Shown: positions 1 through 64,000 of the stretch, piece after piece
Numbering within the stretch: position 1 is the first letter of the stretch
How the letters are laid out: each line of letters opens with the position of its first letter
From: a virus
Taxonomy: Duplodnaviria; Caudoviricetes
DNA length: 64,000 bases
IMG/VR virus record: IMGVR_UViG_3300038679_000357
Coordinates: 128,001 to 192,000 of that record
Reading direction: 5' to 3' (one strand)
Notes under the pieces: model-generated
The model's database searches: none
Told to the model about the DNA's origin: nothing
What the model saw: the letters and a program-made list of their open reading frames with translations, nothing else
Made by a program: the position numbers and the translations under genes

Positions 1-2
1 AC

Positions 3-3000
3 TAGCGATAATCCATCTTGATCATATGATATATTAGTGTATGAAGCCCTAAATCTTGAAAAATCAGACACCCTCCTATCAGATACATACTCCCACACTG
101 TTTCTGATGTAGCTGCATTGCGATCAACTTTTACGACAATCGCTTTCCGTCCAGACGAATCGCCAATCAAAACAACATCATCAGAAACTTTACAAACACT
201 ACCGAGAAAATCCATCGCATCAGTTCTACTTCTTGCTAATTCAGCCTCAGAAGTGCTAAATGATACTAAACCATTATGACGGAATTCAACAACAGATGAT
301 CCATCTACAAATGAAGACGCAGAAGCGACATAATAGTTCGGATATGACTTAACTCCAATTTTAGCAACGACAGTATCGTATGATCCATCGCCAACCGATG
401 AGTTATCAAATGAATATCTAGCGTCAATAGGACAATATATATTAGCTGGAATAACTGGAGTGAATTCGATATACGTACGAGATTGGAGATTGCCATATCC
501 GCCGTATGATTTGATCGCATCTTGCGCAACAGATAGTGACGCTGATGTAGAGTTCGGCAAATACATATCAATATGTATCGTGTCTTCCGAAAATTGACCA
601 GCAAGAGGAACGTTTGACGAATTGGTTAAAAACAACTTTATAGTATGCCTTCCTGCTGGGAATACAGATACATACAATGGCGATGTCACGAGATGATCGA
701 TTGGCGTTCCGCCATCAACAGAGTGCCTGACTTTTGCTCCAGCCGGTACGTTAACATACTGTAATCCTACCTCAATAAGTCCAGAAGAAACCTGTTGATT
801 GTCGTATGGATAAATCAGTTTCAAATGCGGACTTACATAGCCGCCAGCATCGACGTAAAAAGACAAACTGGTAGAAACCTGATCTCCCGCAAGAATATTG
901 CCAGACATATCAACTAAAAACGCGGTAACGGTATGAGATCCAGCCGACAAAGAATTGAATGTATAAGACGGCATATCGTAAAATGTTATTGGAATTGAGC
1001 CGTCAATCGAAATAGAAATTCCAACTTCCGTTCCGAACACAGCGTTTACAACAGATAAGTCAACTTGGACGGGAGAAGCCACAGGAACAATAGCGTTGCG
1101 AACTGGATTCGTTATGATAAGATAGGGCATGGTTGACTGAGATGAAGTCGCAAGCGCGACGGCATCTGGCTGCGCGATGTCAAAAAACAGAACATTCGAG
1201 GACTTGAAATATCCATCTGGAAGATCATTTATTCCAGAATGTTCACGATCAATGCCAAAAAGCGATGGCGTGGCGTTATTATATCCAAGTCTCAGCCTTC
1301 TAGCCCCAGCAGAGATAACAAACTTCGATAAATCTATATTTCCTTCCGAATAAACATCTGACAAGTCCTCGTCAAAAAAGACAGACAATCTCATCATTGG
1401 TTCATTATAGTAACAGCCGACAACCTTCATTGATCGCTTTATTTCTTGAGCTTCTGTAGTGGCTGTTTGAACTTCCGATGAAGATACTTCAGTCTGAGGA
1501 AGTGCATACGGATAATCTCCAGTTGGATCATATGAATACATTCCAGACAAGCCCCACGAAACTCGTCCATCCCTAGATAACTCAATGACTCGATCATTTT
1601 CCGAATCAGACACAAGAAACGATCCAGATGGAGAAATATCAACAGACGTCAATTTACCAAACCCAACCCCGCCACTCTTCATTTGTCGATAACTTCTAGG
1701 CGCTAAAGAGCCATAAACCGCCAAAGTCTGAGTAAACGAATCATCCAATTGTCGAATGGAACCATTCGTTCCAAGCACATAATTCCCAATATCAGATACA
1801 TTCGCCACGGTTATTCCACCAGGAACCGTAGAGGAGTCTATGTTATGTAGTGTCCCAGATCTCCATGAGTCCTCAGTGGAGAATGAAAAGCCGAAATCAT
1901 CTCCATAAAACACACAATCAAGCATGAGGGACATCATTTGTGGAGACCAACGACGATCTGAAGATGCCTCGAAAAGAGCCTCTATTTGAATATATTTATA
2001 TTGATTTCCTGGGATCGGTAAATCAATTGCCGACCCACTCGTGGTCATATAAGAAGACCATGTCGCATACGGCAAATCAGCCATTTCATTGGCTACTCTG
2101 GTTCTGGCGCGAATTGCCGTACCAACCGGAATAGATGCATTCCACCGCAAATATGAATATAGGTTTTGCGTTCCATTGCCGTATGTAAACAAAGCAGAAC
2201 CATTTGGCTTAAAGAAGTTACCAGACGTCACAAACATCTCATCAACATTCAATGAAAATGGAATATCAGTATTCCATCCAGCACTGGTCGAAACATAGAA
2301 ACCAACGAAATTAACCTTTGTTCTGGTATACTGAGAAATATCAACCGTGACAGTCATCCAACCATAAGACCCGGATTCATCGTACGTCAGCATGTTGCGG
2401 TCTATCACGACTCGATTTGACGATTGGCTTCCCGCTGTGGCATCAGAAAGATAGAAGTAAATATCACCATGTTCAGCCGTTTCGCACAACACGGAAAACA
2501 CCAAACTGTCATATCCAGACCAGTCTTGCGGATCAAATGTTTTCGAAAGCTGTAATATGTTATCCGAATCATCACGACCAACATCCAATCTGCCACTACC
2601 GTCACCACGTGACGGATCGAAATAAAATGAGGCAGATACATCTCCACTGTCAAAAACTTTTGTCTCCCAATCCCCCACATTATTGAAGTCTTCGACATAA
2701 ACCTTCGACTCAACCGCCCCAAGCATTATGGAATTTCCGTATAAAACTGTGTTGGATAATGAAGCAAGAGAAAATTCATCCCTTGAATCCCACGACTTCG
2801 TATAAGTGGTTGTTGCTGGAGCAGGTGTTCCAGTTATTGTATGCGTTCCTCCCTCAGAGGAAGGGCGATAATCAACGATCGCCGTTGTATTTACGGCATC
2901 AACCATGTCATCTGGACTTATTCCTGGAATATAGGCAAATTCATTGACGAGATAGTCGTCTATGCCAGGAATGGCGTGTTTGAGGGATAAGACCAACCTA

Positions 3001-3755
3001 AGTAGGTTTACGGTGGAAATTTCTCCCATCAACCTTGAACCAACGTTATCTAGCAACTGGACAAACGTATCAAGTTGAGCGTGGGTCAAAATTCCATTGT
3101 TCTCAAGATCCTCAATATGGTCAAGTTTTGGTATGCGCTCCTGATCGATAACGCCACGTAAGATCAGCGACGCATCAAGATCAGCCATATTTCCAGGACC
3201 AAGAAACCCCTGAACGTCAGTCACGAGATTTATTTTCGATGGGCTATCGCTTCCACCAATATGACGATGATCCTTAACGATCTCTATTAACGCCTCACGA
3301 AAACCAAGAGACTTCCTTCCGGACATGTCAATCGAATCAATCGCAGTTGCGCTTCCCTCTGGGTTTGTCGTAACTGACCCAAGATACAAGAGCGTATCAT
3401 CGTTCGGTATGGTTGTTGTAACAACAAATCTCGTATACCCACTGTAATAGGTATCTACATCCGTCCCGGCGTAGACCATATTCACTGAATCATAATCGAG
3501 AGAAAGAGTGACATCCTCGACGGTTTCTGCTGCAATATAATTGATATGTCCAGAACCGATAGTAATCGTTACCGTAGCAGAAGTCGGATCATTCGATATA
3601 AGTTGCCAACCATCAACAATACCATTACCCATCACCTGGAATAAACCAAGTATCTGCCTATCAAGAGTCAACCAACGCTCACGTTCCACGACAGGAACGT
3701 TAGTTTTATCTCCAGCCTCAAGATACCCAAGCTTATATTTAGGTGTTTCTATCAC
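3..3755 (-). CDS. Large tail-tip / receptor-binding virion protein (>1250 aa, 3' end outside the window; absent from the ORF track)
   Basis: GTG start at 3755 (MIETPKYKLGYLEAGDKTNVPVVERERW...) just after the stop of the 71-aa ORF. The frame was translated by hand at several points (3755-2760, 1500-1380, 1080-900, 660-600, 300-3) with no stop found. Two Ig-like segments (FNSLSAGSHTVTAFLVD, PAGRHTIKLFLTN) and a propeller-like VVLIGDSSGRKAIVV. Lies downstream of the hub gene. Confidence 0.75.
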   Translation of the reverse strand, partial: MIETPKYKLGYLEAGDKTNVPVVERERWLTLDRQILGLFQVMGNGIVDGWQLISNDPTSATVTITIGSGHINYIAAETVEDVTLSLDYDSVNMVYAGTDVDTYYSGYTRFVVTTTIPNDDTLLYLGSVTTNPEGSATAIDSIDMSGRKSLGFREALIEIVKDHRHIGGSDSPSKINLVTDVQGFLGPGNMADLDASLILRGVIDQERIPKLDHIEDLENNGILTHAQLDTFVQLLDNVGSRLMGEISTVNLLRLVLSLKHAIPGIDDYLVNEFAYIPGISPDDMVDAVNTTAIVDYRPSSEGGTHTITGTPAPATTTYTKSWDSRDEFSLASLSNTVLYGNSIMLGAVESKVYVEDFNNVGDWETKVFDSGDVSASFYFDPSRGDGSGRLDVGRDDSDNILQLSKTFDPQDWSGYDSLVFSVLCETAEHGDIYFYLSDATAGSQSSNRVVIDRNMLTYDESGSYGWMTVTVDISQYTRTKVNFVGFYVSTSAGWNTDIPFSLNVDEMFVTSGNFFKPNGSALFTYGNGTQNLYSYLRWNASIPVGTAIRARTRVANEMADLPYATWSSYMTTSGSAIDLPIPGNQYKYIQIEALFEASSDRRWSPQMMSLMLDCVFYGDDFGFSFSTEDSWRSGTLHNIDSSTVPGGITVANVSDIGNYVLGTNGSIRQLDDSFTQTLAVYGSLAPRSYRQMKSGGVGFGKLTSVDISPSGSFLVSDSENDRVIELSRDGRVSWGLSGMYSYDPTGDYPYALPQTEVSSSEVQTATTEAQEIKRSMKVVGCYYNEPMMRLSVFFDEDLSDVYSEGNIDLSKFVISAGARRLRLGYNNATPSLFGIDREHSGINDLPDGYFKSSNVLFFDIAQPDAVALATSSQSTMPYLIITNPVRNAIVPVASPVQVDLSVVNAVFGTEVGISISIDGSIPITFYDMPSYTFNSLSAGSHTVTAFLVDMSGNILAGDQVSTSLSFYVDAGGYVSPHLKLIYPYDNQQVSSGLIEVGLQYVNVPAGAKVRHSVDGGTPIDHLVTSPLYVSVFPAGRHTIKLFLTNSSNVPLAGQFSEDTIHIDMYLPNSTSASLSVAQDAIKSYGGYGNLQSRTYIEFTPVIPANIYCPIDARYSFDNSSVGDGSYDTVVAKIGVKSYPNYYVASASSFVDGSSVVEFRHNGLVSFSTSEAELARSRTDAMDFLGSVCKVSDDVVLIGDSSGRKAIVVKVDRNAATSETVWEYVSDRRVSDFSRFRASYTNISYDQDGLSL

Positions 3756-3769
3756 TTTTCACGTCCTAA

Positions 3770-3985
3770 TTATTCTGATACGATATGATCGCCTTCCCAA
3801 CTTGAGAAACCAACCATAAAATACTGGCGACCGTCGCCTACTTGTTGAATATCGACGTTCAATGAATCTGCCGCTGGAGTATTGACTTCAGAAAACCTAT
3901 TTACTTTATACGATATGGCGTCTCCAACCGACGGAAAATTCTTTTCCACGATTCGTTTGATTACATTTTCGATATTATACGCCAT
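3770..3985 (-). CDS. Small hypothetical tail-region protein (71 aa)
   Basis: Fills the gap between two large tail genes; GGAGG Shine-Dalgarno upstream of ATG. Confidence 0.6.
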   Translation of the reverse strand: MAYNIENVIKRIVEKNFPSVGDAISYKVNRFSEVNTPAADSLNVDIQQVGDGRQYFMVGFSSWEGDHIVSE

Positions 3986-4005
3986 AATCCATCCTCCATT
4001 AAACG

Positions 4006-7000
4006 TTATTCAGTATCCGGATCTGGATCGACTGGTTTTTCTGACGGAATATCAGCCGTTGGCGAGAAACTGTCAGAAGGCTGAGTTACCTGATACGCTC
4101 CAATCGACGTCTTCCATGTATTTCCAGAAGATTCGTAGTTGTGAGAATACTTCGTTACCCTGAATTTTTTCTTGAAAAAATCAATCTCACTCTCATCACC
4201 CTCATTTTTCTTCAATGAAATAAATTGTCCTGGACGGAATACTGGATTGTGTCCAACTGTATTAAATTCCACCTCAAATCCTGGTCTTCCATGCATCTGT
4301 TGCATCATGTTTACAAACCTATTTCCAGCAACCTCGTTACCAAGATCAGTTCTATCATACCTAACTTCTTTAATGAACCCCAAATAACCTACCGAATCAG
4401 GTTCAGTTAAACTTTCCTTAATTGACCTAGATATTATAAGAGGTGCCCCTGTACCTCGATCAATCGTACGGACAAAAATTGAGTTGAATACACTCGAACT
4501 CAATGTAGAAACCATTTCCAATCCATCAAGCATCAACCTGTGCGGAGCAGAAGTTTGATTGATACTCATGTAATATGTCTCTTTCACATTTGGGTCCCAC
4601 GCTGGATGCACGTAGTTAAACAAAAATCCTCCCGGAATTGGAACCATATGAAGTTTACCCTGCATATCAAAATAAAGATACAACTCAAACCCCTTCATTG
4701 CATTTACGATGCAATCCTTAATAGGCGTTTCAGAAGAAAACCTAAACATTGGTTTATCATAAGCCAATCCTTGTCCAAGGAAATAATATAATGGTCCCCC
4801 CTTCTTTCCCTGAGTCTTATCGACGTCATCCACTGATGATATTCCGGCTCGACCACATAAATCATCAACAGCAGTAAAAATATGCCGTCCGTCATAATAA
4901 GGAGAATTCATTATCGGAATCCCCTCAAGAACTTTCCAATGATCTGCACACTCAAATGTTATATACTCTTCTCCTGGAGCATAGCTACCATTACGACCAA
5001 AAGCGATGCCGGTAAAAACGATATCGCTATCTTCAAACGTAACAGATTCATCCTTACTCCACTTTAACCAGACCTTTATCCCTCTTGCTTTGGATAGATA
5101 ATCACTATATTTTCCACTGCTATTGAATAACCTTAACGATCCAGTAGATTCAATCATGATTGGTTTTGGGCTATCCAACTGCCTAGACGCAGAAAAAGAT
5201 ATAATATCATTACTAACGTCTACAAAATCGTCGGATTGAACTACCGTTGAGGTGGTGTCCTGCGGTTTGTTCGCTGAAATATTATACAGGATAGGAAATC
5301 CAGCATCACCACGCACAGAGGATGCCGCCTCTCCTTGGACCTCATTACCCGAAGGAGTATATGTTTTTGAACTCAGTTCATCCGCCTCAAAGTAAACAAA
5401 CCAAAACGGCTCATTTTTATGCATACCGACTTTTTTCTTTGACCTAACCATGTGTATTCTACCCCATGGATTAATCATTCCGGTATTGTAGTTAGATTCA
5501 GTCATCTCTCGTTTCGTTGAATCCTGACGAGCTTTAGCTTTATCTTCCGATTCAGTCATATCTACTTCCATATACTCACGGAAAATAGCCCCATACATTC
5601 TACTTGCCTTCCCATTCCCCTTTGCAGATTTCTGATCGTCATTTGGAACAACCATTGAAACCATCGTACCATCTGCACAATCTCCAGCACGAATTCCAGA
5701 ATTTTTGTCATCTGTGAGAGGGTATTTATGCCCTTCATACCCAGTGTTTCCCATTTCGGGAAGGGTCATCCATCCTCTTTTCTTAAAGGTCATATGGCAC
5801 GACAACACCGAAGACTTACATCCATATCCATACACCGACAATCTAGGCGTCTTTAAATTGAATGGAATCATGGTGTCTTTGCTGCCAGTAATAGTAATGG
5901 AATGATACTTGTCTGGTCCGCTATAAATGCACAATCTCCCCATAACACTCATGAAACCAACCTTAATTTCTCCACCGCTAACAAAATTTTCAACCAGCCA
6001 TGGCGCATTTATGTCAATTTGCTGGTATACACTTTGTGCTTCACTTCCCTTTGATTTATCTGATTCCTTGCCAGACTTTCCAGATCCTGCAGCCTGTGTC
6101 TGCGCACCACTAGTTCTTCCTCCAGAAGATCTCTTACTATCCTTTTTTGATGCATCAGCGTTACGAGCCCGATACTCATAATTGACAAAAGTTCTTCCAG
6201 TATTTTCTATAACCAATTCAACAAACCCGATAGAATCACCAGAAGTTGTTCCACTTCCATTGTCTCCTTCAGATTCTGAAATCACAATAGATAAAAGGGA
6301 AACCGCCTTACTGTCTTTTGGAATATTTATCGCATCAGGACGAATGACAACCCAAAAAGGATGCCCCTTGTCCTTAAACGGCGAAACCGTCTCGATCCCC
6401 CACCACACTCCAGCCTCAGCTTCTACCTGTCGAACAAACGACGAATTGTATGTTTGAACGATATCTTTTGTGTCATTTTCTTCCTCTTTACTATCCTCAG
6501 CTTTTTCACTATCATCTGGCTGAGATTGAGCTTGATCATTTTCGCTTGGCTTCTCTGCTACGGCATCTTCCCTATCCTCGTCAATATACCCAGTGCCTCT
6601 ATACGTGATTGGCTGCGCGTCATAATCCTTATCGGAATACCTTTCTGGAGACACACTTTCAAACTGACTTATCCATTTCTGTCTATTTCTGCGCAATACC
6701 GCATCATCCATATTCTTCAAATATGTTTTCATGTATACTGACTTTACCGAATCAAACGGGTTGACGCCATTGCTCGCAGCAGTCGAAGATGTAGAACCAC
6801 TTGAATTGGCTGATGCTTCAGGAGTTGCCGTTGGTGTCGTTGGTGTCGTTGTCGTCGTTGTCGTCGTTGTCGTTGATTCTTGATTTCCGACCTGTTTCCA
6901 GTAAACATCAGTATAATTCGTATTTGACGCATTGTTTCTATCAAGCATAAAATTATCAATAGGCTCAAATATCGGCTGAGGAATGACACACCCGCTCAAA

Positions 7001-7188
7001 ACATCACCATTCTTAGAATAAGCCATGAGAGCGGTAGTATTATACGAAATTGAGTTATTACTTCCGTCATTTATGGTAACTGCCCAGGTGAAATTTTTTC
7101 TTAGCTTTGCGGTATCCTTGATGACGCCAGGAATATCATTGTAGAGACGTGCCCTGATATGCGCTTTTCCGAGATCAACATACGACAT
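4006..7188 (-). CDS. Baseplate hub / tail-tip protein (Tal/gp27-like C-terminal half) with Thr/Ser-rich and acidic linkers
   Basis: The C-terminal half has the hub pattern (VDVSNDIISFSASR...GSLRLFN...VFTG...ITFECAD...LYLYFDMQGKLHM...EFNTVGHNPVFRPGQFI...FRVTKYSHNY...WKTSI). Position is two genes after the tape measure. Confidence 0.7.
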   Translation of the reverse strand: MSYVDLGKAHIRARLYNDIPGVIKDTAKLRKNFTWAVTINDGSNNSISYNTTALMAYSKNGDVLSGCVIPQPIFEPIDNFMLDRNNASNTNYTDVYWKQVGNQESTTTTTTTTTTPTTPTATPEASANSSGSTSSTAASNGVNPFDSVKSVYMKTYLKNMDDAVLRRNRQKWISQFESVSPERYSDKDYDAQPITYRGTGYIDEDREDAVAEKPSENDQAQSQPDDSEKAEDSKEEENDTKDIVQTYNSSFVRQVEAEAGVWWGIETVSPFKDKGHPFWVVIRPDAINIPKDSKAVSLLSIVISESEGDNGSGTTSGDSIGFVELVIENTGRTFVNYEYRARNADASKKDSKRSSGGRTSGAQTQAAGSGKSGKESDKSKGSEAQSVYQQIDINAPWLVENFVSGGEIKVGFMSVMGRLCIYSGPDKYHSITITGSKDTMIPFNLKTPRLSVYGYGCKSSVLSCHMTFKKRGWMTLPEMGNTGYEGHKYPLTDDKNSGIRAGDCADGTMVSMVVPNDDQKSAKGNGKASRMYGAIFREYMEVDMTESEDKAKARQDSTKREMTESNYNTGMINPWGRIHMVRSKKKVGMHKNEPFWFVYFEADELSSKTYTPSGNEVQGEAASSVRGDAGFPILYNISANKPQDTTSTVVQSDDFVDVSNDIISFSASRQLDSPKPIMIESTGSLRLFNSSGKYSDYLSKARGIKVWLKWSKDESVTFEDSDIVFTGIAFGRNGSYAPGEEYITFECADHWKVLEGIPIMNSPYYDGRHIFTAVDDLCGRAGISSVDDVDKTQGKKGGPLYYFLGQGLAYDKPMFRFSSETPIKDCIVNAMKGFELYLYFDMQGKLHMVPIPGGFLFNYVHPAWDPNVKETYYMSINQTSAPHRLMLDGLEMVSTLSSSVFNSIFVRTIDRGTGAPLIISRSIKESLTEPDSVGYLGFIKEVRYDRTDLGNEVAGNRFVNMMQQMHGRPGFEVEFNTVGHNPVFRPGQFISLKKNEGDESEIDFFKKKFRVTKYSHNYESSGNTWKTSIGAYQVTQPSDSFSPTADIPSEKPVDPDPDTE
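6829..6875 (-). repeat. Short tandem repeat encoding a poly-Thr/Pro tract (STTTTTTTTTTPTTPTAT)
   Basis: Plus strand has gttggtgtc x2 followed by gttgtcgtc-type 9-mers. Confidence 0.85.
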
Positions 7189-7195
7189 ACGTCAC

Positions 7196-10100
7196 CTAAA
7201 AATTTACTGGAGAAAGATTCCAGTCAACGCCCTCAGTGGTTGAAGTAGCGGCGTTAACCAATCCCTTGTTATCGAAGAACACGACCCTCATCAACCCAGA
7301 CTTGCCAATCTGAAAAGAAACTTGTTGATCGAAGGTATCGGTTATCTTCACATCAAACGTATTATTTAATTCGACCTGTAATTCCTCTCTTAATTTACGT
7401 GCAGCCGCGCTTGGATCAGTTGAGCTGACGACATTAGAATTGTACCTTGAGTGGAACTTTACGAGAGAGGGAATGGAAATTTTTTTCATTCTCAACTCAA
7501 TTTTGTCTTTAATGTAACACATCAAAAGCCAATCCCCCCAAACAACAAGAGACGGAGAAGAGCTGACATAATTTGAAGGAGTCAGCGAAATATCATTGTA
7601 GAACGACCAAGAAGATCCATCAGATGACGATAACGCCCACGCCAAGACAGTCCCCGTCCTGAAAACGATGAATTTATACTTACCGGATGAAGCTATAGAA
7701 AGAGGATGGACCGATAATCCCTCCACTACAACAAACGGATCTACCCCTTCTATAGCTCCATCTCCAATTACAATATTTCTCGAAAGTGAAACACTACTCG
7801 ACAAAAGAACAGGCGTTCCTTTAGAATAGAAAGCATACACTGGTCGACCAAATGAATTAATCATATTTACTTGGCTATGTACAATCGCCAAAATCCCATC
7901 GCCAGATTCATTCTCAACGACAGAATATCCAACAACATCTATGTCCTTTCCACACTTCGAAAATGCACACTGGTTTATGTTTGGTACGGCGAGAAATGGA
8001 TAGCGCCACATGGTTGTCTTATCCAACACATCGCCAGTTCCTCTTCGGAAAAAATAACCAGAAGAAAATGAACCGAACGAGTCGGTTGAATTCAATATAA
8101 AAGCACCATTCTGTTCAATATCGGCATATCCTACAGGGGGAAGAATATTCTCTGACTCTCGCTTGCTCTCTGTTCCGGGAACTATTCTTACCTCGTCTAT
8201 CATAGAGCTATCCGATGGAAGATATGAAATAACTGGTTGCTCAACACATATTACCGCCTTCCCGTTTACTGGGAAAACATGCCTAGAAAAAGCATTTCGA
8301 ACAACTTTTTCGGAAGGAACAGTTTTTACAATGGCAGAGGCAAATTTGGAGTTTTCCCTATCCATATTAAGAACGGGAACAAATCTATACCTCGATCCAT
8401 CTCCAGCCAATGGATCGTCACTGGAATTATTCCCAGCTATCCTATACTCTACTTCCCTTCCTCCAGAAAAGTATTCAGCATTTGAATAAAACGGGATATC
8501 TTCAACTCCAGAAACTGTATTTTTTCCAGCCGCCCTGGTAAATATAGTGTTTTCCTTTCCAGAGGTTGACTCTATTCCGAGTAAGCGGTCAGATTGATAC
8601 ATCCTCCATAGAGTATTGCGATACTCCCCCTTATCATCAACTGGATGACGATCTGGCATGGCTTTACGAACAACAATGGAAACCACATCCTTATTATTGA
8701 TCGACAAAGGGGGAACTGATATGGTTTGAGTTGTTGACCCATCGCCGGAAACTGTAGCTACGACATCTGTGGTACCAGCGTCATGATGAATGAGAAACTC
8801 ATTCATGTCGTTCAAGAATCCTAAACGCCCCTTTCTTATGAACATCGCCTTCGATGCATCATCGTACCTTTCATACAAAATATATTCTGCTTCGTCCAGA
8901 TCATCATTCATGTATGCGACATAACGATACGCCTTAGCTGTAGAAACTTTGATCAGCGAAAAATCGACACCAGATATATTAGGGAACAACACTGGATTGT
9001 CTTCAATTAACCGAATTGAAGCGTTTCTCGGTACCGACATACTCAATGGAGAGCCTACATAAATTCCATCAAACATAATTTTTGCGTTTGTTCCAATATC
9101 CGTCAAAAACGCATTCAACCCGAGAAACGGAGTGGCAATGTAATTGAATGGACTCCTACATGGATGAAGATCATCAAAACTGATCCACCAGTTTCCGCCA
9201 TATTCATCGACGCTCGGCTCTTCGATCGCCTCAACATCCAGAGATATATAAAGATATCCACTATCAGAAGAGTCGATTCCATCTCTATTTTCAGTAATCC
9301 CAATGATACTAAAAGACTTCGTTGATTCATTTCCTTGTCGATTGAATCTCCACCCATTATATTTTTTCCATCCACGCACAACAGTAGATGATGCATCAGT
9401 GGGAAGGTCATTAAGAAATCTTTCCCTGAGATAGTCAAGCGTATAGTAATTTCGATCCGTAAACTTACACTTTAACACAACTCTAAGTGGAATCTTATCG
9501 TCCTCAGATATCTTTCCAGTGTCATCAATCCTTTTTGCATATGCACTTTCAACCTGTACATCAAACAGACCGCGATCAAGAGAGGTATTCGTAGGAGCTG
9601 AAATTCCTGACTTATTGGTACATATATCAGATATTTTCCACAACTTCCCGGACAATATCCTGAACGACCCGTCAACCGACAACGAATCATATAAACTATC
9701 CATACTCGACGCAGACTCAGTAGAAAGCGTAAACACCCCAGAACGCTCATGAGCCACAACCTTGTAGGCAGAAAATTCAAGTTGACCAGTTTTTGTGAAA
9801 AGAACGTGATTCCCAACCTGCGTCCCCTGACCAAAATTATGACGGGAAAGTGTGGTTGACGTTATCTCAAGGCTAATGGACACATTCGATGCTCCAAGCT
9901 CTTTCATTACCCTCAAAACAACATCCGAAACTACAATTTCGACCCCATCAACCGATACGGACGCCCCCTTTACAGCAATGCTTTTACCGTCATATACTGG
10001 CTCATTCGTTAGAACCGCTTTTGCCTCAGACTTATACTTCGCCGCCTTGCCATTTGATTCAGCAACAACTTGCGTATCTTTCGATGAAGATGCCTTTTCC

Positions 10101-11098
10101 TCCTCAACTTTTGCCTGCGCCTCAAGATAAGATGAAATCAAGGCTGCATCGTAATATACGGAAGTCCACGAGGATGAGGTGGCTTCTATCGCCTGCTCCC
10201 TTGTGGTGTACCCAAAATTAGACGATACAATATATTCTCTACCAAAAATTGTCTCTGTATATGCAGTTTTAGGGTCTTCCATCTGTAACGGTCTATCAAG
10301 GATGAAAAATGAACCAGCCAAATCTGGGAATAAACCTGACTCCACCTCAGACTTGAATTCAGAAACGTCGGCAATAATTCCAACATCAGATGAGATTGAC
10401 TTTACAGGAAACACCCTGTTATTAACTACTGGTTTGCCAGTTGAAGCATCTGTAGACTTCCAATAACACTTAATATTGAGCGTACCAATATCGGACGCCC
10501 CCATCGTAGAATTTTGGTCAAGCAATGGATTGATCTTGACGGTCAGTGATGAAATACTCACAACAGACGAAGAAACAGTTCCATACTGAAGAACAAATCT
10601 CTTGAAAGAACACTGATGACGATGTTCGAGAAATGGTATGAATGACACAATATTTGTCACAAATACAGAACCGGTTGACATGACAAATGCCAAAAGCATT
10701 AGATCAAATCCATAATGCACGGATTCTTTATATATGTCATTCAACTGGTAATGGAACGTAGCGGGGCGAAATGACGAATATCCAGAAGCAGTATTTGATG
10801 TCGTCAGTAGGTATTGACCGGTTGACAGCCAATTCCAATATCTCCCGCGCATATCGAGAATGGTCGTGTAATTATATCCAACAAGCAAAGCGCTCGGTAG
10901 CGGAATGACTGGACCAATCCACGCACCGACAGGATATTCTCCCGATAGGATATCCAACCTTGTTGCTATTGATTCTGATGGAACGTTTGTCTCAGATATA
11001 GCATAATCCTTGGACAAATTTCTCTCGTATGTCGTGGGAGTCCAGGTTCCCATCCCAGGATAGGTCGGATAGTTATCATATTGTCCTAGTTCAGCCAT
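7196..11098 (-). CDS. Large minor tail / distal tail protein (about 1300 aa) with C-terminal Asp-box-like motifs
   Basis: Directly follows the tape measure, with ATGGCTGA overlap giving the likely start MAELGQ at 11098. Beta-rich; SSSDGSSW and STTEGVDW resemble BNR/Asp-box motifs. Confidence 0.6.
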   Translation of the reverse strand: MAELGQYDNYPTYPGMGTWTPTTYERNLSKDYAISETNVPSESIATRLDILSGEYPVGAWIGPVIPLPSALLVGYNYTTILDMRGRYWNWLSTGQYLLTTSNTASGYSSFRPATFHYQLNDIYKESVHYGFDLMLLAFVMSTGSVFVTNIVSFIPFLEHRHQCSFKRFVLQYGTVSSSVVSISSLTVKINPLLDQNSTMGASDIGTLNIKCYWKSTDASTGKPVVNNRVFPVKSISSDVGIIADVSEFKSEVESGLFPDLAGSFFILDRPLQMEDPKTAYTETIFGREYIVSSNFGYTTREQAIEATSSSWTSVYYDAALISSYLEAQAKVEEEKASSSKDTQVVAESNGKAAKYKSEAKAVLTNEPVYDGKSIAVKGASVSVDGVEIVVSDVVLRVMKELGASNVSISLEITSTTLSRHNFGQGTQVGNHVLFTKTGQLEFSAYKVVAHERSGVFTLSTESASSMDSLYDSLSVDGSFRILSGKLWKISDICTNKSGISAPTNTSLDRGLFDVQVESAYAKRIDDTGKISEDDKIPLRVVLKCKFTDRNYYTLDYLRERFLNDLPTDASSTVVRGWKKYNGWRFNRQGNESTKSFSIIGITENRDGIDSSDSGYLYISLDVEAIEEPSVDEYGGNWWISFDDLHPCRSPFNYIATPFLGLNAFLTDIGTNAKIMFDGIYVGSPLSMSVPRNASIRLIEDNPVLFPNISGVDFSLIKVSTAKAYRYVAYMNDDLDEAEYILYERYDDASKAMFIRKGRLGFLNDMNEFLIHHDAGTTDVVATVSGDGSTTQTISVPPLSINNKDVVSIVVRKAMPDRHPVDDKGEYRNTLWRMYQSDRLLGIESTSGKENTIFTRAAGKNTVSGVEDIPFYSNAEYFSGGREVEYRIAGNNSSDDPLAGDGSRYRFVPVLNMDRENSKFASAIVKTVPSEKVVRNAFSRHVFPVNGKAVICVEQPVISYLPSDSSMIDEVRIVPGTESKRESENILPPVGYADIEQNGAFILNSTDSFGSFSSGYFFRRGTGDVLDKTTMWRYPFLAVPNINQCAFSKCGKDIDVVGYSVVENESGDGILAIVHSQVNMINSFGRPVYAFYSKGTPVLLSSSVSLSRNIVIGDGAIEGVDPFVVVEGLSVHPLSIASSGKYKFIVFRTGTVLAWALSSSDGSSWSFYNDISLTPSNYVSSSPSLVVWGDWLLMCYIKDKIELRMKKISIPSLVKFHSRYNSNVVSSTDPSAAARKLREELQVELNNTFDVKITDTFDQQVSFQIGKSGLMRVVFFDNKGLVNAATSTTEGVDWNLSPVNF

Positions 11099-14000
11099 AA
11101 GCGTTTTGGGCGGCGACCTTCCATTCAGATCCGGAGCCTCCTCCAACGTCTTGACCTATGACGCGACCGTTCAACACTAGTGTTCCAATACGCATACCGC
11201 CTGAAATCGACATGGAACTACTATTCATAGATGACGGAGAGATAAGACCTCCGGACTCAAAACCTTTTCTATTAAATGAATCAGAAAGTTCTTTCATACG
11301 AATATCATTAGCTTTTTTCCGATTTTCCAAATTAACAGCCCTAATAGACTGTGTTTTTTTAACAGCGTTGAACGACGCCAAATTTTCTATCATGGACGGG
11401 TCATTAATACCCATTTTTGCAAGCCTTTCACGAGCGTCTTTAAACGCTATTTTATACACTCCAGGATCAATATCTTGAAGGTCAACTGTCTTCATTTTAT
11501 TAGCTAATACAGATTGAATTTCATACATTTTATTCCTTTTTTGCTCATCATTAGAAACACCTGGGCTATCTTTCACAAAACTACTATTTGATTTTTGATC
11601 GCTAGAAATATTTCTTTGTAAAGTAGATCCACCCAAGCCAGTGAACCAAGAAACACCTTTCCCAGCAAGTTTTCCCGCCATATTCGCAGCACCTCTTCCA
11701 GCCATGGATGCAGCTCCAGAAAGAACCTGAACTTCATTTCGATTAGCTATATTGGCATCTAATATATCGGCGGCTGCATGAGCGTTTGTATTAAGTCTAA
11801 CGGCTATTTTTTTACTAGTATGTAAAGCTTTTCTACCGGCAAATTTAGCCAGCTTCCAATAATCAACTGTTCCGCCGTCGGCATACCCGCCATTTATCGC
11901 TTTTAACAGATCTATGTTTTTCTTGGTAGCGTTTGCATTTACTATAAATTCTCCAGTAGCCAATCCAACAGGAGTCTTTCCATCAATCATCCCAGTGAGA
12001 TTATCCTTACTTGACGGAGACCCCGGTATGAGTCCGCCTCCAGCCTTACCACCGGCAGACTTACCTCCATTAATAATCACGTTACCTGCAACGTCTATAG
12101 CCGCAGACTGTGTATTCATTTCTGGAATTACGCCAGCTTGAGCCGTACTCCTCTCTAAGTCTGCAGCCTTTGATGTACCGGGTCCACCACCCTTTATTTC
12201 AGCTTTTTCATTGCGCATAATATCTTTCATATATTCGGCAGCAACAGTGCCTTCCATCGACCCAGGACCTTTGAATCCTTGTTGAGTGTATTGCGCCGCA
12301 CCCTCCATTCCCGTTGACCCAGCAAACGGATTGATCGTAGCAAAGCCACGACTGAACGCTCCGCCAAAATCTTTTCCAGCCCCAACCATTTGCATCTGCT
12401 GCATAGAAACAAGTCCACGATTCGAACTTGCAACTAAATCTGAAACAAGGTTACTGCTTGTGGTCATCTCATTAATTACATCAAGATAACCTTCCTTCAG
12501 TGCCAAAGCCTTTTCGATACGCTTACTATCAAGATCAAGAAGTTTATTCCCTATCTCTAACTCCTTGTTCTGAAGAACTAGGAATTTATCAAGTGTTTTT
12601 ATGCGCTTGTCATTTGGATCTTTAGCAATTAACTCCTGCTGCATCGCATTTATCTTAGCGAGAGCTTCGGCATTTCCAGAATATGCCTGAGCCATCACAT
12701 CAAGACCAAGCCCGGTTTCTTTCTGAACATCTCTTGCAGTCTTAGCTGCTTCCGATCCGACAAGGGCTCGCTCTTTTTCGACCGCAGCAATACGCTTTAC
12801 AATAACGTCATAAACCCTTTTTTCACCCTGGAAATGTGCCGAATATCCAGCCGCAGTTTTTCCAAGAAGATCAGCTCTTTTTTGTTCACGCTCCTCAATC
12901 TTAGCGAGCATCGCCTCTTCCGCACTATGTTTTACCGTCATACTATCCATATCAAGGCTCATCTGCTGGATGGAAGCTTGGCGCTGTTTAACATCCAAAT
13001 TCATTTTTCTTTCCTCACGTTCTGCCTCAATAATCTTTTTAAGGCGAACTTCTGCTATAGAAGCATCGGCTATATCTATTGCTTTTAACTGTTCTTTTAC
13101 GTTAAGCTCTTTAACTAATACATCGAACTTTTTCTTTGCCGCTTCTAGCTTTTGTGTGTCCGCACTTCTTTGCGCTGGAGTGGCGTCAACATCCAATGCC
13201 TTGCCACTTGCATCCATCATTTCTTTTAACGCCCCAACCAATTTTGCTTTGTTATCGTCGCTAATACCAACATTACCCATTTTGTTTTTAAGGTTACTTT
13301 CCATGTCTTCTGTGAAATAAACCTTCTCCATCTTCTCAAGCTCTTCTCGCTGACCTTCAATGGCTTCTAGCGCCTTTTTAGCCTGAGTTGCCTGAATTTG
13401 AGTCCATCTTGCCACCTCACCCATCATAAATGGATTCTGTGCCATGGAATCTTTCATAGAAGAGGCGTGTCCAGCAATCTTTTCGTATGCAGAACGAATC
13501 TTTTCTAGCTGCTCGTTTGATTTATTGTAATTATTAACAAGAGCTAGGGATGTTGCTTTTTGTTTTTCTTGCTGTTCAAATATCGCCCGATTTTTTTCAT
13601 ACTTAGAAGAAATCTCCTTACCAAGCTTTCTTTCTATAGTTTCTATATCGACACCAACATCTCTACGCAGTGCGTCGATCATTAATAACTTTTTGCTTTC
13701 GTCACTCTGCCTTTTTATTAAGTTAAAAATATCCTCTTGCGACTTTATTCTCGTTCCTTCCTTGACCTCTATTTTATCACCAAGTCTATCAAGAGATTCA
13801 AGCATTTTCTTCGTTTTTGCGTCCCCTTCTTCGCCACCGCCAAAAAACGACCCAGCCATACCGCCAGCCAGACCACCAAGACTAGATCCAGCCATAGCCC
13901 CCATCGGACCGCCAAGCGCAAACCCAACACCGGCACCAAGAGCCGTGCCAGCCATCGTTCCAACACCAGACCACATTTGCGAATCCCCAGCAATACCTCT

Positions 14001-15290
14001 GGAATAAGTATCAGAGAGTGTTCCACCAGCGACATGCCCGCCAGCAGATGCGCCTTGATATGTATTGTAAGCACCAATTCCAACTCCAGCGACAACCGTG
14101 CTGGCAACTCCCAATCCAGCCATCTTCCCCTTCATGCCGCCAATACCACCCGTTGCGTTCTTCGTCTCAAAGCCAAACGCCCTCATATTGTCGGTCATGC
14201 TCTTTATTGACTCAGCAACAGACATAAAGGATGTTATGCCAATGGCTTTAAGTGACAATATAACCGCAGGAACGATAGAGAACTTATTCATTATTTTATC
14301 GACAGCAGTAACAAGCTTCGTCATGCCCTTTTCAATCGCGATAAGAGCAGTCTCAGAATTTTTTCCTGCGGCTACATTAGCGTCAGAAATTGCCTTCTGT
14401 CTTTCCTGAACGACAGTCTCATAGTCTAATAATTTTTTCTGTTCCTTATTAATGCTTGAATACGCCTGGGCAATAGTAAATAGCTGACGACTACTTGCTC
14501 CATACCCCTTCATCGTCATCAACAATGACGACATACTAGAAGCAGACGATTTTCCCGTCCTACTAAAACGGTCAAGATCATCGACCATTCCAGGAAGCAT
14601 ATTGTCTAATTCAGCAAAGCGCTGAGTCATTTCCCTGATAACTTCTGGAGAACCACCAAATTGATCGCGAGCCAAGCTCGTTATACCCTCTAATTTACGA
14701 ATCGTATTCCCGGCGACGTTCCCCATCTCATGAAAATCTTTAGTCAATTCAGCCATTTGAATGTGACTAAGATTTGCTGCACGAGCCATGCGCTCCATCT
14801 TAGCTGAATCAAGCTCTTTCCCCATCACCTGCAATTGATGACTGACCTGGAATGTGGCGCGATTGAATTTAGTAATGGATTCGGTAACGGAATTCAACTT
14901 AAATAGAGTTCCGCCACTGATCTTATCATTGAATTTTCCAACACCAGAAGTCAATTTATCAAGAGTTGAAGCCGTCATGTTCATTTTAACGACCCAATCT
15001 CCGGCGCTAAACATTGCCGCCTTCATCGCCAAAGCCATCTTTTTCTGCATTAATTCAGATTCGCGCATTTCCTTGATATTATCTTTCAAGCTATCGCGTA
15101 TGGCTTTCGTACTTTTTCCAAAAGCGGCAAAGGCTGAATTACTAGTATAAACCTCCTTCGTCAAGGAGATCATATTTGCCTTAAAGGCGGCATTACGCTG
15201 AGACAATCCAAGTATAGCGCCGTCTACATCTTTCAGTCCCTTGGAAAGATCAGAAAAAGATTTGACTATGTCATCGTAACTCATTGCCAT
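11091..15290 (-). CDS. Tail tape measure protein (about 1400 aa)
   Basis: Long Ala/Lys/Glu-rich helical protein with a Gly-rich hydrophobic segment (GTALGAGVGFALGGPMGAMAG) and the typical TMP C-terminal motif GGLIPG...GLATGEFIVNANAT...GYADGG. Follows the tail assembly chaperones. Likely start MAMSYDD at 15290. Confidence 0.85.
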   Translation of the reverse strand: MAMSYDDIVKSFSDLSKGLKDVDGAILGLSQRNAAFKANMISLTKEVYTSNSAFAAFGKSTKAIRDSLKDNIKEMRESELMQKKMALAMKAAMFSAGDWVVKMNMTASTLDKLTSGVGKFNDKISGGTLFKLNSVTESITKFNRATFQVSHQLQVMGKELDSAKMERMARAANLSHIQMAELTKDFHEMGNVAGNTIRKLEGITSLARDQFGGSPEVIREMTQRFAELDNMLPGMVDDLDRFSRTGKSSASSMSSLLMTMKGYGASSRQLFTIAQAYSSINKEQKKLLDYETVVQERQKAISDANVAAGKNSETALIAIEKGMTKLVTAVDKIMNKFSIVPAVILSLKAIGITSFMSVAESIKSMTDNMRAFGFETKNATGGIGGMKGKMAGLGVASTVVAGVGIGAYNTYQGASAGGHVAGGTLSDTYSRGIAGDSQMWSGVGTMAGTALGAGVGFALGGPMGAMAGSSLGGLAGGMAGSFFGGGEEGDAKTKKMLESLDRLGDKIEVKEGTRIKSQEDIFNLIKRQSDESKKLLMIDALRRDVGVDIETIERKLGKEISSKYEKNRAIFEQQEKQKATSLALVNNYNKSNEQLEKIRSAYEKIAGHASSMKDSMAQNPFMMGEVARWTQIQATQAKKALEAIEGQREELEKMEKVYFTEDMESNLKNKMGNVGISDDNKAKLVGALKEMMDASGKALDVDATPAQRSADTQKLEAAKKKFDVLVKELNVKEQLKAIDIADASIAEVRLKKIIEAEREERKMNLDVKQRQASIQQMSLDMDSMTVKHSAEEAMLAKIEEREQKRADLLGKTAAGYSAHFQGEKRVYDVIVKRIAAVEKERALVGSEAAKTARDVQKETGLGLDVMAQAYSGNAEALAKINAMQQELIAKDPNDKRIKTLDKFLVLQNKELEIGNKLLDLDSKRIEKALALKEGYLDVINEMTTSSNLVSDLVASSNRGLVSMQQMQMVGAGKDFGGAFSRGFATINPFAGSTGMEGAAQYTQQGFKGPGSMEGTVAAEYMKDIMRNEKAEIKGGGPGTSKAADLERSTAQAGVIPEMNTQSAAIDVAGNVIINGGKSAGGKAGGGLIPGSPSSKDNLTGMIDGKTPVGLATGEFIVNANATKKNIDLLKAINGGYADGGTVDYWKLAKFAGRKALHTSKKIAVRLNTNAHAAADILDANIANRNEVQVLSGAASMAGRGAANMAGKLAGKGVSWFTGLGGSTLQRNISSDQKSNSSFVKDSPGVSNDEQKRNKMYEIQSVLANKMKTVDLQDIDPGVYKIAFKDARERLAKMGINDPSMIENLASFNAVKKTQSIRAVNLENRKKANDIRMKELSDSFNRKGFESGGLISPSSMNSSSMSISGGMRIGTLVLNGRVIGQDVGGGSGSEWKVAAQNAYG

Positions 15291-15353
15291 ATGGAAAGCC
15301 TGCAAAGTGAATCAATCTATCGATTTATTTCAAATGATCAGAAAGAAATCCTT

Positions 15354-17591
15354 TTACTTGGGAGGCGGTGTTCTAACCTGATCAGCTCTCGTGACTACGT
15401 TTGGATCTGGAAGATCCTGTGTTGGCTCTGCACCTCCGACATCGTTCGCGGCATTTTTCACATCCTCATCATTAAGTCGAATGTTATCTTTACCGGGATC
15501 AGAAAAGTTTCCAGCGTTCTCATCTTCATCCGATAACTTAATTTTTTCATCCTCATCAATCCTACTAACAAGAACCCTCAATGAATCAGCCACGCCTATA
15601 CCACAACAGAAAGCATAAAAATAGCTACCCTGAGTAGCGTTTCCACCTGGATTATCAATAACAGCCTGGACTGAGTCCATAATGAGAGGAACAGGAAGAT
15701 TAGGGAGATCAGAAACCTTTGTTATGACCGGAGGACTACTCGACTTCTTTCCAGATATCCCAGGAACAGATGGTGGTTTTTGCGGCTGATATGGAGTATT
15801 GCTTCCCGCACCTTGAACAGCTTTAATCATTCTGTCTACAGCGATATCTCCAGCCTTCGTCGTAGAAAGAACCATTGCTTTGTTGGCGTTAGGATCTTCT
15901 ATATTTGGATCTATTGCATATTGATCTACATTTGTCTCAACATTCTTCAATTCTTCCTTCGAAACAGTATTCCCCCAAAAACCGCCAACGCCAATAATTG
16001 GATCTGGTTTTCCATCTCGAATGTAATACTTCGCAAGAAACGCCTCATCATTCTTGTTTTTCGCCCCGCCTTCTACTAGTTCATTCCATTTTGCTGCAAG
16101 TGCATTTGGAGAATTTTCAAAAACACTTAGTGCAGATGGATACTGGCTAAATATCAACTTCATAATTCCATTAGGGTCGTACAACTGCGAGGTAAACATC
16201 GTCTTGAATTTTTCATAAAAATCAATAAACATCTTACGTTTTACACTTGATGGAATTCTATTACCAGTGCTCGTTGAGGTTGACATTTCATCAATATCAG
16301 ACGTCTCAATCCCGGCATCCCTCAGCTTTCCCTTAAATGAATTGAAAAAACGATCGCCAATCATATTTACGGCTGTCGCTGAAGCAATTTTTGACGCAGC
16401 TCGACGCGAGCCCTTCAACAACGTCTCAATAAAACTCTTGTAACTCTCATCTACTCGAACAATACCATACAAGCAACACCCAATAACAAACGCAGCTCCA
16501 GACCTACCAATTGCCTGAGCATCCGTAGATGGATCATAAACCTTATTTGGCTTCAGTTTTTTCTTGCTTACATAACTCTGATACGTTACCGTATCGAAGG
16601 ACTCCTTAAACGCATCAATAATCGCGTTAGACGCCCCTTTTGCCAATGCTACAAAATCATCTGTATTTACGTTTGTATTAGAACTTAAATTGGTTACTAC
16701 ATCCTGTAGATTTTTGTCTAAGTATTTATTATATCCATCGGTTATATTATTCAAAATAACACTAGATACGTCACCTTGCTTATTTGCAGTAGCAGAAACA
16801 GACGCAGCTTGCAATAACTCTTTTTCCTTATTTACAATTGCCGAGCTGTCAATTTTACTGCTCCCAATCGGATTTCCACTACCATCCTTGATTTCCGCCA
16901 TTTTTTCCATTAACAACACAAAAGCTTGAGACTCTCTCCAAGCAGAAACTACATCTGATCTTACTTTTTCCGAAATATCCATCAACGCAGCTTCACTTAT
17001 TGTTTTCAATAAATCAGAAAAATCGCTACCACTCTTAACCTGATGGATAAGCCCAATTAATCTAGCTACAAAAAACGCCTTACGAGACGGATCAATATTA
17101 CTTGGAATAAACCTTACTAGCTCTTCAAATTCAACGGCTTTATTTGCATTAGACCCCTTAAATAAATTCATCATCTTATTGACAAAAGCATCACTTAACG
17201 CAAGTGGTTCTTTAGAAACTAAATGAGCCAAACTAGAAACTACCGAAACAACTCTCATTTGAGCTTCATTTACGGCACTATCTTTCATCATCTCGTCCGC
17301 TATACTATTAAATATCGACGAAGATGGTTTATTCTCGGCAAGAGACGTTACAAGATTAAACAGATGTTCAGAATATAAATCGCCTAAAATAGACTGGTTC
17401 ATTTCAATATACTTGTAAACATCCCATATAGGATGTCCTTGAACCTGTCCAGACGCTTTTGTACATGCCTCATGGGCTTTTTTCTGAGCGTCAGCTAATG
17501 ACGCGAGAACCAACTTACGGGTAGTTAATTCAGCTACCGAGGATGGCAGTGTAGATATTCTCTTCCACCAACTTTTGTTCGAGCATGTCAA
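15354..17591 (-). CDS. Unknown helical protein (745 aa) between chaperones and tape measure
   Basis: Long ORF with TTG start preceded by GAGGTG Shine-Dalgarno; overlaps the upstream gene by 62 nt; no recognisable motif. Confidence 0.6.
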   Translation of the reverse strand: MTCSNKSWWKRISTLPSSVAELTTRKLVLASLADAQKKAHEACTKASGQVQGHPIWDVYKYIEMNQSILGDLYSEHLFNLVTSLAENKPSSSIFNSIADEMMKDSAVNEAQMRVVSVVSSLAHLVSKEPLALSDAFVNKMMNLFKGSNANKAVEFEELVRFIPSNIDPSRKAFFVARLIGLIHQVKSGSDFSDLLKTISEAALMDISEKVRSDVVSAWRESQAFVLLMEKMAEIKDGSGNPIGSSKIDSSAIVNKEKELLQAASVSATANKQGDVSSVILNNITDGYNKYLDKNLQDVVTNLSSNTNVNTDDFVALAKGASNAIIDAFKESFDTVTYQSYVSKKKLKPNKVYDPSTDAQAIGRSGAAFVIGCCLYGIVRVDESYKSFIETLLKGSRRAASKIASATAVNMIGDRFFNSFKGKLRDAGIETSDIDEMSTSTSTGNRIPSSVKRKMFIDFYEKFKTMFTSQLYDPNGIMKLIFSQYPSALSVFENSPNALAAKWNELVEGGAKNKNDEAFLAKYYIRDGKPDPIIGVGGFWGNTVSKEELKNVETNVDQYAIDPNIEDPNANKAMVLSTTKAGDIAVDRMIKAVQGAGSNTPYQPQKPPSVPGISGKKSSSPPVITKVSDLPNLPVPLIMDSVQAVIDNPGGNATQGSYFYAFCCGIGVADSLRVLVSRIDEDEKIKLSDEDENAGNFSDPGKDNIRLNDEDVKNAANDVGGAEPTQDLPDPNVVTRADQVRTPPPK

Positions 17592-18006
17592 GAAAACACC
17601 TCATAATATCAGGTCTAGTTTTACCAAGAGATTCAGAATCCAGTTGAACGGGAGTTCCATCGTTGTCAACAACATTCCATGATGTCGCCATACATTCAAA
17701 AAGCAACTGCCGGAAGGAGGCTGTATCCAGCGTCTGAACGCCATTAATGTGATAAGTGCTTTCTCGTATGATCTGCCTACTCTTACTCCAGTCAGGTATT
17801 ACAAGCTTGATAGTGATAGATTTCGCACCTTCTATGATCGCTACCGGCTTATTGCCAATCGTTCCTGGAACGACAACAATATTTGTTCCCTCTTTCTTGT
17901 AATACACAGTTAGATCAAATGAATCCTTGTCAGAAACCATAATGTCATCGACACATGGATTCTGAACAACTCCCTCATCTACATTAGCTACGCTTAAATC
18001 GTCCAT
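17530..18006 (-). CDS. Second tail assembly chaperone-like protein (paralog of 18290..18742)
   Basis: Similar spacing of W...I.+E....D....L....W.....G..V......P.+...L to the 150-aa chaperone; position before the tape measure. Confidence 0.5.
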   Translation of the reverse strand: MDDLSVANVDEGVVQNPCVDDIMVSDKDSFDLTVYYKKEGTNIVVVPGTIGNKPVAIIEGAKSITIKLVIPDWSKSRQIIRESTYHINGVQTLDTASFRQLLFECMATSWNVVDNDGTPVQLDSESLGKTRPDIMRCFLDMLEQKLVEENIYTAILGS

Positions 18007-18008
18007 TT

Positions 18009-18230
18009 TTATCTCCTTACTTTCTTTTTAGTTGAAGATCCGATAACTTTTTTCCCAGGATCTGCGTCAGCCATATTTTCTCCCATTGCCTCTGCGGCAG
18101 CTTCCACCTGCGCCCTGGCGTTCATAACGGTGAATATCTGCTGCATCTTCACGTGAGAAATTGCATCAATTTGATTTGGAGTCCATCCAAATTTCTCCAT
18201 AAACAACAACTCTAAAACTTCATCCGGCAT
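18009..18230 (-). CDS. Tail assembly chaperone frameshift extension (gpT-like segment)
   Basis: LELLFMEKFGWTPNQIDAI is a typical T-segment motif. It is in the -1 frame of 18290..18742 and that frame is open from 18299 to 18012. Confidence 0.8.
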   Translation of the reverse strand: MPDEVLELLFMEKFGWTPNQIDAISHVKMQQIFTVMNARAQVEAAAEAMGENMADADPGKKVIGSSTKKKVRR

Positions 18231-18289
18231 TTTCCTCTCGGACCCACCATTCCCATTTTTTTGAGAACTGAAGTATAGATGAGCCGAGA

Positions 18290-18742
18290 CTAGGAGTTTT
18301 TTTCCATCTCCGGCGACATATCGCCTTCTTCATCGTACAGTTTAAGAAGCAACTCGGCAACGACTGGATTAAGAGATCTTATGGTTTTTTCATCTGGCTT
18401 TGTCTTGACCCTTTCCCCCTCACTATTAACCCTCATAAAATCCCACTCAATCAAAACGGCGCACAATTTTTTAAATTCATGTTCGTAGGTATCAAGGTAT
18501 TTCATCATGCTCTCAGGATCATTCTTAATGCATTCTTTCGTAATCCTGGTATACTCACCCCATGTCAGCATCTTAAACTTTACAGTATGAAGAGAAAATC
18601 CCTTTCCCTCCAACTTAGCGATAGCTTCTTTCGTTCTTTTTGCATCAGGCAAAGATGGTACTTTTACCGCATCAACCTTCTTTGAGTCATATACTTTTGC
18701 GTAAAAACTCTTCTCAAAAAAACTATCATTATCAACAAACAT
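18290..18742 (-). CDS. Tail assembly chaperone (gpG-like)
   Basis: 150 aa between tail tube and tape measure, ending in a slippery heptamer just before its stop. Confidence 0.8.
   Translation of the reverse strand: MFVDNDSFFEKSFYAKVYDSKKVDAVKVPSLPDAKRTKEAIAKLEGKGFSLHTVKFKMLTWGEYTRITKECIKNDPESMMKYLDTYEHEFKKLCAVLIEWDFMRVNSEGERVKTKPDEKTIRSLNPVVAELLLKLYDEEGDMSPEMEKNS
18296..18302 (-). promoter_or_regulatory. Programmed -1 ribosomal frameshift site A AAA AAC
   Basis: mRNA reads ATG GAA AAA AAC TCC TAG. A -1 slip gives ...MEKKLLVSAHLYFSSQKNGNGGSERK-MPDEVL..., in frame with 18009..18230. Confidence 0.8.
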
Positions 18743-18748
18743 AAAAAA

Positions 18749-18782
18749 CTCCGTTGTTATCCTATTTGATTATACAACGGAG
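18749..18782 (-). promoter_or_regulatory. 9-bp hairpin sequestering the Shine-Dalgarno of the chaperone gene, with a TATAAT element spanning the 5' arm and loop
   Basis: Minus strand: CTCCGTTGT-ataatcaaataggata-ACAACGGAG-TTTTT-ATG. Confidence 0.55.
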
Positions 18783-18827
18783 AGCATATAGCTTTTGCTT
18801 GGATCAGCCATCAATTTTCGTGGCATC

Positions 18828-20264
18828 TCACCATCTGAATAGCACCACCTTCTTGTTTGTGCTCCATCTTTTGCAGATCGACAGGCAGAAGAAATGGTAC
18901 ATCCACCGATTAGGCTTTAAGCCCAAAAAGGCTATCACTAATACGGCGATAACGACCCACAGATGGAGGAATCCCTTCAGACCAACCATAATAACAAGGT
19001 AACACATAATGGAATGAAATAGGACAAAGAATTTTTTATTTGGCATGGTTATTTCCCACACATCTGCGTTGTACTTACCATAATAACGTCCACACGAATT
19101 CATGGTCGGAATATGCTGTGCCCCGACATGACCACGTATCTCACAGACTCCATCGATAACCAGCTCAAAAAAAGTGTAAAAGGCGACCATAGCGCCTAGT
19201 GGGATGAGCACAAACGCACCTGGACCTTCGTGGGCTGCGTAGGAGACGGCGATCAGAAAAAACGAAATGGGAGTCAGGAAATCCTTTGCCTGCACGTCAA
19301 AATAGAAGTGATCCTCTTTCTGACGGCGATGGGCTTCCTTAACAACGGCAACCTGATTCTCAACTGCCTGCCGCTCCGCTTCATCGCGGAACTTCTTTGC
19401 ACGCATAATGAGGAGCTTCATTTCCTGTTCATCACCATACATGTATTCGTCATGCGTGTAGATATATGGAACCGCGTCGTAATAACACGTCCAATCCGCT
19501 GTCGGCAGATATTCAAACACAGGATTCGCCTCGATCATCTGCCATTTCGGCTTGACGATGCCGTGATTCACATAGTTGGCACCAACAACGATATGGCGAC
19601 GACGAATGGTGTTTGCGTCATCATCCGGATGCAGATTTTCATAATCCATCAACGGCAGGCGTGACGGCGGAATGCTATTTTCACTCGCATTGATATACCA
19701 TGGGTACATCTCCACAATCCGACGATCGATCTCATTCAGATTCTCATACGGATCACGGTAATCGAGATTTGATGGCTCCTGATGCGAAAAAGAGAAGGAG
19801 CCTTGCTCTTCCTCGGATTGGTCAGAATCATTTGGCTTTCCGAAGAGAGTATCATGATTTTTGCTGAAGGTGGAAGGGTAAGCCGACTCAGCCTGCCTTG
19901 CATCGCTCGCATAACGGTAGTCGTTACGGGTACGGGTCATCACGGCGGCGGCGGCGATGTACATGACGTCATCCGAACTGGCGGTGATCATTGGGGCTCC
20001 ACTGCCAAAACCGTCAAATGCCTGGTTTCCCCGGATCTTGAACAGGGGGGAGCCGCCGCCATTGGTCGCATAGACGGTATCGCCGATGACGGTGCAGAGC
20101 GGGGTCCCAGACACGCAGTGTCCGAGGAAGACCATATTTCCGCTGATCGTACAAACTGGGTTGGAATAATCGCTGCGTCGGTACAGACAGTCTCCCTCCC
20201 CTACGAAAATTGGACTGCCGTAATCGTGCTCGACTCCGTAACCGCCAAATAGCTGAACTGACAT
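18828..20264 (-). CDS. Moron-like membrane protein (478 aa) with N-terminal 18-19-aa repeats and about 4 C-terminal TM helices
   Basis: ATG at 20264 with AAGGAG Shine-Dalgarno; the longer ORF-track start overlaps the tail tube gene. Repeats GSPIFVGEGDCLY / SNPVCTISGNMVF / GTPLCTVIGDTVY / GSPLFKIRGNQAF; hydrophobic C-terminal segments. Confidence 0.7.
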   Translation of the reverse strand: MSVQLFGGYGVEHDYGSPIFVGEGDCLYRRSDYSNPVCTISGNMVFLGHCVSGTPLCTVIGDTVYATNGGGSPLFKIRGNQAFDGFGSGAPMITASSDDVMYIAAAAVMTRTRNDYRYASDARQAESAYPSTFSKNHDTLFGKPNDSDQSEEEQGSFSFSHQEPSNLDYRDPYENLNEIDRRIVEMYPWYINASENSIPPSRLPLMDYENLHPDDDANTIRRRHIVVGANYVNHGIVKPKWQMIEANPVFEYLPTADWTCYYDAVPYIYTHDEYMYGDEQEMKLLIMRAKKFRDEAERQAVENQVAVVKEAHRRQKEDHFYFDVQAKDFLTPISFFLIAVSYAAHEGPGAFVLIPLGAMVAFYTFFELVIDGVCEIRGHVGAQHIPTMNSCGRYYGKYNADVWEITMPNKKFFVLFHSIMCYLVIMVGLKGFLHLWVVIAVLVIAFLGLKPNRWMYHFFCLSICKRWSTNKKVVLFRW

Positions 20265-20286
20265 AGGTGACTCCTTGGTTAATGGA

Positions 20287-20314
20287 AATATAGCCTCAAC
20301 CAAGTAAAAGTCAA
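20287..20314 (-). promoter_or_regulatory. sigma70-like promoter TTGACT-16-TATATT
   Basis: Sits between the tail-tube terminator and the Shine-Dalgarno of the membrane gene. Confidence 0.6.
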
Positions 20315-20326
20315 GTACATGAACAC

Positions 20327-20358
20327 AAAAAAGGAGAGGCGGCATATGCCGCCCCTCC
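20327..20358 (-). terminator. Rho-independent terminator after the tail tube gene
   Basis: Minus strand GGAGGGGCGGC-ATAT-GCCGCCTCTCC followed by TTTTTT; one G.U pair forms only in the minus orientation. Confidence 0.8.
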
Positions 20359-20379
20359 AGAAACCCCATCTCCAACAAA

Positions 20380-21297
20380 TTAGAGAACGAATTCGACGCG
20401 CCCTTTTCCATGGGTGGTAACACCCTTGAAATTGATCGTCGTAACGATAGGTCCAATCTGGGATTCTGCCGTTCCCCTTGCAAAACGGACTGCTGCATAA
20501 ACCCTGAAATTCGCACCGATATCGAAGCGAATTGGGTATGCGTAATCACCGTCGTATTCATCCCAGAAATTAGCACCTTTGCCAGGATCGCGACTTGACT
20601 GTATGCCACCATCGCCAGCATAGGATGTGATCGATCCTTCTACGTTCTTCATTCCCTCAACCAGATCTCCAAACAGATCCGACTGTCCAAGAACGAATTG
20701 ACGCTGGAGGTTGTTCGATGCAGTAAACTGGAATGCCTGCAACCCATCCATATAGTCAAGTGTTTCGTAGACTGAATTCCAGTCTGCGTCATCATCGCGT
20801 TTAAGAACTGGGCTACCACTATTCTGCAGAATGCGGAACGACGACTTGTCCCATGTGACAAGTTTTTCACCCTTCGTAAATCCAGTCATATCGACTGGGT
20901 CTACGTCAAGCAACTTTGTTCCCATGATGTCAAGTGTATAGTTGACGACTTCACCAGCAGTCACATTGAATGTGAATTGGTTTAATCTGCAACCAGCAAA
21001 CGCTCTAGTAAATCCATCGAAATACTTGACGTTAATTGTAACGCCATCCTCGTAATTAGCTTCGAGGTAGTCGATGAACTCGCCGGTACTCTCAGTAACG
21101 GGTCCGTTGATTGATCCAGCCACTTCGATTTTACCGAACGCCCACGCATTGTGGGTTTCGTCACCCATGACCATGTCAGGGGCTTCGATCTGCTGTTCGG
21201 CGTTCAAGGAGCATGTATTGAACCTGATCTTCAACTTCGTGAGATCAGGACTATCAATCTGTGCGTAGCCCCTGAATCCTGGTTTAATCATAGCCAT
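20380..21297 (-). CDS. Major tail tube protein (305 aa)
   Basis: Beta-rich tube pattern (GKIEVAGSINGP; FAGCRLNQFTFNVTAGEVVNYTLDIMG; FQFTASNNL...EGMKNVEGSITSY). Strong GGAGG Shine-Dalgarno, own terminator, and position upstream of chaperones and tape measure. Confidence 0.8.
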   Translation of the reverse strand: MAMIKPGFRGYAQIDSPDLTKLKIRFNTCSLNAEQQIEAPDMVMGDETHNAWAFGKIEVAGSINGPVTESTGEFIDYLEANYEDGVTINVKYFDGFTRAFAGCRLNQFTFNVTAGEVVNYTLDIMGTKLLDVDPVDMTGFTKGEKLVTWDKSSFRILQNSGSPVLKRDDDADWNSVYETLDYMDGLQAFQFTASNNLQRQFVLGQSDLFGDLVEGMKNVEGSITSYAGDGGIQSSRDPGKGANFWDEYDGDYAYPIRFDIGANFRVYAAVRFARGTAESQIGPIVTTINFKGVTTHGKGRVEFVL

Positions 21298-21321
21298 GTG
21301 AGTAACCTCCTCGTTAATTGA

Positions 21322-21648
21322 TTAGGAGGAGAAGTCCATCGCGGTATTCGGCTGTCCGGGGATACCGTGTACCATCCTCATGACGTAGTCATTTACGGCT
21401 TCGCCCAGACTGTCATAAGAAGTGGTTGAACCATCATACTTTGACGTACCAAGGACGAGGTCGCCTTCGCCAGTTATAACAAACGGATTAATCGTCGTAC
21501 CAGCCTTCGTCCTGGCGCTAACCGTCAACTTCAGATAGGTATCGAGAACTCCGTCGGTTTGATCAGCCAAAACTCCCTGTTCCGCGTCCAACGTGATATT
21601 CTTCTGCCTTCCAGTGGAAGGATCGAAGACCTTAATCGTGCTTGCCAT
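21322..21648 (-). CDS. Small virion protein co-transcribed with the tail tube (108 aa)
   Basis: GGAGG Shine-Dalgarno before MASTIKV; GC-richer codons like the tube and capsid genes. Confidence 0.6.
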   Translation of the reverse strand: MASTIKVFDPSTGRQKNITLDAEQGVLADQTDGVLDTYLKLTVSARTKAGTTINPFVITGEGDLVLGTSKYDGSTTSYDSLGEAVNDYVMRMVHGIPGQPNTAMDFSS

Positions 21649-21710
21649 ATTTTTTTCCTCCATTATCCCATCCTTTCGGATGGCAAATTTCGTTCTTTAT
21701 CAAAATACTA

Positions 21711-23138
21711 CTATGTGAACACAATTCCCTTTTCCATCGAAGCTAATAAAACAATAGCTCGATGAATATAGGTATGCGCTCTTGCGACCTCTTTCGATTG
21801 CCTACCTGCAATTTCCTTTGATAAATCACCCTTAGAGAGTAAATAAACTGCCTCTGCCATAGAATCAGCATCGGAAACGCATGAATTACCGTAAATTTCT
21901 TCCACCTCCCACCTATAATCTGTCAACAAAGCAGAACCACAAGCTGGAGCGTCATAACATCTTGGGTTCATACTTTCGGCACGAAGATTAAATAATCGAT
22001 TATCAGTAGACTCCTCTCCATTCGAATTCCGAAAAAGATTAATACAAATCCTCGATGACGCTTGGGCAAGTAACGTATTATCTGTCGTAAACTCTCCGCG
22101 AACAAAGAACGGCATATCAACAATGTCCGCATCCTTACACGTTCCACCAGCAAACATCTTCAAACCAGCCTGCATACACATGTCGTGAACTGAAATCAAC
22201 ATTTTTTTTCTTTCCGGATAGACCGCACCAATAAAACACACGTCATATTGCTTGCCGCCCATAGACTCAGCCAACTTCATTGCTGATGAACAGCGCTTCA
22301 TGTCAGCAGCCGTCGGAAGATAGTTGACGCCAAATCCCTCAGCTACAGAGATTTCATTTGTCATGATATGGTCATAATACGAATGGATTGAAGTTGATAT
22401 GTCCAAAGCATACGGATCTTCCGTAGAAATAACCACTTTTTTCAAACCACAAGACTCCAGTAGCCACCCAGGTATGGACAAACCATCTGTGACTACAATA
22501 TGAGTGTAGCCATTTCTTTTATCAACGCATTCAGCAAGCAACATTTTCAGCACAACATCTGGAACAAAAAATCTACGCAATAAATCGTACTCAAATTTAC
22601 CATACTTAACCCCGATATCGGAAAACGCCGACACATAGGCGTCAAATACAGCTTTCGTACCCCATCCAAGTAAACCACTAACAAAAAGCGGCTTAAATCC
22701 ATCAATCAAAGAAATAGAAGGGTTCTTGGATGCGATATAATTGAGCCACAACGAACCAGCGTATTTTAATGCTCCAGAAACTGCATGAACTTCAGTGATC
22801 ACAGATGGAGATGGGTGAGAAGCGTGGAGTGTTTTTACGTCTGGAGAAAAGAATTTTCTCTGTTTACCAGCAATCACGGCAAGACGTACCATAGCTGCTC
22901 CAAAATCACTTGGAATAGACTCAGGGACGAAAGATGTCGGAATACACATCCAACCGTCTGGGATCGGCAACCCCATTCCATACGGTAAAGACCTAACATT
23001 TCCATGAGGAACACACCCCTCATAACCAATACAAAATGCAGACTTACATCTGAATGGCTCTACGCCATCCCAACTCATATCTGGAGACAAAGATGGAGAA
23101 GCAAAGATGGAATATTCTCCAAGCTCAATTCTATGCAT
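21711..23138 (-). CDS. Glycosyltransferase, CgeB / Glyco_trans_1_2-like (GT-B)
   Basis: STEDPY, YDVCFIGAVYPERKKML, ICINL, MNPRCYDAPACGSALLTD motifs. Confidence 0.75.
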   Translation of the reverse strand: MHRIELGEYSIFASPSLSPDMSWDGVEPFRCKSAFCIGYEGCVPHGNVRSLPYGMGLPIPDGWMCIPTSFVPESIPSDFGAAMVRLAVIAGKQRKFFSPDVKTLHASHPSPSVITEVHAVSGALKYAGSLWLNYIASKNPSISLIDGFKPLFVSGLLGWGTKAVFDAYVSAFSDIGVKYGKFEYDLLRRFFVPDVVLKMLLAECVDKRNGYTHIVVTDGLSIPGWLLESCGLKKVVISTEDPYALDISTSIHSYYDHIMTNEISVAEGFGVNYLPTAADMKRCSSAMKLAESMGGKQYDVCFIGAVYPERKKMLISVHDMCMQAGLKMFAGGTCKDADIVDMPFFVRGEFTTDNTLLAQASSRICINLFRNSNGEESTDNRLFNLRAESMNPRCYDAPACGSALLTDYRWEVEEIYGNSCVSDADSMAEAVYLLSKGDLSKEIAGRQSKEVARAHTYIHRAIVLLASMEKGIVFT

Positions 23139-24171
23139 GAAGCATCTCCAATAACGTTTGATATACTATAGGGGCTGTAATCTTTTGCATACATCCATTT
23201 TTATCTTGCGACAAACAAAAAGATGAGCTTACAGCCGGACCTTCGCACGCCTGACATTTTCCAATTCGTATAATCTTAGAAAACCTTCCACCATGATCCC
23301 ATCGACGAGAAACCGCCCCCTTCAGTAAGATATATTTCGGATGATCTATAAAAATTGCCGCATGAGCTGGCCACGAGTCAGTACCAATGTAAACGTCAGC
23401 TCGACTCAATAGGTATAAATAATCCTGAAACATAGCATCGCGACCAATTACGTCATAATGCGGAATGATGCCATCACAAAAAACTTTTTGCCCACCAGAC
23501 ACAAATTGAATTACTGGCAATCCCAACCCTTCAACCATCGAATATAATTCTCTCCATCTATCAACAGCCCATGCCTTCAATGGATAGGCGCTTTGACCAT
23601 TAATTGGAGACCTACTGTCATGAAAAATAATAAATCTCTCTGGAAGAGATATAGATAAATTTCTTTGCCTGGTGTATTCGTATATCGGAATCGACACTCC
23701 ATCATAGCTGCAATTCAATCCAAACCTATGCCAATCAGAAAAATAATCATCCTCTGAATTGAAAAGTCCAATTAAACTTGATGGAGAAATATCGTAAACT
23801 GAGTTGATTTTCACTCCCATTTTCTCAGAAAGAGCCAAAACGTATTTTTTCCCATATTCTCGGCACAATTCAACTGACGAGTCTTTAACCGGGAAGAAAA
23901 AGTTCAACTCGCCATCCACACTCTTTCTGAATTTATTGAATACGATAAAATCAATTTTAGGATGCAATCGAGATATATAGTCACGATCTCTAAACTTAGA
24001 GATATCTGACCTGACAATGTCAGATACGAACTCCATTCCTTGATATACTTGCGGAACCAAATGATCACAGTAAAAAACAGTCACCTCACCATACATGTCA
24101 TGTAGGTTTCGCACAACAGAAGTTCCAAGTATTGCATCGCCGATCCCGCCGGTTTGAAAGAAACCGATCAT
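23131..24171 (-). CDS. Glycosyltransferase family 9 (heptosyltransferase-like)
   Basis: GGIGDAILGTSVVRNL, YPLKAWAVDRWREL and ADVYIGTDSWPAHAA match GT9 signature segments. Confidence 0.8.
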   Translation of the reverse strand: MIGFFQTGGIGDAILGTSVVRNLHDMYGEVTVFYCDHLVPQVYQGMEFVSDIVRSDISKFRDRDYISRLHPKIDFIVFNKFRKSVDGELNFFFPVKDSSVELCREYGKKYVLALSEKMGVKINSVYDISPSSLIGLFNSEDDYFSDWHRFGLNCSYDGVSIPIYEYTRQRNLSISLPERFIIFHDSRSPINGQSAYPLKAWAVDRWRELYSMVEGLGLPVIQFVSGGQKVFCDGIIPHYDVIGRDAMFQDYLYLLSRADVYIGTDSWPAHAAIFIDHPKYILLKGAVSRRWDHGGRFSKIIRIGKCQACEGPAVSSSFCLSQDKNGCMQKITAPIVYQTLLEMLHA

Positions 24172-24174
24172 AAC

Positions 24175-25041
24175 TCACCATTCGTCTTCCGACTTCGCAA
24201 TAAATAACCCATATCCGACATCAGGTTTTGCTTGAAGAAAATCAGAATAATTATCATCCGTAAACAACCCGGATATATCTCCATTGTACAAGCCCCATTG
24301 CGGATGTGCATCAGCATGCTCATCAACGAGAATTTGACCAGCGGCGTTTGCCCCATGCTTAAAGTCAAGAACTGGAAGACCATGAACGACTTCGTAGCTG
24401 TCAACTATATCTCCTGAACCTGCTTCTCCATTATCAAACTCTCTTGGAACTGGCTCTAAAATTCCGGTTGACTTGAACCTTATTTTTGTGTTGAAATGGG
24501 AATGCAGAGCACTGATCTTCGCGGCGTACCTGCTCAGATGCCAAAAATGGATCTTTGGCTTGAAAAACCCATCTCTGTCTGCAAATACATGATCATAATA
24601 AACGGAATAATCCACGCCATTCCTGATTGGTGCTGACATTGCCTCAACATACCCAGGAGGGTACATAACATCATGTTCCCATAAAATAACTGGTTTGTTT
24701 CGGTCTACTTGAGATATTTCAAGGGCGTGAACAATCTGAGACAAAATAGTTTCTGGTGAATATACCAACATACCAGTGACAACATTAATAGCGCTCCTCG
24801 GAAGTGAAACTTTCAAGTCAAACTTACCCATGAACGACGCCAAATGTTTATTGGGCTCGTCATTAACCAGACCGTCAAAATCAACGGAACAATTGGTCGT
24901 CCTGTCGGAGACAGGCATATGAGAAGATATCACCAAGCCATATCCATATGACGAAGCTGCATTAATCGCGGACGTCAGCGTTTTATGGAGAAGGGGTTTC
25001 GGAAGCAGGCAATTCGTATAGAAGACGATCAATCCATCCAT
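24175..25041 (-). CDS. Putative GT-A fold glycosyltransferase
   Basis: IVFYT N-terminus, VILWEHDVMYPPGY (DxD-like) and DFKHGANA; lies in the glycosyltransferase cluster. Confidence 0.5.
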   Translation of the reverse strand: MDGLIVFYTNCLLPKPLLHKTLTSAINAASSYGYGLVISSHMPVSDRTTNCSVDFDGLVNDEPNKHLASFMGKFDLKVSLPRSAINVVTGMLVYSPETILSQIVHALEISQVDRNKPVILWEHDVMYPPGYVEAMSAPIRNGVDYSVYYDHVFADRDGFFKPKIHFWHLSRYAAKISALHSHFNTKIRFKSTGILEPVPREFDNGEAGSGDIVDSYEVVHGLPVLDFKHGANAAGQILVDEHADAHPQWGLYNGDISGLFTDDNYSDFLQAKPDVGYGLFIAKSEDEW

Positions 25042-25050
25042 CTTTTAATC

Positions 25051-25974
25051 CTAAGATTTGCTTACTTGTGGGAATCCATGTTCATCGATATTCTTGCCGA
25101 ACCACGTCAATTTGGCAGCCTTAAAAAGTGTGTTGTTCTTAGAAACAGTACCCCATTCAACATCCGTAGTTCTACTGTCGTACATATAGGCAACACGACG
25201 AAGAAATTTTGCCTTGTCGGCAACTCTATACGAATTATACCTAATGCGATTCAACCTAAGCTCAGTCGGACCCATGACCTCAACGATACTGAAGTCTATC
25301 TCAGCACTATTATTGTCCTGGACCTCATATCTTGCCTGACCATCAGCCTGCCAAGCTGTTGTATCTGGAATAAAAACACGGTCTCCAAGTGGAGATAAAT
25401 CGGAAATCAATGGAGTTGTGTCATTAACAACATCAAGGTGAATATTCTCATTCAACAAGCGATAAATACAATCACCATACTTCATCACTACTCGTAACGC
25501 ATTCTCATGAGCGTCAGATTTTACATAGCACATGATAGATATGCTATGATTCTCGCTCAGCCCACCTTGAACGTAAAGCCATTCGTTATTCAATGAAACT
25601 GGCTCAACAGTTACGACTACTCCAGTATTAGGAATAACCTCTCTATCACCAAAAAGAACCCCGTTTTCAAACAAAGGGATATTACCAATCGCCTTCTGTA
25701 TGACAGCGGCGTCAGAAACTCTGAAATCTCGCCCAACCGGATTAAGCAAAACGATATGATTTGTGTCTGTTTTCGTCAATACGGTGTGATATTCCATTGC
25801 TCCGCCGCTATTATCCATCAGAAGAATCTCATTTGCGCCATCAAAGCGGAGAGTATCGTCGACCATAATGTCTTGACTGCCAGCCATAACGTCTGCTATA
25901 AAGGGGGTTCTCGCAACGACATTTTTCTGGATCAATCTTATGATGCCGTCAACTACTTGTTCTGCTGCTATCAT
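25051..25974 (-). CDS. Probable tail terminator / neck completion protein with inserted beta domains
   Basis: ENHSISIMCYVKS...ENALRVVMKYGDCIYRLL helix-strand pattern; position between adaptor and tail genes. Confidence 0.45.
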   Translation of the reverse strand: MIAAEQVVDGIIRLIQKNVVARTPFIADVMAGSQDIMVDDTLRFDGANEILLMDNSGGAMEYHTVLTKTDTNHIVLLNPVGRDFRVSDAAVIQKAIGNIPLFENGVLFGDREVIPNTGVVVTVEPVSLNNEWLYVQGGLSENHSISIMCYVKSDAHENALRVVMKYGDCIYRLLNENIHLDVVNDTTPLISDLSPLGDRVFIPDTTAWQADGQARYEVQDNNSAEIDFSIVEVMGPTELRLNRIRYNSYRVADKAKFLRRVAYMYDSRTTDVEWGTVSKNNTLFKAAKLTWFGKNIDEHGFPQVSKS

Positions 25975-26186
25975 TTAAAGTCACCTATCATCGACATAAC
26001 TCTTCCAAATTCGGTTGAAAGGTCATGTTCTATTGCTTCTTCATCGCTATTGTACACCATAGGATGCATAATTCTCGTCTTGATGAATTTATTTTTAGGC
26101 GCAAGATAATCCGCCTTTACTTCATGCATCGCGGCAACAAAACCGCTCACAAGATCATTCATTGCGTCAATGAGCGGATCTATCAT
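25971..26186 (-). CDS. Small hypothetical protein (71 aa)
   Basis: Fills the gap with an ATGA overlap to the next gene. Confidence 0.5.
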   Translation of the reverse strand: MIDPLIDAMNDLVSGFVAAMHEVKADYLAPKNKFIKTRIMHPMVYNSDEEAIEHDLSTEFGRVMSMIGDFK

Positions 26187-26191
26187 CCTGA

Positions 26192-26914
26192 TTATTCCTT
26201 TTCCTGTCCTTTAGAGTATTCTACAGGAACTTTAACGCCGTCATACAACTGCTGGCGAACAAACCGTTTCCCGACATACTGCTGCCCCTTTAGGCGAGTC
26301 ACTCCTATTAGAATATTATCGAGACTTTCTCTTGCACTGTTTCTCATAGTCTTGCCAAAATTACTCACATCAGGAGAACCATCGGAAGAGAAAAGTTTAT
26401 CGTACATGAATGAAGCGGCGAATCTTGCCGTCATTGGAGTAACTGGATCTGGATAAACAAGCATTTCAATGACACCATCACTTCCAGCGTCATATGCATT
26501 CATGGTTGGGCTGGCAAGGGTTAAATGCCTTGTGTTACACTTCATGCCACTACCTTCATCAAAAGAAGTAGGGATATTAGCAATCCGACCAATTTCACTG
26601 CCATTTGTATCTGATAATCTAACGCATTCCCCGACCCTAAATTTCGTAATGTCATCAACCATAACGTCCGTTGACGATGGAAGCATGTTATGGACTATCG
26701 GAGATCTAGCTACAGTAACTCTTTTAAGTGGAGTTAAATACACCGAAGAAAGAGCCGCGTCCACGTGCTGGATGGCAAAAAGCAAATAACGTTCAGCTAC
26801 CTGTACGGAAATAGTGCTCCTGGTCGGTGCCGTTACGCTAGGACCAATAATATTTCCAATCGTTATGTTCTCTGGCAAAATTGCTCTAATATCATCCAAG
26901 CACGCATACGACAT
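26192..26914 (-). CDS. Head-tail adaptor-like protein (Mu gp36 / DUF1320-like)
   Basis: MSYACLDDI...YLLFAIQHVDAALSSVYLTPL...PDPVTPMTARFAASFMYD matches the gp36-like pattern. Confidence 0.6.
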   Translation of the reverse strand: MSYACLDDIRAILPENITIGNIIGPSVTAPTRSTISVQVAERYLLFAIQHVDAALSSVYLTPLKRVTVARSPIVHNMLPSSTDVMVDDITKFRVGECVRLSDTNGSEIGRIANIPTSFDEGSGMKCNTRHLTLASPTMNAYDAGSDGVIEMLVYPDPVTPMTARFAASFMYDKLFSSDGSPDVSNFGKTMRNSARESLDNILIGVTRLKGQQYVGKRFVRQQLYDGVKVPVEYSKGQEKE

Positions 26915-26922
26915 AAAACCCC

Positions 26923-27984
26923 CTATTTGGACTTTTCGTAGTCACTCCTCGCTCTCAAGCACATGCCCTGAGATACAGCATAAAAAGGATTGACTGACAT
27001 CCTCACATCAAGAACCTCAAACGGAAGCTCTTCTTTTGCTAATATAGACTTGAATCTACCAGCAACTCCTGGGATCATAGACGTACCACCAGCAAGAACT
27101 ATCTCGCACGGTCCATCAAACTCACGCTGAGACTTCTTCAACTCACGGCGAATATTAGTAATCGCCCTTGAAATCGTCTCATCATAATAGATGGAAAGGG
27201 CAGCGGCAAGCCTATCTGAAAAATCAATTTTAGCTAAATCCAGCTTCGTTTCCTTGTACTTCGTTACCTTCGACACTGGCGTACCAGTAACCGTTGCCGC
27301 CTGCTGATCAATATAATCTCCAGACTTCGTCACAGAAAATTCGCAAACGCTCAATCCCTTATACGCGCCAGCTACATTGAACATACCGCCACCCATTGAG
27401 ATACCAAAACCAGTAAGAGGGACATCACCATCTTCTGTGCGCATCAACGGATTTGAATCATAAACAACTCCAAGACCTTCGTTCAATGGAATGGCATTGA
27501 AACCGAGAGACGAAAGGAAGTTTTGAATGATCATTTGATGGAAAATGTTGTTTTTCGACGGCTCATCTACAGGATTGGCTGGAACAGAAAACCTTATCGG
27601 TTCTCCATCGAACTGCGGCACGCCAACCAAAGCCTTGATAATGTGGAACAAAAGCTCTTGACTCTGCTTGATCTCCGGGTTAAGCAGTCCATCACGCATA
27701 GGACGCATCACTTCTCCCTTTCCAAGAGCATTTACAAGTGAAAGGGCGTCTTTTCCAATGACGAAATATTTGTCATCACACTTGGCGTACAGATAGTTTC
27801 CTCTAGTGAGTAAATCAGTCGATTCATCACCGGCTGGAATTTCATATAGCATATTGCGACACGTCGTATTAACAAAATCGCCATCCTTTGTCTGCCTGCT
27901 GACGACCAAGTTAGCAGTGCCAACGTCAAGACCAACTCCTGGAAGGTATTGATGCTTTTCTTTTTCGGCTTTTGCCATCTTCAT
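26923..27984 (-). CDS. Actin-like ATPase (MreB/MamK/ParM superfamily)
   Basis: Phosphate-1 GLDVGTANLV, RPMRDGLL, connect-1 PLNEGLGVV, phosphate-2 ISMGGGMFNV, KSGDYID, adenosine motif IVLAGGTSMIPG. Confidence 0.85.
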   Translation of the reverse strand: MKMAKAEKEKHQYLPGVGLDVGTANLVVSRQTKDGDFVNTTCRNMLYEIPAGDESTDLLTRGNYLYAKCDDKYFVIGKDALSLVNALGKGEVMRPMRDGLLNPEIKQSQELLFHIIKALVGVPQFDGEPIRFSVPANPVDEPSKNNIFHQMIIQNFLSSLGFNAIPLNEGLGVVYDSNPLMRTEDGDVPLTGFGISMGGGMFNVAGAYKGLSVCEFSVTKSGDYIDQQAATVTGTPVSKVTKYKETKLDLAKIDFSDRLAAALSIYYDETISRAITNIRRELKKSQREFDGPCEIVLAGGTSMIPGVAGRFKSILAKEELPFEVLDVRMSVNPFYAVSQGMCLRARSDYEKSK

Positions 27985-28301
27985 TCTCCTATGGTACTCA
28001 ACATGTCAATCATCTTTTTCGTGCCACCTGACTTCACTACCTTTTCGGAGCTAGATAAATCTCCAGAAATTTCCGCATCCTTGGCGGCGGTAGATTGTCC
28101 AAATGCCTTTGCGACTACAGCTAAGGAATCTATATCTTTTTCCTCGACATGACCACCTCCAAAAACGGAGGGAATCATTTCTGAGGAGCGATTAACGACG
28201 GACGATCGGAAAGCCTCCAAAAGAAGCCTTCTAAACATATCCGACGAATACAATTCCTCTATCGCGTATTGTACAACCTTCTTAACCAACCACTTTAACA
28301 T
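27981..28301 (-). CDS. Hypothetical protein (106 aa), translationally coupled to the actin gene
   Basis: ATGA overlap with 26923..27984. Confidence 0.55.
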   Translation of the reverse strand: MLKWLVKKVVQYAIEELYSSDMFRRLLLEAFRSSVVNRSSEMIPSVFGGGHVEEKDIDSLAVVAKAFGQSTAAKDAEISGDLSSSEKVVKSGGTKKMIDMLSTIGE

Positions 28302-28558
28302 TTTCTTCTCTCGATGAATTGTTCTTCGAAAACACGACTCATATCAAGATCTTTGAGTGGGTCATTTGACAGTATCCTGGAAATATTGATCATGGCTATT
28401 TTTGTCATGGCTATCCGAATATAGAAAAGATCTCGCTCAGTGAAGCCGGAAACGTCAAAACCACTCGGGTGATCCATGATAAGTCTTTCTATTCTTTCAT
28501 AGACAGAATCCGAGCTGAATTTTGCCCCCACCCTTTTACCGTCCACAAAAAGGGACAA
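28295..28558 (-). CDS. Hypothetical protein (87 aa)
   Basis: Packed ORF within the operon. Confidence 0.5.
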   Translation of the reverse strand: MSLFVDGKRVGAKFSSDSVYERIERLIMDHPSGFDVSGFTERDLFYIRIAMTKIAMINISRILSNDPLKDLDMSRVFEEQFIERRKC

Positions 28559-28559
28559 A

Positions 28560-28772
28560 TCAACCTCTCATTATTCCAATTTGAGGAAGAGCAGATCTTT
28601 TGGCTGCTTCCTTATCGACTTTATCATTTCGAACTTGCATGACATTATGATGCTTACACTTTGGACAAACATACAAGATTCTCGACTCAAGAAAATCTAT
28701 TTCACACGCCACGGTGTCTTCTGACGCCATGCTAGGGAATCCGCATTTACCGCATTTCAAAGAAAGAATCAT
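28560..28772 (-). CDS. Small zinc-ribbon protein (70 aa)
   Basis: CGKC...CPKC pairs. Confidence 0.65.
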   Translation of the reverse strand: MILSLKCGKCGFPSMASEDTVACEIDFLESRILYVCPKCKHHNVMQVRNDKVDKEAAKRSALPQIGIMRG

Positions 28773-30862
28773 GAAGCGACTCCGTCAGGAGCATTAGCTT
28801 CAGGAGAAGAGCTATTTTCTGCAGGTGCTACTGCAATATTTGGAGAATTTGTTGGTGGACGAATAATATTTGTTCTCGCCGGTCTATTTTGAGGGTTACG
28901 TAAATGCCTTACGTCAGTAATCTTTGTAGGATCATATACAATAGCTCCTTGCAAATAATCAAAAGATTCGCCTTCCTTACTTTTTAGGAAAGATAGATTA
29001 TCTTTTTCAATGTTAATTTTCCATCCATCTATTACAGTTTCATTATATCTACTAAGTAGATCTTTATATCCATTAATACGACTGGAAAAATCTGAATCGG
29101 TCTCGTTGTCATTTTTTTCTACAGGCAAATTAACGAAGCCACCTTTTTTTCCTTGGTTTTTTAATCTGTCAATAATCGCCTTAATTTTGTTGTATTCGTC
29201 AGTCCCTATAAAAGTACCAAAAGGAAGATTAGAGGTATCGGAAACTTGAGTGGACGGATTAGCGTCTGGGGGTGCAGCCACTTGGGGTGCGACAGGCACA
29301 GGAGTAGATGCAGTAGGGGGAGTTGTGGTAGCGGAGGTGGCGGGAGTCTGAGAAGACTCAGAATCGCTATCATCTAGCTTTATTTTCTCTTCTGCCTTCG
29401 TAATCGCCGCACTCAAAATATCATTTGGATCAATATCCCCTGCAACAAGTTTCTTGGCGATATCATCTCGACCCATCATTTTTAATCCATTCGTCTTTAC
29501 CTCAGTCCAGAAACTAGAAGACGATGCATTATCGTCTATCATATTGGCAACAATCGAGGCTGACCAGCGAAGTGTTTTCAACACGGTATTGAGCATTTCG
29601 TACAAAGCCTGATTGCTAGATACTTCTGGTCGATCAATGTATTTTGACACACCGCGAAACACACTTGCAATGTGCTTAGCAATCTGTTGAACATGTACCA
29701 TGAAATTGTCGTTATATTTCTTTATAGTATCTATAGGAGTAGTCGCAGTCGACGTAGTAGGCGTAGAAGCCATTTCAGAAGTATCAGCAGACTCTGCCGC
29801 CAACACTTTACGGATACGATATATAGAAGCGACAACCCTATTTTCAGTCTTTTCCCTACCGCTTACCTGACGCACGTATTTCATCACGGGCTTGAAAATA
29901 CTATCTGAGAAATATTTCTTTGAGTTTCCCTGACTCTTAATTTCCTCTATGGTTTGGTTAACCAAATAACGACCATCCTCCCTGTAAAAATCATCAATTC
30001 TCTTTTCATCAAAGAGAATGGTTTCAGGTACTTCGTCATATTTTGCAATATCGTCTATAGACTCCTTATACACGCAATAAAATTTTAAGACATTGTAAAT
30101 ATCTTGAATTGAGTTTGACGGATAAAATGCCCTTCCTTCTCCAGGAACAATAGCTTCCTGTAGAGAATTTACCGACTTTACTAAATCCTTGTAAGTTAAC
30201 GGAGAAATCCACTCATCGTTGGCTTTTTTGGCTATTTCTGAGATAGTCTCATTAAACCTCTCCGACACTCTCGCCGTAACAGCCGGATCTTCCTTCTCTT
30301 CAACACTCTCTTCAACGGCAGCTTCGCTAGAATCCGCTCCTTGAGGCTGACTTATAGCTGGAGTAGATGATTGCCCTGGAGATTGAGCTGGAGACGCTGC
30401 TGGTGGAGTTGATTGCGGTTGAGTTGGTGTAGTTGATGCGGTAGGCTGTCCGGCAGGTGGTGTCGGAACCGCAGACGAAGATGGGGCATTAACTTGCTGT
30501 CCGCCAAGACTCGCTCCAGGAGTCGAAAAGGACTTCAGTGTTTTTTTACCAATTCCAGTTGTCTTTGCTTCCGCCCATCTAACTGGATCGTTCGCGATCA
30601 ATAAATCAGCAATAGAACCAAGATACTGAAGGGATTTGGCGATATCCTCATACTTCGAAATAAGATTCCCAACATCAGCATCTCGCAACCCACCCGCTGA
30701 CAAGGCTGCATCAATTGCCTTTTTTTCCGCCGTGAGTCCAGAAGCAGCTTTCTCTATTTCTTCGTATAGAATCTTTCCATATCCACGAAGAATATCCATT
30801 GCCTTATCAACATCAATGCGGTCTGTATTTGCATTATCTAAAGCAAGCTTCCAGATCTTCAT
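28769..30862 (-). CDS. Unknown 697-aa protein with Pro/Ser/Thr-rich linkers; candidate internal head protein
   Basis: N-terminus MKIWKLA; two long PTS/Q low-complexity tracts; GGAGG Shine-Dalgarno. Confidence 0.6.
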   Translation of the reverse strand: MKIWKLALDNANTDRIDVDKAMDILRGYGKILYEEIEKAASGLTAEKKAIDAALSAGGLRDADVGNLISKYEDIAKSLQYLGSIADLLIANDPVRWAEAKTTGIGKKTLKSFSTPGASLGGQQVNAPSSSAVPTPPAGQPTASTTPTQPQSTPPAASPAQSPGQSSTPAISQPQGADSSEAAVEESVEEKEDPAVTARVSERFNETISEIAKKANDEWISPLTYKDLVKSVNSLQEAIVPGEGRAFYPSNSIQDIYNVLKFYCVYKESIDDIAKYDEVPETILFDEKRIDDFYREDGRYLVNQTIEEIKSQGNSKKYFSDSIFKPVMKYVRQVSGREKTENRVVASIYRIRKVLAAESADTSEMASTPTTSTATTPIDTIKKYNDNFMVHVQQIAKHIASVFRGVSKYIDRPEVSSNQALYEMLNTVLKTLRWSASIVANMIDDNASSSSFWTEVKTNGLKMMGRDDIAKKLVAGDIDPNDILSAAITKAEEKIKLDDSDSESSQTPATSATTTPPTASTPVPVAPQVAAPPDANPSTQVSDTSNLPFGTFIGTDEYNKIKAIIDRLKNQGKKGGFVNLPVEKNDNETDSDFSSRINGYKDLLSRYNETVIDGWKINIEKDNLSFLKSKEGESFDYLQGAIVYDPTKITDVRHLRNPQNRPARTNIIRPPTNSPNIAVAPAENSSSPEANAPDGVAS

Positions 30863-30883
30863 AGCAGGAATCCTCCAGGTTAG

Positions 30884-31234
30884 TTATACCTTAGCTGGAG
30901 TAATAACTGGCTGATCAACTGCCGGAGAAGTAACAACTTCAGGTGCTTTCTTCGTATGAACCTGTGTTACCTTTTCTTTAGCAATGTCTAGCATGCCTTG
31001 CTGCACCTTTACGAGTCCGTCGAGGTACATATTCACCTTGTCGGTAAATTCATCATTTGACGCCATTGCATATTCACCAAGAGAAACGGACGCTTCAGAC
31101 AAGAGTGTAACGCACTTAAATAAGTCTCCAAGAGTCGCTTCTTTCTTCGGTTCAGAAGTTTTCACCTTACTGAGAGCGAGAACATTGAATGACGCACCCT
31201 GCATAATGTTATTCCCATTCTTTTCCATATTCAA
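30884..31234 (-). CDS. Small helical protein resembling a segment of the protease/scaffold
   Basis: Ungapped match LFKCVTLLSEASVSL...EF...L..L to LNQCLTTIEQVSVKL...EF...L..L. Confidence 0.55.
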   Translation of the reverse strand: MNMEKNGNNIMQGASFNVLALSKVKTSEPKKEATLGDLFKCVTLLSEASVSLGEYAMASNDEFTDKVNMYLDGLVKVQQGMLDIAKEKVTQVHTKKAPEVVTSPAVDQPVITPAKV

Positions 31235-31695
31235 ATCACTCCAAGTAGATTTTGATCAGTTGTTATTTTAGACGATAACCCGAAAACGTCACGGTTTCCG
31301 GTGTAAACGCTCATGTCGTTATACCATTTCTGCAAGGCGGATAGTCCTTCCTCTGAGCCAGTTTCAACAACCGCCCAAATTCCGTCTTCTATGTATGATT
31401 TTACAACGTTTACAAATGGCTTTAAGCGGCTATCGATAGACAGATCTACTATTAATCTTCCAAGTGGCGTACCGCTGGCATCCATCATGTATTTCATTGC
31501 ATCTTTAGGTATGGCATCCATTGGTCTCATGATGCTCTCAAGGATTACTTGGTTAACGTGCTTGCCATCAAAAACCTTAGCTTGCTGTTCTTCATCTGGA
31601 TCTGCATATGTCGTACCGGTAGAAACGCCTTCGTCTCCGGCTGGATTAACTCCTTCCGGAATAGATGACTGAGCGTATCTGTCTAACCAATCCAT
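31231..31695 (-). CDS. Hypothetical protein (154 aa) with N-terminal MDWLDRYAQ motif
   Basis: Packed ORF; N-terminal motif shared with 33618..34313. Confidence 0.6.
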   Translation of the reverse strand: MDWLDRYAQSSIPEGVNPAGDEGVSTGTTYADPDEEQQAKVFDGKHVNQVILESIMRPMDAIPKDAMKYMMDASGTPLGRLIVDLSIDSRLKPFVNVVKSYIEDGIWAVVETGSEEGLSALQKWYNDMSVYTGNRDVFGLSSKITTDQNLLGVI

Positions 31696-31704
31696 GAATT
31701 ATTC

Positions 31705-31720
31705 CCGTTGTATAATCAAA
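31705..31720 (+). promoter_or_regulatory. Promoter-like element CCGTTGTATAATCAAA upstream of the HNH gene
   Basis: Identical 16-mer occurs on the minus strand at 18765..18780, upstream of the chaperone gene. Confidence 0.55.
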
Positions 31721-31753
31721 CAAAATTACCTCAAAACAAACAAAAAATCCTGC

Positions 31754-32068
31754 ATGTCCAAAAAAGCAGTCAGAAAATCCATGAGATCAGGGGTGAAAAA
31801 ATGCCCCATCAGCGGCTATGTCGGTCCGCTCATAGAGCACCATATACATGGTCGTGAAATAAATGATGCAGAAAGCGACTGGAACAAAGCATGGATTTCC
31901 CCAAATGTACACGATATGATCCATCAAGGTGTGATCATAATCGAAGGATGGTTTATGACCTCAGAAGGAAGAACCCTCATTTGGAGATGGAACGGAGACG
32001 AAACGACAACAGGATTCTCAGCTACGCCTCCATCTTACGATGCACGACTTCTTCCACGCTCTTCTTAA
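31754..32068 (+). CDS. HNH endonuclease-like protein (the only plus-strand gene supported)
   Basis: KKCPISGYVGPLIEHHIHGREI...WNKAWISPNVHDMIH; likely start MSKKAV at 31754. Confidence 0.75.
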   Translation: MSKKAVRKSMRSGVKKCPISGYVGPLIEHHIHGREINDAESDWNKAWISPNVHDMIHQGVIIIEGWFMTSEGRTLIWRWNGDETTTGFSATPPSYDARLLPRSS

Positions 32069-32804
32069 TTTTTTCCACTCTCTTTTTGAATGAAGCAACC
32101 TTCTTTTCAGTAAATTTACTATGAAGAACCTCTTCCTTAGCCTCTTCCCAAAGATGACCTAAGTTTTTATCTCTAATTTTCTCTTTTAATATCTCCACAG
32201 TAGCCGCCAATTCACTTTCGCATCGATCATCTGACTTTTCATCGTATATCTCCCATATCATATAAACGATAAATAATAGCACAAAACCAACCGCAATGTA
32301 TGGAATATAATCGAAATACCATTGGCAAGCGACGCATAAGCACAAAAAGCCAAATCCACCAACAGCTATCCTCGATCCAACCCTGAGTTCAGCCCAAACT
32401 CGAATTATAATACCGATGACTCCCACGACAAATCCGAGCATAATCCCCTTATTGATCATTGACGACCAATAAACACGCTGCTCAATACGATGTTGAGTCA
32501 TCCTCATCTCAAAACTTTGCTGCGCATCAACAGGAGGAGGTATCACATTCACTTTCTTTGATATTCCACCAAAGCGAACTCCTGGCCAAATGGGAATACC
32601 TGGAATATACTGGTCATAAACCTCAACCGGAGCAGTGATGGCATCCACTCCAGTCTCTTTTTCTACGGCTTTCTCATTCGTTTTGTTGAGAAAGTCCCTT
32701 TCTTCACTGGTGATAGAACTAACTTTTTCCGATGTGGAATCAAGAATATTGCAGGAGCAATTCATCGCCATCAACAACATTGCCACAACCATCGCCCGTA
32801 TCAT
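32022..32804 (-). CDS. Membrane protein with lipoprotein-like signal peptide and three TM helices (possible lysis accessory)
   Basis: MIRAMVVAMLLMAMNCSC N-terminus; three hydrophobic segments at about aa 118-185; GAGGAGG Shine-Dalgarno. Confidence 0.55.
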   Translation of the reverse strand: MIRAMVVAMLLMAMNCSCNILDSTSEKVSSITSEERDFLNKTNEKAVEKETGVDAITAPVEVYDQYIPGIPIWPGVRFGGISKKVNVIPPPVDAQQSFEMRMTQHRIEQRVYWSSMINKGIMLGFVVGVIGIIIRVWAELRVGSRIAVGGFGFLCLCVACQWYFDYIPYIAVGFVLLFIVYMIWEIYDEKSDDRCESELAATVEILKEKIRDKNLGHLWEEAKEEVLHSKFTEKKVASFKKRVEKIKKSVEEVVHRKMEA

Positions 32805-32815
32805 CTAAAACCTCC

Positions 32816-33625
32816 TCAAATTTTTGCCTTTGCCATCTGTTCTTCCTGCACATAAACTGAATTAATTCGATCACGCCCCTCCATAACACTTCTTGCCAGC
32901 CTATGATTACCATCAATAACCACACCATCTTTTAACCTGATCAAAATCGGCTTAGATAAATCAGCAGTCCTTATCTTCGCCATATGCTTCATGTTAACTT
33001 CAGATGATGTAGGAGCAGACATTACATCAAACGGACTCAACGGAGACTCATCTTCTCCCCAAGAATTTTCTTTCAATTGAGCGGAAAGTTTCGACACTTT
33101 CGTCGGCACAACCTCATTATATTTTACCTCATCCAAAAGACGACCAACATCATAACAGCCATCTTCACTGCAATACACTTGACCTTTTGTCCAAGTGTCA
33201 GCAACAACTGTTGATGCCCAATGTCCAACTCCACTATTCCATTTTTTTGGAACCTCCTCCACAACAAGCCCAAGAAGATCAGGCTGGACCTGTTTTTTCA
33301 ACTCTTCTGGAGGATCGGCAACTGGAGTAGAAGTAAGATCAACCCTTTCGGCATCTCCCGTATCTTCACCGCCAAGAACACGATCAACTGCATTCCAGTT
33401 GACGACATAACTTCCAACCTTTTTCCCAGGCTCTCCACCATAGTCCTTAACCAAACCATACATCTTTCCAGGATCGGTAATTATGTCTCCATTATACGGA
33501 ATACGATTGACAAGGTATCCTATATATCCATCGTCGCTACGCATCTCAAAAAGAAAGTGACGACCTTTCGGCGTCTTTTTCTCCTTCAATTCTCTAAACC
33601 TACTGATTGCCGCAGATTTATACAT
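32816..33625 (-). CDS. Protein with C-terminal ParB/Srx-like domain
   Basis: KIRTADLSKPILIRLKDGVVIDGNHRLARSVMEG; likely start MYKSAA with GAGGA Shine-Dalgarno. Confidence 0.65.
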   Translation of the reverse strand: MYKSAAISRFRELKEKKTPKGRHFLFEMRSDDGYIGYLVNRIPYNGDIITDPGKMYGLVKDYGGEPGKKVGSYVVNWNAVDRVLGGEDTGDAERVDLTSTPVADPPEELKKQVQPDLLGLVVEEVPKKWNSGVGHWASTVVADTWTKGQVYCSEDGCYDVGRLLDEVKYNEVVPTKVSKLSAQLKENSWGEDESPLSPFDVMSAPTSSEVNMKHMAKIRTADLSKPILIRLKDGVVIDGNHRLARSVMEGRDRINSVYVQEEQMAKAKI

Positions 33626-34313
33626 CACGTTCCTCAATTTTAATATATTTTGGCGGAATAACGCCATAAACAATAATTGTATTCATTTCCGTCCCACTTT
33701 CTAAATCATACTGATATTGTCTATCTCCAAGCCTACTGGCGATATGTTCCATAACAAGTTTTTCAACAACATCTGGTTCAAGACTAGCATCAGGAAGATA
33801 ATTGTCATGCATCATGCCGGGGATATCGATCCGCAACATCACTTCTCCACTATACGTAGGGAATCCAACGGAAATAAAAACAGCCGCACCAACACCACGG
33901 TTACTAATTCCCCTCGTATTATTTTTTGGCTGTAAGCCATCACGCATGATTGACTCAATTTTTTCTGTATCAGTAACGTGATATCCATACTGATCTCCAT
34001 CGTATCCGAAATTATTAAAATCAATCATCCATGGAGACCCAAAAACACGATTAAAATAATCTTCTATACTAGATTGACGGAGAGAGAGAGATGGCAAAAA
34101 GTTTCTTATCTCCTCAATGTCGATATATTCAACATCAGTGATAAAAATTTGACCGTCAACCTCAAAAGACAAAACCTTAACGTTAAAATCAGAAAGATCC
34201 GTCTCTTTATAAGGGATGACACGACTATCAAGTATGTTTTTTAAGCATTGAATGTCTTCACAATCACTTGCGTCATCAACAATGCTTTGAGAATATTTTT
34301 TCATCCAGGACAT
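33618..34313 (-). CDS. ADP-ribosyltransferase-fold protein (KptA/Tpt1-like C-terminal domain) with N-terminal MSWMKKYSQ motif
   Basis: YGYHVTDTEKIESIMRDGLQP, AVFIS, MLRID and terminal IPPKYI. Confidence 0.7.
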   Translation of the reverse strand: MSWMKKYSQSIVDDASDCEDIQCLKNILDSRVIPYKETDLSDFNVKVLSFEVDGQIFITDVEYIDIEEIRNFLPSLSLRQSSIEDYFNRVFGSPWMIDFNNFGYDGDQYGYHVTDTEKIESIMRDGLQPKNNTRGISNRGVGAAVFISVGFPTYSGEVMLRIDIPGMMHDNYLPDASLEPDVVEKLVMEHIASRLGDRQYQYDLESGTEMNTIIVYGVIPPKYIKIEERDV

Positions 34314-34319
34314 GACTCA

Positions 34320-36368
34320 TCACCATTTTTCGAATACATATACATATTCATTTTTCTTGGCTCCATTCTTTCTTTGATAAGAAATAACTGGAGTTTCCAT
34401 AATAATTGTTCTGGATAACTTCATGCAATCAAACGATGACAAAAAATCGGCTGCAACATCATGCTCATCAGACTTCCCAATCGACAATGCAAAGCGTCCA
34501 TGCAAAGATAACTTCAAGCATGCTTCCGAACACACTGGAATCAACCACTCAAACAACCACTTTTTGTAGTCCGGATATCGAACATATGATTGACTTTCAT
34601 CGGCTGCATAAATTTCCTTATCAAAATACGGAGGCGACGTGAAAATAAGATCATATTCTCCCGATATATGTTTCAAGGCATCTTCTGCCGCCTCATTGTG
34701 AATCACACATTTTGTTTTATTAAAGTAAGAAGACATCTTCACTAGCCCAAGACAATTTTCCGACAATGGATCAATACCGGTATACGATGCAACTTCATGA
34801 GCGCAACATCCAAGTAGCCTGCCGCCAAATCCGGCGCAGAAATCAAGAACTCTCGTACTATTATCGCATTCCATGAGGTACATTATCGCCCTAGCTGCAG
34901 AAGGAAGGAAATTTCCAACGGACCGATTGCTACGATATTCTTTCAAGGCGCTTCTCATTCCAGCCGCAGTGCATGTCCCGCCGTACATTAACCTTCTATC
35001 AATCGCATCCATCAACAAATCATCATCATTAAAAATCTCTATTGGAGACAGCGATCCGCGTGTTCCCATGCTGAACATATGCCTTTGAAAATGCCAAATC
35101 ACATCAGTTGACATGGAGTTACATTTTATATTCACGTCATCAGACAGCAAATGACTCTTTGTCCAGTTCTTTATCCTCGACAAAGAGCAATCAACAGCTT
35201 CATCTGACAAATCAATATACGGAAAGCCATAATCTCGATAATGGCAAAATATTTCTCCGACTAGCTTCTTTCTGTCTACATCAGAGAGCGCTATATATTT
35301 ACTTTTTGTTGGTATAGACTCAAGCCTTGGAACAGCTCTCCTAGATATAGAACCATCGATCTTATATCGCATACATTCTATGATCCATGGGCGAATAATC
35401 TCAATCATCCTGCTTGCTGCTGACGGTCCACCACAAAGATAGTAATTCTTCTTTTTCTCCTTGCAGTTCGTAACCATATGTATGTCGAACCTATTGCGAA
35501 GGAACAAAGCTAGGCGCTCATTTTCTGCTTCACTGAATGAGCAGCTATAAATCCTGACTTCAATCGGAGTAGTTCCATCAAACCTCATGTATCCATCGTC
35601 CATCATCCAGTATGCTAACGATATTTCATTCATCTCCGCCAGAAAAGACTCATTTAATATCTTTACTCCATCAATATACGCCATATCCCTAAATTTAAGT
35701 AACTGATAATGGTTCCTGGTTCGAAAACAATGAGATTCAAACATTTTACCAAAACGATCATCATAATTAACAGTTACATCCACGTCAGAACGCACGTGTT
35801 CGGCAAACACCTCATTCAAATGAAGAGAATAAGCAGATTGAGATGGGACATGCTTTACTCGCAATGCGCCACCTTCATCAATGTGCCCATCCCCCATCAA
35901 CAATCCAACAACAACAGATCTCTGAAAAGAGGTCAACGGAATCGTTTCGCGACCGCGTACAAGCCCCTTATGTCCGATCCTTTTAACTCCATACAATTCA
36001 CGAAGAAAACCAATATGTCCACGCGGGATATCATACTTATCGGCAATATCATTCAACTCAAGAAAATTCTCCGCATACTCCTTCTTAAACAACTCCTCTG
36101 AAATATTTCCTCCCGTACGGCAAAACCAATTAAGAAAGGAAACCTGATGTTTTGAATAGCCATGCTCAACAAAATCATCGACCGTCCATCGGTTCTTAAC
36201 TAAAATAGCAACATATTCTCCTGTGCTGGAAAATCTTTTCTTCTTAGAAAAGGAGCCGCTACCATAAAATATCGGACGATCAACGAAGTTAAGCGTAACT
36301 TCGGCGATATTTTTATCCATCCGATCGGACAGAAGAGACGATAAAGATGGTGATTCTTTGATGAACAT
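34320..36368 (-). CDS. LAGLIDADG homing endonuclease fused to an amino-DNA methyltransferase
   Basis: GLLMGDGHI and LAYWMMDDGY (two LAGLIDADG motifs), IRPWIIECMRYKI, then RVLDFCAGFGGRLLG (motif I), YTGIDP and DLIFTSPPYFDKEIY (motif IV). Confidence 0.8.
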   Translation of the reverse strand: MFIKESPSLSSLLSDRMDKNIAEVTLNFVDRPIFYGSGSFSKKKRFSSTGEYVAILVKNRWTVDDFVEHGYSKHQVSFLNWFCRTGGNISEELFKKEYAENFLELNDIADKYDIPRGHIGFLRELYGVKRIGHKGLVRGRETIPLTSFQRSVVVGLLMGDGHIDEGGALRVKHVPSQSAYSLHLNEVFAEHVRSDVDVTVNYDDRFGKMFESHCFRTRNHYQLLKFRDMAYIDGVKILNESFLAEMNEISLAYWMMDDGYMRFDGTTPIEVRIYSCSFSEAENERLALFLRNRFDIHMVTNCKEKKKNYYLCGGPSAASRMIEIIRPWIIECMRYKIDGSISRRAVPRLESIPTKSKYIALSDVDRKKLVGEIFCHYRDYGFPYIDLSDEAVDCSLSRIKNWTKSHLLSDDVNIKCNSMSTDVIWHFQRHMFSMGTRGSLSPIEIFNDDDLLMDAIDRRLMYGGTCTAAGMRSALKEYRSNRSVGNFLPSAARAIMYLMECDNSTRVLDFCAGFGGRLLGCCAHEVASYTGIDPLSENCLGLVKMSSYFNKTKCVIHNEAAEDALKHISGEYDLIFTSPPYFDKEIYAADESQSYVRYPDYKKWLFEWLIPVCSEACLKLSLHGRFALSIGKSDEHDVAADFLSSFDCMKLSRTIIMETPVISYQRKNGAKKNEYVYVFEKW

Positions 36369-36373
36369 GCATC

Positions 36374-36401
36374 AATATAGCCTGAAAAAACGACTATTCA
36401 A
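36374..36401 (-). promoter_or_regulatory. sigma70-like promoter TTGAAT-16-TATATT, probably giving a leaderless mRNA
   Basis: ATG of the endonuclease-methyltransferase lies 5 nt after the -10; no Shine-Dalgarno. Confidence 0.55.
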
Positions 36402-37426
36402 CCACCTGCGGTTGTGGTGTATAAGTACCTGAACCATCGAGCCCTACCTCCAGGTAGGGTAAACTCCGGTTGCACGTTAACGCCCATCATCGGCAAGGTC
36501 TTCTTGATACCCTTTGATATCTCTAGCCACAACGTATTGTAATCTTGATAAAGCGTCTGAAACTTCTGGTACGCCGCATTCGCCCTTTCAGGATCTTCAC
36601 CAAAAATAATTGCTATTTCCTGGAATGACAACCCCATAATGATGCGGCGTAAAGCGTGTATTGCGGCAACCAGTAAAATACCATATTCCCAATGTCTAGG
36701 AATCTGCTGAATGTTAGCATAGGTATATGACGCTGGAGGAATAGCATTCATTGCTCGTAATCCCTCAGTCAAAAACCCAACCAGATCAGCCTGTGAAAAA
36801 TATGCAAAGTTGTAACTGGCGAGAACATCATCCGTTTCCTGGGGAGGTGTAGCAAAAAATACATTTCCTCCCGCATAATCGGCAATCCACCCGTTAACGA
36901 GCATTGCGCCATTTACTCGAACGATCGGCTTAGGATCAGGGTTCCAATTTCGATAGGCTGCGTTCAACTTCGTAGAATCTTCCGTCCTGTTCAACTGTTC
37001 CCAATACAATGGAATGTGCTGTACTTCATAGATAAAATCGTTATTGAGAGCATAAATCATCGATAGCATTTTATCACTGACAGCCATTGATACGGAATTT
37101 GCCGAAAATGACATGAATGTATCAGACTTATTAACGTCAAAATACGTCATTTCCGTCTTTGATTCCTGATTGACAAACGCATAGGTCCATCGATCATAAT
37201 ACCTTCCTATCGGAAGATCTACAGGAACCGTCCAATCTGCATAGTAGAGCCCAATCCTCTCCACTTCTGAGGTAATTGTGGCAAGTACGTGACCGTCTTC
37301 CCTAACGATCTCAACAACAGGCTCACTTCCGACTTGAAAAGGGTAGAAATTACCATTGTAGATGAATGTTCGAAACAATCGAACGACTTCACCCTGAACC
37401 GCATTCGTCCTGTCTTGCACTGCCAT
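36398..37426 (-). CDS. Neck / head-tail connector protein with N-terminal Ig-like domain
   Basis: GLYYADWTVP...GRYYDRW Ig-like start; C-terminal FSQADLVGFLTEGLRAMNAIPP...WEYGILLVAAIHAL helical adaptor pattern. Confidence 0.55.
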   Translation of the reverse strand: MAVQDRTNAVQGEVVRLFRTFIYNGNFYPFQVGSEPVVEIVREDGHVLATITSEVERIGLYYADWTVPVDLPIGRYYDRWTYAFVNQESKTEMTYFDVNKSDTFMSFSANSVSMAVSDKMLSMIYALNNDFIYEVQHIPLYWEQLNRTEDSTKLNAAYRNWNPDPKPIVRVNGAMLVNGWIADYAGGNVFFATPPQETDDVLASYNFAYFSQADLVGFLTEGLRAMNAIPPASYTYANIQQIPRHWEYGILLVAAIHALRRIIMGLSFQEIAIIFGEDPERANAAYQKFQTLYQDYNTLWLEISKGIKKTLPMMGVNVQPEFTLPGGRARWFRYLYTTTAGG

Positions 37427-37447
37427 AATCAACCCTCCAGGATGTCG

Positions 37448-38164
37448 TTATGCGCCGTACGACACTCGCAACGACACAGACACAGCGGCAGTTCCAGTGA
37501 AAGCATAAAGAGCTGAATCAGAATCCATCTCTATCGGCTCATTCAGTACGTAACTCAATGCCGTATTGCTGGTCTCAGCAATGATATCGTACCTTACTCC
37601 AATATCAGTGGCAAGGTCAGCATTGACGGTTGTGCCAGTCGCTGAATTAGCGGAAAAGCCCATATTGGCAGCCGCTGTACTATAAGCATGAGGCATTCCC
37701 GTCATCTCGTACACAAACCTCATGGCGGTTGGGGTAGATGCCACAATTCTCATTTTCCTAAGCACATACGACACTGTGAATGTCAAACTGGAATCAGCAA
37801 ACGCAGCCTCCAACGCAGCCTTAATAGCGGTTGGGAAAGTCGAATCAGAGTAAAACCCAGAAGGAATCGTACAGTGACGGGTTCCATATCCAGTGAGAAA
37901 GAACCAGAACTTATTGTTTCTGTTCTGAATGATATTAGCGCCAACAAGTTTCGAGATAGTAAAACTTCTTGCGGTAGATGATGAAAAATTAAGATCAACT
38001 TCTTTCACTTTCCATGACAATTCATCCATATGGATGGTTTTCGACAATGCCGTAGAAGTGATGTCGGCAAATGCCGATTCCGTCTTCGTTTGAGCCGAAG
38101 ACATAGCGGCATCGATCCTATTTGGCAAGCAGGATGGCTCGTTATGATATTTCTTAAATGGCAT
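37448..38164 (-). CDS. Putative minor virion protein (238 aa)
   Basis: Beta-rich, contains TIPSGFYSDSTFPTAIKAAL; GGAGA Shine-Dalgarno. Confidence 0.45.
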   Translation of the reverse strand: MPFKKYHNEPSCLPNRIDAAMSSAQTKTESAFADITSTALSKTIHMDELSWKVKEVDLNFSSSTARSFTISKLVGANIIQNRNNKFWFFLTGYGTRHCTIPSGFYSDSTFPTAIKAALEAAFADSSLTFTVSYVLRKMRIVASTPTAMRFVYEMTGMPHAYSTAAANMGFSANSATGTTVNADLATDIGVRYDIIAETSNTALSYVLNEPIEMDSDSALYAFTGTAAVSVSLRVSYGA

Positions 38165-38239
38165 AATAATCTCCAATTAAATTCAGGACTCGATATCCAT
38201 CAATCAATATTTCATAGATAGTGGTGTTAGCTCCTTTTC

Positions 38240-39661
38240 TCAAAGATCTTCTGGGAACCTGGACGCACCACTACCAACTCCAATATCCACCTGAACCTTA
38301 TCCAGTTCATTCATTTCATCCGGGCTAACATATATGTCCCGATTCATCAATCTTTTAGGAACCATATTGACTGACACTCGTTCAGCTTGCTCATAGTCCC
38401 ATTCATCACTATCGTCATAGTCATAATCGTCGCTATCATCACCCTCTCCAGCCCTTCTAACTCGTCCGTCAGAAGAGCGTTTACGACGAGCGCCTGGCTT
38501 ACGCTTTCTCCACATCGAAGCGTCTTCTGGACTATCAAAAATCTCATCATCTTGACTCTTTGTCAATGCAGCTATTTTTTTTGCCGCTGCCTCTCGAATA
38601 GCCTTCACCTTGTCTTCTGCGACGAATTCCAGTAAATTTGCAGAAAGAAGTTCAAACAAATCTGCTGAATCCTTTAATTTATCGGCTGACAATCCACCAA
38701 GATTAATCACATCTCCATGCTTAACGGAGATCTTCATGTCATTAATCACCAATTGCCCCTTGGCTTTATTGATGACGTAGGCAATAAATCCAGTTCGAAT
38801 ACGACCATTTGCCTCAGCCTTTACAGCTTCTTCTCTTGACATTGTAGAGGCAGAAGATGCAGCTTCATTTCTCTTTGCGGAAGAGGTATCAATAGCTGAA
38901 AGAAGTTCATAAAATCGTTCCTTCGTAAGAACAACTTCTATTCCAGAAGTTTTTTGTACAATCGGAGTAACTGGCAAGTCCGCAGCGGCTTGCGGTTTAA
39001 CTTCTTCTCCGAGTAACGACGGACCACGCTCCCCAAACAATGAAACCACTTCAGGCTGAGACGCCTCCTTATTTAATTCACCGCCAGACTCCTTACTTGG
39101 TTCCCCGGCGGACTCAGGGACTGGCTCTGCCTTAATATCGCTGACAGCGTCATTCTTTACTGATACATTGACATCTCCAGTTGATTGAGCGGTCAATGGA
39201 TTCGGGATACTTTCTGGCTCTTTATCTACACAATCCAAAATAATTGGTAACGATTCATTGGAAGAAGCTTGCGAGTCGTCTACAGAGATCTGCAAATCAT
39301 CCTGTAATACACTTTCCCCTCCAGTCAAATTAAACATCTCACCAATGTCAGATCCACATGCTGGAGTGGCGTCAATCCGTTCGACCGAAAGGAAAGGGGC
39401 ATCCGATTGATCAATATCTACAACAGACGAAGAGGCATCTTGAGTGACAACCGTTGAAGTAAACTCAGATTTATCAATAAAAGATGACGTAACAGTAGAT
39501 GGGGCTACGCCATTTGCCTTAGATGTAAATGCGCAAGCATCAACATACGCAACAACGTTACCATCTTCATCAACGGATGAAGAAATTATCTCCACGCAGA
39601 TAACACACCCCGGAAGACATACCGGAGCCATTTCTTTTTCGAAAACAACTTTTATTGCCAT
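38240..39661 (-). CDS. Acidic low-complexity protein carrying a small domain shared with the adjacent glycosyltransferase
   Basis: Likely start MAIKVVF; domain VINKAKGQLVINDMKISV...SADLFELLSANLLEFV. Confidence 0.55.
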   Translation of the reverse strand: MAIKVVFEKEMAPVCLPGCVICVEIISSSVDEDGNVVAYVDACAFTSKANGVAPSTVTSSFIDKSEFTSTVVTQDASSSVVDIDQSDAPFLSVERIDATPACGSDIGEMFNLTGGESVLQDDLQISVDDSQASSNESLPIILDCVDKEPESIPNPLTAQSTGDVNVSVKNDAVSDIKAEPVPESAGEPSKESGGELNKEASQPEVVSLFGERGPSLLGEEVKPQAAADLPVTPIVQKTSGIEVVLTKERFYELLSAIDTSSAKRNEAASSASTMSREEAVKAEANGRIRTGFIAYVINKAKGQLVINDMKISVKHGDVINLGGLSADKLKDSADLFELLSANLLEFVAEDKVKAIREAAAKKIAALTKSQDDEIFDSPEDASMWRKRKPGARRKRSSDGRVRRAGEGDDSDDYDYDDSDEWDYEQAERVSVNMVPKRLMNRDIYVSPDEMNELDKVQVDIGVGSGASRFPEDL

Positions 39662-39680
39662 GACACTACTCTCTCTTTTT

Positions 39681-41381
39681 TCAAGGCTGTATTTCCATAA
39701 GTCTTGATTTAACATTTTCGGCGCATCTCTCCCAATTAAACTCGTCAACTATCTTACGTCTGGCGTAAATTGCCATTTCGGCTGTTTTTTCTCGATTTTC
39801 ATACATCCAGCGCATCTTTTGCGCAATTTCATCTATCGCCCTGTCACTATAATCAACAAATTCCATTCCATGATAAAATGGGCTTATCCACTCTATGGAC
39901 TTATCAACAAGCTTCACTCGATCTGGGCGGACAAGAGTGGCAATATCGGCGTTCAAAAACATACGATGCCCTCCATGATCACTTGCCAACAATGGGACAC
40001 CAGACGCAATCGCTTCACACGCAGGAAGTCCAAACCCCTCTCCTCGACTTATCTGTAAACAGGCGGAAGCGCTATTATAGATTAACGGCATCATAAAGGT
40101 CGGAATAACGTCATCAACAAGAACGAGGTGGGGTTTATCTTTATTTTTCTCTCCTCGAACATAGTTGTTTATGTCTTCAAATATCTTAGCTGACATACTT
40201 TTTTGACCAACAAACCTCGAAACCATAACCATACTTACATCATCTCTGGACGTAAAAGCTCTCGAATAAGCCTTAATCATGACGTCCGGACCTTTACGCC
40301 AGTTCCAATTAAATACACTAAGAAAAACAAACCCCTTTGTTCCACCAGCAAAAAGCACGCTTCTATCACGTGGAGCGTAAGTTTCTGAGTCAACGCCAAG
40401 AGGCATTACACGCATACTTGACTTAACTCCAGAGGCAGCAAAAACCTGTCGATTCCATTCACAGGGAACCCAAATTTCATCAGCCCCAATCAACCTATGA
40501 ACAAGTGTGGGGTGGATTTTATTCTCAGTCTCCATCATAGTGTAAGCAATAACTCTGCCGCAATGTTTTCCAGGTACATTTGTGGCGTAAACTTTAGGAC
40601 TTTGAAGTGGAATCATATTTCTGGAAAGCGCCATCAATTTATCTTTAACTCCTTCCTCAACATCCATGAGGGTTGATATTAAAGATGGTTTCACACATAC
40701 GCCAAGGCGATCGAGATTAAAAACGTACTGACGATTCATATTTGCATATCCACCACCATCAAATATCGGACCTTCCCAGAACACACAAGGCTGCCCAGGA
40801 GATGCCAATATTGAGGAGGGATCAGCGAGAGCTTTATCCATTTCAACCCATTCACCATCAAAACATTGCTCAACTCTCACTAGACGAATTTGCTTATTAT
40901 GAAGTGATTTCTGCACTACCTCAGAAAAATAATCTTGAGCCGACAACACAGCTACTTCACGCTGTTTACCTAAAGTTAACCCAAGCCCCTCAATTGTTAT
41001 TGATGTATCGACAGCACGACCTATGACAAATCGTTTGTCTCCACCTTTTCTAATAGTCTTTGCTTGATCGACAGACGTTACAGGAGATTTTACCGGAGAT
41101 TTAGACTCTTCGTCATCATATTTGTATTTCACGCCTGATTTAGACCAAACGTCTGTTGATGGAACGACATGAAAACGATTCCCTGAAACTGCGGCGCAAT
41201 GTATGCCGCCCACGCTTTTTCCTACCACTTCTATTATTCCAGAGGCAATAAGAGATTTTAATTCAGTTGACTTACTGGCAATTCCATCATCAATATTGAT
41301 GGCTCCCTTAGATGCGGGTGGAACTCTGATTGAAATATCAGAAATCTCAATCCACATTCCCTTCTTATTGACAATCCTCAC
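39681..41381 (-). CDS. GT4 glycosyltransferase with duplicated N-terminal accessory domain
   Basis: FLSVFNWNWRKGPDVMIKAY; QISRGEGFGLPACEAIASGVPLLASDHGG. Confidence 0.85.
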   Translation of the reverse strand: MRIVNKKGMWIEISDISIRVPPASKGAINIDDGIASKSTELKSLIASGIIEVVGKSVGGIHCAAVSGNRFHVVPSTDVWSKSGVKYKYDDEESKSPVKSPVTSVDQAKTIRKGGDKRFVIGRAVDTSITIEGLGLTLGKQREVAVLSAQDYFSEVVQKSLHNKQIRLVRVEQCFDGEWVEMDKALADPSSILASPGQPCVFWEGPIFDGGGYANMNRQYVFNLDRLGVCVKPSLISTLMDVEEGVKDKLMALSRNMIPLQSPKVYATNVPGKHCGRVIAYTMMETENKIHPTLVHRLIGADEIWVPCEWNRQVFAASGVKSSMRVMPLGVDSETYAPRDRSVLFAGGTKGFVFLSVFNWNWRKGPDVMIKAYSRAFTSRDDVSMVMVSRFVGQKSMSAKIFEDINNYVRGEKNKDKPHLVLVDDVIPTFMMPLIYNSASACLQISRGEGFGLPACEAIASGVPLLASDHGGHRMFLNADIATLVRPDRVKLVDKSIEWISPFYHGMEFVDYSDRAIDEIAQKMRWMYENREKTAEMAIYARRKIVDEFNWERCAENVKSRLMEIQP

Positions 41382-42838
41382 GGGTTAACCTCTCGACATA
41401 TCTCTGATAACCTTGAATGAACACGTTCAACGCATAACCGCCAATCAAATTTTTCAACGAGACGATCCCTCAGCTTCACTCCTTTTTTCAATGCGTCAGA
41501 ATGATTTTCATATACTGTACGCATATGATGTCGAAGAGTGTCAATGGCGGTTCTTCCATACTCTGGAAACTGTTGATTTTCATAAAAATGAGAAATCCAT
41601 GACATATTCCGGAATGGAGGATCAGTTCTGCGACTGGTGAAATAGCCATCTGGCGGAACCATATAAGCCACCTCGGAATCAAGAAAATCTCGCTGACCGC
41701 CATGATCCGATGCTATCACTGGAATACCACACGCGCCTGCCTCCATGTACGGCAACCCCTGCCCCTCACCACGTGACGGTAATACGAAGCAATGACAGGA
41801 ACGATATAACTTAGGCATATCTACGTCGGCGGTATAGTCGTTATGCAGGGCTATATGAGGAAGTTCTCCATCGGTTTTATGAACAAGCGACCTAACGTGC
41901 TTAAAATCAGACAAAATTCTCTGCTTTTTACCAGCCTGCCCCTCAAACCTAGTAGACATAATCAGACTGACATCATCCTTTTTTGAAAACTCTTCAAGAA
42001 AGGCTTGGATCATGATATCAAATCCCTTTCGATAGCTCCAGCCAAACACGCTCAAAAACTTAAACGAGCCGCCTGGAAGAGAAATTTTTTCTCCTTCTGG
42101 ACAGAACGCATCAGTATCAACCCCAAGAGGAAGTACCTTTATTGGCGCAAGCACTCCAGACTCACGAAAGACCTCTTCGTTCCATGTGCAAGGAACCCAC
42201 AGTTCGTCAGCCATATTATAGCGATCAACCAACTCTGGATGTATCCTAATGGATGTTTCCATCATTGTGTAAAGTATCTTCCTTCCCGCATGTGCAATTA
42301 CATCGGGAATGGTCATTCCATAAACTCGTGGGTATTTATTCGACAATTTTATCGATGACAATGACCTGAGAAAATCTTCTGTCCGCTTATTTACATTGCA
42401 AATCGTTTCCATGGGAATAGTCTTAATCATATCTCCCATAGAATTAAGTCCCATAATATAGGTTCGATTCATTCTGGCGTATCCACCATAATCAAACATT
42501 GGACCACCCCAATAAGCGCAAACATCAAATGTTTCAGGCTCTGGATCGGGAAGTGTAGGCATCTCTGTTATGTCCTCCAATTGAAATCCCACAGAATGAA
42601 GATCTAAACCAGCACGGCAAACATCATCAGTCATCAATCCTGGAACTTGAGACATATGAGAGAAGGACACGTTCTGTATAGAAACATGGTCAGTAACGGC
42701 AAATCCATCCTCATCAAAGTCAATCGGAGCAATATTGCCAACGACTTGTTTTGATTCAGTAGTTTTTACCCTAGATGCACGCTCAAGCGCCGCTTCGTAG
42801 GCGCTACGTGCTTTTGTGTTCTTTTCATCTAGTTCCAT
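41378..42838 (-). CDS. GT4 glycosyltransferase (paralog of 39681..41381)
   Basis: FLSVFGWSYRKGFDIMIQAF; FVLPSRGEGQGLPYMEAGACGIPVIASDHGG; likely start MELDEK at 42838. Confidence 0.85.
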   Translation of the reverse strand: MELDEKNTKARSAYEAALERASRVKTTESKQVVGNIAPIDFDEDGFAVTDHVSIQNVSFSHMSQVPGLMTDDVCRAGLDLHSVGFQLEDITEMPTLPDPEPETFDVCAYWGGPMFDYGGYARMNRTYIMGLNSMGDMIKTIPMETICNVNKRTEDFLRSLSSIKLSNKYPRVYGMTIPDVIAHAGRKILYTMMETSIRIHPELVDRYNMADELWVPCTWNEEVFRESGVLAPIKVLPLGVDTDAFCPEGEKISLPGGSFKFLSVFGWSYRKGFDIMIQAFLEEFSKKDDVSLIMSTRFEGQAGKKQRILSDFKHVRSLVHKTDGELPHIALHNDYTADVDMPKLYRSCHCFVLPSRGEGQGLPYMEAGACGIPVIASDHGGQRDFLDSEVAYMVPPDGYFTSRRTDPPFRNMSWISHFYENQQFPEYGRTAIDTLRHHMRTVYENHSDALKKGVKLRDRLVEKFDWRLCVERVHSRLSEICREVNP

Positions 42839-42843
42839 GCGCA

Positions 42844-42855
42844 GATTATACAACG
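42844..42855 (-). promoter_or_regulatory. Promoter-like element CGTTGTATAATC, 6 nt between TATAAT and the ATG (leaderless)
   Basis: Third copy of the motif seen at 18765 and 31705. Confidence 0.5.
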
Positions 42856-42875
42856 ACAAAGGAATTGCGCACTAT

Positions 42876-43553
42876 TTAGTGGCGAAGAACGAAAGAAATG
42901 CCGGTATTGAAGCCTTCATATGGCTTTGACGGATCATAAATACGGAAAAAACTTGTTTTAGCTGCCATTTTCCCAGCCATCCCCTTTAACATTGGAATAA
43001 GATCATTACAGCACTGATATTTTACATATTTCATCTTATTCGACATACCAACCTCAGACATCGCGGCACCAGAAACCAAGATCAAACGAAGAAGATCATC
43101 AACCACGCTATGTTTTGCTCTCAAAAATCTCCAACCATCAACCCCTAATTTTTCCGAAAACACGTCCTGGTTTTCCAATACATAGTCCTTCCATCCATTT
43201 TCACACCGATGAAATTCCCCGTCAATCACCCAATATTTACCTGGAGTCAAAGCTTGAGGATTTTTAACAATCTTCGACTCTTCAACTAATTTCCTTGCGT
43301 CAACGACCTCAAGTTTATCCAATAAATAGCGGACTCCAGCCCATATGGTCGTAATATATTCCTTCGGCAAATCATCTAAGCGTCGATGATATGATAAAAG
43401 ATCAGACGCCAACTGTCCAACATCCCCCTTTGGACGTTCCGGTACAGGAATTGAATACCAATACGTCGCCAAGGCGTCCATCATCAGCTTTAAGTCGCCA
43501 GAATCTCGACAAATAAGTAAATCAGCGTACTTCACTTGACTTCCATCCGACAT
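42876..43553 (-). CDS. Hypothetical protein (225 aa)
   Basis: Packed ORF; no motif recognised. Confidence 0.6.
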   Translation of the reverse strand: MSDGSQVKYADLLICRDSGDLKLMMDALATYWYSIPVPERPKGDVGQLASDLLSYHRRLDDLPKEYITTIWAGVRYLLDKLEVVDARKLVEESKIVKNPQALTPGKYWVIDGEFHRCENGWKDYVLENQDVFSEKLGVDGWRFLRAKHSVVDDLLRLILVSGAAMSEVGMSNKMKYVKYQCCNDLIPMLKGMAGKMAAKTSFFRIYDPSKPYEGFNTGISFVLRH

Positions 43554-43822
43554 TCTAAGGTTTCTTCATCTATACGCAGATAATATTCACTGCCAGACGA
43601 CAAAAATCCTATGTAGCGGCTTTGAATAACTGGAGTACCCCCACCCATAGGGGCTGACATCGTTTTTGCTTGGAAATACCTTTCTTTTTTATTTGGGAGA
43701 GAATAAGTGCGACCGTCCACGTACATGGACAAACCAATAACGTCACTCTCAATATCACTCCATTTTTTCTCCCCCTCGCGAACAAAGCTACCATTCTTCA
43801 ACGATGCAATCCACATTCTCAT
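43532..43822 (-). CDS. Hypothetical protein (96 aa)
   Basis: Packed ORF overlapping both neighbours. Confidence 0.55.
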   Translation of the reverse strand: MRMWIASLKNGSFVREGEKKWSDIESDVIGLSMYVDGRTYSLPNKKERYFQAKTMSAPMGGGTPVIQSRYIGFLSSGSEYYLRIDEETLECRMEVK

Positions 43823-44352
43823 TTTTTCTCTCCAATAAAAACATCAAATATACTGTCGGAAACAACAACTTCCTGAATTTTTGTATCTTTTTTCTTTTTT
43901 CTACTCGAAGTAGACAGTATTTCTGGAGAAACCAATGGTAATGAGGCAGGCTCTGATTGAGTTTTTTCACATACCGGTTCATTATTTTCTTCTTCCTCAT
44001 CATCTTCTCGTCTGGAACGTCGATGAGATTGAATCGGAGTATGAACTGGTAGAGGCTCTTTGCATTTTTTCTCAGGCTTCGGTAGGCGAACAGCATCCTT
44101 TGAAAAGTAAGCGCTCAATTCTATCATATTATCCATTGGAACAAAACGAGCAAGCCGAGGTTGACAAGAACATGATGACAGACATGAATAAATTGTATAC
44201 TCCCCTTCATCCGACTGCAGCAAAACATAAACAACATCGCTTTTTACCGTAGATTCAGAGATAGCCGCTATCCTCCCGGCGGTAAATGGATCTGAGTTAC
44301 TAGCCCCTTTCTCGTAAAGGTAGTCTCCGATTTTACAATCAAGAATCTTCAT
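43819..44352 (-). CDS. Hypothetical protein (177 aa) with charged C-terminal tail
   Basis: Likely start MKILD at 44352 with GGAG Shine-Dalgarno, downstream of its own promoter. Confidence 0.55.
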   Translation of the reverse strand: MKILDCKIGDYLYEKGASNSDPFTAGRIAAISESTVKSDVVYVLLQSDEGEYTIYSCLSSCSCQPRLARFVPMDNMIELSAYFSKDAVRLPKPEKKCKEPLPVHTPIQSHRRSRREDDEEEENNEPVCEKTQSEPASLPLVSPEILSTSSRKKKKDTKIQEVVVSDSIFDVFIGEKK

Positions 44353-44378
44353 TTTCGTCTCCGCTCTGGAAATATCGG

Positions 44379-44406
44379 AATATATGCGCACAAGCAATTC
44401 GTACAA
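44379..44406 (-). promoter_or_regulatory. sigma70-like promoter TTGTAC-16-TATATT
   Basis: Immediately after the capsid terminator; same architecture as 20287 and 36374. Confidence 0.5.
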
Positions 44407-44419
44407 GCCAAACGAACAC

Positions 44420-44453
44420 AAAAACAAAGCCCCCGCAGATAACTGCGGGGGCT
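44420..44453 (-). terminator. Rho-independent terminator after the major capsid gene
   Basis: Perfect 11-bp stem AGCCCCCGCAG-TTAT-CTGCGGGGGCT followed by TTGTTTTT. Confidence 0.85.
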
Positions 44454-44493
44454 TCTCAGACCGGTAAACCGGTCTTAGAGGTTCAAAACCTCA

Positions 44494-45360
44494 TCACGAA
44501 CCGCTGGAAACGACGACCTTGGCGCAAGCGTAGCTGTTAACCACGACAAAGCCAACTTCTTCGTAAATAACCCAGCCGAGACGAATACGGGACGGGTCGT
44601 CTGCCGGAAGGACAGTGATGTCCTGACGGATAGGCATTGCACCGAGATACTCGGCAGGAGCCAAGACGAACACGGTGTCGGTCGCCATCCTGGAGCTGAC
44701 GTGAATGTCGGCGGTCCAGATGTGCCCGAACAGACCAGTCGTCAGAACCTGACGGGTGGTCGCTTCGTCGTAGACGGTCTTGCCCCAGTTCCTGATGTCG
44801 ATGTAGCGGAATGCATGGCAAACCACTTTACCAACGGTCAGGTCGTGCTGCTCGACCAATCCGAAAGCCTGATTAAGAGCGGTGATCGAAAGCGCACCAC
44901 CAGTGCTGAGCACGGTGTGGTCTGCATCGATAGCGGCATTGATGACGCTGAAGATTTCAGTGTCTTCAACCTTGGCAATTGCTTCTTTCGCCTTGATCTG
45001 AGCGCGGTCGACAATGAAGAACCTACGAGCCTTCACTTCGGACAAACGAACAGTCGGGTGAGTTGCAATTTCGAACGTCGGGACAAGGATTTCCTCGCCT
45101 TCTTCAACCAACTGGGGAACTCCACCGCGACGGGAGATCTTCCAGGCGTTAGCCCGGACATCTTTCTCGTAGCGAGCATAAGCGCCCTGCGGCAATTCAT
45201 CAACCATGAGGAGCTTACGTCCAACCGCCTGGTATTCCAGTGCGCGACGGATCGGCTCGACCATGGCTTGAGCAAGAGCAACACGTCCACCCTCGGATTC
45301 CAAGGACTGGGCGATCAGGATTTCACGCTCCTGATTGACGGACTTTTTATCCATTGACAT
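44494..45360 (-). CDS. Major capsid protein (HK97/encapsulin-like fold, 288 aa)
   Basis: ALAQAMVEPIRRALEYQAVGRKLLMVDELPQGA...EILVPTFEIA...GWVIYEEVGFVVVN; GC-richer codons, GGAAGG Shine-Dalgarno, strong terminator, position after protease and decoration genes. Confidence 0.85.
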   Translation of the reverse strand: MSMDKKSVNQEREILIAQSLESEGGRVALAQAMVEPIRRALEYQAVGRKLLMVDELPQGAYARYEKDVRANAWKISRRGGVPQLVEEGEEILVPTFEIATHPTVRLSEVKARRFFIVDRAQIKAKEAIAKVEDTEIFSVINAAIDADHTVLSTGGALSITALNQAFGLVEQHDLTVGKVVCHAFRYIDIRNWGKTVYDEATTRQVLTTGLFGHIWTADIHVSSRMATDTVFVLAPAEYLGAMPIRQDITVLPADDPSRIRLGWVIYEEVGFVVVNSYACAKVVVSSGS

Positions 45361-45376
45361 ATGTCACCTTCCTTGA

Positions 45377-45880
45377 TTATACGAGGAGTTTGAACTCGAT
45401 GTACTGGTTGTTGTTATCGCCACTGAGAGCCATGTCACCGTTGATATCGGTGCCAGGAACTCCGGACGGGTACAGACCGGCAGCACGGGTAAGAACTGCA
45501 ACGGCATCACCAGAGGAAGTAGCCTGAAGCTTTCCATTGGCAGAGCCGTAGAGCTTAACTCCAGTGAGGGCGGACTCAACGTCAGACTCGAACTGATCGG
45601 TAGCAAATTCGCCACCGCCAGAGTAGACGGTCATCTCGCCAGAAGCGCCAGTTTCGTTGTACATATCGGATGCGCGATTCTGCCATCCGGCGTCAACACC
45701 CGGCATGCCGGATGCGGACTGGGACTTTGTGTCGCCTGCCACGCCGAGAACAACTCCGCTACCATTGAAAGGAACAATTTCTCCGCTGTCATTCAATTTG
45801 ACAAGCTGTCCTTCAGTGATATTGGAACTGCCAATCGGGTGGGTGGCGGCCACGACAATATATTTTTCCACAAGTGCCAT
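45377..45880 (-). CDS. Capsid decoration / cement protein (167 aa)
   Basis: Directly upstream of the MCP; GQLVKLNDSG..VLGVAGD...GEMTVYSGGGEFATDQF...GVKLYGSANGKL beta-tulip-like pattern. Confidence 0.7.
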   Translation of the reverse strand: MALVEKYIVVAATHPIGSSNITEGQLVKLNDSGEIVPFNGSGVVLGVAGDTKSQSASGMPGVDAGWQNRASDMYNETGASGEMTVYSGGGEFATDQFESDVESALTGVKLYGSANGKLQATSSGDAVAVLTRAAGLYPSGVPGTDINGDMALSGDNNNQYIEFKLLV

Positions 45881-46047
45881 ATTAAGGACTCCCGTTTTCT
45901 TACCATCATCCTCACGATGAAGATGATTTGGAACATTGAATCAAATAACTTGCTACGATGATATAAACATCTATTTAGACATTCTGATTATCCCTATACC
46001 AAGCAACTATAGGGATTTCCTCTTTTTAAGAAGAAGATTTTTCACAA

Positions 46048-49000
46048 TCACAAATGGAGAAGAGCGGCGTACGGTCCATTTACTTCCGTCTTAACTTCAT
46101 TTCTCTCTTCCTGTAGCTTATTGAGAAGATAATATGCTGACGCCATAAACTTCTCATTCCACAGGTCTGTCTGTAACTTTGGAGCTGATTTTGTAGTGTT
46201 AGATACGTCAGTTGCCACATCTTTTGGATCAGACTTAACAACAGACTGATTCAAATCAACTGGAGCTGATTTAACTGGCTCGCTAACAGCAGGGGCTACT
46301 GGCATCGGCACAGAAGACGGAGCAGCAGGCGTCATTTTGGCTTGTTGCGCAAATCTAATGCGATTTGAGAATAGTGGGATATAACTAGACTTAACTTTAG
46401 TTAACTTTGCAACCTCTCTATCAATCTCTTCCTGTAAATCTTTTTCAATATCCGTATCAACCAACTTAGAGCCCTTCGATGATTCATCTGCATTACTTGA
46501 TGATGGATAAGTCTCTGGTTTTTCGTCAAAGTCAAAATCACCAGTCGGAATTTCCGGAACGCTCACATCAACATCATCTGAACTAACATCTTCAACCGGT
46601 ACTGTTGTCTCATCTTCAACAGGAAGTGATTTATCTACCAGATTATCTTGAACGTCTTTCTCCACAGCAACCTGATCTTTTTTATCGATGTTGTCCTCAA
46701 CATCAATAAAAGAAGTTATTCCGCTAATCAAAGAGTTCTTGTAAGCTTTTGCTTCCTCAACCGTATTAAACTTAGTTAAAACGATATCTTCGTCTTTCAA
46801 TTTCTTCGAATTCAACCAAGATATCATTTCTGGAGTTGGCTCGCCAGTGTGAATGTTAAAGTCAGACAATCCAAGAGCTAGTCCTTTTGATTGAAAAACC
46901 TCCATTTTCTTCTTCTCATTTTCTTCTTCAAATCTATCAATGTCAGTTGATATATCAGAAGACTCACTGCAAGCCAGAACAAGAGAAGATATTCTTCCAC
47001 ACGAAACAACAGAAAGAAGTCTACGACACATTGTCGTCAACCATCTTGGATTTGAAATTTTAACAGCCCCACGCAAGTATGAATCTGAAACATTTGGAAC
47101 ATGCGATTTAATGACGTTTTTATTTTGAGATACAAAGCGCACGATATTGGTAAAACACAAATTGAATTTTTCAAACACCAACGCCACCTGATCTGGCGAT
47201 TTTACGCCCTTCATGTTTGAAACAGCAGAATTTTTCTCGTTAATTAGCTCACTCCTGTAACGAGAAAACTCAGATAAAAACTTTGACACAAGACGACAGC
47301 TAGACACGCCTGATAAATTTTTCCCATTCAACACACCTATAATTTCATTAACTTTTGAATTGTATTCGCCATCAGTTAATGAAAGTGTATGATCAATAAT
47401 AGACATGATGTATTTATTTTCATTCACCGCACCAGGCAATACTACTAATACAGACTCTCCATTCGCCACGTTAGATACAAGAGGAGTGGACAAGGTTATC
47501 AATGCAGATGGATTTCCAGTGGCTGAAGAAACAACATATAGTGAATTTGCTATACGCAATTTTTCACCACTTGAAATAATTCGTTTAAATCCACTGACAT
47601 TAATAGAGGTCTCACCAGCTTTGTGTCCGTTAGGGCTAGAAATCATTCCAACAGCCTTAGATCCCATTGAATCAACACCAGAAGAAACGCAATCAACGAT
47701 ATATTTTTTATCTTCCTTAGAAAGAAAGACGTCATACGGCAAAGACAAATCCTTTGACGATGAAATGGCGCGAAGAGCCATCCAACCATCTCTTGGTTTT
47801 GGTACTTTTGCTGCTTGATCAGCCAACACTGGATCATTAGCAAATTCTGGAGGGACTGTATTCCATTCCGATAAATTTACCGCATGCCATAAATTTTGAG
47901 CATTTAGCGGTAATGCGCCACTCACTCCAGAAAGGAAATCTCGATGAGACCGCAACATATTCGTCACAAAACCATTCAAATCTCTTATACCAGTACGAGG
48001 ATGAACACGTCCCTTTGAGTCTGGCTCCCAATTCATTTTCTCCATCATTCTATGACATATCATGTCCAAGTATGAATAATTTTTACCTGGCATATTTACG
48101 TCCATTGATTGGAATATTTTCTGAGCCTCAATAAATCCATCAAGAAAATCATTAACTTTGTATAGATATGGATCTTTCCCTTTTTCTGGTTCAATAGAAA
48201 AACCAGCAGTTGACATAAAACTATCTCGATTACTCTTTGGGAAAATAAACCCGCTCTTCATGACATCAGGAGCTATAGACTCTATTTTCTTTGCTAAATC
48301 AATAAGCATTTTTTCATCGTCAGATCGTCTAGCTGCGATCATCAATTTTATCGTTTCTGCAACAACATTATTATCTGTCATCGCCGTGACAGTATTATTG
48401 ACGATCGTGTCGGTTTTGAACATCTTTTTCAAGCTTTCAAAATCTGTTGGGACTTCAACTTCATAGCTTCCGCCAATGGCGTTTATTCGACTAAGGAATG
48501 GAGAAGCTCCAGACTCTTTCGAAAACCACTCTGGACCTTTATTACTTGTGAACACAAAATAAGTACCGTTTACGGCGTACAACCCCTTATCCTCTTCAAG
48601 AGTTTGCATGAGAGCTAAATTAATATCCCTCTGCATGGACCCATCCATTCTACTTTCGCCTTCAAAAACTTTATTTAACTCATCAATAAGAATGACGGTA
48701 TTTCTACAATTACGACAGTAGGCAAAGAACTCCTGAAGATTATTTTCGCTCTGTCCACGGAACATAGTATCACGACCGGCAGAAAAAACCTCATTCATGG
48801 TACACATATTGAACCGGAGGTCAAATGAATTTGCCAGCACATCCGCAAAAATTGACTTACCAGATCCAGCAGCACCATAAAGGAAATAAGCAGTTTTTAC
48901 GTTTCTCTTTATGGATGAAACGTTTTGTCTCTCAGCATCAATTTGCCTTCTCACTACAGCGATCATTCGATCATGATCACTATTAGAATAGGTCCCATCA

Positions 49001-51927
49001 TTTTGAGGATTATACTCTCTTACAGTAATCCTTCCGTCAAATATGTCTTTGAATTTTGAAAGAAAATCTGCTGACAGTTTAGGGGAAGACAATACGCCGT
49101 TACTCATTTTCAATAAAACAGCAGACCTTCCAGTCGATTCAAATACCGTCTTAACTTCCTTGTTTAGAGTAGATGCTGCGACAGGAACGATACCGCAATC
49201 ACACAGACGGCAAAGAACATCAATCTTTGTTTTTGCAGCTTGATAATCATCAACCAACGACCCAAACTCACTTATTACATAATTTGACCACGTACTTTGT
49301 TCCTTGGTCAAATATTCTACAGGCTTAATTACCGGAGCCTTCGCCTTTACGTTTAACTTAGACAAAGTAGACATGTCGCTAGTCACTTCAAACAAAGCGT
49401 CTTTTATGGACATTTCATTTGAGGTAATCATTTTATCGACATCGCCATTTGCACTAATGAACGAATCAAACAATCTTTTGATTTGCACATTAACAAACTC
49501 TTTTGCCCTAAATGATGACATTCCGGCTAACTCATCCTTAAACTTCCAAGCAAAAGTTTCTGGAAGGAAGAACGATTTTGCAATATTCCTTTTCTCTTCA
49601 TTAGTTTCCGTCTTCACATAGTTACTTATCGCTCTTCTGGAGAAAATATTAATATACTCTCCGACTTCTTTGTCAGACAACAGAAATGCATCAACATAAA
49701 CAATTCCAATCGAAACTGTTTCAGATATATCATTTGGCATAGCTGATTCAGTAACGATAAATATGTGAGATCGATCAAGTTTGTTATCACGAACTTTTGA
49801 ACTATAAGAATTCAACATCTCTTGAAATTTTTGGCTAATAGCCATCTCTTTCTTTTTGGTTGATGAATTTTCAACCGCTGATACCAATCCATTGCCAACC
49901 ATACTTGCGCCAGCCCCATCAATACCCTTTATTACAACAGCAGATGGAGATGAGGTGCTTTCAAGTCCATATTTTTTTCGAATACTTGATACAATTGATA
50001 AGAAATCTTTTTTCTGATTTTTAGGAATTATTTCAAGTAGTGATGACTCATTTATAACCCCACCAAAGCGAGGTACATTCAGTCCGCGCTTTATGCATTC
50101 GTCAGAAATTTCATCGTTCATCCATTGTGGATCTTTTAAATTATAGCGCAAAAGCGATCCAGAGGCGTCGTACTCACCGCCATTATCAACCGGAGTCGCC
50201 CATTCATTGGTTTCTGACATCTTCTCCATAAACTTACTTATCTCACCAATTTCCCGAAGAAGATGTTCAAGCGCACAGCTATACAACCCTGAATTTTTCC
50301 GGTCCAATTTCTTTCTTTCCTCAAGATATTTTTTTGCCTTGAGTCTCTTTACTAATGCTCGGTTGACTTGATATAAATTATTTCCGCCGCCAACATGATA
50401 TGGAATCTTATCTCTGTAATCATACAAGTCAGGAGCCCAATTCGGAAGTGGTCCGCGATTAATTTTTATTCCGTATTTCTTTTGAACCTTTAAGATATCT
50501 TCTCTATGATCTTCGTACTCCTCAGAATAAATATCTGCTCCATCTGCAATCTCAAATGTAACTTTCCCATGATTACGAGTACGCTCATTAAGACGATCAT
50601 AAAGCTTAGATCCGCTAGAGACAACAAAATTAATGTAGTCATTACCACGAACTGCTCCAGTATAATAACATGTACCATCTGGAATCGCGCCGCCACTTAA
50701 CTGCTTATGTTCAACAGGAAGTTTAGATACTCCAGGCACGCCGATACTTCTTATGGATTCTGGATGAGAAATATCATAACTACTGACAACCAAATTTATT
50801 GGAGACGTTTCTCCAATGCCTAAAGACCAGGAAGCATCAACTGTAACACTCGTTAGCTCAGACGCTCGCTCGAAAAGAGACTTACTCTTATCCATTCTTG
50901 AACTGCTACCAACGTACTCAGAAATTGCATGAGTAACTTCCAGATCATTTTCTTCTCCGTCAGCACTCATTGGTAGCTTAACGTTTCTTGCTATGTCGAG
51001 ATAATTAGGGTCTGATACATTTTTTTTAGGGCGAGCAGCTACCTTAATTAAATCTTGCGAGATTTTAGATGCAACTGTAGTGTCTGGTGAAACTCGATAC
51101 GGTAAAAAAGACTTGTCAATAGTCCCATTTATAACACTCATTTCTCTACGTACATCTGCTACAGCAGCTTGAGAAAGACCGCCAGATAATTTCCACGACT
51201 TTCTTTTTTCATTAGCCTTTGTTTCAACATCTACTATTTCAATTCCCTTGACCGACCGACAAAGATATGTATACGACATTGGATTATCTGGATTGTATAC
51301 AATATCATTGCTTCGCAAGCTTGGCATTGCTGATAAAATCAACTCCTCAGTAATCGGAGCACCTGAGCCACCCTCGGAAGCGGCGGAAAGAACTCGCTCA
51401 GCATCCTTCTTAAATTCAGATACAACCATGTTATGTGGACTAAGATGGTTAAACATGGGGGTTCCGAAAATTGATTTACTTACGGCAGCTACATTCTTCT
51501 TTTCATGGTCGGGAATATTTACTCCACTACCAACCGTAACCTCGTCAACTATCGCTTCAGAAGTGCCTTTATTTATATTTACGTCAGTGTCATGAACGGA
51601 TGAATTTATAATATACTTAACGATTGAAGCGGCTGGTTCAGAATTATATCCGGGGCAAACTATATTTATGATTTTTCTTCCACTAGAAATATTCCATTTT
51701 GCATCAGCAATACACCTGTCGTATTTACCAGTTGACACAAGTGAACGGAACTCTTCATCAGAAGAAGCCATTTTATTAAGAACGGTTCTACCTGTTTCAC
51801 TTGCCTTGGTTAATAAATCCGCTGGTATATTTAAACGGCTGGGGCGACGCTCGTCAGCATTAGCGACGACGCGCCTCCCCATAGCCTTACCAACGGACCG
51901 TCTCAGGCGTCGCTCAAAGCTACTCAT
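46048..51927 (-). CDS. Giant protein (1959 aa) with a central AAA+ ATPase domain
   Basis: Walker A YGAAGSGKS (about 48853-48880), FRGQSENNL, Walker B VILIDE, sensor-1 FTSN, Arg-finger-like PFLSRIN; acidic C-terminal tail. Confidence 0.8.
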   Translation of the reverse strand: MSSFERRLRRSVGKAMGRRVVANADERRPSRLNIPADLLTKASETGRTVLNKMASSDEEFRSLVSTGKYDRCIADAKWNISSGRKIINIVCPGYNSEPAASIVKYIINSSVHDTDVNINKGTSEAIVDEVTVGSGVNIPDHEKKNVAAVSKSIFGTPMFNHLSPHNMVVSEFKKDAERVLSAASEGGSGAPITEELILSAMPSLRSNDIVYNPDNPMSYTYLCRSVKGIEIVDVETKANEKRKSWKLSGGLSQAAVADVRREMSVINGTIDKSFLPYRVSPDTTVASKISQDLIKVAARPKKNVSDPNYLDIARNVKLPMSADGEENDLEVTHAISEYVGSSSRMDKSKSLFERASELTSVTVDASWSLGIGETSPINLVVSSYDISHPESIRSIGVPGVSKLPVEHKQLSGGAIPDGTCYYTGAVRGNDYINFVVSSGSKLYDRLNERTRNHGKVTFEIADGADIYSEEYEDHREDILKVQKKYGIKINRGPLPNWAPDLYDYRDKIPYHVGGGNNLYQVNRALVKRLKAKKYLEERKKLDRKNSGLYSCALEHLLREIGEISKFMEKMSETNEWATPVDNGGEYDASGSLLRYNLKDPQWMNDEISDECIKRGLNVPRFGGVINESSLLEIIPKNQKKDFLSIVSSIRKKYGLESTSSPSAVVIKGIDGAGASMVGNGLVSAVENSSTKKKEMAISQKFQEMLNSYSSKVRDNKLDRSHIFIVTESAMPNDISETVSIGIVYVDAFLLSDKEVGEYINIFSRRAISNYVKTETNEEKRNIAKSFFLPETFAWKFKDELAGMSSFRAKEFVNVQIKRLFDSFISANGDVDKMITSNEMSIKDALFEVTSDMSTLSKLNVKAKAPVIKPVEYLTKEQSTWSNYVISEFGSLVDDYQAAKTKIDVLCRLCDCGIVPVAASTLNKEVKTVFESTGRSAVLLKMSNGVLSSPKLSADFLSKFKDIFDGRITVREYNPQNDGTYSNSDHDRMIAVVRRQIDAERQNVSSIKRNVKTAYFLYGAAGSGKSIFADVLANSFDLRFNMCTMNEVFSAGRDTMFRGQSENNLQEFFAYCRNCRNTVILIDELNKVFEGESRMDGSMQRDINLALMQTLEEDKGLYAVNGTYFVFTSNKGPEWFSKESGASPFLSRINAIGGSYEVEVPTDFESLKKMFKTDTIVNNTVTAMTDNNVVAETIKLMIAARRSDDEKMLIDLAKKIESIAPDVMKSGFIFPKSNRDSFMSTAGFSIEPEKGKDPYLYKVNDFLDGFIEAQKIFQSMDVNMPGKNYSYLDMICHRMMEKMNWEPDSKGRVHPRTGIRDLNGFVTNMLRSHRDFLSGVSGALPLNAQNLWHAVNLSEWNTVPPEFANDPVLADQAAKVPKPRDGWMALRAISSSKDLSLPYDVFLSKEDKKYIVDCVSSGVDSMGSKAVGMISSPNGHKAGETSINVSGFKRIISSGEKLRIANSLYVVSSATGNPSALITLSTPLVSNVANGESVLVVLPGAVNENKYIMSIIDHTLSLTDGEYNSKVNEIIGVLNGKNLSGVSSCRLVSKFLSEFSRYRSELINEKNSAVSNMKGVKSPDQVALVFEKFNLCFTNIVRFVSQNKNVIKSHVPNVSDSYLRGAVKISNPRWLTTMCRRLLSVVSCGRISSLVLACSESSDISTDIDRFEEENEKKKMEVFQSKGLALGLSDFNIHTGEPTPEMISWLNSKKLKDEDIVLTKFNTVEEAKAYKNSLISGITSFIDVEDNIDKKDQVAVEKDVQDNLVDKSLPVEDETTVPVEDVSSDDVDVSVPEIPTGDFDFDEKPETYPSSSNADESSKGSKLVDTDIEKDLQEEIDREVAKLTKVKSSYIPLFSNRIRFAQQAKMTPAAPSSVPMPVAPAVSEPVKSAPVDLNQSVVKSDPKDVATDVSNTTKSAPKLQTDLWNEKFMASAYYLLNKLQEERNEVKTEVNGPYAALLHL

Positions 51928-51951
51928 CCTGGTAGGTCCCTTTTGGTTGTA

Positions 51952-54900
51952 TTATTCCAATTCGCCAGACTTGATGTACTTGTCTGATTGACGGCTTCCA
52001 ATAGTGAAATGAGAAGCTATTTTCTCAGTCAAGCTTTGCGCCTGATTCTTATTCTCTGGCATACCTTTATCTTCGATTACAACAGGAGTGGTCAAGGTAG
52101 AAGCTGTCTTCACGGTTTTGCCGGAATTCATCTTCGACGCCATTTTTTCCTGTTTATCGAGAGGCATGGTGGACAGAAGATCTACCATATCATCGTACTC
52201 AGACTCAACGATACTTCCATTGCCGAGCATGGTCGCAGCAATTTTGATCGCTTTGTCTCGTCTGGCGGTAGCAATCTTGGAACGATGTTCTTCGAGATTG
52301 GCAGTAACCCTGGTAGTCACTTCAACCTTTTCTGCGTCTTTGTGAGGAGCAGTTGCTTCTTCGCCAGAAGGAATGGAAGATTTTTCATCCCCCATCATAG
52401 CACCATCGCCCTTGCTTGGAACAACAGGTGCTTTTTCTTCGACTGGTTTCTCATCACCCATCGTCGCCTTGCCACGCGAAACGCAATCGCACTCAGATAT
52501 CGGCTTCGCTTCTCCAATAGAATCGCCAGCCGTTACAACGACTGTAATTCCATCAGAACCAGTAGAGGTTGACGAAGTGGCGATATTCCCCGTAATGGAG
52601 GTATTAATATCACCCTTTTTCTCTTCCTCTCCAAGATACTGAACCTTAACTGGGATTACGACCTCATCAGTCGATTTCGGAGCCGCTTCCTTCTCGTTGC
52701 CGAGATATCCATCGTTCTTGGCTTTCGGAATTTCCGGAGCCTTATCGGCTGGAGTAGTGTCCTTCTCCTCTCCCATCATAGCCTTACCGGATGGAATCTT
52801 TGCTTCGTCCTGCAGAAGCTTCTGAACAATCTTCTTGGTCTTCAACTTGTCAGTTTTGACCTTAACTTCATCACATGCCTTCGCCTTTTTTTCGGTTTTA
52901 GCGGTAGCGACACCATCTTCGACCTTCAAATCAGCGATGTTGGTTTCGTCGTCAGAGATCTGCTTCTCTTCGTTAGCTGTTTTCACAGCCTTACTTGGAG
53001 CAACATAACCAGCCATACGGCGCATAACACCTTTACTGAACATACCAGCAAAAGCTTCCATATAGAGGTTTTCATCTTCCTCTGTCTTGAAGCGTTCCTT
53101 GATACAAGCGCATACGTGCTTGGCGCGTTCCTCAGACAAACCGCTCTGACGTTTCTGCAACTTCACACATTCATCCATCGGATCAGCCTTGGTCTGAACT
53201 TCGCAAAGGCGCTTCATGTGCTTAACCTTATCAAGCCCGAAGGTTGAAAGCTGCTTGACAACTGTGTCAGCAAGTTTCTCTCCCTTAAACGGACCGTAGG
53301 ACACAACAGCATCTTTACCGTAGTTTTTAGCTACCCAAGCTTTAGCAGAAGCAACTGGGAATTGAGCCTTAGATGCAGACTTAATCATACGACCAAAGGC
53401 AATATCAGTTGCGAAAGCCTTCCGTGCCTTATTGCAAGATGCGCATTTACGCTTGGAAGGTTTCAAATTCCACTCAACCCTCATCTGTACGTTTTCTGGC
53501 GAATTCGTATCGATGATCAAATCACGCTGACAATGAGTTCCACAAGACGCGCATTTGGTAACATGCGAGCTTGGCTCGCCTTCCGCCGCTTGTTCGCGTC
53601 CACATCCAGGGCAAGCTACCTTGCCTTCACTGAACGCTTTAACAACGCGCCCAAATACCTGTTTATCAACCTTTACGGCTGCTGCAACAGGCATTTCCGG
53701 AAGTTCTGGCTCTTCCATACCATCTTCTTTCTTAGCGTTGTTAAACAACTCTTCAGGATTGAGGATGTCAACGTTGACGTGCATGATGTACTTCGCGCCA
53801 CAGTTATTGCAGTCGAACTGACCGGCATTCTGATCCTTACGACCAGTTTCAGTGTCATCCGCACCGCAAATCGGACAGATCGTGCCTGCCATCTTCTGCT
53901 CGTCGCCAGGAATATCTTCCTCTTCCGACACATCGTCAGTAAGAGTCTGAACGCCACCTTCTTCCGGCATAGCTTCTGGAGCCATGGCACTAGTATCTTC
54001 GGGAGCGGCTACACCGCCACCAGCATTAGGAACGCCAGGAGCACCACCGCCAAACTGAGCGGTCTTTACCTTTTTCTTTGTAGCTGCCATGCCAAGGATA
54101 TCATCAACCGACGTTTTTCCGGGAGCAGAAGCTCCTGGAGTAGACGCAGCACCCAACGCAGGAGCGGCAGGAGCTGGGGCAGGTGCTTCTGGGGCAGGGG
54201 TAGGAGCAGGGGCAGCCATGTCTTCAACACCTGCATCACCACCAAGATCTGTATCAAGGGAGGTGTCTTCCTTCACAGAAGACTTATCTCCGATAGGAAT
54301 TTCAACAGACTCTCCGCCATCAGTTTCTACGGCTATCGTAATGGTCTCACCATCAACAGTTACGTTTACCAAGCTGGCAAACTTCAAGCCACTCTGCTTA
54401 CATGCGGCACGAGCAAATTTGGACGCGATAATATTTCTATCTTCTTTAGACTCCTTACCAGTCAAACCAACCTCAGCCGCAGTCGCCTCAATCATATGAT
54501 CAGCAGCAACCACCTTATTGGACTTAATGTCAGATGCGATTGTTTTCGCTTCTTCCAATTGAGTTTTTGCACTGAAGAATGAATTGATCTGTTCAGTCAT
54601 TGAAGGTTCAAGATTCTCAGTAGGCACAGAAGCCTTGGCGATAATCTGATTAACCTTTTCTTCAACCATGTGCGAAGCGCTATTTGCAACAACCGCATGG
54701 AAGCACTCTACCAAGCACTCAGGATTCAACTCACCAGCCTTAATGGCTTCGGACGCATAAGACACGAGAGCGTCGCGAATGGTCATAGAAGACTGAGACT
54801 TGACGCCTTTTTTGCCCCAATACCCATTTCTTGATGCAAGCGTGACGATATCTTCAGATTTCGAATTATCATTCCACATTTCATAAGCAAAAGCCAATTT

Positions 54901-56799
54901 TGTACTTGACGTTCCGCCAGAGAAGGAGCAAGCTGCCTTCATAACTTGCTCTGGCGTGCTGCCACTGGCAACAACAACCTTGGCAAGAATGTCAGTGCTG
55001 GCTTCCACATGCTTTTGAATGGAAGAGGCAGAGCGAGCCCATGGAGTCTTGCTAAGCTGCTTCTCAGTTACCACGTCTTGTTCTTTGCCAACGCGATCAA
55101 CTTCCAATTGAGATTCCATAACGGCATCAGCTTCTTTACCAGTACGGGGTAGATCACCCTTATCAAGCTGCTTTTCAGTGATAACTTCAGTTGACTTTCC
55201 AGTACGGGACAAATCACCTTTTTCAAGTTGCTTTTCAGTAATGTCAGAAATGTCCTTACCATCCCTTTCTTTTTCAAGCTGTTTTTCCATTACAACATCA
55301 GCTTCTTTGCCTGTGCGAGAAGATTCGAGTTGTGCTTCGTTCGTCTCGTGGAGATCGGCACCCTTGGCTTTTGCCTCCACATTCATTCCCTTAGACATGG
55401 CTTGACCTCCACTTGTCGTTAGATCTTTATTAATAGCTTCTGTGAGATTGTTACTGAAAATTTTCAATTTCTCCTGCCAATTACCATCAAGAACTTCTTT
55501 TGTCCTCTCTCTGTCGCTTGCAGATTTAATTGGCATGCGCCTCATTTCGTCCTCCGTTTGACTCTTTTTAGGCTTGATCGGTCTGGTCAGTTGACTCTTC
55601 GCAGCCGGTCTTGTAGCTTCTTTGAAATCACTTAATGCCGAAGGAGCCGACGGAGGCTCTACAATAGGTTTTTCTGTATTTGTTGTTCCAGCAATATCAG
55701 CTTCTTGCGAAACGGGCTGGGTAGCAGGAGCGCCAGGAGCTGGAGCAGGAGCTGGAGGCGCAGACTGATCAGGAGAAACTCCAGGAACAGGCTGTCCAGA
55801 GGACTCAGGCAACTGACCATAACCAGCCTGCACTAGCTGGTCTACGAAATCCTGCAAACTTGCAAGAATTTCAACAAGATCGCTGGCAAACTCCATTTCA
55901 ACATTAGCACGATTCTGAATCAATTTAACAGAAACTTGTTCAATTGTCGTAAGACATTGATTGAGTTGTTCTACGTCTTGCTGAGAAGCATTCTTTTCAA
56001 GTGACGCGGTACGAACAACGGAAATGTTGTTGTAGCACGTAGAAGCAGCCTTAACAAGACTTTCGTACGATCCAGCAGCCTTGTCCTCACAGCCACATTG
56101 CCCAAACTCGCTGCCATCATAAATCTGATCAATCCTGCAACTCGTACACGCAGGATCGGCAACGCCACTTAGTTCAATAAAGCGCAAGTCATAATTGTGT
56201 TCAAAAACCAACTCAGCTTTAACTTCGCGAGTTTTTCCGGTTCTTACATTTTTCACAGATCCGGTAAACTTACGCCCTTTAAAGTTCTTGATATGTGAGC
56301 AATATTCGTCAACAGTTGATGCCCTATTACCACACAGCGAACATTCAGAGTAGCCGACAGACGCCCCCATACTGACGCCAGTCATATACTCTTGTTCTAT
56401 TCCACGGCACAAATTCGGATATGCGTCTCGATCAACAAACGCCACTACATAAACAGACTTCTCATCTTCAATCCATTCCGCCCATACAATCTTACCTTTT
56501 GCGCGTTCTATATTTTGATTATCATGATTAGTGAAGAATGGCACGCCAACAAATGTTTGATAACTTTTCTTCAACTCTGAAGCGGAAAAAGAGTCGCCAT
56601 TGTTATTGGGAATATCAGCCTCGATCGCCTTGGCGCGGAAAAAAAGAGCATTTTTATGCTTCTTCATTTCTGCAACGATTACATTTCTCGCTTCGTTTTC
56701 AATCCCCTTTTTAGAAGATGCTGTTCTAATGAAGCCACCTTCGTAGGATTCGACTTTGTCAATCGAAGTAAAAGAAAAACTAGCTGATTTGTTGATCAT
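51952..56799 (-). CDS. Prohead protease fused to a long scaffold/core region (about 1615 aa)
   Basis: N-terminal protease motifs NNNGDSF, PFFTNHD, KGKIV, GVSMG, CSLCG...YCSHI, FIELSGVADPA; then about 1350 aa of charged and Pro/Ala-rich sequence with Zn-finger-like CxxC pairs. Likely start MINKSAS. Confidence 0.85.
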   Translation of the reverse strand: MINKSASFSFTSIDKVESYEGGFIRTASSKKGIENEARNVIVAEMKKHKNALFFRAKAIEADIPNNNGDSFSASELKKSYQTFVGVPFFTNHDNQNIERAKGKIVWAEWIEDEKSVYVVAFVDRDAYPNLCRGIEQEYMTGVSMGASVGYSECSLCGNRASTVDEYCSHIKNFKGRKFTGSVKNVRTGKTREVKAELVFEHNYDLRFIELSGVADPACTSCRIDQIYDGSEFGQCGCEDKAAGSYESLVKAASTCYNNISVVRTASLEKNASQQDVEQLNQCLTTIEQVSVKLIQNRANVEMEFASDLVEILASLQDFVDQLVQAGYGQLPESSGQPVPGVSPDQSAPPAPAPAPGAPATQPVSQEADIAGTTNTEKPIVEPPSAPSALSDFKEATRPAAKSQLTRPIKPKKSQTEDEMRRMPIKSASDRERTKEVLDGNWQEKLKIFSNNLTEAINKDLTTSGGQAMSKGMNVEAKAKGADLHETNEAQLESSRTGKEADVVMEKQLEKERDGKDISDITEKQLEKGDLSRTGKSTEVITEKQLDKGDLPRTGKEADAVMESQLEVDRVGKEQDVVTEKQLSKTPWARSASSIQKHVEASTDILAKVVVASGSTPEQVMKAACSFSGGTSSTKLAFAYEMWNDNSKSEDIVTLASRNGYWGKKGVKSQSSMTIRDALVSYASEAIKAGELNPECLVECFHAVVANSASHMVEEKVNQIIAKASVPTENLEPSMTEQINSFFSAKTQLEEAKTIASDIKSNKVVAADHMIEATAAEVGLTGKESKEDRNIIASKFARAACKQSGLKFASLVNVTVDGETITIAVETDGGESVEIPIGDKSSVKEDTSLDTDLGGDAGVEDMAAPAPTPAPEAPAPAPAAPALGAASTPGASAPGKTSVDDILGMAATKKKVKTAQFGGGAPGVPNAGGGVAAPEDTSAMAPEAMPEEGGVQTLTDDVSEEEDIPGDEQKMAGTICPICGADDTETGRKDQNAGQFDCNNCGAKYIMHVNVDILNPEELFNNAKKEDGMEEPELPEMPVAAAVKVDKQVFGRVVKAFSEGKVACPGCGREQAAEGEPSSHVTKCASCGTHCQRDLIIDTNSPENVQMRVEWNLKPSKRKCASCNKARKAFATDIAFGRMIKSASKAQFPVASAKAWVAKNYGKDAVVSYGPFKGEKLADTVVKQLSTFGLDKVKHMKRLCEVQTKADPMDECVKLQKRQSGLSEERAKHVCACIKERFKTEEDENLYMEAFAGMFSKGVMRRMAGYVAPSKAVKTANEEKQISDDETNIADLKVEDGVATAKTEKKAKACDEVKVKTDKLKTKKIVQKLLQDEAKIPSGKAMMGEEKDTTPADKAPEIPKAKNDGYLGNEKEAAPKSTDEVVIPVKVQYLGEEEKKGDINTSITGNIATSSTSTGSDGITVVVTAGDSIGEAKPISECDCVSRGKATMGDEKPVEEKAPVVPSKGDGAMMGDEKSSIPSGEEATAPHKDAEKVEVTTRVTANLEEHRSKIATARRDKAIKIAATMLGNGSIVESEYDDMVDLLSTMPLDKQEKMASKMNSGKTVKTASTLTTPVVIEDKGMPENKNQAQSLTEKIASHFTIGSRQSDKYIKSGELE
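52380..52800 (-). repeat. Five imperfect protein repeats ([ML]G[DEN]E[KE]...P) near the scaffold C-terminus
   Basis: GKAMMGEEK, GYLGNEK, QYLGEEEK, GKATMGDEK, GAMMGDEK. Confidence 0.7.
55050..55350 (-). repeat. Six tandem 16-19-aa repeats (E[KSA]QL...R[TDV]GK) in the scaffold region
   Basis: NEAQLESSRTGK / MEKQLEKERDGK / TEKQLEKGDLSRTGK / TEKQLDKGDLPRTGK / MESQLEVDRVGK / TEKQLSK. Confidence 0.85.
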
Positions 56800-59700
56800 T
56801 TTTCCCCTCTTTAGGTCCAATCATCTTTTTGATCATTCTTGTGACTTCCATGGATTCGCTCGTTTTTCCTGCTTTAGCCAGAGTAATAGAAACACCAGCC
56901 ATTCTCAATAACGCTTCCTTCATTATACTACGAACTCTTCCAGACCCGCCGAAGATATTAAATATATCCTCTTCATCTTCATCCGTTACACTAGTAGACG
57001 TCTCAGGAGGCTGTTGAGCTGTCTGTTGCGTTGCTGGCGAAACAGTTGACTGAAGAGGGATTTGCTCAACTGCCTGTTCGTCATCTTCGTATGCGTTATC
57101 ATACTCATCATCAGCAAAAAATGACTGAGGTTGAGATTCATCATCAATCTGAGTGACAACTTCTTCTCCTGTCTCTGAAACAGGAACATCGACTGTTTGA
57201 ACTTGGTCTTCCACAGAAGATTGATCTTGCCCATCCACCACAGAAGGTTGATCTTCTGTGGAAGGTTGAATTTCTACAGAAGATTGATCTTGCCCCTCCG
57301 ACATTGCTGGTATTTGTTCTTCCGCTGATTCATCCCCACTACGAGGCTCAACAGATCCAATCTCGCCATCCAAGCTTTCATTGAATGACATTCCATCTCC
57401 AACTCTATTAACAACGTCATTTTTGCCACCAGCACCTGGAATGACGCTACTTACCTCACTAGCATTGGTATTCAACGCTGTAGAAGCAACTTCATCAATA
57501 ATATTATTAATCAACCCTCTTTTCATGTCGCTGAAAATCAATCTTATTGCATCTCTTTCCGCCGACTCTTTGCAAAGTACGATTTTTGAAGTGATAGGGT
57601 AATATTCAGGATTTTCCAGTGCAGACGACATACCAGATGTCTTGAGATTACTGTAATCAGTCTCAAGACCAGTACCGATCATTAAAAACGAAATCAACGA
57701 CTCGTCACCACGACTTGGGCTAGAAAGATTAAGAGAAAGGAAATCAACAATAGGAACATGTCGTACTTCCATCTCCCCGCTCACCTCTCTTTCCACTGTA
57801 TATGTTGGTTGCTCATTCCTCCACCAAAAACCTTTTCTACTAACGACTAACGGCAATATATTATATAATATGCCTCTTGCGTCATCGATATCGCTTAACG
57901 AACGATACTGTTGGTTGACATACGAATCATTGGACGCTTCCTGAGCCCAAATGCCTCTAGTGCCACGAGACTGTAGAGACTCATTGTTGGCAAAAGAAAA
58001 ACTAACGTCACCGTCATTAGAATAACGCGCCTTTATTGGGCTTTCTCCATAAAAGCCACATGCAATAAACTTCAAAAACTCACCGTATGTAGATTCGCCA
58101 GTTATTGCCGTATCTATAATTGGCTCAAATTCAGACTCTTCATCCTTTCCTATAGAATTTTTTTGATCATTATTTATGCGATCAGGAGTTTTTCCAGAAC
58201 CTACCGACGGATCGTAATCAGGAAGAGAAAACGATGATTTTGCTACTGAAAAAGCTTGATTAACTAACTTGTTGTAATTTTTAATAGACAACGATATGTC
58301 GCCAATTCTAACTGGATAATAGACAACAGGAGTTCTTCCGCCAAGACGTCTTTCAAAATAAACGCCTGGAATAATATCTGAACCATCTTTTATTGATTTG
58401 AGCTTATCGATAGAAAATGATTTTTTTGTCTTTTTCCCACCAATAACAATTGCATCGTTCGGCAACTCAGTAATACCGCCAGTTGCCGGTGGAAAATATC
58501 CTTTTTTAACGAACAATTCACCCCCAACAACCCCATTCAAAAGCAATTCAGTTACATTAAGCCCCTCGTAATCCCCACCAATTTTTTCTTTTTCTTTTTC
58601 ACGAGTAGCAATTGCTCTAACTACAGTGCTGGAGTGAGCATCTACAAGGTGTCCACTCAGTGAGCTTGAACTTATTAGATTGTCGTCATCCGCCGTAGAC
58701 ATAAATGTAGCGCACGCTGGGTTATCTATCCTGTTTACTTTGTTTCTTCTATCGCTATATTCAGGCGAATTAAGACAATAATCAGCTATAGCCTCAAGAT
58801 CATCTATATCGATAGTATATTCAGTCTTCTTATTTTTCTCACAATGTAGTCTCAATGAATCGATTGCCGACATTGCTCCACTTGCCTGACCGCCATTTTG
58901 ATCCGAGTCTTCATGGAATACTTCTTTGCTTCCCTTGATGATATCAAGCAACAACCCACGATACACATGCGGTGAAGTAGTTTTAAGTTTCCATTCTTCC
59001 CCCATGGTATAGCGAAGGGCGAGCAATGCTCCTTTTTTAGTAAAGACAACATTTGGAGATATGGCGTCATTGCTAATAGACGGAATTATATTTGACAACA
59101 TTGAATTAGATTGCCAAAAAATACTATTGGCAGATTCATCTTGACAATATTTTTTCTTAAACTCGTCGATGGAAATGAATGAATATTCACTCCCGTCATA
59201 ATCCTCACTCAATTTATTGGCAATGTCTTCTCTGTTATTTTTACGACTAGAACTTATGACGTCTCTTACCGTCGATATCTTTGGCTTCAAAACCAGATTA
59301 GAAATCAACGAATTATCGATCGGGTCTTTTCCCGGAAGAGATAAGCGACCAAAATACCAAGAGCCAAGAGTTTCTAAAAATCTACGTACCTGTTTGCCGC
59401 TCTTCGCCTTTAAGAACTTCGTGCCTTCACGAGAATATGCCGCTGGTATTGCTTCATACAAACAACGAGAATAAATATGTTTTTGTATGCGAAATTGTTT
59501 TATGAATTCGTCGAATTGTTCTTTTGGACGAGCGTTTAAACCATCTGTAACGTTCGATTGATTGTCTGGATCAAGTAAATTTTTAGATGAAAGATAAGCC
59601 AGCATGTCTTTTTCAAGCTTACTTACCTCTTCTTCTATATTATTAACATTTGAAGAAACCATTCTTTTAGCCATTATCGACACATCAGATGGTGTCACTG

Positions 59701-61111
59701 ACATTTTACTTAATTCAGTAAAATTTTTATCAGACATATATGGTCCAAGGAATAATGCCCTAAGACCATATTCCGTCCTGCTGAACTCAAGAAACAAATC
59801 AATTGGGACGTCTCTTATCTCACTTGCAAGACCGCCGTTGGCTCTAATCTTTTTCTTTCTATACGTTTCCTTCTCTTTCATAGACTTTTGCAGTAGCCAT
59901 ACCATTCCGCGCTCAGTCTGACTCATTGACACAATACTAGCGTACTTACCCATTGTATCATTGCCAGAATGCCCCATAGCCACAACAGCACTTTTTGCAT
60001 TCTCTATATGGTCAATGGAAGTAACAGCCGCACAAAGAATCATGACGTCACTATATCGATCAGATGAAGTAACAAGACTTTCAACTGAATCAGCAGATAA
60101 GTTCATATTTCTATTACGATAAAAACGATTCGCAAAACTATAGAAAACTTTTCGCATCAATATTCCGTCTTTGGTCAACCCAACGCCACCCCTTGGATTA
60201 TTTAATGTAGCGCTTTGCTCAATGGTTGACACATCATATGTAACTGGATTTCTATCACTAACAGAAATACCAGAAAGCTTATCTCTATATTTCTTTACGA
60301 TTGAAATAAGCCTTCCAATAAGTAGATCATTCTCAATCCTGCTTACATCTTCGTCGCTATTGTTAGGTGGATTGGCACCTCTACGAGCCTGCGAAGCCAC
60401 GTCAGATATTAGGTCTTCTAAAACAATTTTTTCTGGGTTGTCAATGATCAATATCGTTTTCACCGCAGACAGCAGCATGTTCTTTCTTATCCCAACAGCC
60501 AACTTGTGAGCAATATTTAATTTTTCCTGATCATCAATTGCTCTCCTCCTACCATTAACTTCAACCCCCCATACGGAATCACCAATTTCATCTATAAGAT
60601 CTTTCCCAATCAGCTCTTCTATTTTACTAACGTGAACAGCAAGACTGGCTTTAGAAGTTTTCTTTTTCCCCATGGCTGTCTTGATTGTAGATAAAGAGGA
60701 AGCTTCCTTAGTGTTATCTTCAGCCTCTCTTTCAGTCCTCCACTTCTCTTCCCTTTCTGAAACATTTTTCAAGTCAGTCATCGTATAATGAGGTAGTGAT
60801 TTTGGACGCGGAACGCCCCAGGTCTCATTCGCATAAGCAAACGCATCAGTAATACTGTCGAACTTCTTTCCGCCCGCTGGCCAACTGTCAGGAAGTTTTC
60901 TTACTCCGGCAAACCACTTTTTTTCATGCTTTTTCACACCAGACGGACTAATTACAACATTCCACTCATCACTCCCGCCAATTTCCTTTCCCTCAAACCT
61001 ATAATACGACTTAGGTCCAATAATGTCATTATACATGTCTTTAAGGAACTGAGTTTTATCTGTATACGACTCATTCCATGAAATTTTTTTGTCGTCTTTC
61101 AATTTTCTCAT
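56780..61111 (-). CDS. Unknown large head-region protein (1443 aa) with an acidic C-terminal linker
   Basis: Long ORF between portal and protease, ATGA-type overlap with the portal; no catalytic motif recognised. Confidence 0.7.
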   Translation of the reverse strand: MRKLKDDKKISWNESYTDKTQFLKDMYNDIIGPKSYYRFEGKEIGGSDEWNVVISPSGVKKHEKKWFAGVRKLPDSWPAGGKKFDSITDAFAYANETWGVPRPKSLPHYTMTDLKNVSEREEKWRTEREAEDNTKEASSLSTIKTAMGKKKTSKASLAVHVSKIEELIGKDLIDEIGDSVWGVEVNGRRRAIDDQEKLNIAHKLAVGIRKNMLLSAVKTILIIDNPEKIVLEDLISDVASQARRGANPPNNSDEDVSRIENDLLIGRLISIVKKYRDKLSGISVSDRNPVTYDVSTIEQSATLNNPRGGVGLTKDGILMRKVFYSFANRFYRNRNMNLSADSVESLVTSSDRYSDVMILCAAVTSIDHIENAKSAVVAMGHSGNDTMGKYASIVSMSQTERGMVWLLQKSMKEKETYRKKKIRANGGLASEIRDVPIDLFLEFSRTEYGLRALFLGPYMSDKNFTELSKMSVTPSDVSIMAKRMVSSNVNNIEEEVSKLEKDMLAYLSSKNLLDPDNQSNVTDGLNARPKEQFDEFIKQFRIQKHIYSRCLYEAIPAAYSREGTKFLKAKSGKQVRRFLETLGSWYFGRLSLPGKDPIDNSLISNLVLKPKISTVRDVISSSRKNNREDIANKLSEDYDGSEYSFISIDEFKKKYCQDESANSIFWQSNSMLSNIIPSISNDAISPNVVFTKKGALLALRYTMGEEWKLKTTSPHVYRGLLLDIIKGSKEVFHEDSDQNGGQASGAMSAIDSLRLHCEKNKKTEYTIDIDDLEAIADYCLNSPEYSDRRNKVNRIDNPACATFMSTADDDNLISSSSLSGHLVDAHSSTVVRAIATREKEKEKIGGDYEGLNVTELLLNGVVGGELFVKKGYFPPATGGITELPNDAIVIGGKKTKKSFSIDKLKSIKDGSDIIPGVYFERRLGGRTPVVYYPVRIGDISLSIKNYNKLVNQAFSVAKSSFSLPDYDPSVGSGKTPDRINNDQKNSIGKDEESEFEPIIDTAITGESTYGEFLKFIACGFYGESPIKARYSNDGDVSFSFANNESLQSRGTRGIWAQEASNDSYVNQQYRSLSDIDDARGILYNILPLVVSRKGFWWRNEQPTYTVEREVSGEMEVRHVPIVDFLSLNLSSPSRGDESLISFLMIGTGLETDYSNLKTSGMSSALENPEYYPITSKIVLCKESAERDAIRLIFSDMKRGLINNIIDEVASTALNTNASEVSSVIPGAGGKNDVVNRVGDGMSFNESLDGEIGSVEPRSGDESAEEQIPAMSEGQDQSSVEIQPSTEDQPSVVDGQDQSSVEDQVQTVDVPVSETGEEVVTQIDDESQPQSFFADDEYDNAYEDDEQAVEQIPLQSTVSPATQQTAQQPPETSTSVTDEDEEDIFNIFGGSGRVRSIMKEALLRMAGVSITLAKAGKTSESMEVTRMIKKMIGPKEGKNDQQIS

Positions 61112-63465
61112 TTTTTATCTCCCTGACTACGTACAGCATCGCCATGCAGACTCTTGATAAGCTCTCTCTTTCTAACAATTTCCTTCTCAATCCTGTCAAT
61201 AACTGCTCCAATATTATCTTTTATTTCGTCGTCTTTGAATCGAACAACAGTCCAACCGGCATTTCTCAATAGAGAATCTCGTTTATGGTCTCTAGCTACT
61301 TGTTCTGGAGCATTATGAAATGTTCCGCCATCAGCCTCTATATCAAGCTTTATCTGCGGAAACGCAATATCCATCAAATATGGTCTAGGTCCAAGCTTAA
61401 CTTCGTACCCACATACCCACTTGTATGGGATGCGACCAACCCTAGACCTTTCAACAAGTCCTTTCTCAAGATCTATCTCTATGCTTGTCTTCCAGATACG
61501 ACCTTTTTCATCTCGCTTAAATCCATCGCCACCATTAGATTTTTCAGAAGAACTATGTCCACCGCCTGGTTGCTGTTGAACTCTTGTATGATCAACTTTT
61601 TTGCGACTTTTTTCTTTCATGACTTTACCGCCGTAATCGGCGATATTGACTGAATTTTTTGACGTAGATGCAGCTACCGGCGGGGCTCCGCCAGGAGGCG
61701 GGGCTCCACCCATTTCTCCACCCGGAGGAGCACCACCCGGCGCACCGCCACCTCCAAGATCAGGAGGCAACCCTCCACCAAGGTCAAGTCCGCCTCCGCC
61801 GCCACCTCCACCAAGAGCCCCCTCAAGCCCGCCTCCGCCACCTGCTCCGCCTTCTCCTCCTTGAGGAGCGTCAGAAAGAGATTCGATTCTTTCATAGCGT
61901 ATTTGTTCCGCTTCGATATCGGGATCAATTTGATATTCTTCAAGAAGACGACGCCTTGAAATAACTCCCTTATCGTACAGCGACATAAGATTTTGACGCT
62001 CTTGGTTTACGTCACGTAAATTAAGTGCGTTCCACCGTATTTTTGGAACGATATAAACTTTTTCTCCCCATTCATTCTCTTTGACAAAGCCATTCATCTT
62101 GGCGATAGGTCCAAAAATCTTACTCTCAGCCCATCTTGATAGTTCATTGCGCCATTCATCGAGACGCTTAATCATTACTTCCGCTCCGATAGCTGCGGAC
62201 GAATAAACCGGACCCTCTGCATTCAAAAGCGCTTTGTTTATCCCAAGACCATCAAGTATTTCCTGGTTAATAAACTCCCACTCTGTACTCAACTGCAATA
62301 TCTGTCCATTAGCTCCAACCCACGACATATCAAAAGCGTGATGTGTTACAATTACTAAATTAGGATCATTTGCTGTAGCTTGCAACTGAGCCTGTACATT
62401 AGAAATATCCATTGGCGACGCTGGACGCTCTTCCGTACCAACTTTGACAACTTTAATTGGAATGATCATTCGTTCCGCAACAATCCACTGAGCGGTCATC
62501 AATTTTGTCTTATACGCCAAGATCGGGAATAAACGACGGATCATAGAGATCCCAAAACGTCGGTATCCACTTTCACCATATTTCAAATGACTGATGCAAA
62601 AATTATCAAGTGGAATTGGTCTTCCCTCCATAACCATTTTGGCTATGTTTGCGGCAAGCTTTCCACTTCCATTACCCTTCACCATCTGTTTTAATTCATC
62701 ATCTGGTATCATGCAAATGGAATTTTCTGGGGACAACGGATTAGTGAACACCTCAATGAAATCTGGATTTAAGACAACAAGTCTCTTAAACGTACCGCCT
62801 TCATGGTCGCAAACCTGACCATTATATAATCCAGTTCCATTGCATTGATCGCAATCCACCTCAAGAAACGGGAAACAATCACCAAGTAAATGAACCTCAT
62901 GATTAATGATTCTAAACCACTTCATGAGATCAATTTTCTCACAGAACTTTTCAAAATATTGCTTCACATACCGATCTTCACACTCAATTTCAAAGCCAGA
63001 AGAAATCGGAAATCTGGAGTAAAAATCTATTGCAGCAGCAACTCGCGGTTCATTTTCATAGAAAAAGCGGCTCCACTGATATATTTCACGACGCTTACTT
63101 GGAATCTGCCAATTAATTGGGGTGTATACTGGAGAGAAAAAGTTCGGTTGTCCGAACGAGATATTCAAGTTTCCACCAGCCTGACGAGTATGTCCTTGAA
63201 ACGCTCCGTTCGCCGAAACAGACCCAACATAATTTTGATACACTTCTTCATTTCCGACTAAGGGCTTCAATGACATAGCAGCATTTTTTGCAACTTGCGG
63301 AACGTCAGACAATGGAATTCCGCGCCTCGCGGCGCGGAAATGACTTTCAAGAGATGTGGTTATAAGTGGAACGCTTTCATTGCTGATCATTTTCAGTCCC
63401 TTTTGATCGTAAATGTTAATCGCAGAGTCCGCATTCCGCCCCGAAGCCAGCAAGTTCTTTTTCAT
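61108..63465 (-). CDS. Portal protein with Gly/Pro linker and C-terminal DUF559/Vsr-like endonuclease domain
   Basis: Portal pattern (FYENEPRVAAAIDFYSRFP...LLGDCF...VLNPDFIEV...ILDGLGINKALL...IKRLDEWRNELSRWAESKIFGPI). C-terminal YLMDIAFPQIKLDIEADGGTFH...RDHKRDSLLRNAGWTVVRF. Confidence 0.85.
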   Translation of the reverse strand: MKKNLLASGRNADSAINIYDQKGLKMISNESVPLITTSLESHFRAARRGIPLSDVPQVAKNAAMSLKPLVGNEEVYQNYVGSVSANGAFQGHTRQAGGNLNISFGQPNFFSPVYTPINWQIPSKRREIYQWSRFFYENEPRVAAAIDFYSRFPISSGFEIECEDRYVKQYFEKFCEKIDLMKWFRIINHEVHLLGDCFPFLEVDCDQCNGTGLYNGQVCDHEGGTFKRLVVLNPDFIEVFTNPLSPENSICMIPDDELKQMVKGNGSGKLAANIAKMVMEGRPIPLDNFCISHLKYGESGYRRFGISMIRRLFPILAYKTKLMTAQWIVAERMIIPIKVVKVGTEERPASPMDISNVQAQLQATANDPNLVIVTHHAFDMSWVGANGQILQLSTEWEFINQEILDGLGINKALLNAEGPVYSSAAIGAEVMIKRLDEWRNELSRWAESKIFGPIAKMNGFVKENEWGEKVYIVPKIRWNALNLRDVNQERQNLMSLYDKGVISRRRLLEEYQIDPDIEAEQIRYERIESLSDAPQGGEGGAGGGGGLEGALGGGGGGGGLDLGGGLPPDLGGGGAPGGAPPGGEMGGAPPPGGAPPVAASTSKNSVNIADYGGKVMKEKSRKKVDHTRVQQQPGGGHSSSEKSNGGDGFKRDEKGRIWKTSIEIDLEKGLVERSRVGRIPYKWVCGYEVKLGPRPYLMDIAFPQIKLDIEADGGTFHNAPEQVARDHKRDSLLRNAGWTVVRFKDDEIKDNIGAVIDRIEKEIVRKRELIKSLHGDAVRSQGDKK

Positions 63466-64000
63466 TCATTTCTTCACCATCCTTCGGGGATGGCTTTCCG
63501 GTCTTGCACTTACTACACTCATTTTCCGGCTCACTTTCCTTAACGAGTTGATTTCCATCATCAACAACAAGTCCAGGAATGTCAACCGATGCATAGATAG
63601 AAGTCAAATCAGGATTTTTTACAGCGATCTCTTCGAGCATGACAATATCCTCGACCGATACACCAGTCGCCAGAGAGATGGAGGCAGTTTTTCTTGGTGA
63701 AAGAGTGTTACCAGCCATAACTACTGGAGAAACCATACAGAACGCCTTTCCAATAGCTTGTTCTTTAGTTGCCTCAGACTTAAAGTCTGTTGTACTTCCT
63801 GGATTGCGCTCCTCTTCCAAGCGACGCTCTGTAGAAAACTCTTCTGGACGAGGGAGAGAAGTTCTCATTTTTTCATCTCGACGCATCGGGTGTCCACCGT
63901 CATTGCTTTCCGTGTCGAGCTTTCTTTCTTCTCCAAGTTTGGCATTTCCATACCACTCCATGCGCTCATCAACAGAAACCTCAACGTCTTCATCCTTAAC
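63416..64000 (-). CDS. 3' part of a head-region protein (start outside the window)
   Basis: The frame stays open to position 64000 (VKDEDVEVSVDER-MEWYG...); contains RKTAS. Confidence 0.6.
   Translation of the reverse strand, partial: VKDEDVEVSVDERMEWYGNAKLGEERKLDTESNDGGHPMRRDEKMRTSLPRPEEFSTERRLEEERNPGSTTDFKSEATKEQAIGKAFCMVSPVVMAGNTLSPRKTASISLATGVSVEDIVMLEEIAVKNPDLTSIYASVDIPGLVVDDGNQLVKESEPENECSKCKTGKPSPKDGEEMNEKELAGFGAECGLCD

Follow-up and report, generated by a model that had tools for sequence, protein, structure and literature searches.

The question raised by this locus is why an uncultured giant groundwater phage carries three genes for glycosyltransferase-fold proteins among the genes of its neck and tail, and on what the encoded enzymes act. 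To our knowledge, virion glycosylation has been demonstrated so far in just a few actinobacteriophages, where it shields the particles from antibodies. In the 64-kb stretch of phage DNA that was analysed (the window), positions 21711-25041 are filled on the minus strand by the three ORFs (Table 1). A first-pass annotation had described the three products as CgeB-like, GT9-like and GT-A-like, and these assignments were borne out by Pfam, fold and motif evidence.

A glycosyltransferase trio in the neck-tail transcription unit

The three genes are tightly packed, with gaps of -8 to +9 nt, between the gene for a probable tail terminator and the tail tube gene; across the operon, the spacing between genes is -8 to +47 nt. 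After the tube gene comes a hairpin with a stem of 11 pairs, 9 of them G-C, and a T run behind it. This is the sole strong terminator-like site on the minus strand between ~29000 and 20300. No promoter or terminator was found that would set the glycosyltransferase genes apart as an independent insert. The trio belongs to a single late transcription unit that also includes the neck and tube genes.

Table 1. Positions of the glycosyltransferase genes, their neighbors and related features in the window
Feature	Position	Strand	Remarks
Probable head-tail adaptor, 240 aa	26192..26914	-	First gene of the conserved block
Probable tail terminator, 307 aa	25051..25974	-	Immediately upstream of the glycosyltransferase genes
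GT-A-fold enzyme, 288 aa	24175-25041	-	Probable glycosyltransferase; no Pfam family
Divergent GT9-fold enzyme, 346 aa	23131-24171	-	Contains a Cys4 finger
CgeB-like GT-B enzyme, 475 aa	21711-23138	-	Clade-specific; ~135-aa N-terminal extension
113-aa protein	21322..21663	-	No known family; candidate acceptor or partner of the CgeB-like enzyme
Tail tube protein, 305 aa	20380..21297	-	Last gene of the unit
Intrinsic-terminator-like hairpin, strong	20333..20358	-	End of the unit
Two GT4 glycosyltransferases	39681-41381 and 41378-42859	-	Separate cluster, 15 kb off; Pfam, PHROG
Downstream tail protein, 1060 aa	4006-7188		Poly-Thr, mucin-like tract

Both flanks of the trio had also been assigned in the first-pass annotation. 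That of the tail tube stood, as the gene matched Phage_tube_2 (Pfam, E 1e-14) and phrog_290 (tail). The gene on the other side had been labeled a tail completion gene, and the evidence for this consists of language-model leads: the 307-aa product pointed to the Phage_tail_terminator_5, terminator_9 and SP10_terminator clusters of the ESM Atlas, and Pfam and PDB sequence searches returned no match. On these leads, the protein is probably a tail terminator. Language-model leads for the 240-aa protein were to Mu gp36, Phage_connect_1 and DUF4054 clusters, again with no match in Pfam or PDB. Sequence and profile searches of the PDB with the three enzymes, the probable terminator and adaptor, and the 113-aa protein produced no significant hit.

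Folds and active-site motifs of the three enzymes

The 346-aa protein scored 16.1 bits against the Pfam model for GT9 (PF01075), below the cut-off of 22 (16.4 bits in the genome scan). Its AlphaFold model (pLDDT 92) matched GT9 structures with Z scores of 20.2 (3tov from Veillonella), 19.3 (WaaF), 18.6 (TibC) and 17.4 (WaaC), versus a best Z of 11.9 for other GT-B folds. A profile built from its family reached accepted GT9 proteins at E 1e-28 to 1e-10, with all ten of those tested exceeding the Pfam GT9 cut-off. Among the 30 sequences of the family, D265 is invariant and conservation is 90% or higher at D12, K199 and H270, giving the motifs D12, K199-x-W and D265-S-W-P-x-H270. These residues align with D13, K192 and D261/H266 of WaaC and likewise with WaaF and 3tov, and the G-D, K-x-W and D-(S/T)-G-x-x-H motifs are common to all of these proteins, except that the Gly of the last motif is replaced by Trp in the phage protein.

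WaaC, WaaF and 3tov are the top overall structural matches (Z 17-20), but several features set the phage enzyme apart from the LPS heptosyltransferases. The phage family has a conserved beta-hairpin (residues 75-94) and a Cys4 finger, the latter absent from WaaC, WaaF, WaaQ and WaaU of E. coli; the protein falls under the Pfam cut-off; and its gene belongs to a tail operon, not to an LPS locus. The finger is found in the TibC/Aah enzymes, of which TibC heptosylates an autotransporter and has a base, Asp-110, that reportedly coincides with the WaaC site on superposition (PMC4358343). Phage enzyme and TibC share a GT9-like GT-B core (rmsd 3.2, 263 aligned residues), an Asp base and a Lys within matching motifs, and a Cys4 finger just ahead of the last helix. 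C306, C309, C319 and C327, invariant in the phage family, occupy the place of TibC C339/342/358/370, and the aligned range of each protein ends 19 residues after its last Cys. The finger is shorter in the phage protein (CxxC-x9-C-x7-C) than in TibC (CxxC-x15-C-x11-C), and the N-terminal beta-barrel of TibC (residues 1-97) is absent, with residue 1 of the model aligning with TibC residue 98. By structural Z, TibC is not favored over the LPS heptosyltransferases. The Cys4 finger was also considered as a marker of protein-acting enzymes and rejected, since it was present in 97 of the 143 non-query hits scanned, most of which are uncharacterised.

The first-pass annotation had taken a five-enzyme set with a GT9 member to imply a more complex glycan, possibly one containing heptose. 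The heptose reading was not supported: membership in GT9 leaves the sugar unfixed, heptose is not implied by the family alone, and ADP-heptose genes (GmhA-like, HldE-like) were not found in the phage genome.

No family in Pfam, PHROG or NCBIfam matched the 288-aa protein, the model of which (pLDDT 88) adopts a GT-A/nucleotidyl-transferase fold. Foldseek related the model to WrtF and GlcAT-P (E 3e-6), and in the comparison by VIA the glycosyltransferases WrtF, SpsA and TarP tied with the cytidylyltransferases IspD and TarI at Z ~13. The nearest named ESM Atlas clusters and the Swiss-Prot structure matches are all GT2-type, and the top PDB profile match was KfiA (E 0.026). A sugar nucleotidyl-transferase is disfavored because the Gly-rich loop of such enzymes is absent and the ESM Atlas neighbors are GT2-type. 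At the end of the fourth strand, E122-H123-D124 is invariant in the family and may be a variant of the DxD motif, with a putative role in metal binding. The closest characterised GT-A matches (WrtF, TarP, SpsA) act on O-antigen or teichoic acid.

The 475-aa protein matched Pfam Glyco_trans_1_2 (PF13524, the CgeB family) with 44.3 bits against a cut-off of 25, together with a weak match to DUF3880/YkvP_N. Its ESM Atlas model aligned with CgeB-family clusters over residues 137-472 (TM 0.60 by query, 0.77 by hit), and a single structure match, to a Glyco_trans_1_2 + Maf_flag10_N cluster, covered the full length. The adjacent 113-aa protein has an invariant G78-S79-T80, and its true start is probably 21648 because its relatives begin at the second Met. 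This arrangement resembles that in B. subtilis, where CgeB appears to glycosylate CgeA, a small crust protein encoded alongside it (PMC13577073): in both cases, a Glyco_trans_1_2 enzyme adjoins the gene for a protein of ~110-130 aa. The target in B. subtilis is a self-assembling protein shell, the spore crust, and the putative target of the phage enzyme, the particle, would be one too. In contrast to CgeB, the phage enzyme has an additional N-terminal domain of ~135 aa. Prediction of a complex between the 475-aa enzyme and the 113-aa protein gave a score of 0.00, with the partner poorly folded, and speaks neither for nor against an interaction.

Conservation of the locus among related metagenomic contigs

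Related loci were found in 27 metagenomic contigs of 50-500 kb from groundwater, sediment and marine samples. Gene order is identical in all of them: adaptor, terminator, GT-A, GT9, the CgeB-like gene with its ~110-aa companion where these are present, and tube. The 307-aa gene precedes the GT-A gene in every related locus, and the position of the adaptor gene is unchanged in each one that reaches that far. The GT-A/GT9 pair is universal (27/27), while the CgeB-like gene and the gene for the small protein are gained and lost together; the latter occurs in every CgeB-like-positive locus that extends far enough and in no CgeB-like-negative locus. The CgeB-like gene is confined to a subclade with GT9 homologues at least 41% identical to that of our phage, and one locus at 41% (L029) is without it. 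The fixed placement of the trio across the related loci argues for a particle-linked role. Gene position is context for virion glycosylation, not proof of it.

These loci also bear on the earlier proposal that the trio and two GT4 enzymes form a five-enzyme set linked to the structural module. The GT4 enzymes were located as described (Pfam Glycos_transf_1, Glyco_trans_1_4 and GT4-conflict; phrog_2170). The GT-A/GT9 pair is the universal part, and the five enzymes are not one conserved unit: the GT4 pair lies 15 kb away, outside the conserved neck-tail block, and the CgeB-like gene is missing from more distant relatives.

Beyond these contigs, tblastn and blastn searches of 50,697 phage records with the region, the three enzymes and the tube yielded no match, and no cultured phage in that set carries a member of the trio. 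PHROGs held no match to the trio, and scans of IMG/VR viral contigs, one with the 475-aa protein as query and one with the GT9 profile, led to no confirmed relative. The sequencing runs carrying the locus are of groundwater DNA, with no RNA runs listed. We also considered the moraphages, a glycosyltransferase-rich lineage with T4-type sheath and gp19 tube genes (PMC12619734), and rejected this affiliation, as the present genome has a Phage_tube_2 tube and no match to Phage_sheath_1.

The glycosyltransferase genes are under purifying selection, with dN/dS of ~0.07-0.22, like their structural neighbors (0.08-0.15 for the GT-A gene, where dS is ~1-2). Within the same genome pair, the glycosyltransferases are 61-69% identical, versus 93% for the tube protein. 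The identities bear on whether the three proteins are enzymes at all, rather than assembly factors or minor tail components that retain a glycosyltransferase fold. Their place in the core tail module is typical of structural genes, and chloroplast NDH subunit chains (7f9o_6, 7wff_a and 9grx_1) matched the 346-aa model at Z ~18, from which it follows that GT9 folds can occur as subunits of a non-glycosylating complex. We nevertheless judge a purely structural role quite improbable: the catalytic Asp, the phosphate-binding Lys and the D-S-x-x-x-H motif of the GT9-like protein and the E-H-D of the GT-A protein are conserved, and the divergence relative to the tube would be unusual for tightly packed structural proteins.

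Candidate acceptors and sugar donors

The fixed position between the tail terminator and tube genes suggests that the enzymes probably coat tail or other particle proteins with sugar, and we put the probability that the trio glycosylates virion proteins, probably tail components, at about one half. The three would act as soluble cytoplasmic glycosyltransferases, produced late from the transcript common to tail terminator and tube, and would attach sugars to particle proteins, most likely of the tail, before or during assembly. Of the universal pair, one enzyme may start a short glycan at Ser or Thr and the other extend it. In one subclade, the CgeB-like enzyme and the ~110-aa protein that always accompanies it would be an add-on module, with the small protein possibly serving as acceptor of that enzyme, by analogy with CgeB and CgeA of B. 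subtilis. A more specific form of this proposal holds that the GT9-like enzyme is a phage protein O-heptosyltransferase, or another protein O-glycosyltransferase, acting on the assembling tail, accompanied by a CgeB/CgeA-style tail glycoprotein coat, and that the system arose independently of that of the mycobacteriophages; we regard this version as doubtful.

The first-pass annotation had cited mycobacteriophages as a precedent for glycosyltransferases in structural operons. Virion glycosylation is described for Che8 (gp108-110), Corndog and Myrna (Freeman et al. 2023, as cited in later papers), where, as in our phage, several phage-encoded cytoplasmic glycosyltransferases occur together and are proposed to decorate the phage's own particle. 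The precedent does not extend to gene location or enzyme type. Che8 genes 108-110 are found at the right end of the genome, in contrast to the placement of the trio between tail genes, and encode a GT2 with a methyltransferase, a GT2 and a GT25, different Pfam families from those of the trio; no similarity was found between the two sets (BLASTP E at least 0.18 for all pairs). By the same citing accounts, the mycobacteriophage glycans are on C-terminal tails of capsid and tube subunits, whereas the tube protein of the present phage is without a Ser/Thr-rich C-terminal tail.

Two other acceptors had been proposed on the strength of Ser/Thr-rich tracts. The 1060-aa tail protein encoded downstream does bear a poly-Thr, mucin-like tract and is a possible acceptor; the 697-aa protein fares less well, as its richest 30-residue stretch is only 43% Ser+Thr.

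The donors would be nucleotide sugars of the host pool. The earlier statement that host donors are implied holds only in part: a genome-wide search for four families of sugar-nucleotide genes gave a single match, a gmd gene located beyond the window. With at least four further glycosyltransferases elsewhere in the genome, gmd could also fit a pathway in which the three enzymes transfer no sugar to virion proteins and instead produce a glycan, free or bound to a carrier, or a glycosylated small molecule; most members of GT-A/GT2, GT9 and GT-B use lipid-linked or soluble acceptors. We give this little credence, since no flippase, polymerase or lipid-carrier transferase adjoins the trio and placement in the tail operon would be hard to explain.

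Late alteration of glycans in the host envelope (LPS core, teichoic acid or capsule) could keep progeny off debris or block superinfection, but is an unlikely task for the enzymes. The best-known GT9 enzymes are LPS heptosyltransferases, several homologues of the phage protein carry the JGI label "ADP-heptose:LPS heptosyltransferase", and among the matches of the GT-A model are WrtF and TarP, which act on O-antigen and teichoic acid, respectively. Against such a role, every relative has the genes at the same place in the neck-tail operon, the promoter or terminator of an independent insert is missing, and none of the three enzymes has a membrane segment that could anchor it.

Modification of DNA was considered as well, given that 5hmC-glycosylating GT-A and GT-B enzymes are widespread in phages (bioRxiv 10.1101/2023.12.21.572611) and that such hypermodification systems, like the trio, comprise GT-A and GT-B enzymes in sets. 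The 475-aa protein had one weak language-model match (rank 87) to a T4 glucosyltransferase cluster. Glycosylation of the phage's own bases, leading to restriction evasion, is nevertheless highly improbable here. Enzymes of this kind are encoded in clusters with thymidylate-synthase-like or TET-like genes, those of Pyle et al. adjoining ThyS or 5mYOX and replication genes (bioRxiv 10.1101/2023.12.21.572611), whereas the trio lies between tail genes in a late structural operon and no ThyS or 5mYOX partner was found. The lone ThyA-family match in the genome is spurious (13 bits, internal stops), and Tet_JBP had no match there, nor in the control genomes. The structures match GT9 and GT2 rather than the T4 beta-GT.

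Virion glycosylation by the trio, if true, would make decoration of the particle an ancient core trait of a lineage of very large environmental phages rather than an accessory one. What is new is an enzyme set unlike that of the mycobacteriophages, composed of an unnamed GT-A, a divergent metal-finger GT9 and sometimes a CgeB-like enzyme, and fixed in the tail operon. It would add two new phage enzyme families, possibly using unusual sugars, to the protein-glycosylation toolbox, and the three enzymes with a handful of candidate acceptors provide a clean test set that can be expressed in E. coli. Were the O-heptosyltransferase and CgeB-style coat proposal also true, the locus would encode glycosylation machinery dedicated to the tail and belonging to the core of a whole lineage of huge, as yet uncultured, siphophage-like viruses.

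Identity of the three enzymes

The interval at 21711-25041 is filled by three minus-strand ORFs, confirming the three glycosyltransferase-like genes of the first-pass annotation. The virus record, from a groundwater metagenome assembly, spans 255 kb (the window being its bases 128001-192000) and is classed in IMG/VR as a provirus, 97% complete. Nearly all long ORFs of the window lie on the minus strand, including those for giant tail proteins, a 1404-aa protein of tape-measure size, and a Phage_tube_2 tube protein. Because no match to Phage_sheath_1 was found anywhere in the genome, the phage probably has a long, non-contractile particle. One ORF of the window joins a LAGLIDADG_2 endonuclease domain to an N6_N4 DNA methylase domain, and a LAGLIDADG_2 protein is also present at the edge of a related locus, L007.

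Coordinates of the glycosyltransferases and other features (window positions unless G000:C1, the whole virus record, or a related locus is named)
Feature	Position	Strand	Basis or remark
GT-A-fold protein, 288 aa	24175-25041	-	predicted model; ESM Atlas/Swiss-Prot neighbours
GT9-like protein, 346 aa	23131-24171	-	predicted model; family profile
CgeB-like protein, 475 aa	21711-23138	-	Pfam Glyco_trans_1_2
Second GT9-like protein, 562 aa, with GT8	G000:C1 about 210585-213818 (L010 34-2838)	-	very divergent
GT4 pair	39681-42859
1060-aa tail protein	4006-7188	-
Actin-fold protein	26923-27984	-	Pfam Volactin, E 2.5e-59
LAGLIDADG_2/N6_N4 methylase ORF	34320-36368	-
GDP-mannose 4,6-dehydratase (gmd)	G000:C1 87484-88455	-	Pfam GDP_Man_Dehyd, E 6e-121
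TnpB/IS605 OrfB gene	L008 5808-7091	-
TnpB/IS605 OrfB gene	L003 1-945

The 475-aa protein matched Pfam Glyco_trans_1_2 (CgeB family) at 44.3 bits (cut-off 25), and residues 137-472 of its ESM Atlas model align to CgeB-family clusters, the first ~135 residues forming an extra N-terminal domain. One full-length ESM Atlas match, a lead only, was a cluster combining Glyco_trans_1_2 with the Maf flagellin-glycosyltransferase N-domain. The 346-aa protein scored 16 bits with Pfam GT9, under the cut-off of 22; an AlphaFold model built from 30 homologues (pLDDT 92) matched GT9 structures (Veillonella 3tov, WaaF, TibC, and WaaC) with Z values of 17-20, versus 12 or less for all other GT-B folds. When 1.84 billion representatives were searched with the family profile, 17 clusters reached E <=1e-30 and were separated by a gap from thousands of weaker matches; all 10 of the matches tested were accepted Pfam GT9 proteins.

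The 288-aa protein had no match in Pfam, PHROG, or NCBIfam and belongs to a family without a name, which is a new point. Its predicted model (pLDDT 88) has a GT-A/nucleotidyl-transferase fold, with the glycosyltransferases WrtF, SpsA, and TarP level with the cytidylyltransferases IspD and TarI (Z about 13). A glycosyltransferase is favoured over a cytidylyltransferase, because the N-terminus lacks the Gly-rich nucleotide loop, E-H-D is invariant in the family at the position of the DxD of GT-A enzymes, and the GT2 type is shared by every named ESM Atlas neighbour and by most of those in Swiss-Prot, many of them viral.

A fixed place in the tail operon

From the 307-aa gene through the tube gene, the successive intergenic distances are +9, +3, -8, +47, and +24 nt, and a hairpin directly after the tube gene (20358-20333) is the only strong minus-strand terminator within about 29000-20300. 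Metagenome assemblies at JGI, ENA, and NCBI provided 27 related loci, on contigs of up to 500 kb and with GT9 homologues ranging from 31% to 62% identity; seven profile HMMs were mapped onto these loci. As far as each sequence extends, the gene order is fixed: a 240-aa adaptor-like gene, the 307-aa terminator-like gene (both labels being language-model leads only), GT-A, and GT9. The tube gene comes next, either directly or after the CgeB-like gene and a gene of 107-113 aa. These two intervening genes are always both there or both missing. Judged by gene order, two new points are that the GT-A/GT9 pair belongs to the core of the neck-tail module across the lineage and that the CgeB-like enzyme is accompanied by a small partner protein. 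The block persists despite insertions, being intact in L008 with a TnpB/IS605 OrfB gene between the terminator-like and GT-A genes. L003 also carries an inserted TnpB/IS605 OrfB gene, and L036-L038 have a 1-kb gap at the same junction as in L008.

The 113-aa ORF (21322-21663, minus strand) starts five codons (21648-21663) upstream of a Met-Ala-Ser start common to all relatives, a comparison that makes the second ATG, at 21648, the probable true start. An actin-fold protein is encoded four genes upstream of the glycosyltransferases; it is kept in the same place in closer relatives (L002-L004, L008, and an NCBI 469-kb contig) and has homologues of about 30% identity in LR745208.1 and LR756511.1, both huge uncultured phages.

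No homologue of the trio or tube was detectable among cultured phages (a 50,697-record collection); in uncultured phages, GT9-fold proteins are common as uncharacterised predictions. Elsewhere in the genome, the second GT9-like protein bears almost no sequence relation to the 346-aa protein, is extended at the N-terminus by a long stretch, has a Cys cluster of its own, and is followed directly downstream on the minus strand by a 370-aa GT8 glycosyltransferase; a further Glyco_trans_1_2-like match lies at about 100 kb. The GT4 pair, earlier counted with the trio as a five-enzyme set, is real but forms a separate cluster outside the conserved block.

Active sites and the cysteine finger

A GT9-like chloroplast NDH subunit sets a precedent for a non-catalytic, structural role of the trio, but conservation of the active-site residues speaks against such a role. 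D265 is invariant in the GT9-like family, and D12, K199, and H270 are each conserved at 90% or more; on alignment with the E. coli enzymes, D12, K199, and D265/H270 fall on WaaC D13, K192, and D261/H266. Catalytic Asp-110 and Lys-230 of TibC have been described as equivalent positions (PMC4358343). dN/dS was 0.07-0.22 for the trio and small protein versus 0.04-0.20 for structural neighbours, rough values taken only where dS was measurable (about 1-2).

Just ahead of the last helix, C306, C309, C319, and C327 are invariant. The iron finger of TibC (C339, C342, C358, and C370; PMC4358343) sits at the same point, with the last Cys of each protein 19 residues short of where the structural alignment ends, whereas E. 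coli WaaC, WaaF, WaaQ, and WaaU lack such a finger. It was rejected as a mark of protein-acting enzymes because 97 of 143 scanned non-query matches have one. A long beta-hairpin at residues 75-94 (N79, F81, G87, and F92 near-invariant), the most conserved N-lobe stretch, has no counterpart in the alignment with E. coli heptosyltransferases and may serve in acceptor binding or oligomerisation.

Acceptors, donors, and known systems

The proposal that these enzymes glycosylate the virion is partly supported overall, by the trio's folds and fixed tail-operon place. The acceptor would be part of the phage particle, mainly because this place is fixed in a late, tail-specific transcription unit. Remodelling of host envelope glycans is the strongest rival, since LPS, O-antigen, or teichoic acid is the target of the closest GT9 and GT-A enzymes that have been characterised; however, the tail-operon position is invariant, and none of the three proteins has a hydrophobic segment of membrane-spanning length that could serve as an anchor. 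Glycosylation of phage DNA is unlikely, as DNA-glycosylating phage enzymes adjoin ThyS or TET-like genes (bioRxiv 10.1101/2023.12.21.572611), and neither a ThyS-like gene nor a Tet_JBP match was found in the genome, control genomes likewise having no Tet_JBP match.

Protein glycosylation is known from characterised members of two of the three enzyme families: TibC acts on a beta-helical autotransporter (PMC4358343), and CgeB appears to act on CgeA, a small crust protein encoded next to it (PMC13577073), an arrangement mirrored by the strict pairing of the 475-aa and 113-aa proteins. Three phage proteins are candidate acceptors: the tube, the 113-aa protein, whose family has an invariant G-S-T triplet, and the downstream 1060-aa tail protein. 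Residues 105-134 of the last contain a ten-threonine run in a Thr/Pro/Ser-rich stretch resembling a mucin-like linker, a plausible O-glycosylation site. A Ser/Thr-rich tail like that seen in mycobacteriophages is missing from the tube. Searches of the genome gave no GmhA-like, HldE-like, or NTP-transferase gene; gmd, the only sugar-nucleotide enzyme found among the four families searched genome-wide, could supply one of the transferases with a 6-deoxyhexose.

By function, mycobacteriophage virion glycosylation is the closest system. The first-pass annotation took it as a precedent for glycosyltransferases in structural operons, which fails for Che8, whose genes (GT2 plus methyltransferase, GT2, and GT25) lie at the right genome end. 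The three Che8 enzymes have no similarity to any of the five here (trio and GT4 pair). Since families, gene place, and sequences all differ, the phage trio would work like the mycobacteriophage system but would not belong to it.

Follow-up and report, generated by a model that had tools for sequence, protein, structure and literature searches.

The window analysed here is a stretch of 64,000 nt, positions 128,001 to 192,000 of the virus record IMGVR_UViG_3300038679_000357 (Duplodnaviria; Caudoviricetes). Its 255-kb source genome belongs to a relative of the giant Bacillus phage G. The genes of the block at 28769-34313, for which an earlier, sequence-only reading had proposed capsid-targeted proteins with a shared N-terminal signal, are listed in Table 1 with two head genes of the same window. 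The four peptides named in that reading are found at gene starts on the minus strand: MKIWKLA at 30862, MDWLDRYAQ at 31695, MYKSAA at 33625 and MSWMKKYSQ at 34313.

Table 1. Genes of the block and head genes in the window, with the codons of the leaders.
Feature	Position	Strand	Description	Leader codons	Match or basis
p697	28769..30862	-	Leader MKIWKLAL; helical segments and Pro/Thr/Ser/Gln-rich linkers	30839-30862	
p114	30884..31228	-	Small conserved protein between p154 and p697; no leader		
p154	31231..31695	-	Leader MDWLDRYAQ; Gly/Ala/Glu-rich disordered linker to ~40; helical domain	31669-31695	
124-aa ORF	31694..32068	+	HNH-like His-Asn-His pattern		Translation only
p260	32022..32804	-	Membrane protein; no leader		Hydrophobic segments in translation
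p269	32816..33625	-	N-terminus MYKSAA; putative ParB/Srx-like C-terminal domain (DGNHRLAR)		phrog_17560 at residues 196-266
p231	33618..34313	-	Leader MSWMKKYSQ; acidic stretch; N-terminal beta-alpha domain; C-terminal ART-fold domain, predicted, ~95-231	34287-34313	
Major capsid protein	44494..45360	-	288 aa		phrog_2522, E = 2.4e-67
Protease-scaffold polyprotein	51952..56799	-	1615 aa		phrog_18299, E = 1.2e-18

Structural comparison suggests that p231 carries an ADP-ribosyltransferase (ART) fold of the Tpt1/KptA/DarT branch. With a weak model (pLDDT 53), VIA gave Z = 9.6 to KptA (rmsd 2.3 Å over 82 residues, 24% identity), 8.8 to mouse Tpt1 and 6.7 to DarT; the top 20 VIA rows are all ART-fold proteins, and the best Foldseek matches are likewise Tpt1/KptA/DarT. 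With regard to catalytic residues (Arg-His-Arg-Arg in Tpt1, or a triad of His-Tyr-Glu type), the candidates kept between the two known homologues are Y111-H112-x-T114, F146-x-S148 and E209. No match to Tpt1 was seen in the N-terminal lobe, and p231 matched no Pfam ART family. In public gene calls p231 begins only at Met4, a point against the capsid-targeting reading; its orthologue in locus L007 begins with MKIFKISQ, a leader of the second class described below.

In five homologues of p269 the DG-x-HRLAR block is invariant and the N-terminus variable (MSGNSQII or a 40-residue extension), and conservation of MYKSAA, looked for in four orthologues, was not found. Family searches with p269 matched only phrog_17560 (function unknown); no Pfam family reached E < 0.01. 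In L012, a 134-aa protein with the start MNWYKKAS shares 28% identity with p269 over 61 residues (pairwise E = 2e-6). The proposal that tagged effectors include ART and ParB-like proteins is upheld by p231 and by this small ParB-like protein with its full tag, and not by p269 itself. Neither p260 nor the 124-aa ORF gave a Pfam or PHROG match; the latter, with its HNH-like pattern, is probably a homing-endonuclease insertion and not cargo.

In five homologues of p154 with 28-48% identity, M1, W3 and Q9 are invariant. The linker differs between them both in sequence and in length, and the ~30 residues after the leader cannot be aligned. AlphaFold2 predicts a helix at residues 3-8, pLDDT below 50 at residues 5-37, and helices from residue 44. 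Family and fold searches with p697 gave no lead; its orthologues start with MRIYKIAE (946 aa, L083) and MRIRKIVE (632 aa, L084), and orthologues of p114 occupy the same position in those two loci. The block had been read as probable capsid-targeted cargo, effectors included, with a shared N-terminal signal. This description has to be narrowed: p154, p114 and p697 are not variable effectors but a conserved syntenic module beside a Volactin-like actin gene, and the tag is present on p231, p154 and p697 and absent from the 114-aa protein, the 260-aa membrane protein and the HNH-like ORF. Among 80 relatives, few or no counterparts of p231, p269 and p260 lie less than 10 kb from the capsid gene.

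A short conserved N-terminal peptide is common to several unrelated proteins of the source genome. Two classes can be distinguished, and they accommodate all of the named starts except the unconserved MYKSAA. Class A has the form M-[DST]-W-[LFM]-x-[KR]-[YFR]-[AGS]-Q in this genome (general form M-x-W-φ-x-[KR]-[YFR]-[AGS]-Q) and comprises MDWLDRYAQ and MSWMKKYSQ, plus starts at genome positions 38091, 194025, 243271 and 252619. Class B, M-K-I-[YWF]-K-φ-[AS], includes MKIWKLA and has no Trp at position 3. The strict pattern M-x-W-[LFMIVY]-x-[KR] occurs at 6 of 417 start-proximal Mets of the source genome versus none of 1553 internal Mets (Fisher p = 9e-5), and shuffling the first 60 residues throughout the proteome gave an expectation of 0.087 matches per proteome. 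The genome-wide count of an M-x-W expression, suggested earlier as a check, returned three starts and no internal Met. When the pattern was loosened to K-x-[AS]-[SNQ] anywhere in the first ten residues, there was no enrichment (8 matches versus 4.3 ± 2.1 expected).

Leaders were also collected from 80 relatives or loci with a phage-G-type capsid gene, where they take the form MNWYK[KRT][AS][QSN] or M[KR]I[YWF][KR][LIT][AS]; leaders of the MNWYKKAQ or MKIYKIA type are found at 62 gene starts. Around these 80 capsid genes, matches at starts outnumber those at internal Mets by 45 to 2 for class A and by 13 to 3 for class B. The tag is portable and modular: with 12 residues trimmed off, 66 leader proteins, nine of them from the source genome, sort into 57 unrelated BLAST groups, and the leaders precede complete domains (Pfam matches begin at residue 13 for AAA_33, 11 for cREC_REC, 16 for DUF5662 and 18 for HicA). 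Class B is carried both by the p697 orthologues and by unrelated proteins of relatives (MKIWKIADK, MKIYKIAD and others), the first of these being an ART-PolyVal protein of L004 that is unrelated to p697. The tagged proteins include Tad6, Acb1-like, ART, kinase and HTH proteins; known anti-defence families among those outside the block are Tad6 (E = 4.9e-39), which is tagged in the source genome, Acb1-like (Acb1/2H) and ART-PolyVal.

The tag follows the capsid type. The exact DNA for MNWYKKA is present in 22 of 2.9 million IMG/VR contigs, 15 of which have a phage-G-type capsid. In loci longer than 15 kb, 60 tagged starts were counted, and all of them are situated downstream of the capsid gene at a distance of 0-8 kb. 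The content of the clusters is hypervariable and differs from locus to locus. Two observations on placement count against targeting to the head: in L009 and L012 the clusters are on the strand opposite to the capsid gene, and tagged genes are also found remote from the head genes, at 38091 and 243-253 kb of the source genome and at 59-62, 115-122 and 288 kb of a 548-kb relative.

The resemblance of the leaders to a motif of the protease-scaffold polyprotein, noted in the sequence-only reading, is confirmed. In this protein a predicted head-maturation protease domain (residues ~28-265) is followed by a long scaffold-like tail, and [KR][TS]A[SNQ] occurs at residues 4, 25, 263, 425, 589, 912, 1140, 1273 and 1564, i.e. 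nine copies versus 0.54 expected; only seven were found in the 77,852 residues of the rest of the proteome. Among 67 homologues, KTAS is 28-fold enriched (105 observed versus 3.8 expected), and clade-wide [KR][TS]A[SNQ] is observed 190 times in the protease-scaffold versus 27.5 expected. In 26 aligned homologues, motifs at ~27 and ~265 flank the protease domain, which appears to be the arrangement expected of self-cutting sites, and the N-terminal M-φ-x-K-x-A-[ST] aligns across all 26. The predicted sites prefer Ile/Val at P4, Lys/Arg at P3, Thr/Ser at P2, Ala at P1 and Ser/Gln/Asn at P1'. The relatives' leaders MNWYKTAS, MNWYKTAN and MNWYKKAQ end exactly in the scaffold motif. In class A tags of the source genome, unlike in the scaffold sites, P2 is Tyr, Phe or Arg and P4 is Asp, Glu or Lys; they fit the presumed cut site at P3, P1 and P1' only, which counts against a cleaved propeptide. 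His92 is invariant and the serine of 'SMG' conserved in the 26 homologues. A sequence search for a solved relative on which to map the triad found none, and Pfam Peptidase_S77 gave no match to the protease domain at E < 0.01. A 1959-aa AAA+ protein adjoins the protease gene.

As the end of the peptide resembles the apparent self-cutting sites of the head protease, the peptide is most likely a label that loads proteins into the head. We lean towards the more specific reading of a capsid-targeting propeptide, similar to the capsid-targeting sequence (CTS) of T4, with an Ala/Ser-type cut site for an HK97-like protease-scaffold. During prohead assembly the tag would bind the scaffolding core built from the 1615-residue polyprotein; on the simplest route it would be recognised like the polyprotein's own φ-[KR]-x-[AS]↓[SNQ] sites (arrow, cut), and the tagged protein would thereby be enclosed in the head. 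Once active, the protease would cut itself out at K-T-A↓S and clip the tag after the small residue. Packaging, cutting and injection of the cargo are proposed by analogy. In favour of the reading, the N-termini of the protease-scaffold and of the capsid protein keep the register of the tag. Tad6, Acb1/2H, ART-PolyVal and the putative ART p231 make sensible cargo if delivered ready-made, which counts for targeting; HTH and sigma-region-4 proteins, which are tagged as well, would be less obvious passengers of the head and count against it.

Three other explanations have to be weighed. It is very improbable that the peptide is the by-product of a nucleic-acid element, either an A-rich start region for translation or a homology patch for cassette swaps. 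Such an element would agree with the hypervariability of the clusters, with the lack of a clear Shine-Dalgarno in many tagged genes, and with the near-identity of codons within one genome (ATG AAC TGG TAT AAA AAA GCA in all seven tagged genes of L009). However, near-identical codons are expected, because none of Asn, Trp, Tyr and Lys has more than two codons, and the DNA upstream of tagged genes is not conserved. Synonymous sites vary while the residues are kept, both within the source genome and between genomes (GAT/GAC, TTA/CTG/TTC, AAA/AAG/AGA, GCT/GCA/TCT). Trp3 and Gln9 remain invariant at 28-48% protein identity, and orthologous cargo, p231 and its L007 counterpart, carries two different peptide classes. 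Selection is on the peptide, not on the DNA.

More credible, though still improbable, is a signal for binding only, in which the tag imitates either the capsid protein's N-terminal arm or the beginning of the scaffold, and tagged proteins co-assemble into proheads without ever being cut, in the manner of encapsulin cargo-loading peptides or the HK97 protease's targeting tail. The capsid protein (57% identity to gp27 of phage G) starts with MSMDKKSV and shares the register of the leaders: position 3 is hydrophobic, position 5 is Lys and position 7 is small. Of 80 relatives, 74 have Lys5, and position 7 of most capsid N-termini is Gly or Asn, followed by Leu. Since these N-termini are mostly unlike K-T-A↓S, the shared register may reflect binding and not cutting, and the partial match of the source-genome class A tags to the cut-site motif points the same way. 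Against this, the last four residues of the tag in many relatives are exactly KTAS, KTAN or KKAQ, the words of the presumed self-cutting sites. We think it unlikely, but less so than either of these, that the tag is recognised by another machine than the prohead: a modifying enzyme, a chaperone or unfoldase (the 1959-aa AAA+ protein or one of Clp type), a degradation system that limits the lifetime of the proteins, or another structure on which they are placed, such as the actin-like filament. Another role is conceivable for p154 and p697, which are conserved beside the Volactin-like actin gene; tagged genes are dispersed over the genome, and some tagged proteins are transcription-factor-like. 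However, inspection by eye of the listed neighbour ORFs found no recurring partner enzyme beside tag clusters. This explanation also leaves unaccounted for both the tracking of the phage-G-type capsid across IMG/VR and a tag that ends in a motif 7- to 28-fold enriched in the protease-scaffold and flanking its protease domain.

A literature search did not find a paper on this leader tag. Parts of the proposed capsid-targeting arrangement have parallels elsewhere. In the herpesvirus assemblin-scaffold precursor, the release and maturation sites are cut between Ala and Ser. Here too a protease is fused to a scaffold, with predicted self-cutting sites of Ala↓Ser type on either side of the protease domain; the herpesvirus-like presence of predicted sites within 40-75 residues of the C-terminal end is confined to the closest relatives (10 of 66 homologues). 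The relationship is distant, the cuts proposed here come from motif statistics only, and we know of no cargo-tag system in herpesviruses. The C-terminal tail of the HK97 protease and the cargo-loading peptides of encapsulins illustrate that a short terminal peptide suffices for entry into an HK97-fold shell, which is the kind of placement proposed here; to our knowledge these peptides are mostly C-terminal, are not removed, and are not common to dozens of unrelated phage enzymes.

The closest comparison is with T4, in which the internal proteins IPI, IPII, IPIII and Alt carry a CTS that is described as being removed by the prohead protease gp21 (Mullaney and Black 1996, as cited in PMC7411985; PMC3012670), and which loads diverse anti-defence internal proteins together with the ART Alt (PMC3012670, PMC7411985). 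As in T4, a tag of ~10 residues stands at the extreme N-terminus of otherwise unrelated, fast-changing proteins, ends, here presumably, in a motif of the phage's own head protease, and is found on ADP-ribosyltransferase and anti-defence proteins whose genes are clustered and differ between relatives. Unlike in T4, the tags read MNWYKKAQ, MDWLDKYAQ or MKIYKIA and not MKTYQEFIAE, and end in [KR]-x-[ASG]-[QSN] where the gp21 motif is Leu/Ile-x-Glu, so that the presumed cut is after Ala, Ser or Gly with Lys/Arg at P3 and not after Glu. The protease domain is not detected as gp21 type (S77) and is fused to a scaffold of 1400-2400 residues, the capsid protein is of phage-G type without a long N-terminal delta domain, and the system is known from sequence alone. 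In the phiKZ-like phage SPN3US, the ejection proteins gp47, gp53 and gp54 have N-terminal propeptides that are cut by gp245 at A-x-E (PMC7411985, PMC5694885). This is likewise a giant phage with many head-internal proteins whose propeptides end in a protease motif and have been proposed to target the prohead. Its propeptides are, however, 111-130 residues long, protein-specific and cut after Glu, whereas the tag described here has 7-9 residues and is common to unrelated proteins.

We tentatively extend the reading to phages with phage-G-type capsids in general, phage G included; it is possible, though short of probable, that in all of them one label of 7-9 residues packs many unrelated enzymes into the head and is read by an HK97-like protease-scaffold cutting after Ala/Ser. 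The cargo would include inhibitors of Thoeris and CBASS and nucleic-acid-type ADP-ribosyltransferases, and counter-defence would arrive ready-made. If the tag works as proposed, the injected proteins of a giant, mostly uncultured phage clade could be read from their genes, and immune inhibitors such as Tad6 and Acb1-like proteins would act from the first second of infection without gene expression. The T4 CTS principle would also gain a second example, independent of the first and with another protease specificity, and foreign proteins could be loaded into very large capsids by means of a very short peptide. The idea is directly testable, since phage G is cultured and has its own variant of the leader, MKRLIKK[SA].

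The viral record measures 255,142 bp; the window covers its bases 128,001-192,000, with nearly all genes on the minus strand. PHROGs identifies the portal, the major capsid protein (MCP) and a 1615-residue protein with a head-maturation protease at its start, here called the protease-scaffold. The virus is a relative of Bacillus phage G, given the 57% identity between its MCP and gp27 of that phage. Between the capsid region on one side and the neck and tail genes on the other, window 28769-34313 holds a block of seven ORFs. In the direction of transcription these are p231, p269, p260, an HNH-like ORF of opposite orientation, p154, p114 and p697 (named by residue count). p260 is a membrane protein. 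Pfam and PHROGs gave almost no matches for all seven, and megablast of 20 kb against GenBank phages gave none.

Features of the genome discussed in the text (genome, whole-record coordinate; window, coordinate within the 64,000-nucleotide stretch)
Feature	Coordinates	Strand	Protein or basis
Leader MTWFDKFGQ	genome 38091		443-residue protein
Leader MDWLDRYAQ	genome 159695		p154
Leader MSWMKKYSQ	genome 162313		p231
Leader MDWFEKRSQ	genome 194025
Leader MDWLEKYAY	genome 243271
Leader MDWLTKHFN	genome 252619
Start MKIIIAKDSS	genome 246497	-
Start MIIKIASGKS	genome 252525	-
Start MKGRTANTPS	genome 1685	+
Volactin-like actin module portion	window 26923-27984, with 27981-28772	-	Pfam PF25216, E = 2.5e-59
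HNH-like ORF	window 31694-32068	+	124 aa
LAGLIDADG-methyltransferase ORF	window 34320-36368	-
MCP	window 44494-45360		PHROGs
Protease-scaffold	window 51952-56799		PHROGs; first ~220 residues are the head-maturation protease
Portal	window 61108-63465		PHROGs

Four unrelated proteins of this block had been proposed to share a start peptide, which is borne out for three of them (MSWMKKYSQ, MDWLDRYAQ and MKIWKLA). Translated in six frames, the full genome has M-x-W-hydrophobic-x-[KR] at the starts of six genes, compared with 0 of 1553 internal in-frame methionines (Fisher p = 9e-5) and a chance level of 0.087 hits per proteome when the first 60 residues of every protein are shuffled. The leader of p697, MKIWKLA, is without Trp at position 3; we retain it because p697 orthologues begin MRIYKIAE and MRIRKIVE, and unrelated proteins of close relatives begin MKIYKIAD, MKIWKIADK, MKIYRLAQ and MKIFKISQ. 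The two flavours interchange on one cargo, since the sole detectable orthologue of p231, in locus L007 of a relative (~30% identity by tblastn and alignment), has MKIFKISQ in place of MSWMKKYSQ. The fourth candidate, MYKSAA of p269, fails as a tag, the N-termini being unrelated in four homologues, and the loose pattern K-x-[AS]-[SNQ] near the N-terminus is not enriched (8 observed vs 4.3 expected). Three proteins encoded outside the window, beginning MKIIIAKDSS, MIIKIASGKS and MKGRTANTPS, are closer to the scaffold N-terminus M-phi-x-K-x-A-S than to the Trp-type tag, and could be additional cargo or coincidence.

The tag forms a module of its own. With 12 residues trimmed off, the set of 66 tagged proteins, nine of which come from this genome, fell into 57 unrelated BLAST groups, and Pfam domains start directly behind the tag (residue 13 for position 1 of AAA_33, 11 for cREC_REC, 16 for DUF5662 and 18 for HicA). 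In the p154 family (28-48% identity) M1, W3 and Q9 are invariant, and the Gly/Ala/Glu-rich stretch following the leader is unalignable and varies in length. In the AlphaFold2 model of p154, residues 3-8 form a short helix, a disordered tether extends to ~residue 40, and a helical domain follows.

It is also a real, clade-wide feature, for which we infer the function discussed below. Across 80 loci around related MCP genes (58-79% identity), M-[NSDT]-W-[YFLM]..[KR] occurs at 45 gene starts vs 2 internal methionines, most commonly worded MNWYKKAQ, MNWYKRSQ or MNWYKTAS; the MKIY type occurs at 13 starts vs 3 internal methionines, and a third flavour, M[NS]NW, at four more starts. One locus has seven tagged genes in succession. 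Of the tagged starts, 60 were counted in loci longer than 15 kb, and every one of them is within 0-8 kb downstream of the MCP gene, an asymmetry that is partly trivial because the giant scaffold gene fills most of the upstream 10 kb. The exact DNA for MNWYKKA was found in 28 stretches on 22 of the 2.9 million IMG/VR contigs; 12 of the 22 are among the 80 MCP relatives, 3 others have the same MCP type, and the remainder are mostly fragments. A complete 548-kb relative carries 12 copies in four clusters. In cultured phage G, a variant, [M/L/V]-K-R-L-[IMFK]-K-K-[SAG], begins gp17 and gp38, with looser forms in gp13, gp53 and gp57, and also begins at least eight other genes of the 498-kb genome. 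Starts of the form [M/L/V]KRL[IMF]KK[SA] are seen in gp17, gp38 and the genes at 73.3, 81.7, 147.6, 207.4, 254.6, 255.1, 258.9 and 446.7 kb. We found no description of the tag in the literature on phage G and its relatives, and a full-text search for 'MNWYKK' was likewise empty. K-T-A-[SN] is present in several phage G head-module proteins.

The [KR][TS]A[SNQ] motif, noted as a repeat of the protease-scaffold by the sequence-only reading, holds up well: this one protein has 9 copies vs 0.54 expected, and the remaining 76,000 residues of the proteome have just 7. In 67 homologous polyproteins there are 190 occurrences of [KR][TS]A[SNQ] vs 27.5 +/- 4.9 after shuffling, and 105 of the word KTAS vs 3.8 expected; the motif rate is 1.44 per 1000 residues vs 0.33 in neighbouring ORFs. 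Three sites hold position in an alignment of 26 protease domains: M-phi-x-K-x-A-[ST] at the extreme N-terminus, phi-[KR]-T-A-S at ~residue 27 and [KR]-T-A-[SA] at ~residue 265, this last one in the 11 closest sequences. The latter two bracket the protease domain and, judged by position in the alignment, are placed as self-release sites would be. The site logo has Ile/Val at P4, Lys/Arg at P3, Thr/Ser at P2, Ala at P1 and Ser/Gln/Asn at P1', the presumed cut falling between P1 and P1'. A general cut site ~50 residues from the scaffold C-terminus was considered and dropped, as it was found in only 10 of 66 homologues. In four loci (L014, L028, L044 and L032; protease-domain alignment A5, columns ~187-300) the protease domain is interrupted after 'GYI[AT]G' by 'CFPPDAPVLMSDGT...', which looks like an intein at the catalytic Ser motif. 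In the L109, L114 and L127 records (G008, G011, G015) the phage-G-type capsid gene is broken into two or three parts separated by stop codons, which suggests introns or homing elements inside it.

Most likely, the peptide serves as a propeptide for capsid targeting. While the prohead assembles, the scaffold-borne protease or some other component of the scaffolding core would recognise it, and once the protease fires it would be clipped after the small residue, much as the capsid targeting sequence on IPI-III and Alt of T4 is handled (PMC3012670; PMC7411985). Here the tag is worded differently, the cut would be Ala/Ser-type, and the protease-scaffold fusion belongs to another type. We lean slightly towards head targeting, and hold cleavage to be somewhat less probable. 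The peptide might instead be a signal that is only bound. Many tags finish in exact site words (Y-K-T-A-S, Y-K-T-A-N, Y-K-K-A-Q), and the M-x-W tags of this genome match the site at P3, P1 and P1' only (R-Y-A-Q, K-Y-S-Q, K-F-G-Q). The MCP N-terminus is hydrophobic at position 3, with Lys at 5 (74/80) and a small residue at 7; because Gly or Asn generally fills that last position, ahead of a Leu, this register may serve binding rather than mark a cut site. A predicted complex between residues 28-262 (the protease domain) and residues 1-40 of p154 scored 0.01 and bears neither way.

A nucleic-acid-level element would place the repeated unit in the DNA or RNA, yet synonymous positions differ among the tagged starts and the upstream DNA is unalike, which argues for selection on the peptide; a promoter or RBS cassette was rejected as the repeated unit, the upstream DNA not being conserved. 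That the tag serves another machine would fit the actin neighbourhood of p154 and p697, but no recurring partner enzyme stands beside tag clusters, as judged by eye from neighbouring ORFs.

Under the capsid-targeting reading, the tagged proteins would be cargo. The MTWFDKFGQ protein has a C-terminal Tad6 domain (E = 4.9e-39), Tad6 being a type I Thoeris inhibitor. Tagged proteins in relatives include Acb1/2H-phosphoesterase proteins, an ART-PolyVal protein, a cREC receiver, CCA/poly(A)-polymerase-HD proteins, a P-loop kinase, HicA, GNAT and several HTH or sigma-region-4 proteins. In a low-confidence structure model the C-terminal half of p231 adopts an ADP-ribosyltransferase fold (nearest folds KptA/Tpt1, Z 9.6 and 8.8, and DarT, Z 6.7), in line with the ART effector of the sequence-only reading. 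For p231, tblastn against GenBank phages gave no match and a word-indexed homologue search returned p231 alone; a PDB sequence search with p231 and the protease domain gave nothing below E = 0.3. As for the ParB-like effector of the sequence-only reading, p269 has a ParB/Srx-like DG-x-HR domain, but its MYKSAA is not conserved in orthologues; a 134-residue relative of this domain in another locus (L012) bears the full tag MNWYKKAS.

By contrast with the variable island upstream (p231, p269, p260 and the HNH ORF), p154, p114 and p697 are not variable cargo, their gene order being kept in two distant contigs (L083 and L084). The conserved module consists of p154, p114, p697, a Zn-ribbon protein, two small proteins and the Volactin-like actin, followed by neck genes. 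p154 and p697 belong to no recognisable family; an ESM Atlas search with p697 gave no usable match, and comparing the p154 model with viral structures by Foldseek returned nothing. p154 is encoded at window 31231-31695 on the minus strand. Its portal kinship, raised by ESM Atlas proximity to N-terminal portal fragments (score 0.98), was dropped as unsupported (BLASTP E = 0.03 and hhalign 0.2 against the virus's own portal; nothing in PHROGs). The HNH-like ORF begins one base from the p154 start codon on the opposite strand and shares 47 bases with the end of p260. In the LAGLIDADG-methyltransferase ORF the LAGLIDADG half is without counterpart in relatives, and since tblastn matches in 17 loci are limited to residues ~362-681, a conserved methyltransferase gene seems to have acquired the endonuclease by insertion or fusion.

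What the first reader, a model, noticed from the sequence alone, without database searches (positions are those of the whole stretch)
46048..51927. 1959-aa AAA+ ATPase between prohead protease and capsid genes
A classical-clade AAA+ module (Walker A/B, GQSE pore-region motif, sensor 1, Arg finger) is flanked by about 1000 and 750 aa of unknown sequence plus an acidic tail with an RIRFAQ motif. Known head operons of HK97, T4 and phiKZ types have no such gene at this position, and it is not a terminase-type ATPase. AAA+ proteins do assist contractile injection systems (Afp15/Pvc15) in loading cargo. It may be a cargo-loading or scaffold-remodelling unfoldase, or an injected machine.
Basis: partly seen in the sequence, partly recalled or inferred. 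Interest (0 to 1): 0.7.

Follow-up and report, generated by a model that had tools for sequence, protein, structure and literature searches.

The report
Giant AAA+ ATPase in phage-head operon
One branch of uncultivated giant phages related to Bacillus phage G has gained a 2000-residue protein with an intact ATP-driven protein-unfolding motor, placed between its capsid protease and capsid genes; it probably ends up inside the virus head, and no described phage head gene resembles it.

Summary
ORF 46048-51927 (minus strand, 1959 aa) carries one classical-clade AAA domain at aa 1015-1130. Walker A, the F-R-G pore loop, Walker B, sensor 1 and one Arg finger are invariant in 22 diverged relatives.

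It lies in a 255-kb phage-G-like genome, in the order portal, 1443-aa protein, protease-scaffold polyprotein, AAA giant, decoration protein, major capsid protein (MCP). The only strong terminator follows the MCP gene.

An AlphaFold model of aa 478-1405 (pLDDT 81) shows a probable degenerate AAA-like domain followed by the active AAA module. It is closest to Ycf46-type and Cdc48/Rix7/Pex6-type ATPases. The flanking regions match nothing known.

The gene keeps this position in all nine AAA-bearing loci with a complete MCP. Those nine form one clade in the MCP tree. It is absent from 80 related IMG/VR loci, five complete sister genomes and phage G, so it looks like a single late gain.

The Lys/Arg-x-Ala motif that punctuates the neighbouring protease polyprotein recurs at conserved places in the AAA family.

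Best reading (about 0.4): a protease-trimmed protein inside the head, delivered to the next host. Main rival (about 0.3): a prohead-stage loader or unfoldase. Neither packaging nor cleavage has been shown.

The scan has not noted this family on other DNA.

The parts
46048..51927 (-). Whole ORF, 1959 aa (P0001), the AAA+ giant
51823..51927 (-). Basic N-terminal leader, aa 1-35. In 11 of 20 full-length relatives the leader ends in a [KR]-x-A-[AQS] motif. This copy has only the near-motif GKAMG.
51043..51810 (-). Conserved N-domain, aa 40-295 (motifs GRKIINIVCPGY and NDIVYNPDNPMSYTYLC). No match to any known family.
51031..51051 (-). Candidate protease site LIKVA|AR, aa 293-299. The close relatives have LMRVA|SI and MVKLS|AI at the aligned place.
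50413..50454 (-). Near-invariant linear motif GPLPNWAPDLYDYR, aa 492-505, in a low-confidence (probably disordered) stretch of the model
49297..49947 (-). Probable degenerate AAA-like domain ('D1'), aa about 661-877. It has no Walker A lysine.
47833..48915 (-). Active AAA module ('D2'), aa about 1005-1365: large subdomain plus an extended helical lid
48853..48876 (-). Walker A, GAAGSGKS, aa 1018-1025 (K1024 invariant)
48745..48765 (-). Pore loop 1, MFRGQSE, aa 1055-1061 (G1058 invariant; R1057 and E1061 in at least 90% of sequences)
48679..48696 (-). Walker B, VILIDE, aa 1078-1083 (D1082 and E1083 invariant)
48487..48549 (-). Sensor 1 (TSNK, N1129) through the Arg finger (PFLSR, R1147), aa 1127-1147
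47383..47655 (-). Insertion of about 90 aa, aa about 1425-1515, absent from the two closest relatives
46423..46725 (-). Acidic, low-complexity region, aa about 1735-1835
46342..46389 (-). Conserved C-terminal element SSYIPLFSNRIRFA|QQ, aa 1847-1862. It corresponds to 'S-T-D-Y-Y-Y-K-I-A' in relatives and carries the candidate protease site.
46051..46347 (-). C-terminal tail, aa 1861-1959: a Pro/Ala-rich spacer, then an amphipathic helix, a G/K-x-P turn and a hydrophobic end. This layout is kept family-wide. It may be a docking element; the partner is unknown.
51952..56820 (-). Upstream neighbour: protease-scaffold polyprotein, 1622 aa. Head maturation protease at the N-terminus, and about 10 conserved [IV]-[KR]-[ST]-A-[SQN] motifs.
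56780..61111 (-). 1443-aa head-module protein. Its conserved 125-aa N-domain is followed by TIKTA|MG. The 1300-aa extension had no match (BLASTP, E 1e-5) in the 10 kb upstream of the MCP gene in the AAA-less IMG/VR relatives; they have a free-standing ORF of about 150 aa.
61108..63465 (-). Portal protein with a C-terminal DUF559 nuclease domain
45377..45880 (-). 167-aa protein in the position of phage G's capsid-decoration gene gp26, directly before the MCP gene
44494..45360 (-). Major capsid protein, 288 aa, 57% identical to phage G gp27
44426..44455 (-). The only strong intrinsic terminator of the block (13-bp stem, 9 G-C pairs), just after the MCP gene

Best explanation
The gene encodes a lineage-specific protein that sits inside the phage head. 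It is made late from the portal-to-capsid operon and built into the prohead.

There the prohead protease probably trims it at up to three places:
- after a short N-terminal leader;
- between the N-domain and the ATPase core (LIKVA|A, aa 297);
- about 100 residues before the C-terminus (RIRFA|Q, aa 1860).

The processed core has a degenerate AAA-like domain followed by one active classical AAA domain. It would stay in the capsid and enter the next host cell with the DNA. In that cell it would form a ring and use ATP to thread and unfold proteins through its F-R-G pore loops. The substrates could be host proteins or the co-delivered giant phage proteins.

Shown here: the gene, its intact and conserved ATPase residues, its fold, its fixed position in the head operon, its single origin, and the positional conservation of the motifs.

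Inferred, not shown: packaging, cleavage, ejection, ring formation and the substrate.
For: 1. All catalytic and pore-loop residues are invariant across 22 relatives of 19-49% identity, so the motor is under selection. Classical-clade assignment: Pfam AAA, and a family profile scoring E 1e-18 against Cdc48, VAT, NSF, Msp1, Vps4 and katanin.

2. The model (pLDDT 81) matches Ycf46-type ATPases (TM 0.64 by target, 369-378 residues aligned). It also matches the two-domain ATPases Rix7 (Z 15.0), p97, NVL and Pex1/6 over model residues about 110-890.

3. The gene sits between the protease polyprotein and the decoration and MCP genes in every AAA-bearing locus: window, L001, L003, L009-L016. The gap to the protease gene is 24 nt. 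The only strong terminator follows the MCP gene.

4. The [KR]-x-A-[SQA] motif recurs about 10 times at conserved places in the protease polyproteins. It also follows the N-domain of the upstream giant.

5. In the AAA family the same motif is positionally conserved inside otherwise variable sequence:
- in the N-terminal leader of 11 of 20 sequences, against 2.0 +/- 1.3 expected; 0 of 2000 random draws reached 11;
- 60-135 residues before the C-terminus in 12 of 23, against 4.9 +/- 1.9 expected; 2 of 2000 draws reached 12;
- at a third site between the N-part and the core in 11 sequences.

6. From established knowledge and abstracts seen here: tailed-phage heads carry internal or ejection proteins, and giant phages cleave many head proteins with the prohead protease (PMC7697877 and PMC7552025; PMC5694885). 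A preprint reports a SpoVK-like AAA ATPase in phage G particle proteomics (10.1101/2024.12.16.628780).
Against: - No proteomic, structural or expression data exist for this uncultivated clade.
- The cleavage specificity of the protease is itself only inferred.
- This particular copy lacks a canonical motif in its N-terminal leader. It has only two canonical sites.
- With a hydrophobic residue required upstream, the C-terminal enrichment is not significant: 6 of 23, reached by 120 of 2000 draws.
- An ATPase has no fuel inside a filled capsid, so any activity must come before packaging or after ejection.
- A protein of about 1500 residues would have to unfold, pass through the tail, refold and hexamerise. 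That needs at least six copies per virion.
- No AAA ATPase appears among the internal or ejection proteins described in the papers searched.
Confidence: 0.4

Rival explanations
1. It is a prohead-stage assembly machine that works in the producing cell. Either it loads or threads the giant cargo proteins into the prohead, in the manner of Pvc15 in contractile injection systems. Or it unfolds scaffold and polyprotein fragments so that they can be degraded or expelled before DNA packaging. It may be cleaved and discarded, or stay in the particle as a bystander.
For: - Same operon position next to the protease-scaffold gene, and the same candidate protease motifs.
- ATP is available in the producing cell.
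- Pvc15 is a classic AAA ATPase that loads signal-tagged payloads into a phage-tail-like particle (abstracts of PMC11495950 and 10.1101/2023.08.15.553202).
- Iyer et al. 2021 propose MoxR-vWA and BCS1-type AAA+ chaperones for jumbo-phage virion assembly (PMC7824862).
- The 1300-aa extension of the upstream 1443-aa protein had no BLASTP match near the head genes of AAA-less relatives, so that protein could be a dedicated substrate or partner.
Against: - Sister lineages with equally large protease-scaffold polyproteins (1760-2470 aa) and near-identical MCPs build heads without it. Scaffold removal as such therefore does not need it.
- A loader that works from outside the prohead would not be expected to carry a leader and tail bounded by protease-type motifs.
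- Known capsid-targeting systems such as the T4 CTS need no ATPase (established knowledge).
Confidence: 0.3
2. It is a non-virion accessory protein that merely resides in the head operon, like a moron. It would be a late-expressed AAA+ remodeller acting in the infected cell, for example against a host defence or on host proteostasis. On this reading the Lys/Arg-x-Ala motifs have nothing to do with the protease.
For: - Single late gain by insertion, clade-restricted.
- Fast divergence: 19-49% identity, against 77-93% for the MCP.
- Lower G+C (0.37-0.40) than the neighbouring head genes (0.47-0.51).
- Weak domain-level similarity to the anti-phage ATPase IetA/IteA, at 17-28 bits.
- Free-standing Ycf46-type AAA proteins of unknown role are common in phages.
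Against: - It stays at exactly one place, between the protease and capsid genes, in all descendants. There is no promoter or terminator signal of its own above background.
- The motifs are positionally conserved at domain borders.
- The IetA/IteA scores are far below the family cut-off of 510 bits and cover only the P-loop core.
Confidence: 0.17
3. It is a nucleic-acid motor that pulls the very long genome into the cell or organises it in the head. It would act as a helicase or translocase rather than as a protein unfoldase.
For: - Pfam RNA_helicase (the SF3 P-loop family) also matches aa 1015-1129, at E 1e-6.
- DnaA, DnaC and clamp-loader chains appear in the fold list at Z 11-12.8.
- Genomes of 255-500 kb might need help to enter the cell (inference).
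Against: - The AAA match is stronger than the helicase match.
- The family profile hits only protein-remodelling classical AAA proteins at the top.
- The pore loop aligns residue for residue with the Cdc48 substrate-threading loop.
- DNA-clade folds score below the classical ones.
Confidence: 0.05

Closest known systems
Ycf46-type AAA ATPases (cyanobacterial and plastid Ycf46, and free-standing phage homologues such as the one in Pseudomonas phage SM1)
   Same: This is the best fold match when normalised by target: TM 0.64, 369-378 residues aligned, rmsd 4.5-4.8 Å, over model residues 49-891. The top three BFVD hits are phage 'ycf46' proteins. The layout is the same: a non-catalytic N-terminal domain followed by one classical AAA domain.
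   Different: Ycf46 proteins are 450-575 aa and free-standing. This protein is 1959 aa. It adds a 480-aa N-region, a 560-aa C-region, candidate protease sites and a head-operon address. No sequence-level family membership could be shown. The function of Ycf46 itself was not established from any source consulted here.
Type II classical AAA+ unfoldases: Cdc48/p97/VAT, Rix7/NVL, Pex1/Pex6
   Same: These are the best sequence relatives of the AAA domain (E 1e-18 with the family profile). The pore loop, Walker motifs, sensor 1 and Arg finger all align. Two-domain structural alignments cover 377-418 residues (Rix7 Z 15.0).
   Different: Only one active ATPase domain is present; the first lacks a P-loop lysine. 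The score is 20 bits against the CDC48 model's cut-off of 803. The rmsd is high (5-9 Å) for the two-domain alignments.
Pvc15/Afp15, the AAA ATPases of extracellular contractile injection systems
   Same: Each is a classical AAA ATPase encoded inside the structural operon of a phage-like particle, and linked to payloads that carry N-terminal signals (abstracts).
   Different: Pvc15 belongs to a tail-like particle without a head and loads the tube lumen. It is much smaller. It is not reported to be a protease substrate. No Pvc15 sequence was at hand, so no direct comparison or phylogeny was made.
Protease-processed internal and ejection proteins of large phages (T4 IPI-III and Alt with their capsid-targeting sequence; phiKZ and SPN3US inner-body and ejection proteins)
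   Same: They are encoded with the head genes. They have short leaders or linkers ending in the prohead protease's motif, diverge fast and are often very large (PMC5694885, PMC7552025, PMC7697877; T4 from established knowledge).
   Different: None of those described carries an AAA+ motor. The motif here is Lys/Arg-x-Ala, not Glu-based. Presence in the virion is unproven.
MoxR-vWA and BCS1-type AAA+ chaperones proposed for jumbo-phage and archaeal-virus virion assembly (Iyer et al. 2021, PMC7824862)
   Same: These are AAA+ proteins tied to virion morphogenesis in large phages.
   Different: They belong to different AAA+ subfamilies, have ordinary size and sit at other genome positions. BCS1 scores lower in the fold list (Z 10.8-11.3).

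Membership tests
Classical AAA clade (Pfam PF00004 AAA) | Profile match above the curated cut-off | tested here: met
   45.2 bits against a cut-off of 21.2. All 22 family members match, best E 8e-19.
Classical AAA clade (Pfam PF00004 AAA) | Walker A GxxGxGK[ST] and Walker B hhhhDE | tested here: met
   GAAGSGKS and VILIDE. G1018, G1021, G1023, K1024, D1082 and E1083 are invariant in 22 sequences.
Classical AAA clade (Pfam PF00004 AAA) | Pore loop 1 (aromatic-x-Gly) followed by the ESE-like helix between beta2 and alpha2 | tested here: met
   MFRGQSE aligns with MAGESE and WYGESE of Cdc48 D1 and D2. G1058 is invariant; R1057 and E1061 are in at least 90% of sequences.
Classical AAA clade (Pfam PF00004 AAA) | Sensor 1 Asn/Thr, and a second region of homology with Arg finger(s) | tested here: met
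   N1129 and R1147 are invariant. Only one Arg is conserved, where many classical members have two.
Classical AAA clade (Pfam PF00004 AAA) | Forms a hexameric ring and hydrolyses ATP | not testable with these tools
This needs biochemistry or cryo-EM.
CDC48/p97 family (NCBIfam TIGR01243) | Two active AAA domains plus the N-domain; whole-protein score above the cut-off | tested here: not met
   20.3 bits against a cut-off of 802.65, on the AAA core only. The first domain has no Walker A lysine.
Tandem (type II-like) AAA architecture | A second AAA-fold domain directly N-terminal of the active one | tested here: inconclusive
   Rix7, p97, NVL, 55LCC and Pex1/6 align 377-418 residues over model residues 101-888, against 220-260 residues for single-domain ATPases. 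But the Z scores are not higher than for single domains and the rmsd is 5-9 Å. Foldseek alignments run to 700+ columns at TM 0.24-0.28.
Ycf46-type AAA ATPases | Non-catalytic N-domain plus one AAA domain, with the same overall fold | tested here: inconclusive
   TM 0.64 by target (Atlas). The top BFVD hits are named ycf46. No sequence model of the family was available to test membership.
Pvc15/Afp15 eCIS ATPases | Encoded in a contractile-injection (tail-like) operon; sequence kinship | not tested
   No Pvc15 or Afp15 sequence or model was at hand. The gene context here is a head operon.
Prohead-protease-processed head-internal proteins | Gene lies in the head morphogenesis operon | tested here: met
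   Order portal, giant, protease polyprotein, AAA, decoration, MCP in the window and in the other AAA-bearing loci (L001, L003, L009-L016). Single terminator after the MCP gene.
Prohead-protease-processed head-internal proteins | Carries the protease's cleavage motif at conserved, accessible places | tested here: inconclusive
   The motif is positionally enriched in the family and matches the recurring motif of the protease polyprotein. But the protease's specificity has not been shown by experiment, and this copy lacks the N-terminal site.
Prohead-protease-processed head-internal proteins | Present in proheads or virions | not testable with these tools
   The clade is uncultivated and no particle proteomics exists.
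Anti-phage ATPase IetA/IteA | Whole-protein score above the curated cut-off | tested here: not met
   17-28 bits against a cut-off of 510. PADLOC E values of 1e-4 cover the P-loop core only.

The most novel reading that the evidence does not exclude
A phage capsid stores and injects a complete ATP-driven protein unfoldase: a Ycf46/Cdc48-like ring freed from a 2000-residue precursor by the head protease. In the newly infected cell this machine dismantles host proteins, or refolds or activates the co-injected giant phage proteins. It would be the first AAA+ motor known as a virion-delivered effector.
Probability: 0.3. Interest if true: 0.85.

Novelty: new variant of a known kind. Interest (0 to 1): 0.62.

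Why it matters
Phage heads are known to carry internal proteins that are cut by the head protease and delivered to the host. As far as I could find, no such protein contains an energy-driven protein-remodelling motor, and no head operon has one as a fixed member.

This family would be either the first virion-delivered AAA+ machine or the first ATP-dependent step inside head assembly of a tailed phage. Either would bear on an open question: how giant phages load, store and deploy very large protein cargo.

The family also gives a gene context to the orphan Ycf46-type ATPases. It is a clean natural experiment as well. Sister phages with near-identical capsid proteins lack the gene, so its contribution could be isolated once a member of the clade is cultured or rebuilt in parts.

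Tried and rejected
- tblastn of the whole protein against 50,697 phage records gave no match.
- Pattern scans of IMG/VR with the protein and with the alignment found no relative. The metagenome scan added one partial locus, L003.
- The word-indexed homologue search gave only two near-length relatives, and none among shorter proteins. The exhaustive profile search was what revealed the family.
- The first AlphaFold run, on a 3-sequence alignment, was too poor to use (pLDDT 53).
- The N-domain (aa 40-295) had no Pfam hit, no language-model hit and no PDB profile hit even at E 10. The C-region had no Pfam hit.
- The language-model search with aa 1-990 gave only weak AAA-like leads (score 0.84, below the reliable range).
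- BLASTP of the AAA giant and the protease polyprotein against phage G gp21, and of the upstream 1443-aa giant against gp15, showed nothing significant.
- The protease domain had no PDB sequence relative.
- BLASTP found no paralogue of the protein in its own genome.
- Complex prediction of the C-terminal tail with the MCP returned no verdict. It says nothing either way.
- I first read the 361-aa ORF before the L010 orthologue as a natural split at the N-domain border. I rejected that reading: it is one reading frame interrupted by a single TGA.
- A phylogeny against Pvc15 and Vps4 was not made, for lack of named sequences.
Full report
**1. The observation**

ORF 46048-51927 on the minus strand encodes 1959 residues. 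It starts at an ATG 24 nt after the stop of the preceding gene.

Pfam AAA (PF00004) matches residues 1015-1130 at E 1.6e-11. A search of solved structures puts Cdc48/p97/VAT first. Residue by residue, GAAGSGKS aligns with Walker A, MFRGQSE with the substrate-threading pore loop, and ILIDE with Walker B.

The flanks of about 1000 and 750 residues, the acidic stretch and RIRFAQ (1856-1861) are all there.

**2. Where it lies**

The window is bases 128001-192000 of a 255,142-bp virus record. The 288-aa major capsid protein (MCP) at 44494-45360 is 57% identical to gp27 of Bacillus phage G.

Reading along the minus strand, the order is:
- portal with a DUF559 nuclease tail (61108-63465);
- a 1443-aa protein;
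- a 1622-aa polyprotein whose N-terminus is a head maturation protease (51952-56820);
- the AAA giant;
- a 167-aa protein in the position of phage G's capsid-decoration gene gp26;
- the MCP.

The only strong terminator on that strand follows the MCP gene (44455-44426). Promoter-like and terminator-like sites are otherwise at background level. I infer that the gene is co-transcribed late with the head genes. No expression data were examined.

**3. The family**

Word-indexed searches found only two full-length relatives, at 45% and 40% identity. An exhaustive profile search with residues 1-1200 found about twenty further cluster representatives of 1450-2460 residues. They match from about residue 450 through the ATPase.

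In a 22-sequence alignment of the core (residues 478-1405, 19-49% identity to the query), the following are invariant:
- the Walker A glycines and lysine (G1018, G1021, G1023, K1024);
- the pore-loop glycine G1058;
- Walker B D1082 and E1083;
- sensor 1 N1129;
- the Arg finger R1147.

A profile of that alignment hits Cdc48, VAT, NSF, AFG2, Msp1/ATAD1, Vps4/CdvC and katanin at up to E 1e-18, always on the ATPase core alone. It is therefore a working classical-clade AAA motor under purifying selection. It scores far below the cut-offs of every named NCBIfam or PADLOC family.

**4. Architecture**

With the deeper alignment, AlphaFold gave a usable model of residues 478-1405 (mean pLDDT 81, pTM 0.67).

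Single-domain ATPases (FtsH, Vps4, spastin, Msp1) align to model residues about 376-888 at Z 12-14.5. Two-domain ATPases (Rix7 at Z 15.0, then p97, NVL, 55LCC and Pex1/6) align 377-418 residues over model residues about 101-888. Foldseek aligns 700 or more columns with Cdc48/p97.

Normalised by target, the best matches are Ycf46-type ATPases, including a mostly viral cluster (TM 0.64). The three best hits among predicted viral structures are phage 'ycf46' proteins.

So the core is most likely a degenerate AAA-like domain (about 661-877, with no P-loop lysine) followed by the active module (about 1005-1365). I rate the first domain as probable, not proven.

Around the core lie:
- a basic leader (1-35);
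- a conserved N-domain (40-295);
- a variable linker;
- a near-invariant, apparently disordered motif GPLPNWAPDLYDYR (492-505);
- a variable C-region with a 90-residue private insertion;
- an acidic stretch;
- a conserved C-terminal element and tail.

None of these matched any family by Pfam, PDB profile or language-model search.

**5. Distribution**

Every AAA-bearing locus with enough flank shows the same order. The protease polyprotein lies upstream in the window, L001, L003, L010, L011, L013/L014 and L015. The decoration and MCP genes lie downstream in the window, L001, L009-L013, L015 and L016.

The reverse test used the highly conserved MCP to fetch 80 IMG/VR loci of 58-79% MCP identity. 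None has an ORF matching the AAA core profile, while positive controls scored 827-1076 bits. In 72 of the 80, a protease polyprotein homologue was found. In most of these its ORF ends around position 9050-9360, just before the decoration gene, which leaves no room for another large gene.

Five nearly complete sister genomes (296-548 kb) contain only ordinary AAA proteins of 546-771 residues. Those match the P-loop core alone. Phage G and Tunturi_5 have small proteases and proteins of 486 and 528 aa at the corresponding place.

In a quick maximum-likelihood MCP tree, the nine AAA-bearing loci form one clade (SH-aLRT 97). That clade is nested among AAA-less loci, so a single gain suffices.

The gene is thus a late, single, clean insertion that was then kept at that spot. 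It has diverged far faster (19-49% identity) than the MCP (77-93%).

**6. Candidate protease sites**

The protease polyprotein carries about ten copies of [IV]-[KR]-[ST]-A-[SQN]. These are conserved in position among six orthologues. The upstream giant has one copy right after its conserved N-domain.

In the AAA family the looser motif [KR]-x-A-[AQSGNM] is conserved in position inside poorly conserved sequence, at three places:
- At residues about 8-31 of the leader in 11 of 20 full-length members. Random windows of the same proteins give 2.0 +/- 1.3, and 0 of 2000 draws reached 11.
- Between the N-part and the core in 11 members. In the query subgroup this is LIKVA|AR, LMRVA|SI and MVKLS|AI.
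- 60-135 residues before the C-terminus in 12 of 23 members (4.9 +/- 1.9 expected; 2 of 2000 draws). There it forms part of a 'TDYYYKIA' element, whose counterpart in this copy is SSYIPLFSNRIRFA|QQ.

Three caveats apply. The protease's specificity is inferred, not measured. This copy lacks a canonical leader site. The stricter form of the motif is not significantly enriched at the C-terminus.

**7. Mechanism**

I favour, at about 0.4, a protein that is built into the prohead, trimmed by the protease, kept in the capsid and delivered to the next cell, where the ring unfolds or remodels proteins.

For this reading:
- the operon address;
- the leader and tail bounded by protease-type motifs;
- the fast divergence typical of internal and ejection proteins;
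- the fact that sister phages assemble near-identical capsids around equally large scaffold polyproteins without it. That argues against an essential role in scaffold removal.

The main rival, at about 0.3, is a prohead-stage loader or unfoldase. It could be dedicated to the 1443-aa protein's extension, which had no match near the head genes of AAA-less relatives. Pvc15 is the functional analogue.

A non-virion accessory role (about 0.17) and a nucleic-acid motor (about 0.05) remain possible.

**8. Comparison and novelty**

The motor is a member of the classical AAA clade. Its core works like, and folds like, Ycf46-type and Cdc48/Rix7/Pex6-type ATPases. Membership in any of those families was either not met (CDC48 model) or could not be settled (Ycf46).

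I found no paper that describes an AAA ATPase among phage internal or ejection proteins, or as a fixed head-operon gene. The nearest published ideas are:
- the MoxR-vWA and BCS1 chaperones proposed for jumbo-phage assembly (PMC7824862);
- the SpoVK-like ATPase seen in phage G particle proteomics (preprint).

Earlier notes of this scan report other AAA subfamilies (CbbX/EccA type) beside giant head proteins in unrelated phages. I did not test those. If they hold, they suggest a recurrent theme. The scan has not noted this family on other DNA.

I class the finding as a new variant of a known kind.

Noticed in passing
L010:8915-15013 (stop at 9998-10000): In one relative the orthologous gene is a single reading frame interrupted by one in-frame TGA (caa TGA ttg). 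The gene caller therefore split it into 361 aa plus 1670 aa. It could be a sequencing error, a fresh nonsense mutation or read-through. It does not coincide with a candidate protease site.
   Followed up: partly
window 56780-61111 (-); L020-L099 around positions 400-3900: The conserved 125-aa N-domain of the 1443-aa head protein is a free-standing ORF of about 140-180 aa in most AAA-less relatives (one hit lies in a roughly 600-aa ORF). BLASTP at E 1e-5 found no match to the 1300-aa extension in the 10 kb upstream of their MCP genes. The extension may have arrived together with the AAA gene.
   Followed up: partly
window 46001-50000 against 44001-46000 and 52001-56000: The AAA gene has a G+C fraction of 0.37-0.39. 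The capsid and decoration genes are at 0.51 and the protease polyprotein at 0.47. This fits a foreign origin or a lower expression level.
   Followed up: no
window 50413-50454 (-), aa 492-505: The motif GPLPNWAPDLYDYR is nearly invariant across the whole family, yet it lies in a stretch that the model leaves disordered. It looks like a short binding motif for an unknown partner.
   Followed up: no
G000:C1:84553-85629 (-), 79554-79949 (-), 246835-247134 (+): The same phage genome encodes three further AAA proteins. One is 734 aa with two AAA domains; the others are 382 aa and 801 aa. BLASTP finds none of them to be a paralogue of the giant.
   Followed up: partly
window 44494-45360 (-) and alignment A6: The MCP is 77-93% identical across AAA-bearing phages whose AAA giants share only 19-49% identity. 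That is a striking rate difference inside one operon.
   Followed up: yes
L013:19129-20193 and L014:18475-19539: A LAGLIDADG homing-endonuclease gene sits directly after the MCP gene in the most divergent AAA-bearing lineage.
   Followed up: no
L018:1707-10690 and L019:624-7280: Two short contigs show the N-part of the family as separate ORFs of 868 aa and 537 aa, each after a 1420-1670-aa ORF. These could be real splits, frameshifts or assembly breaks.
   Followed up: no
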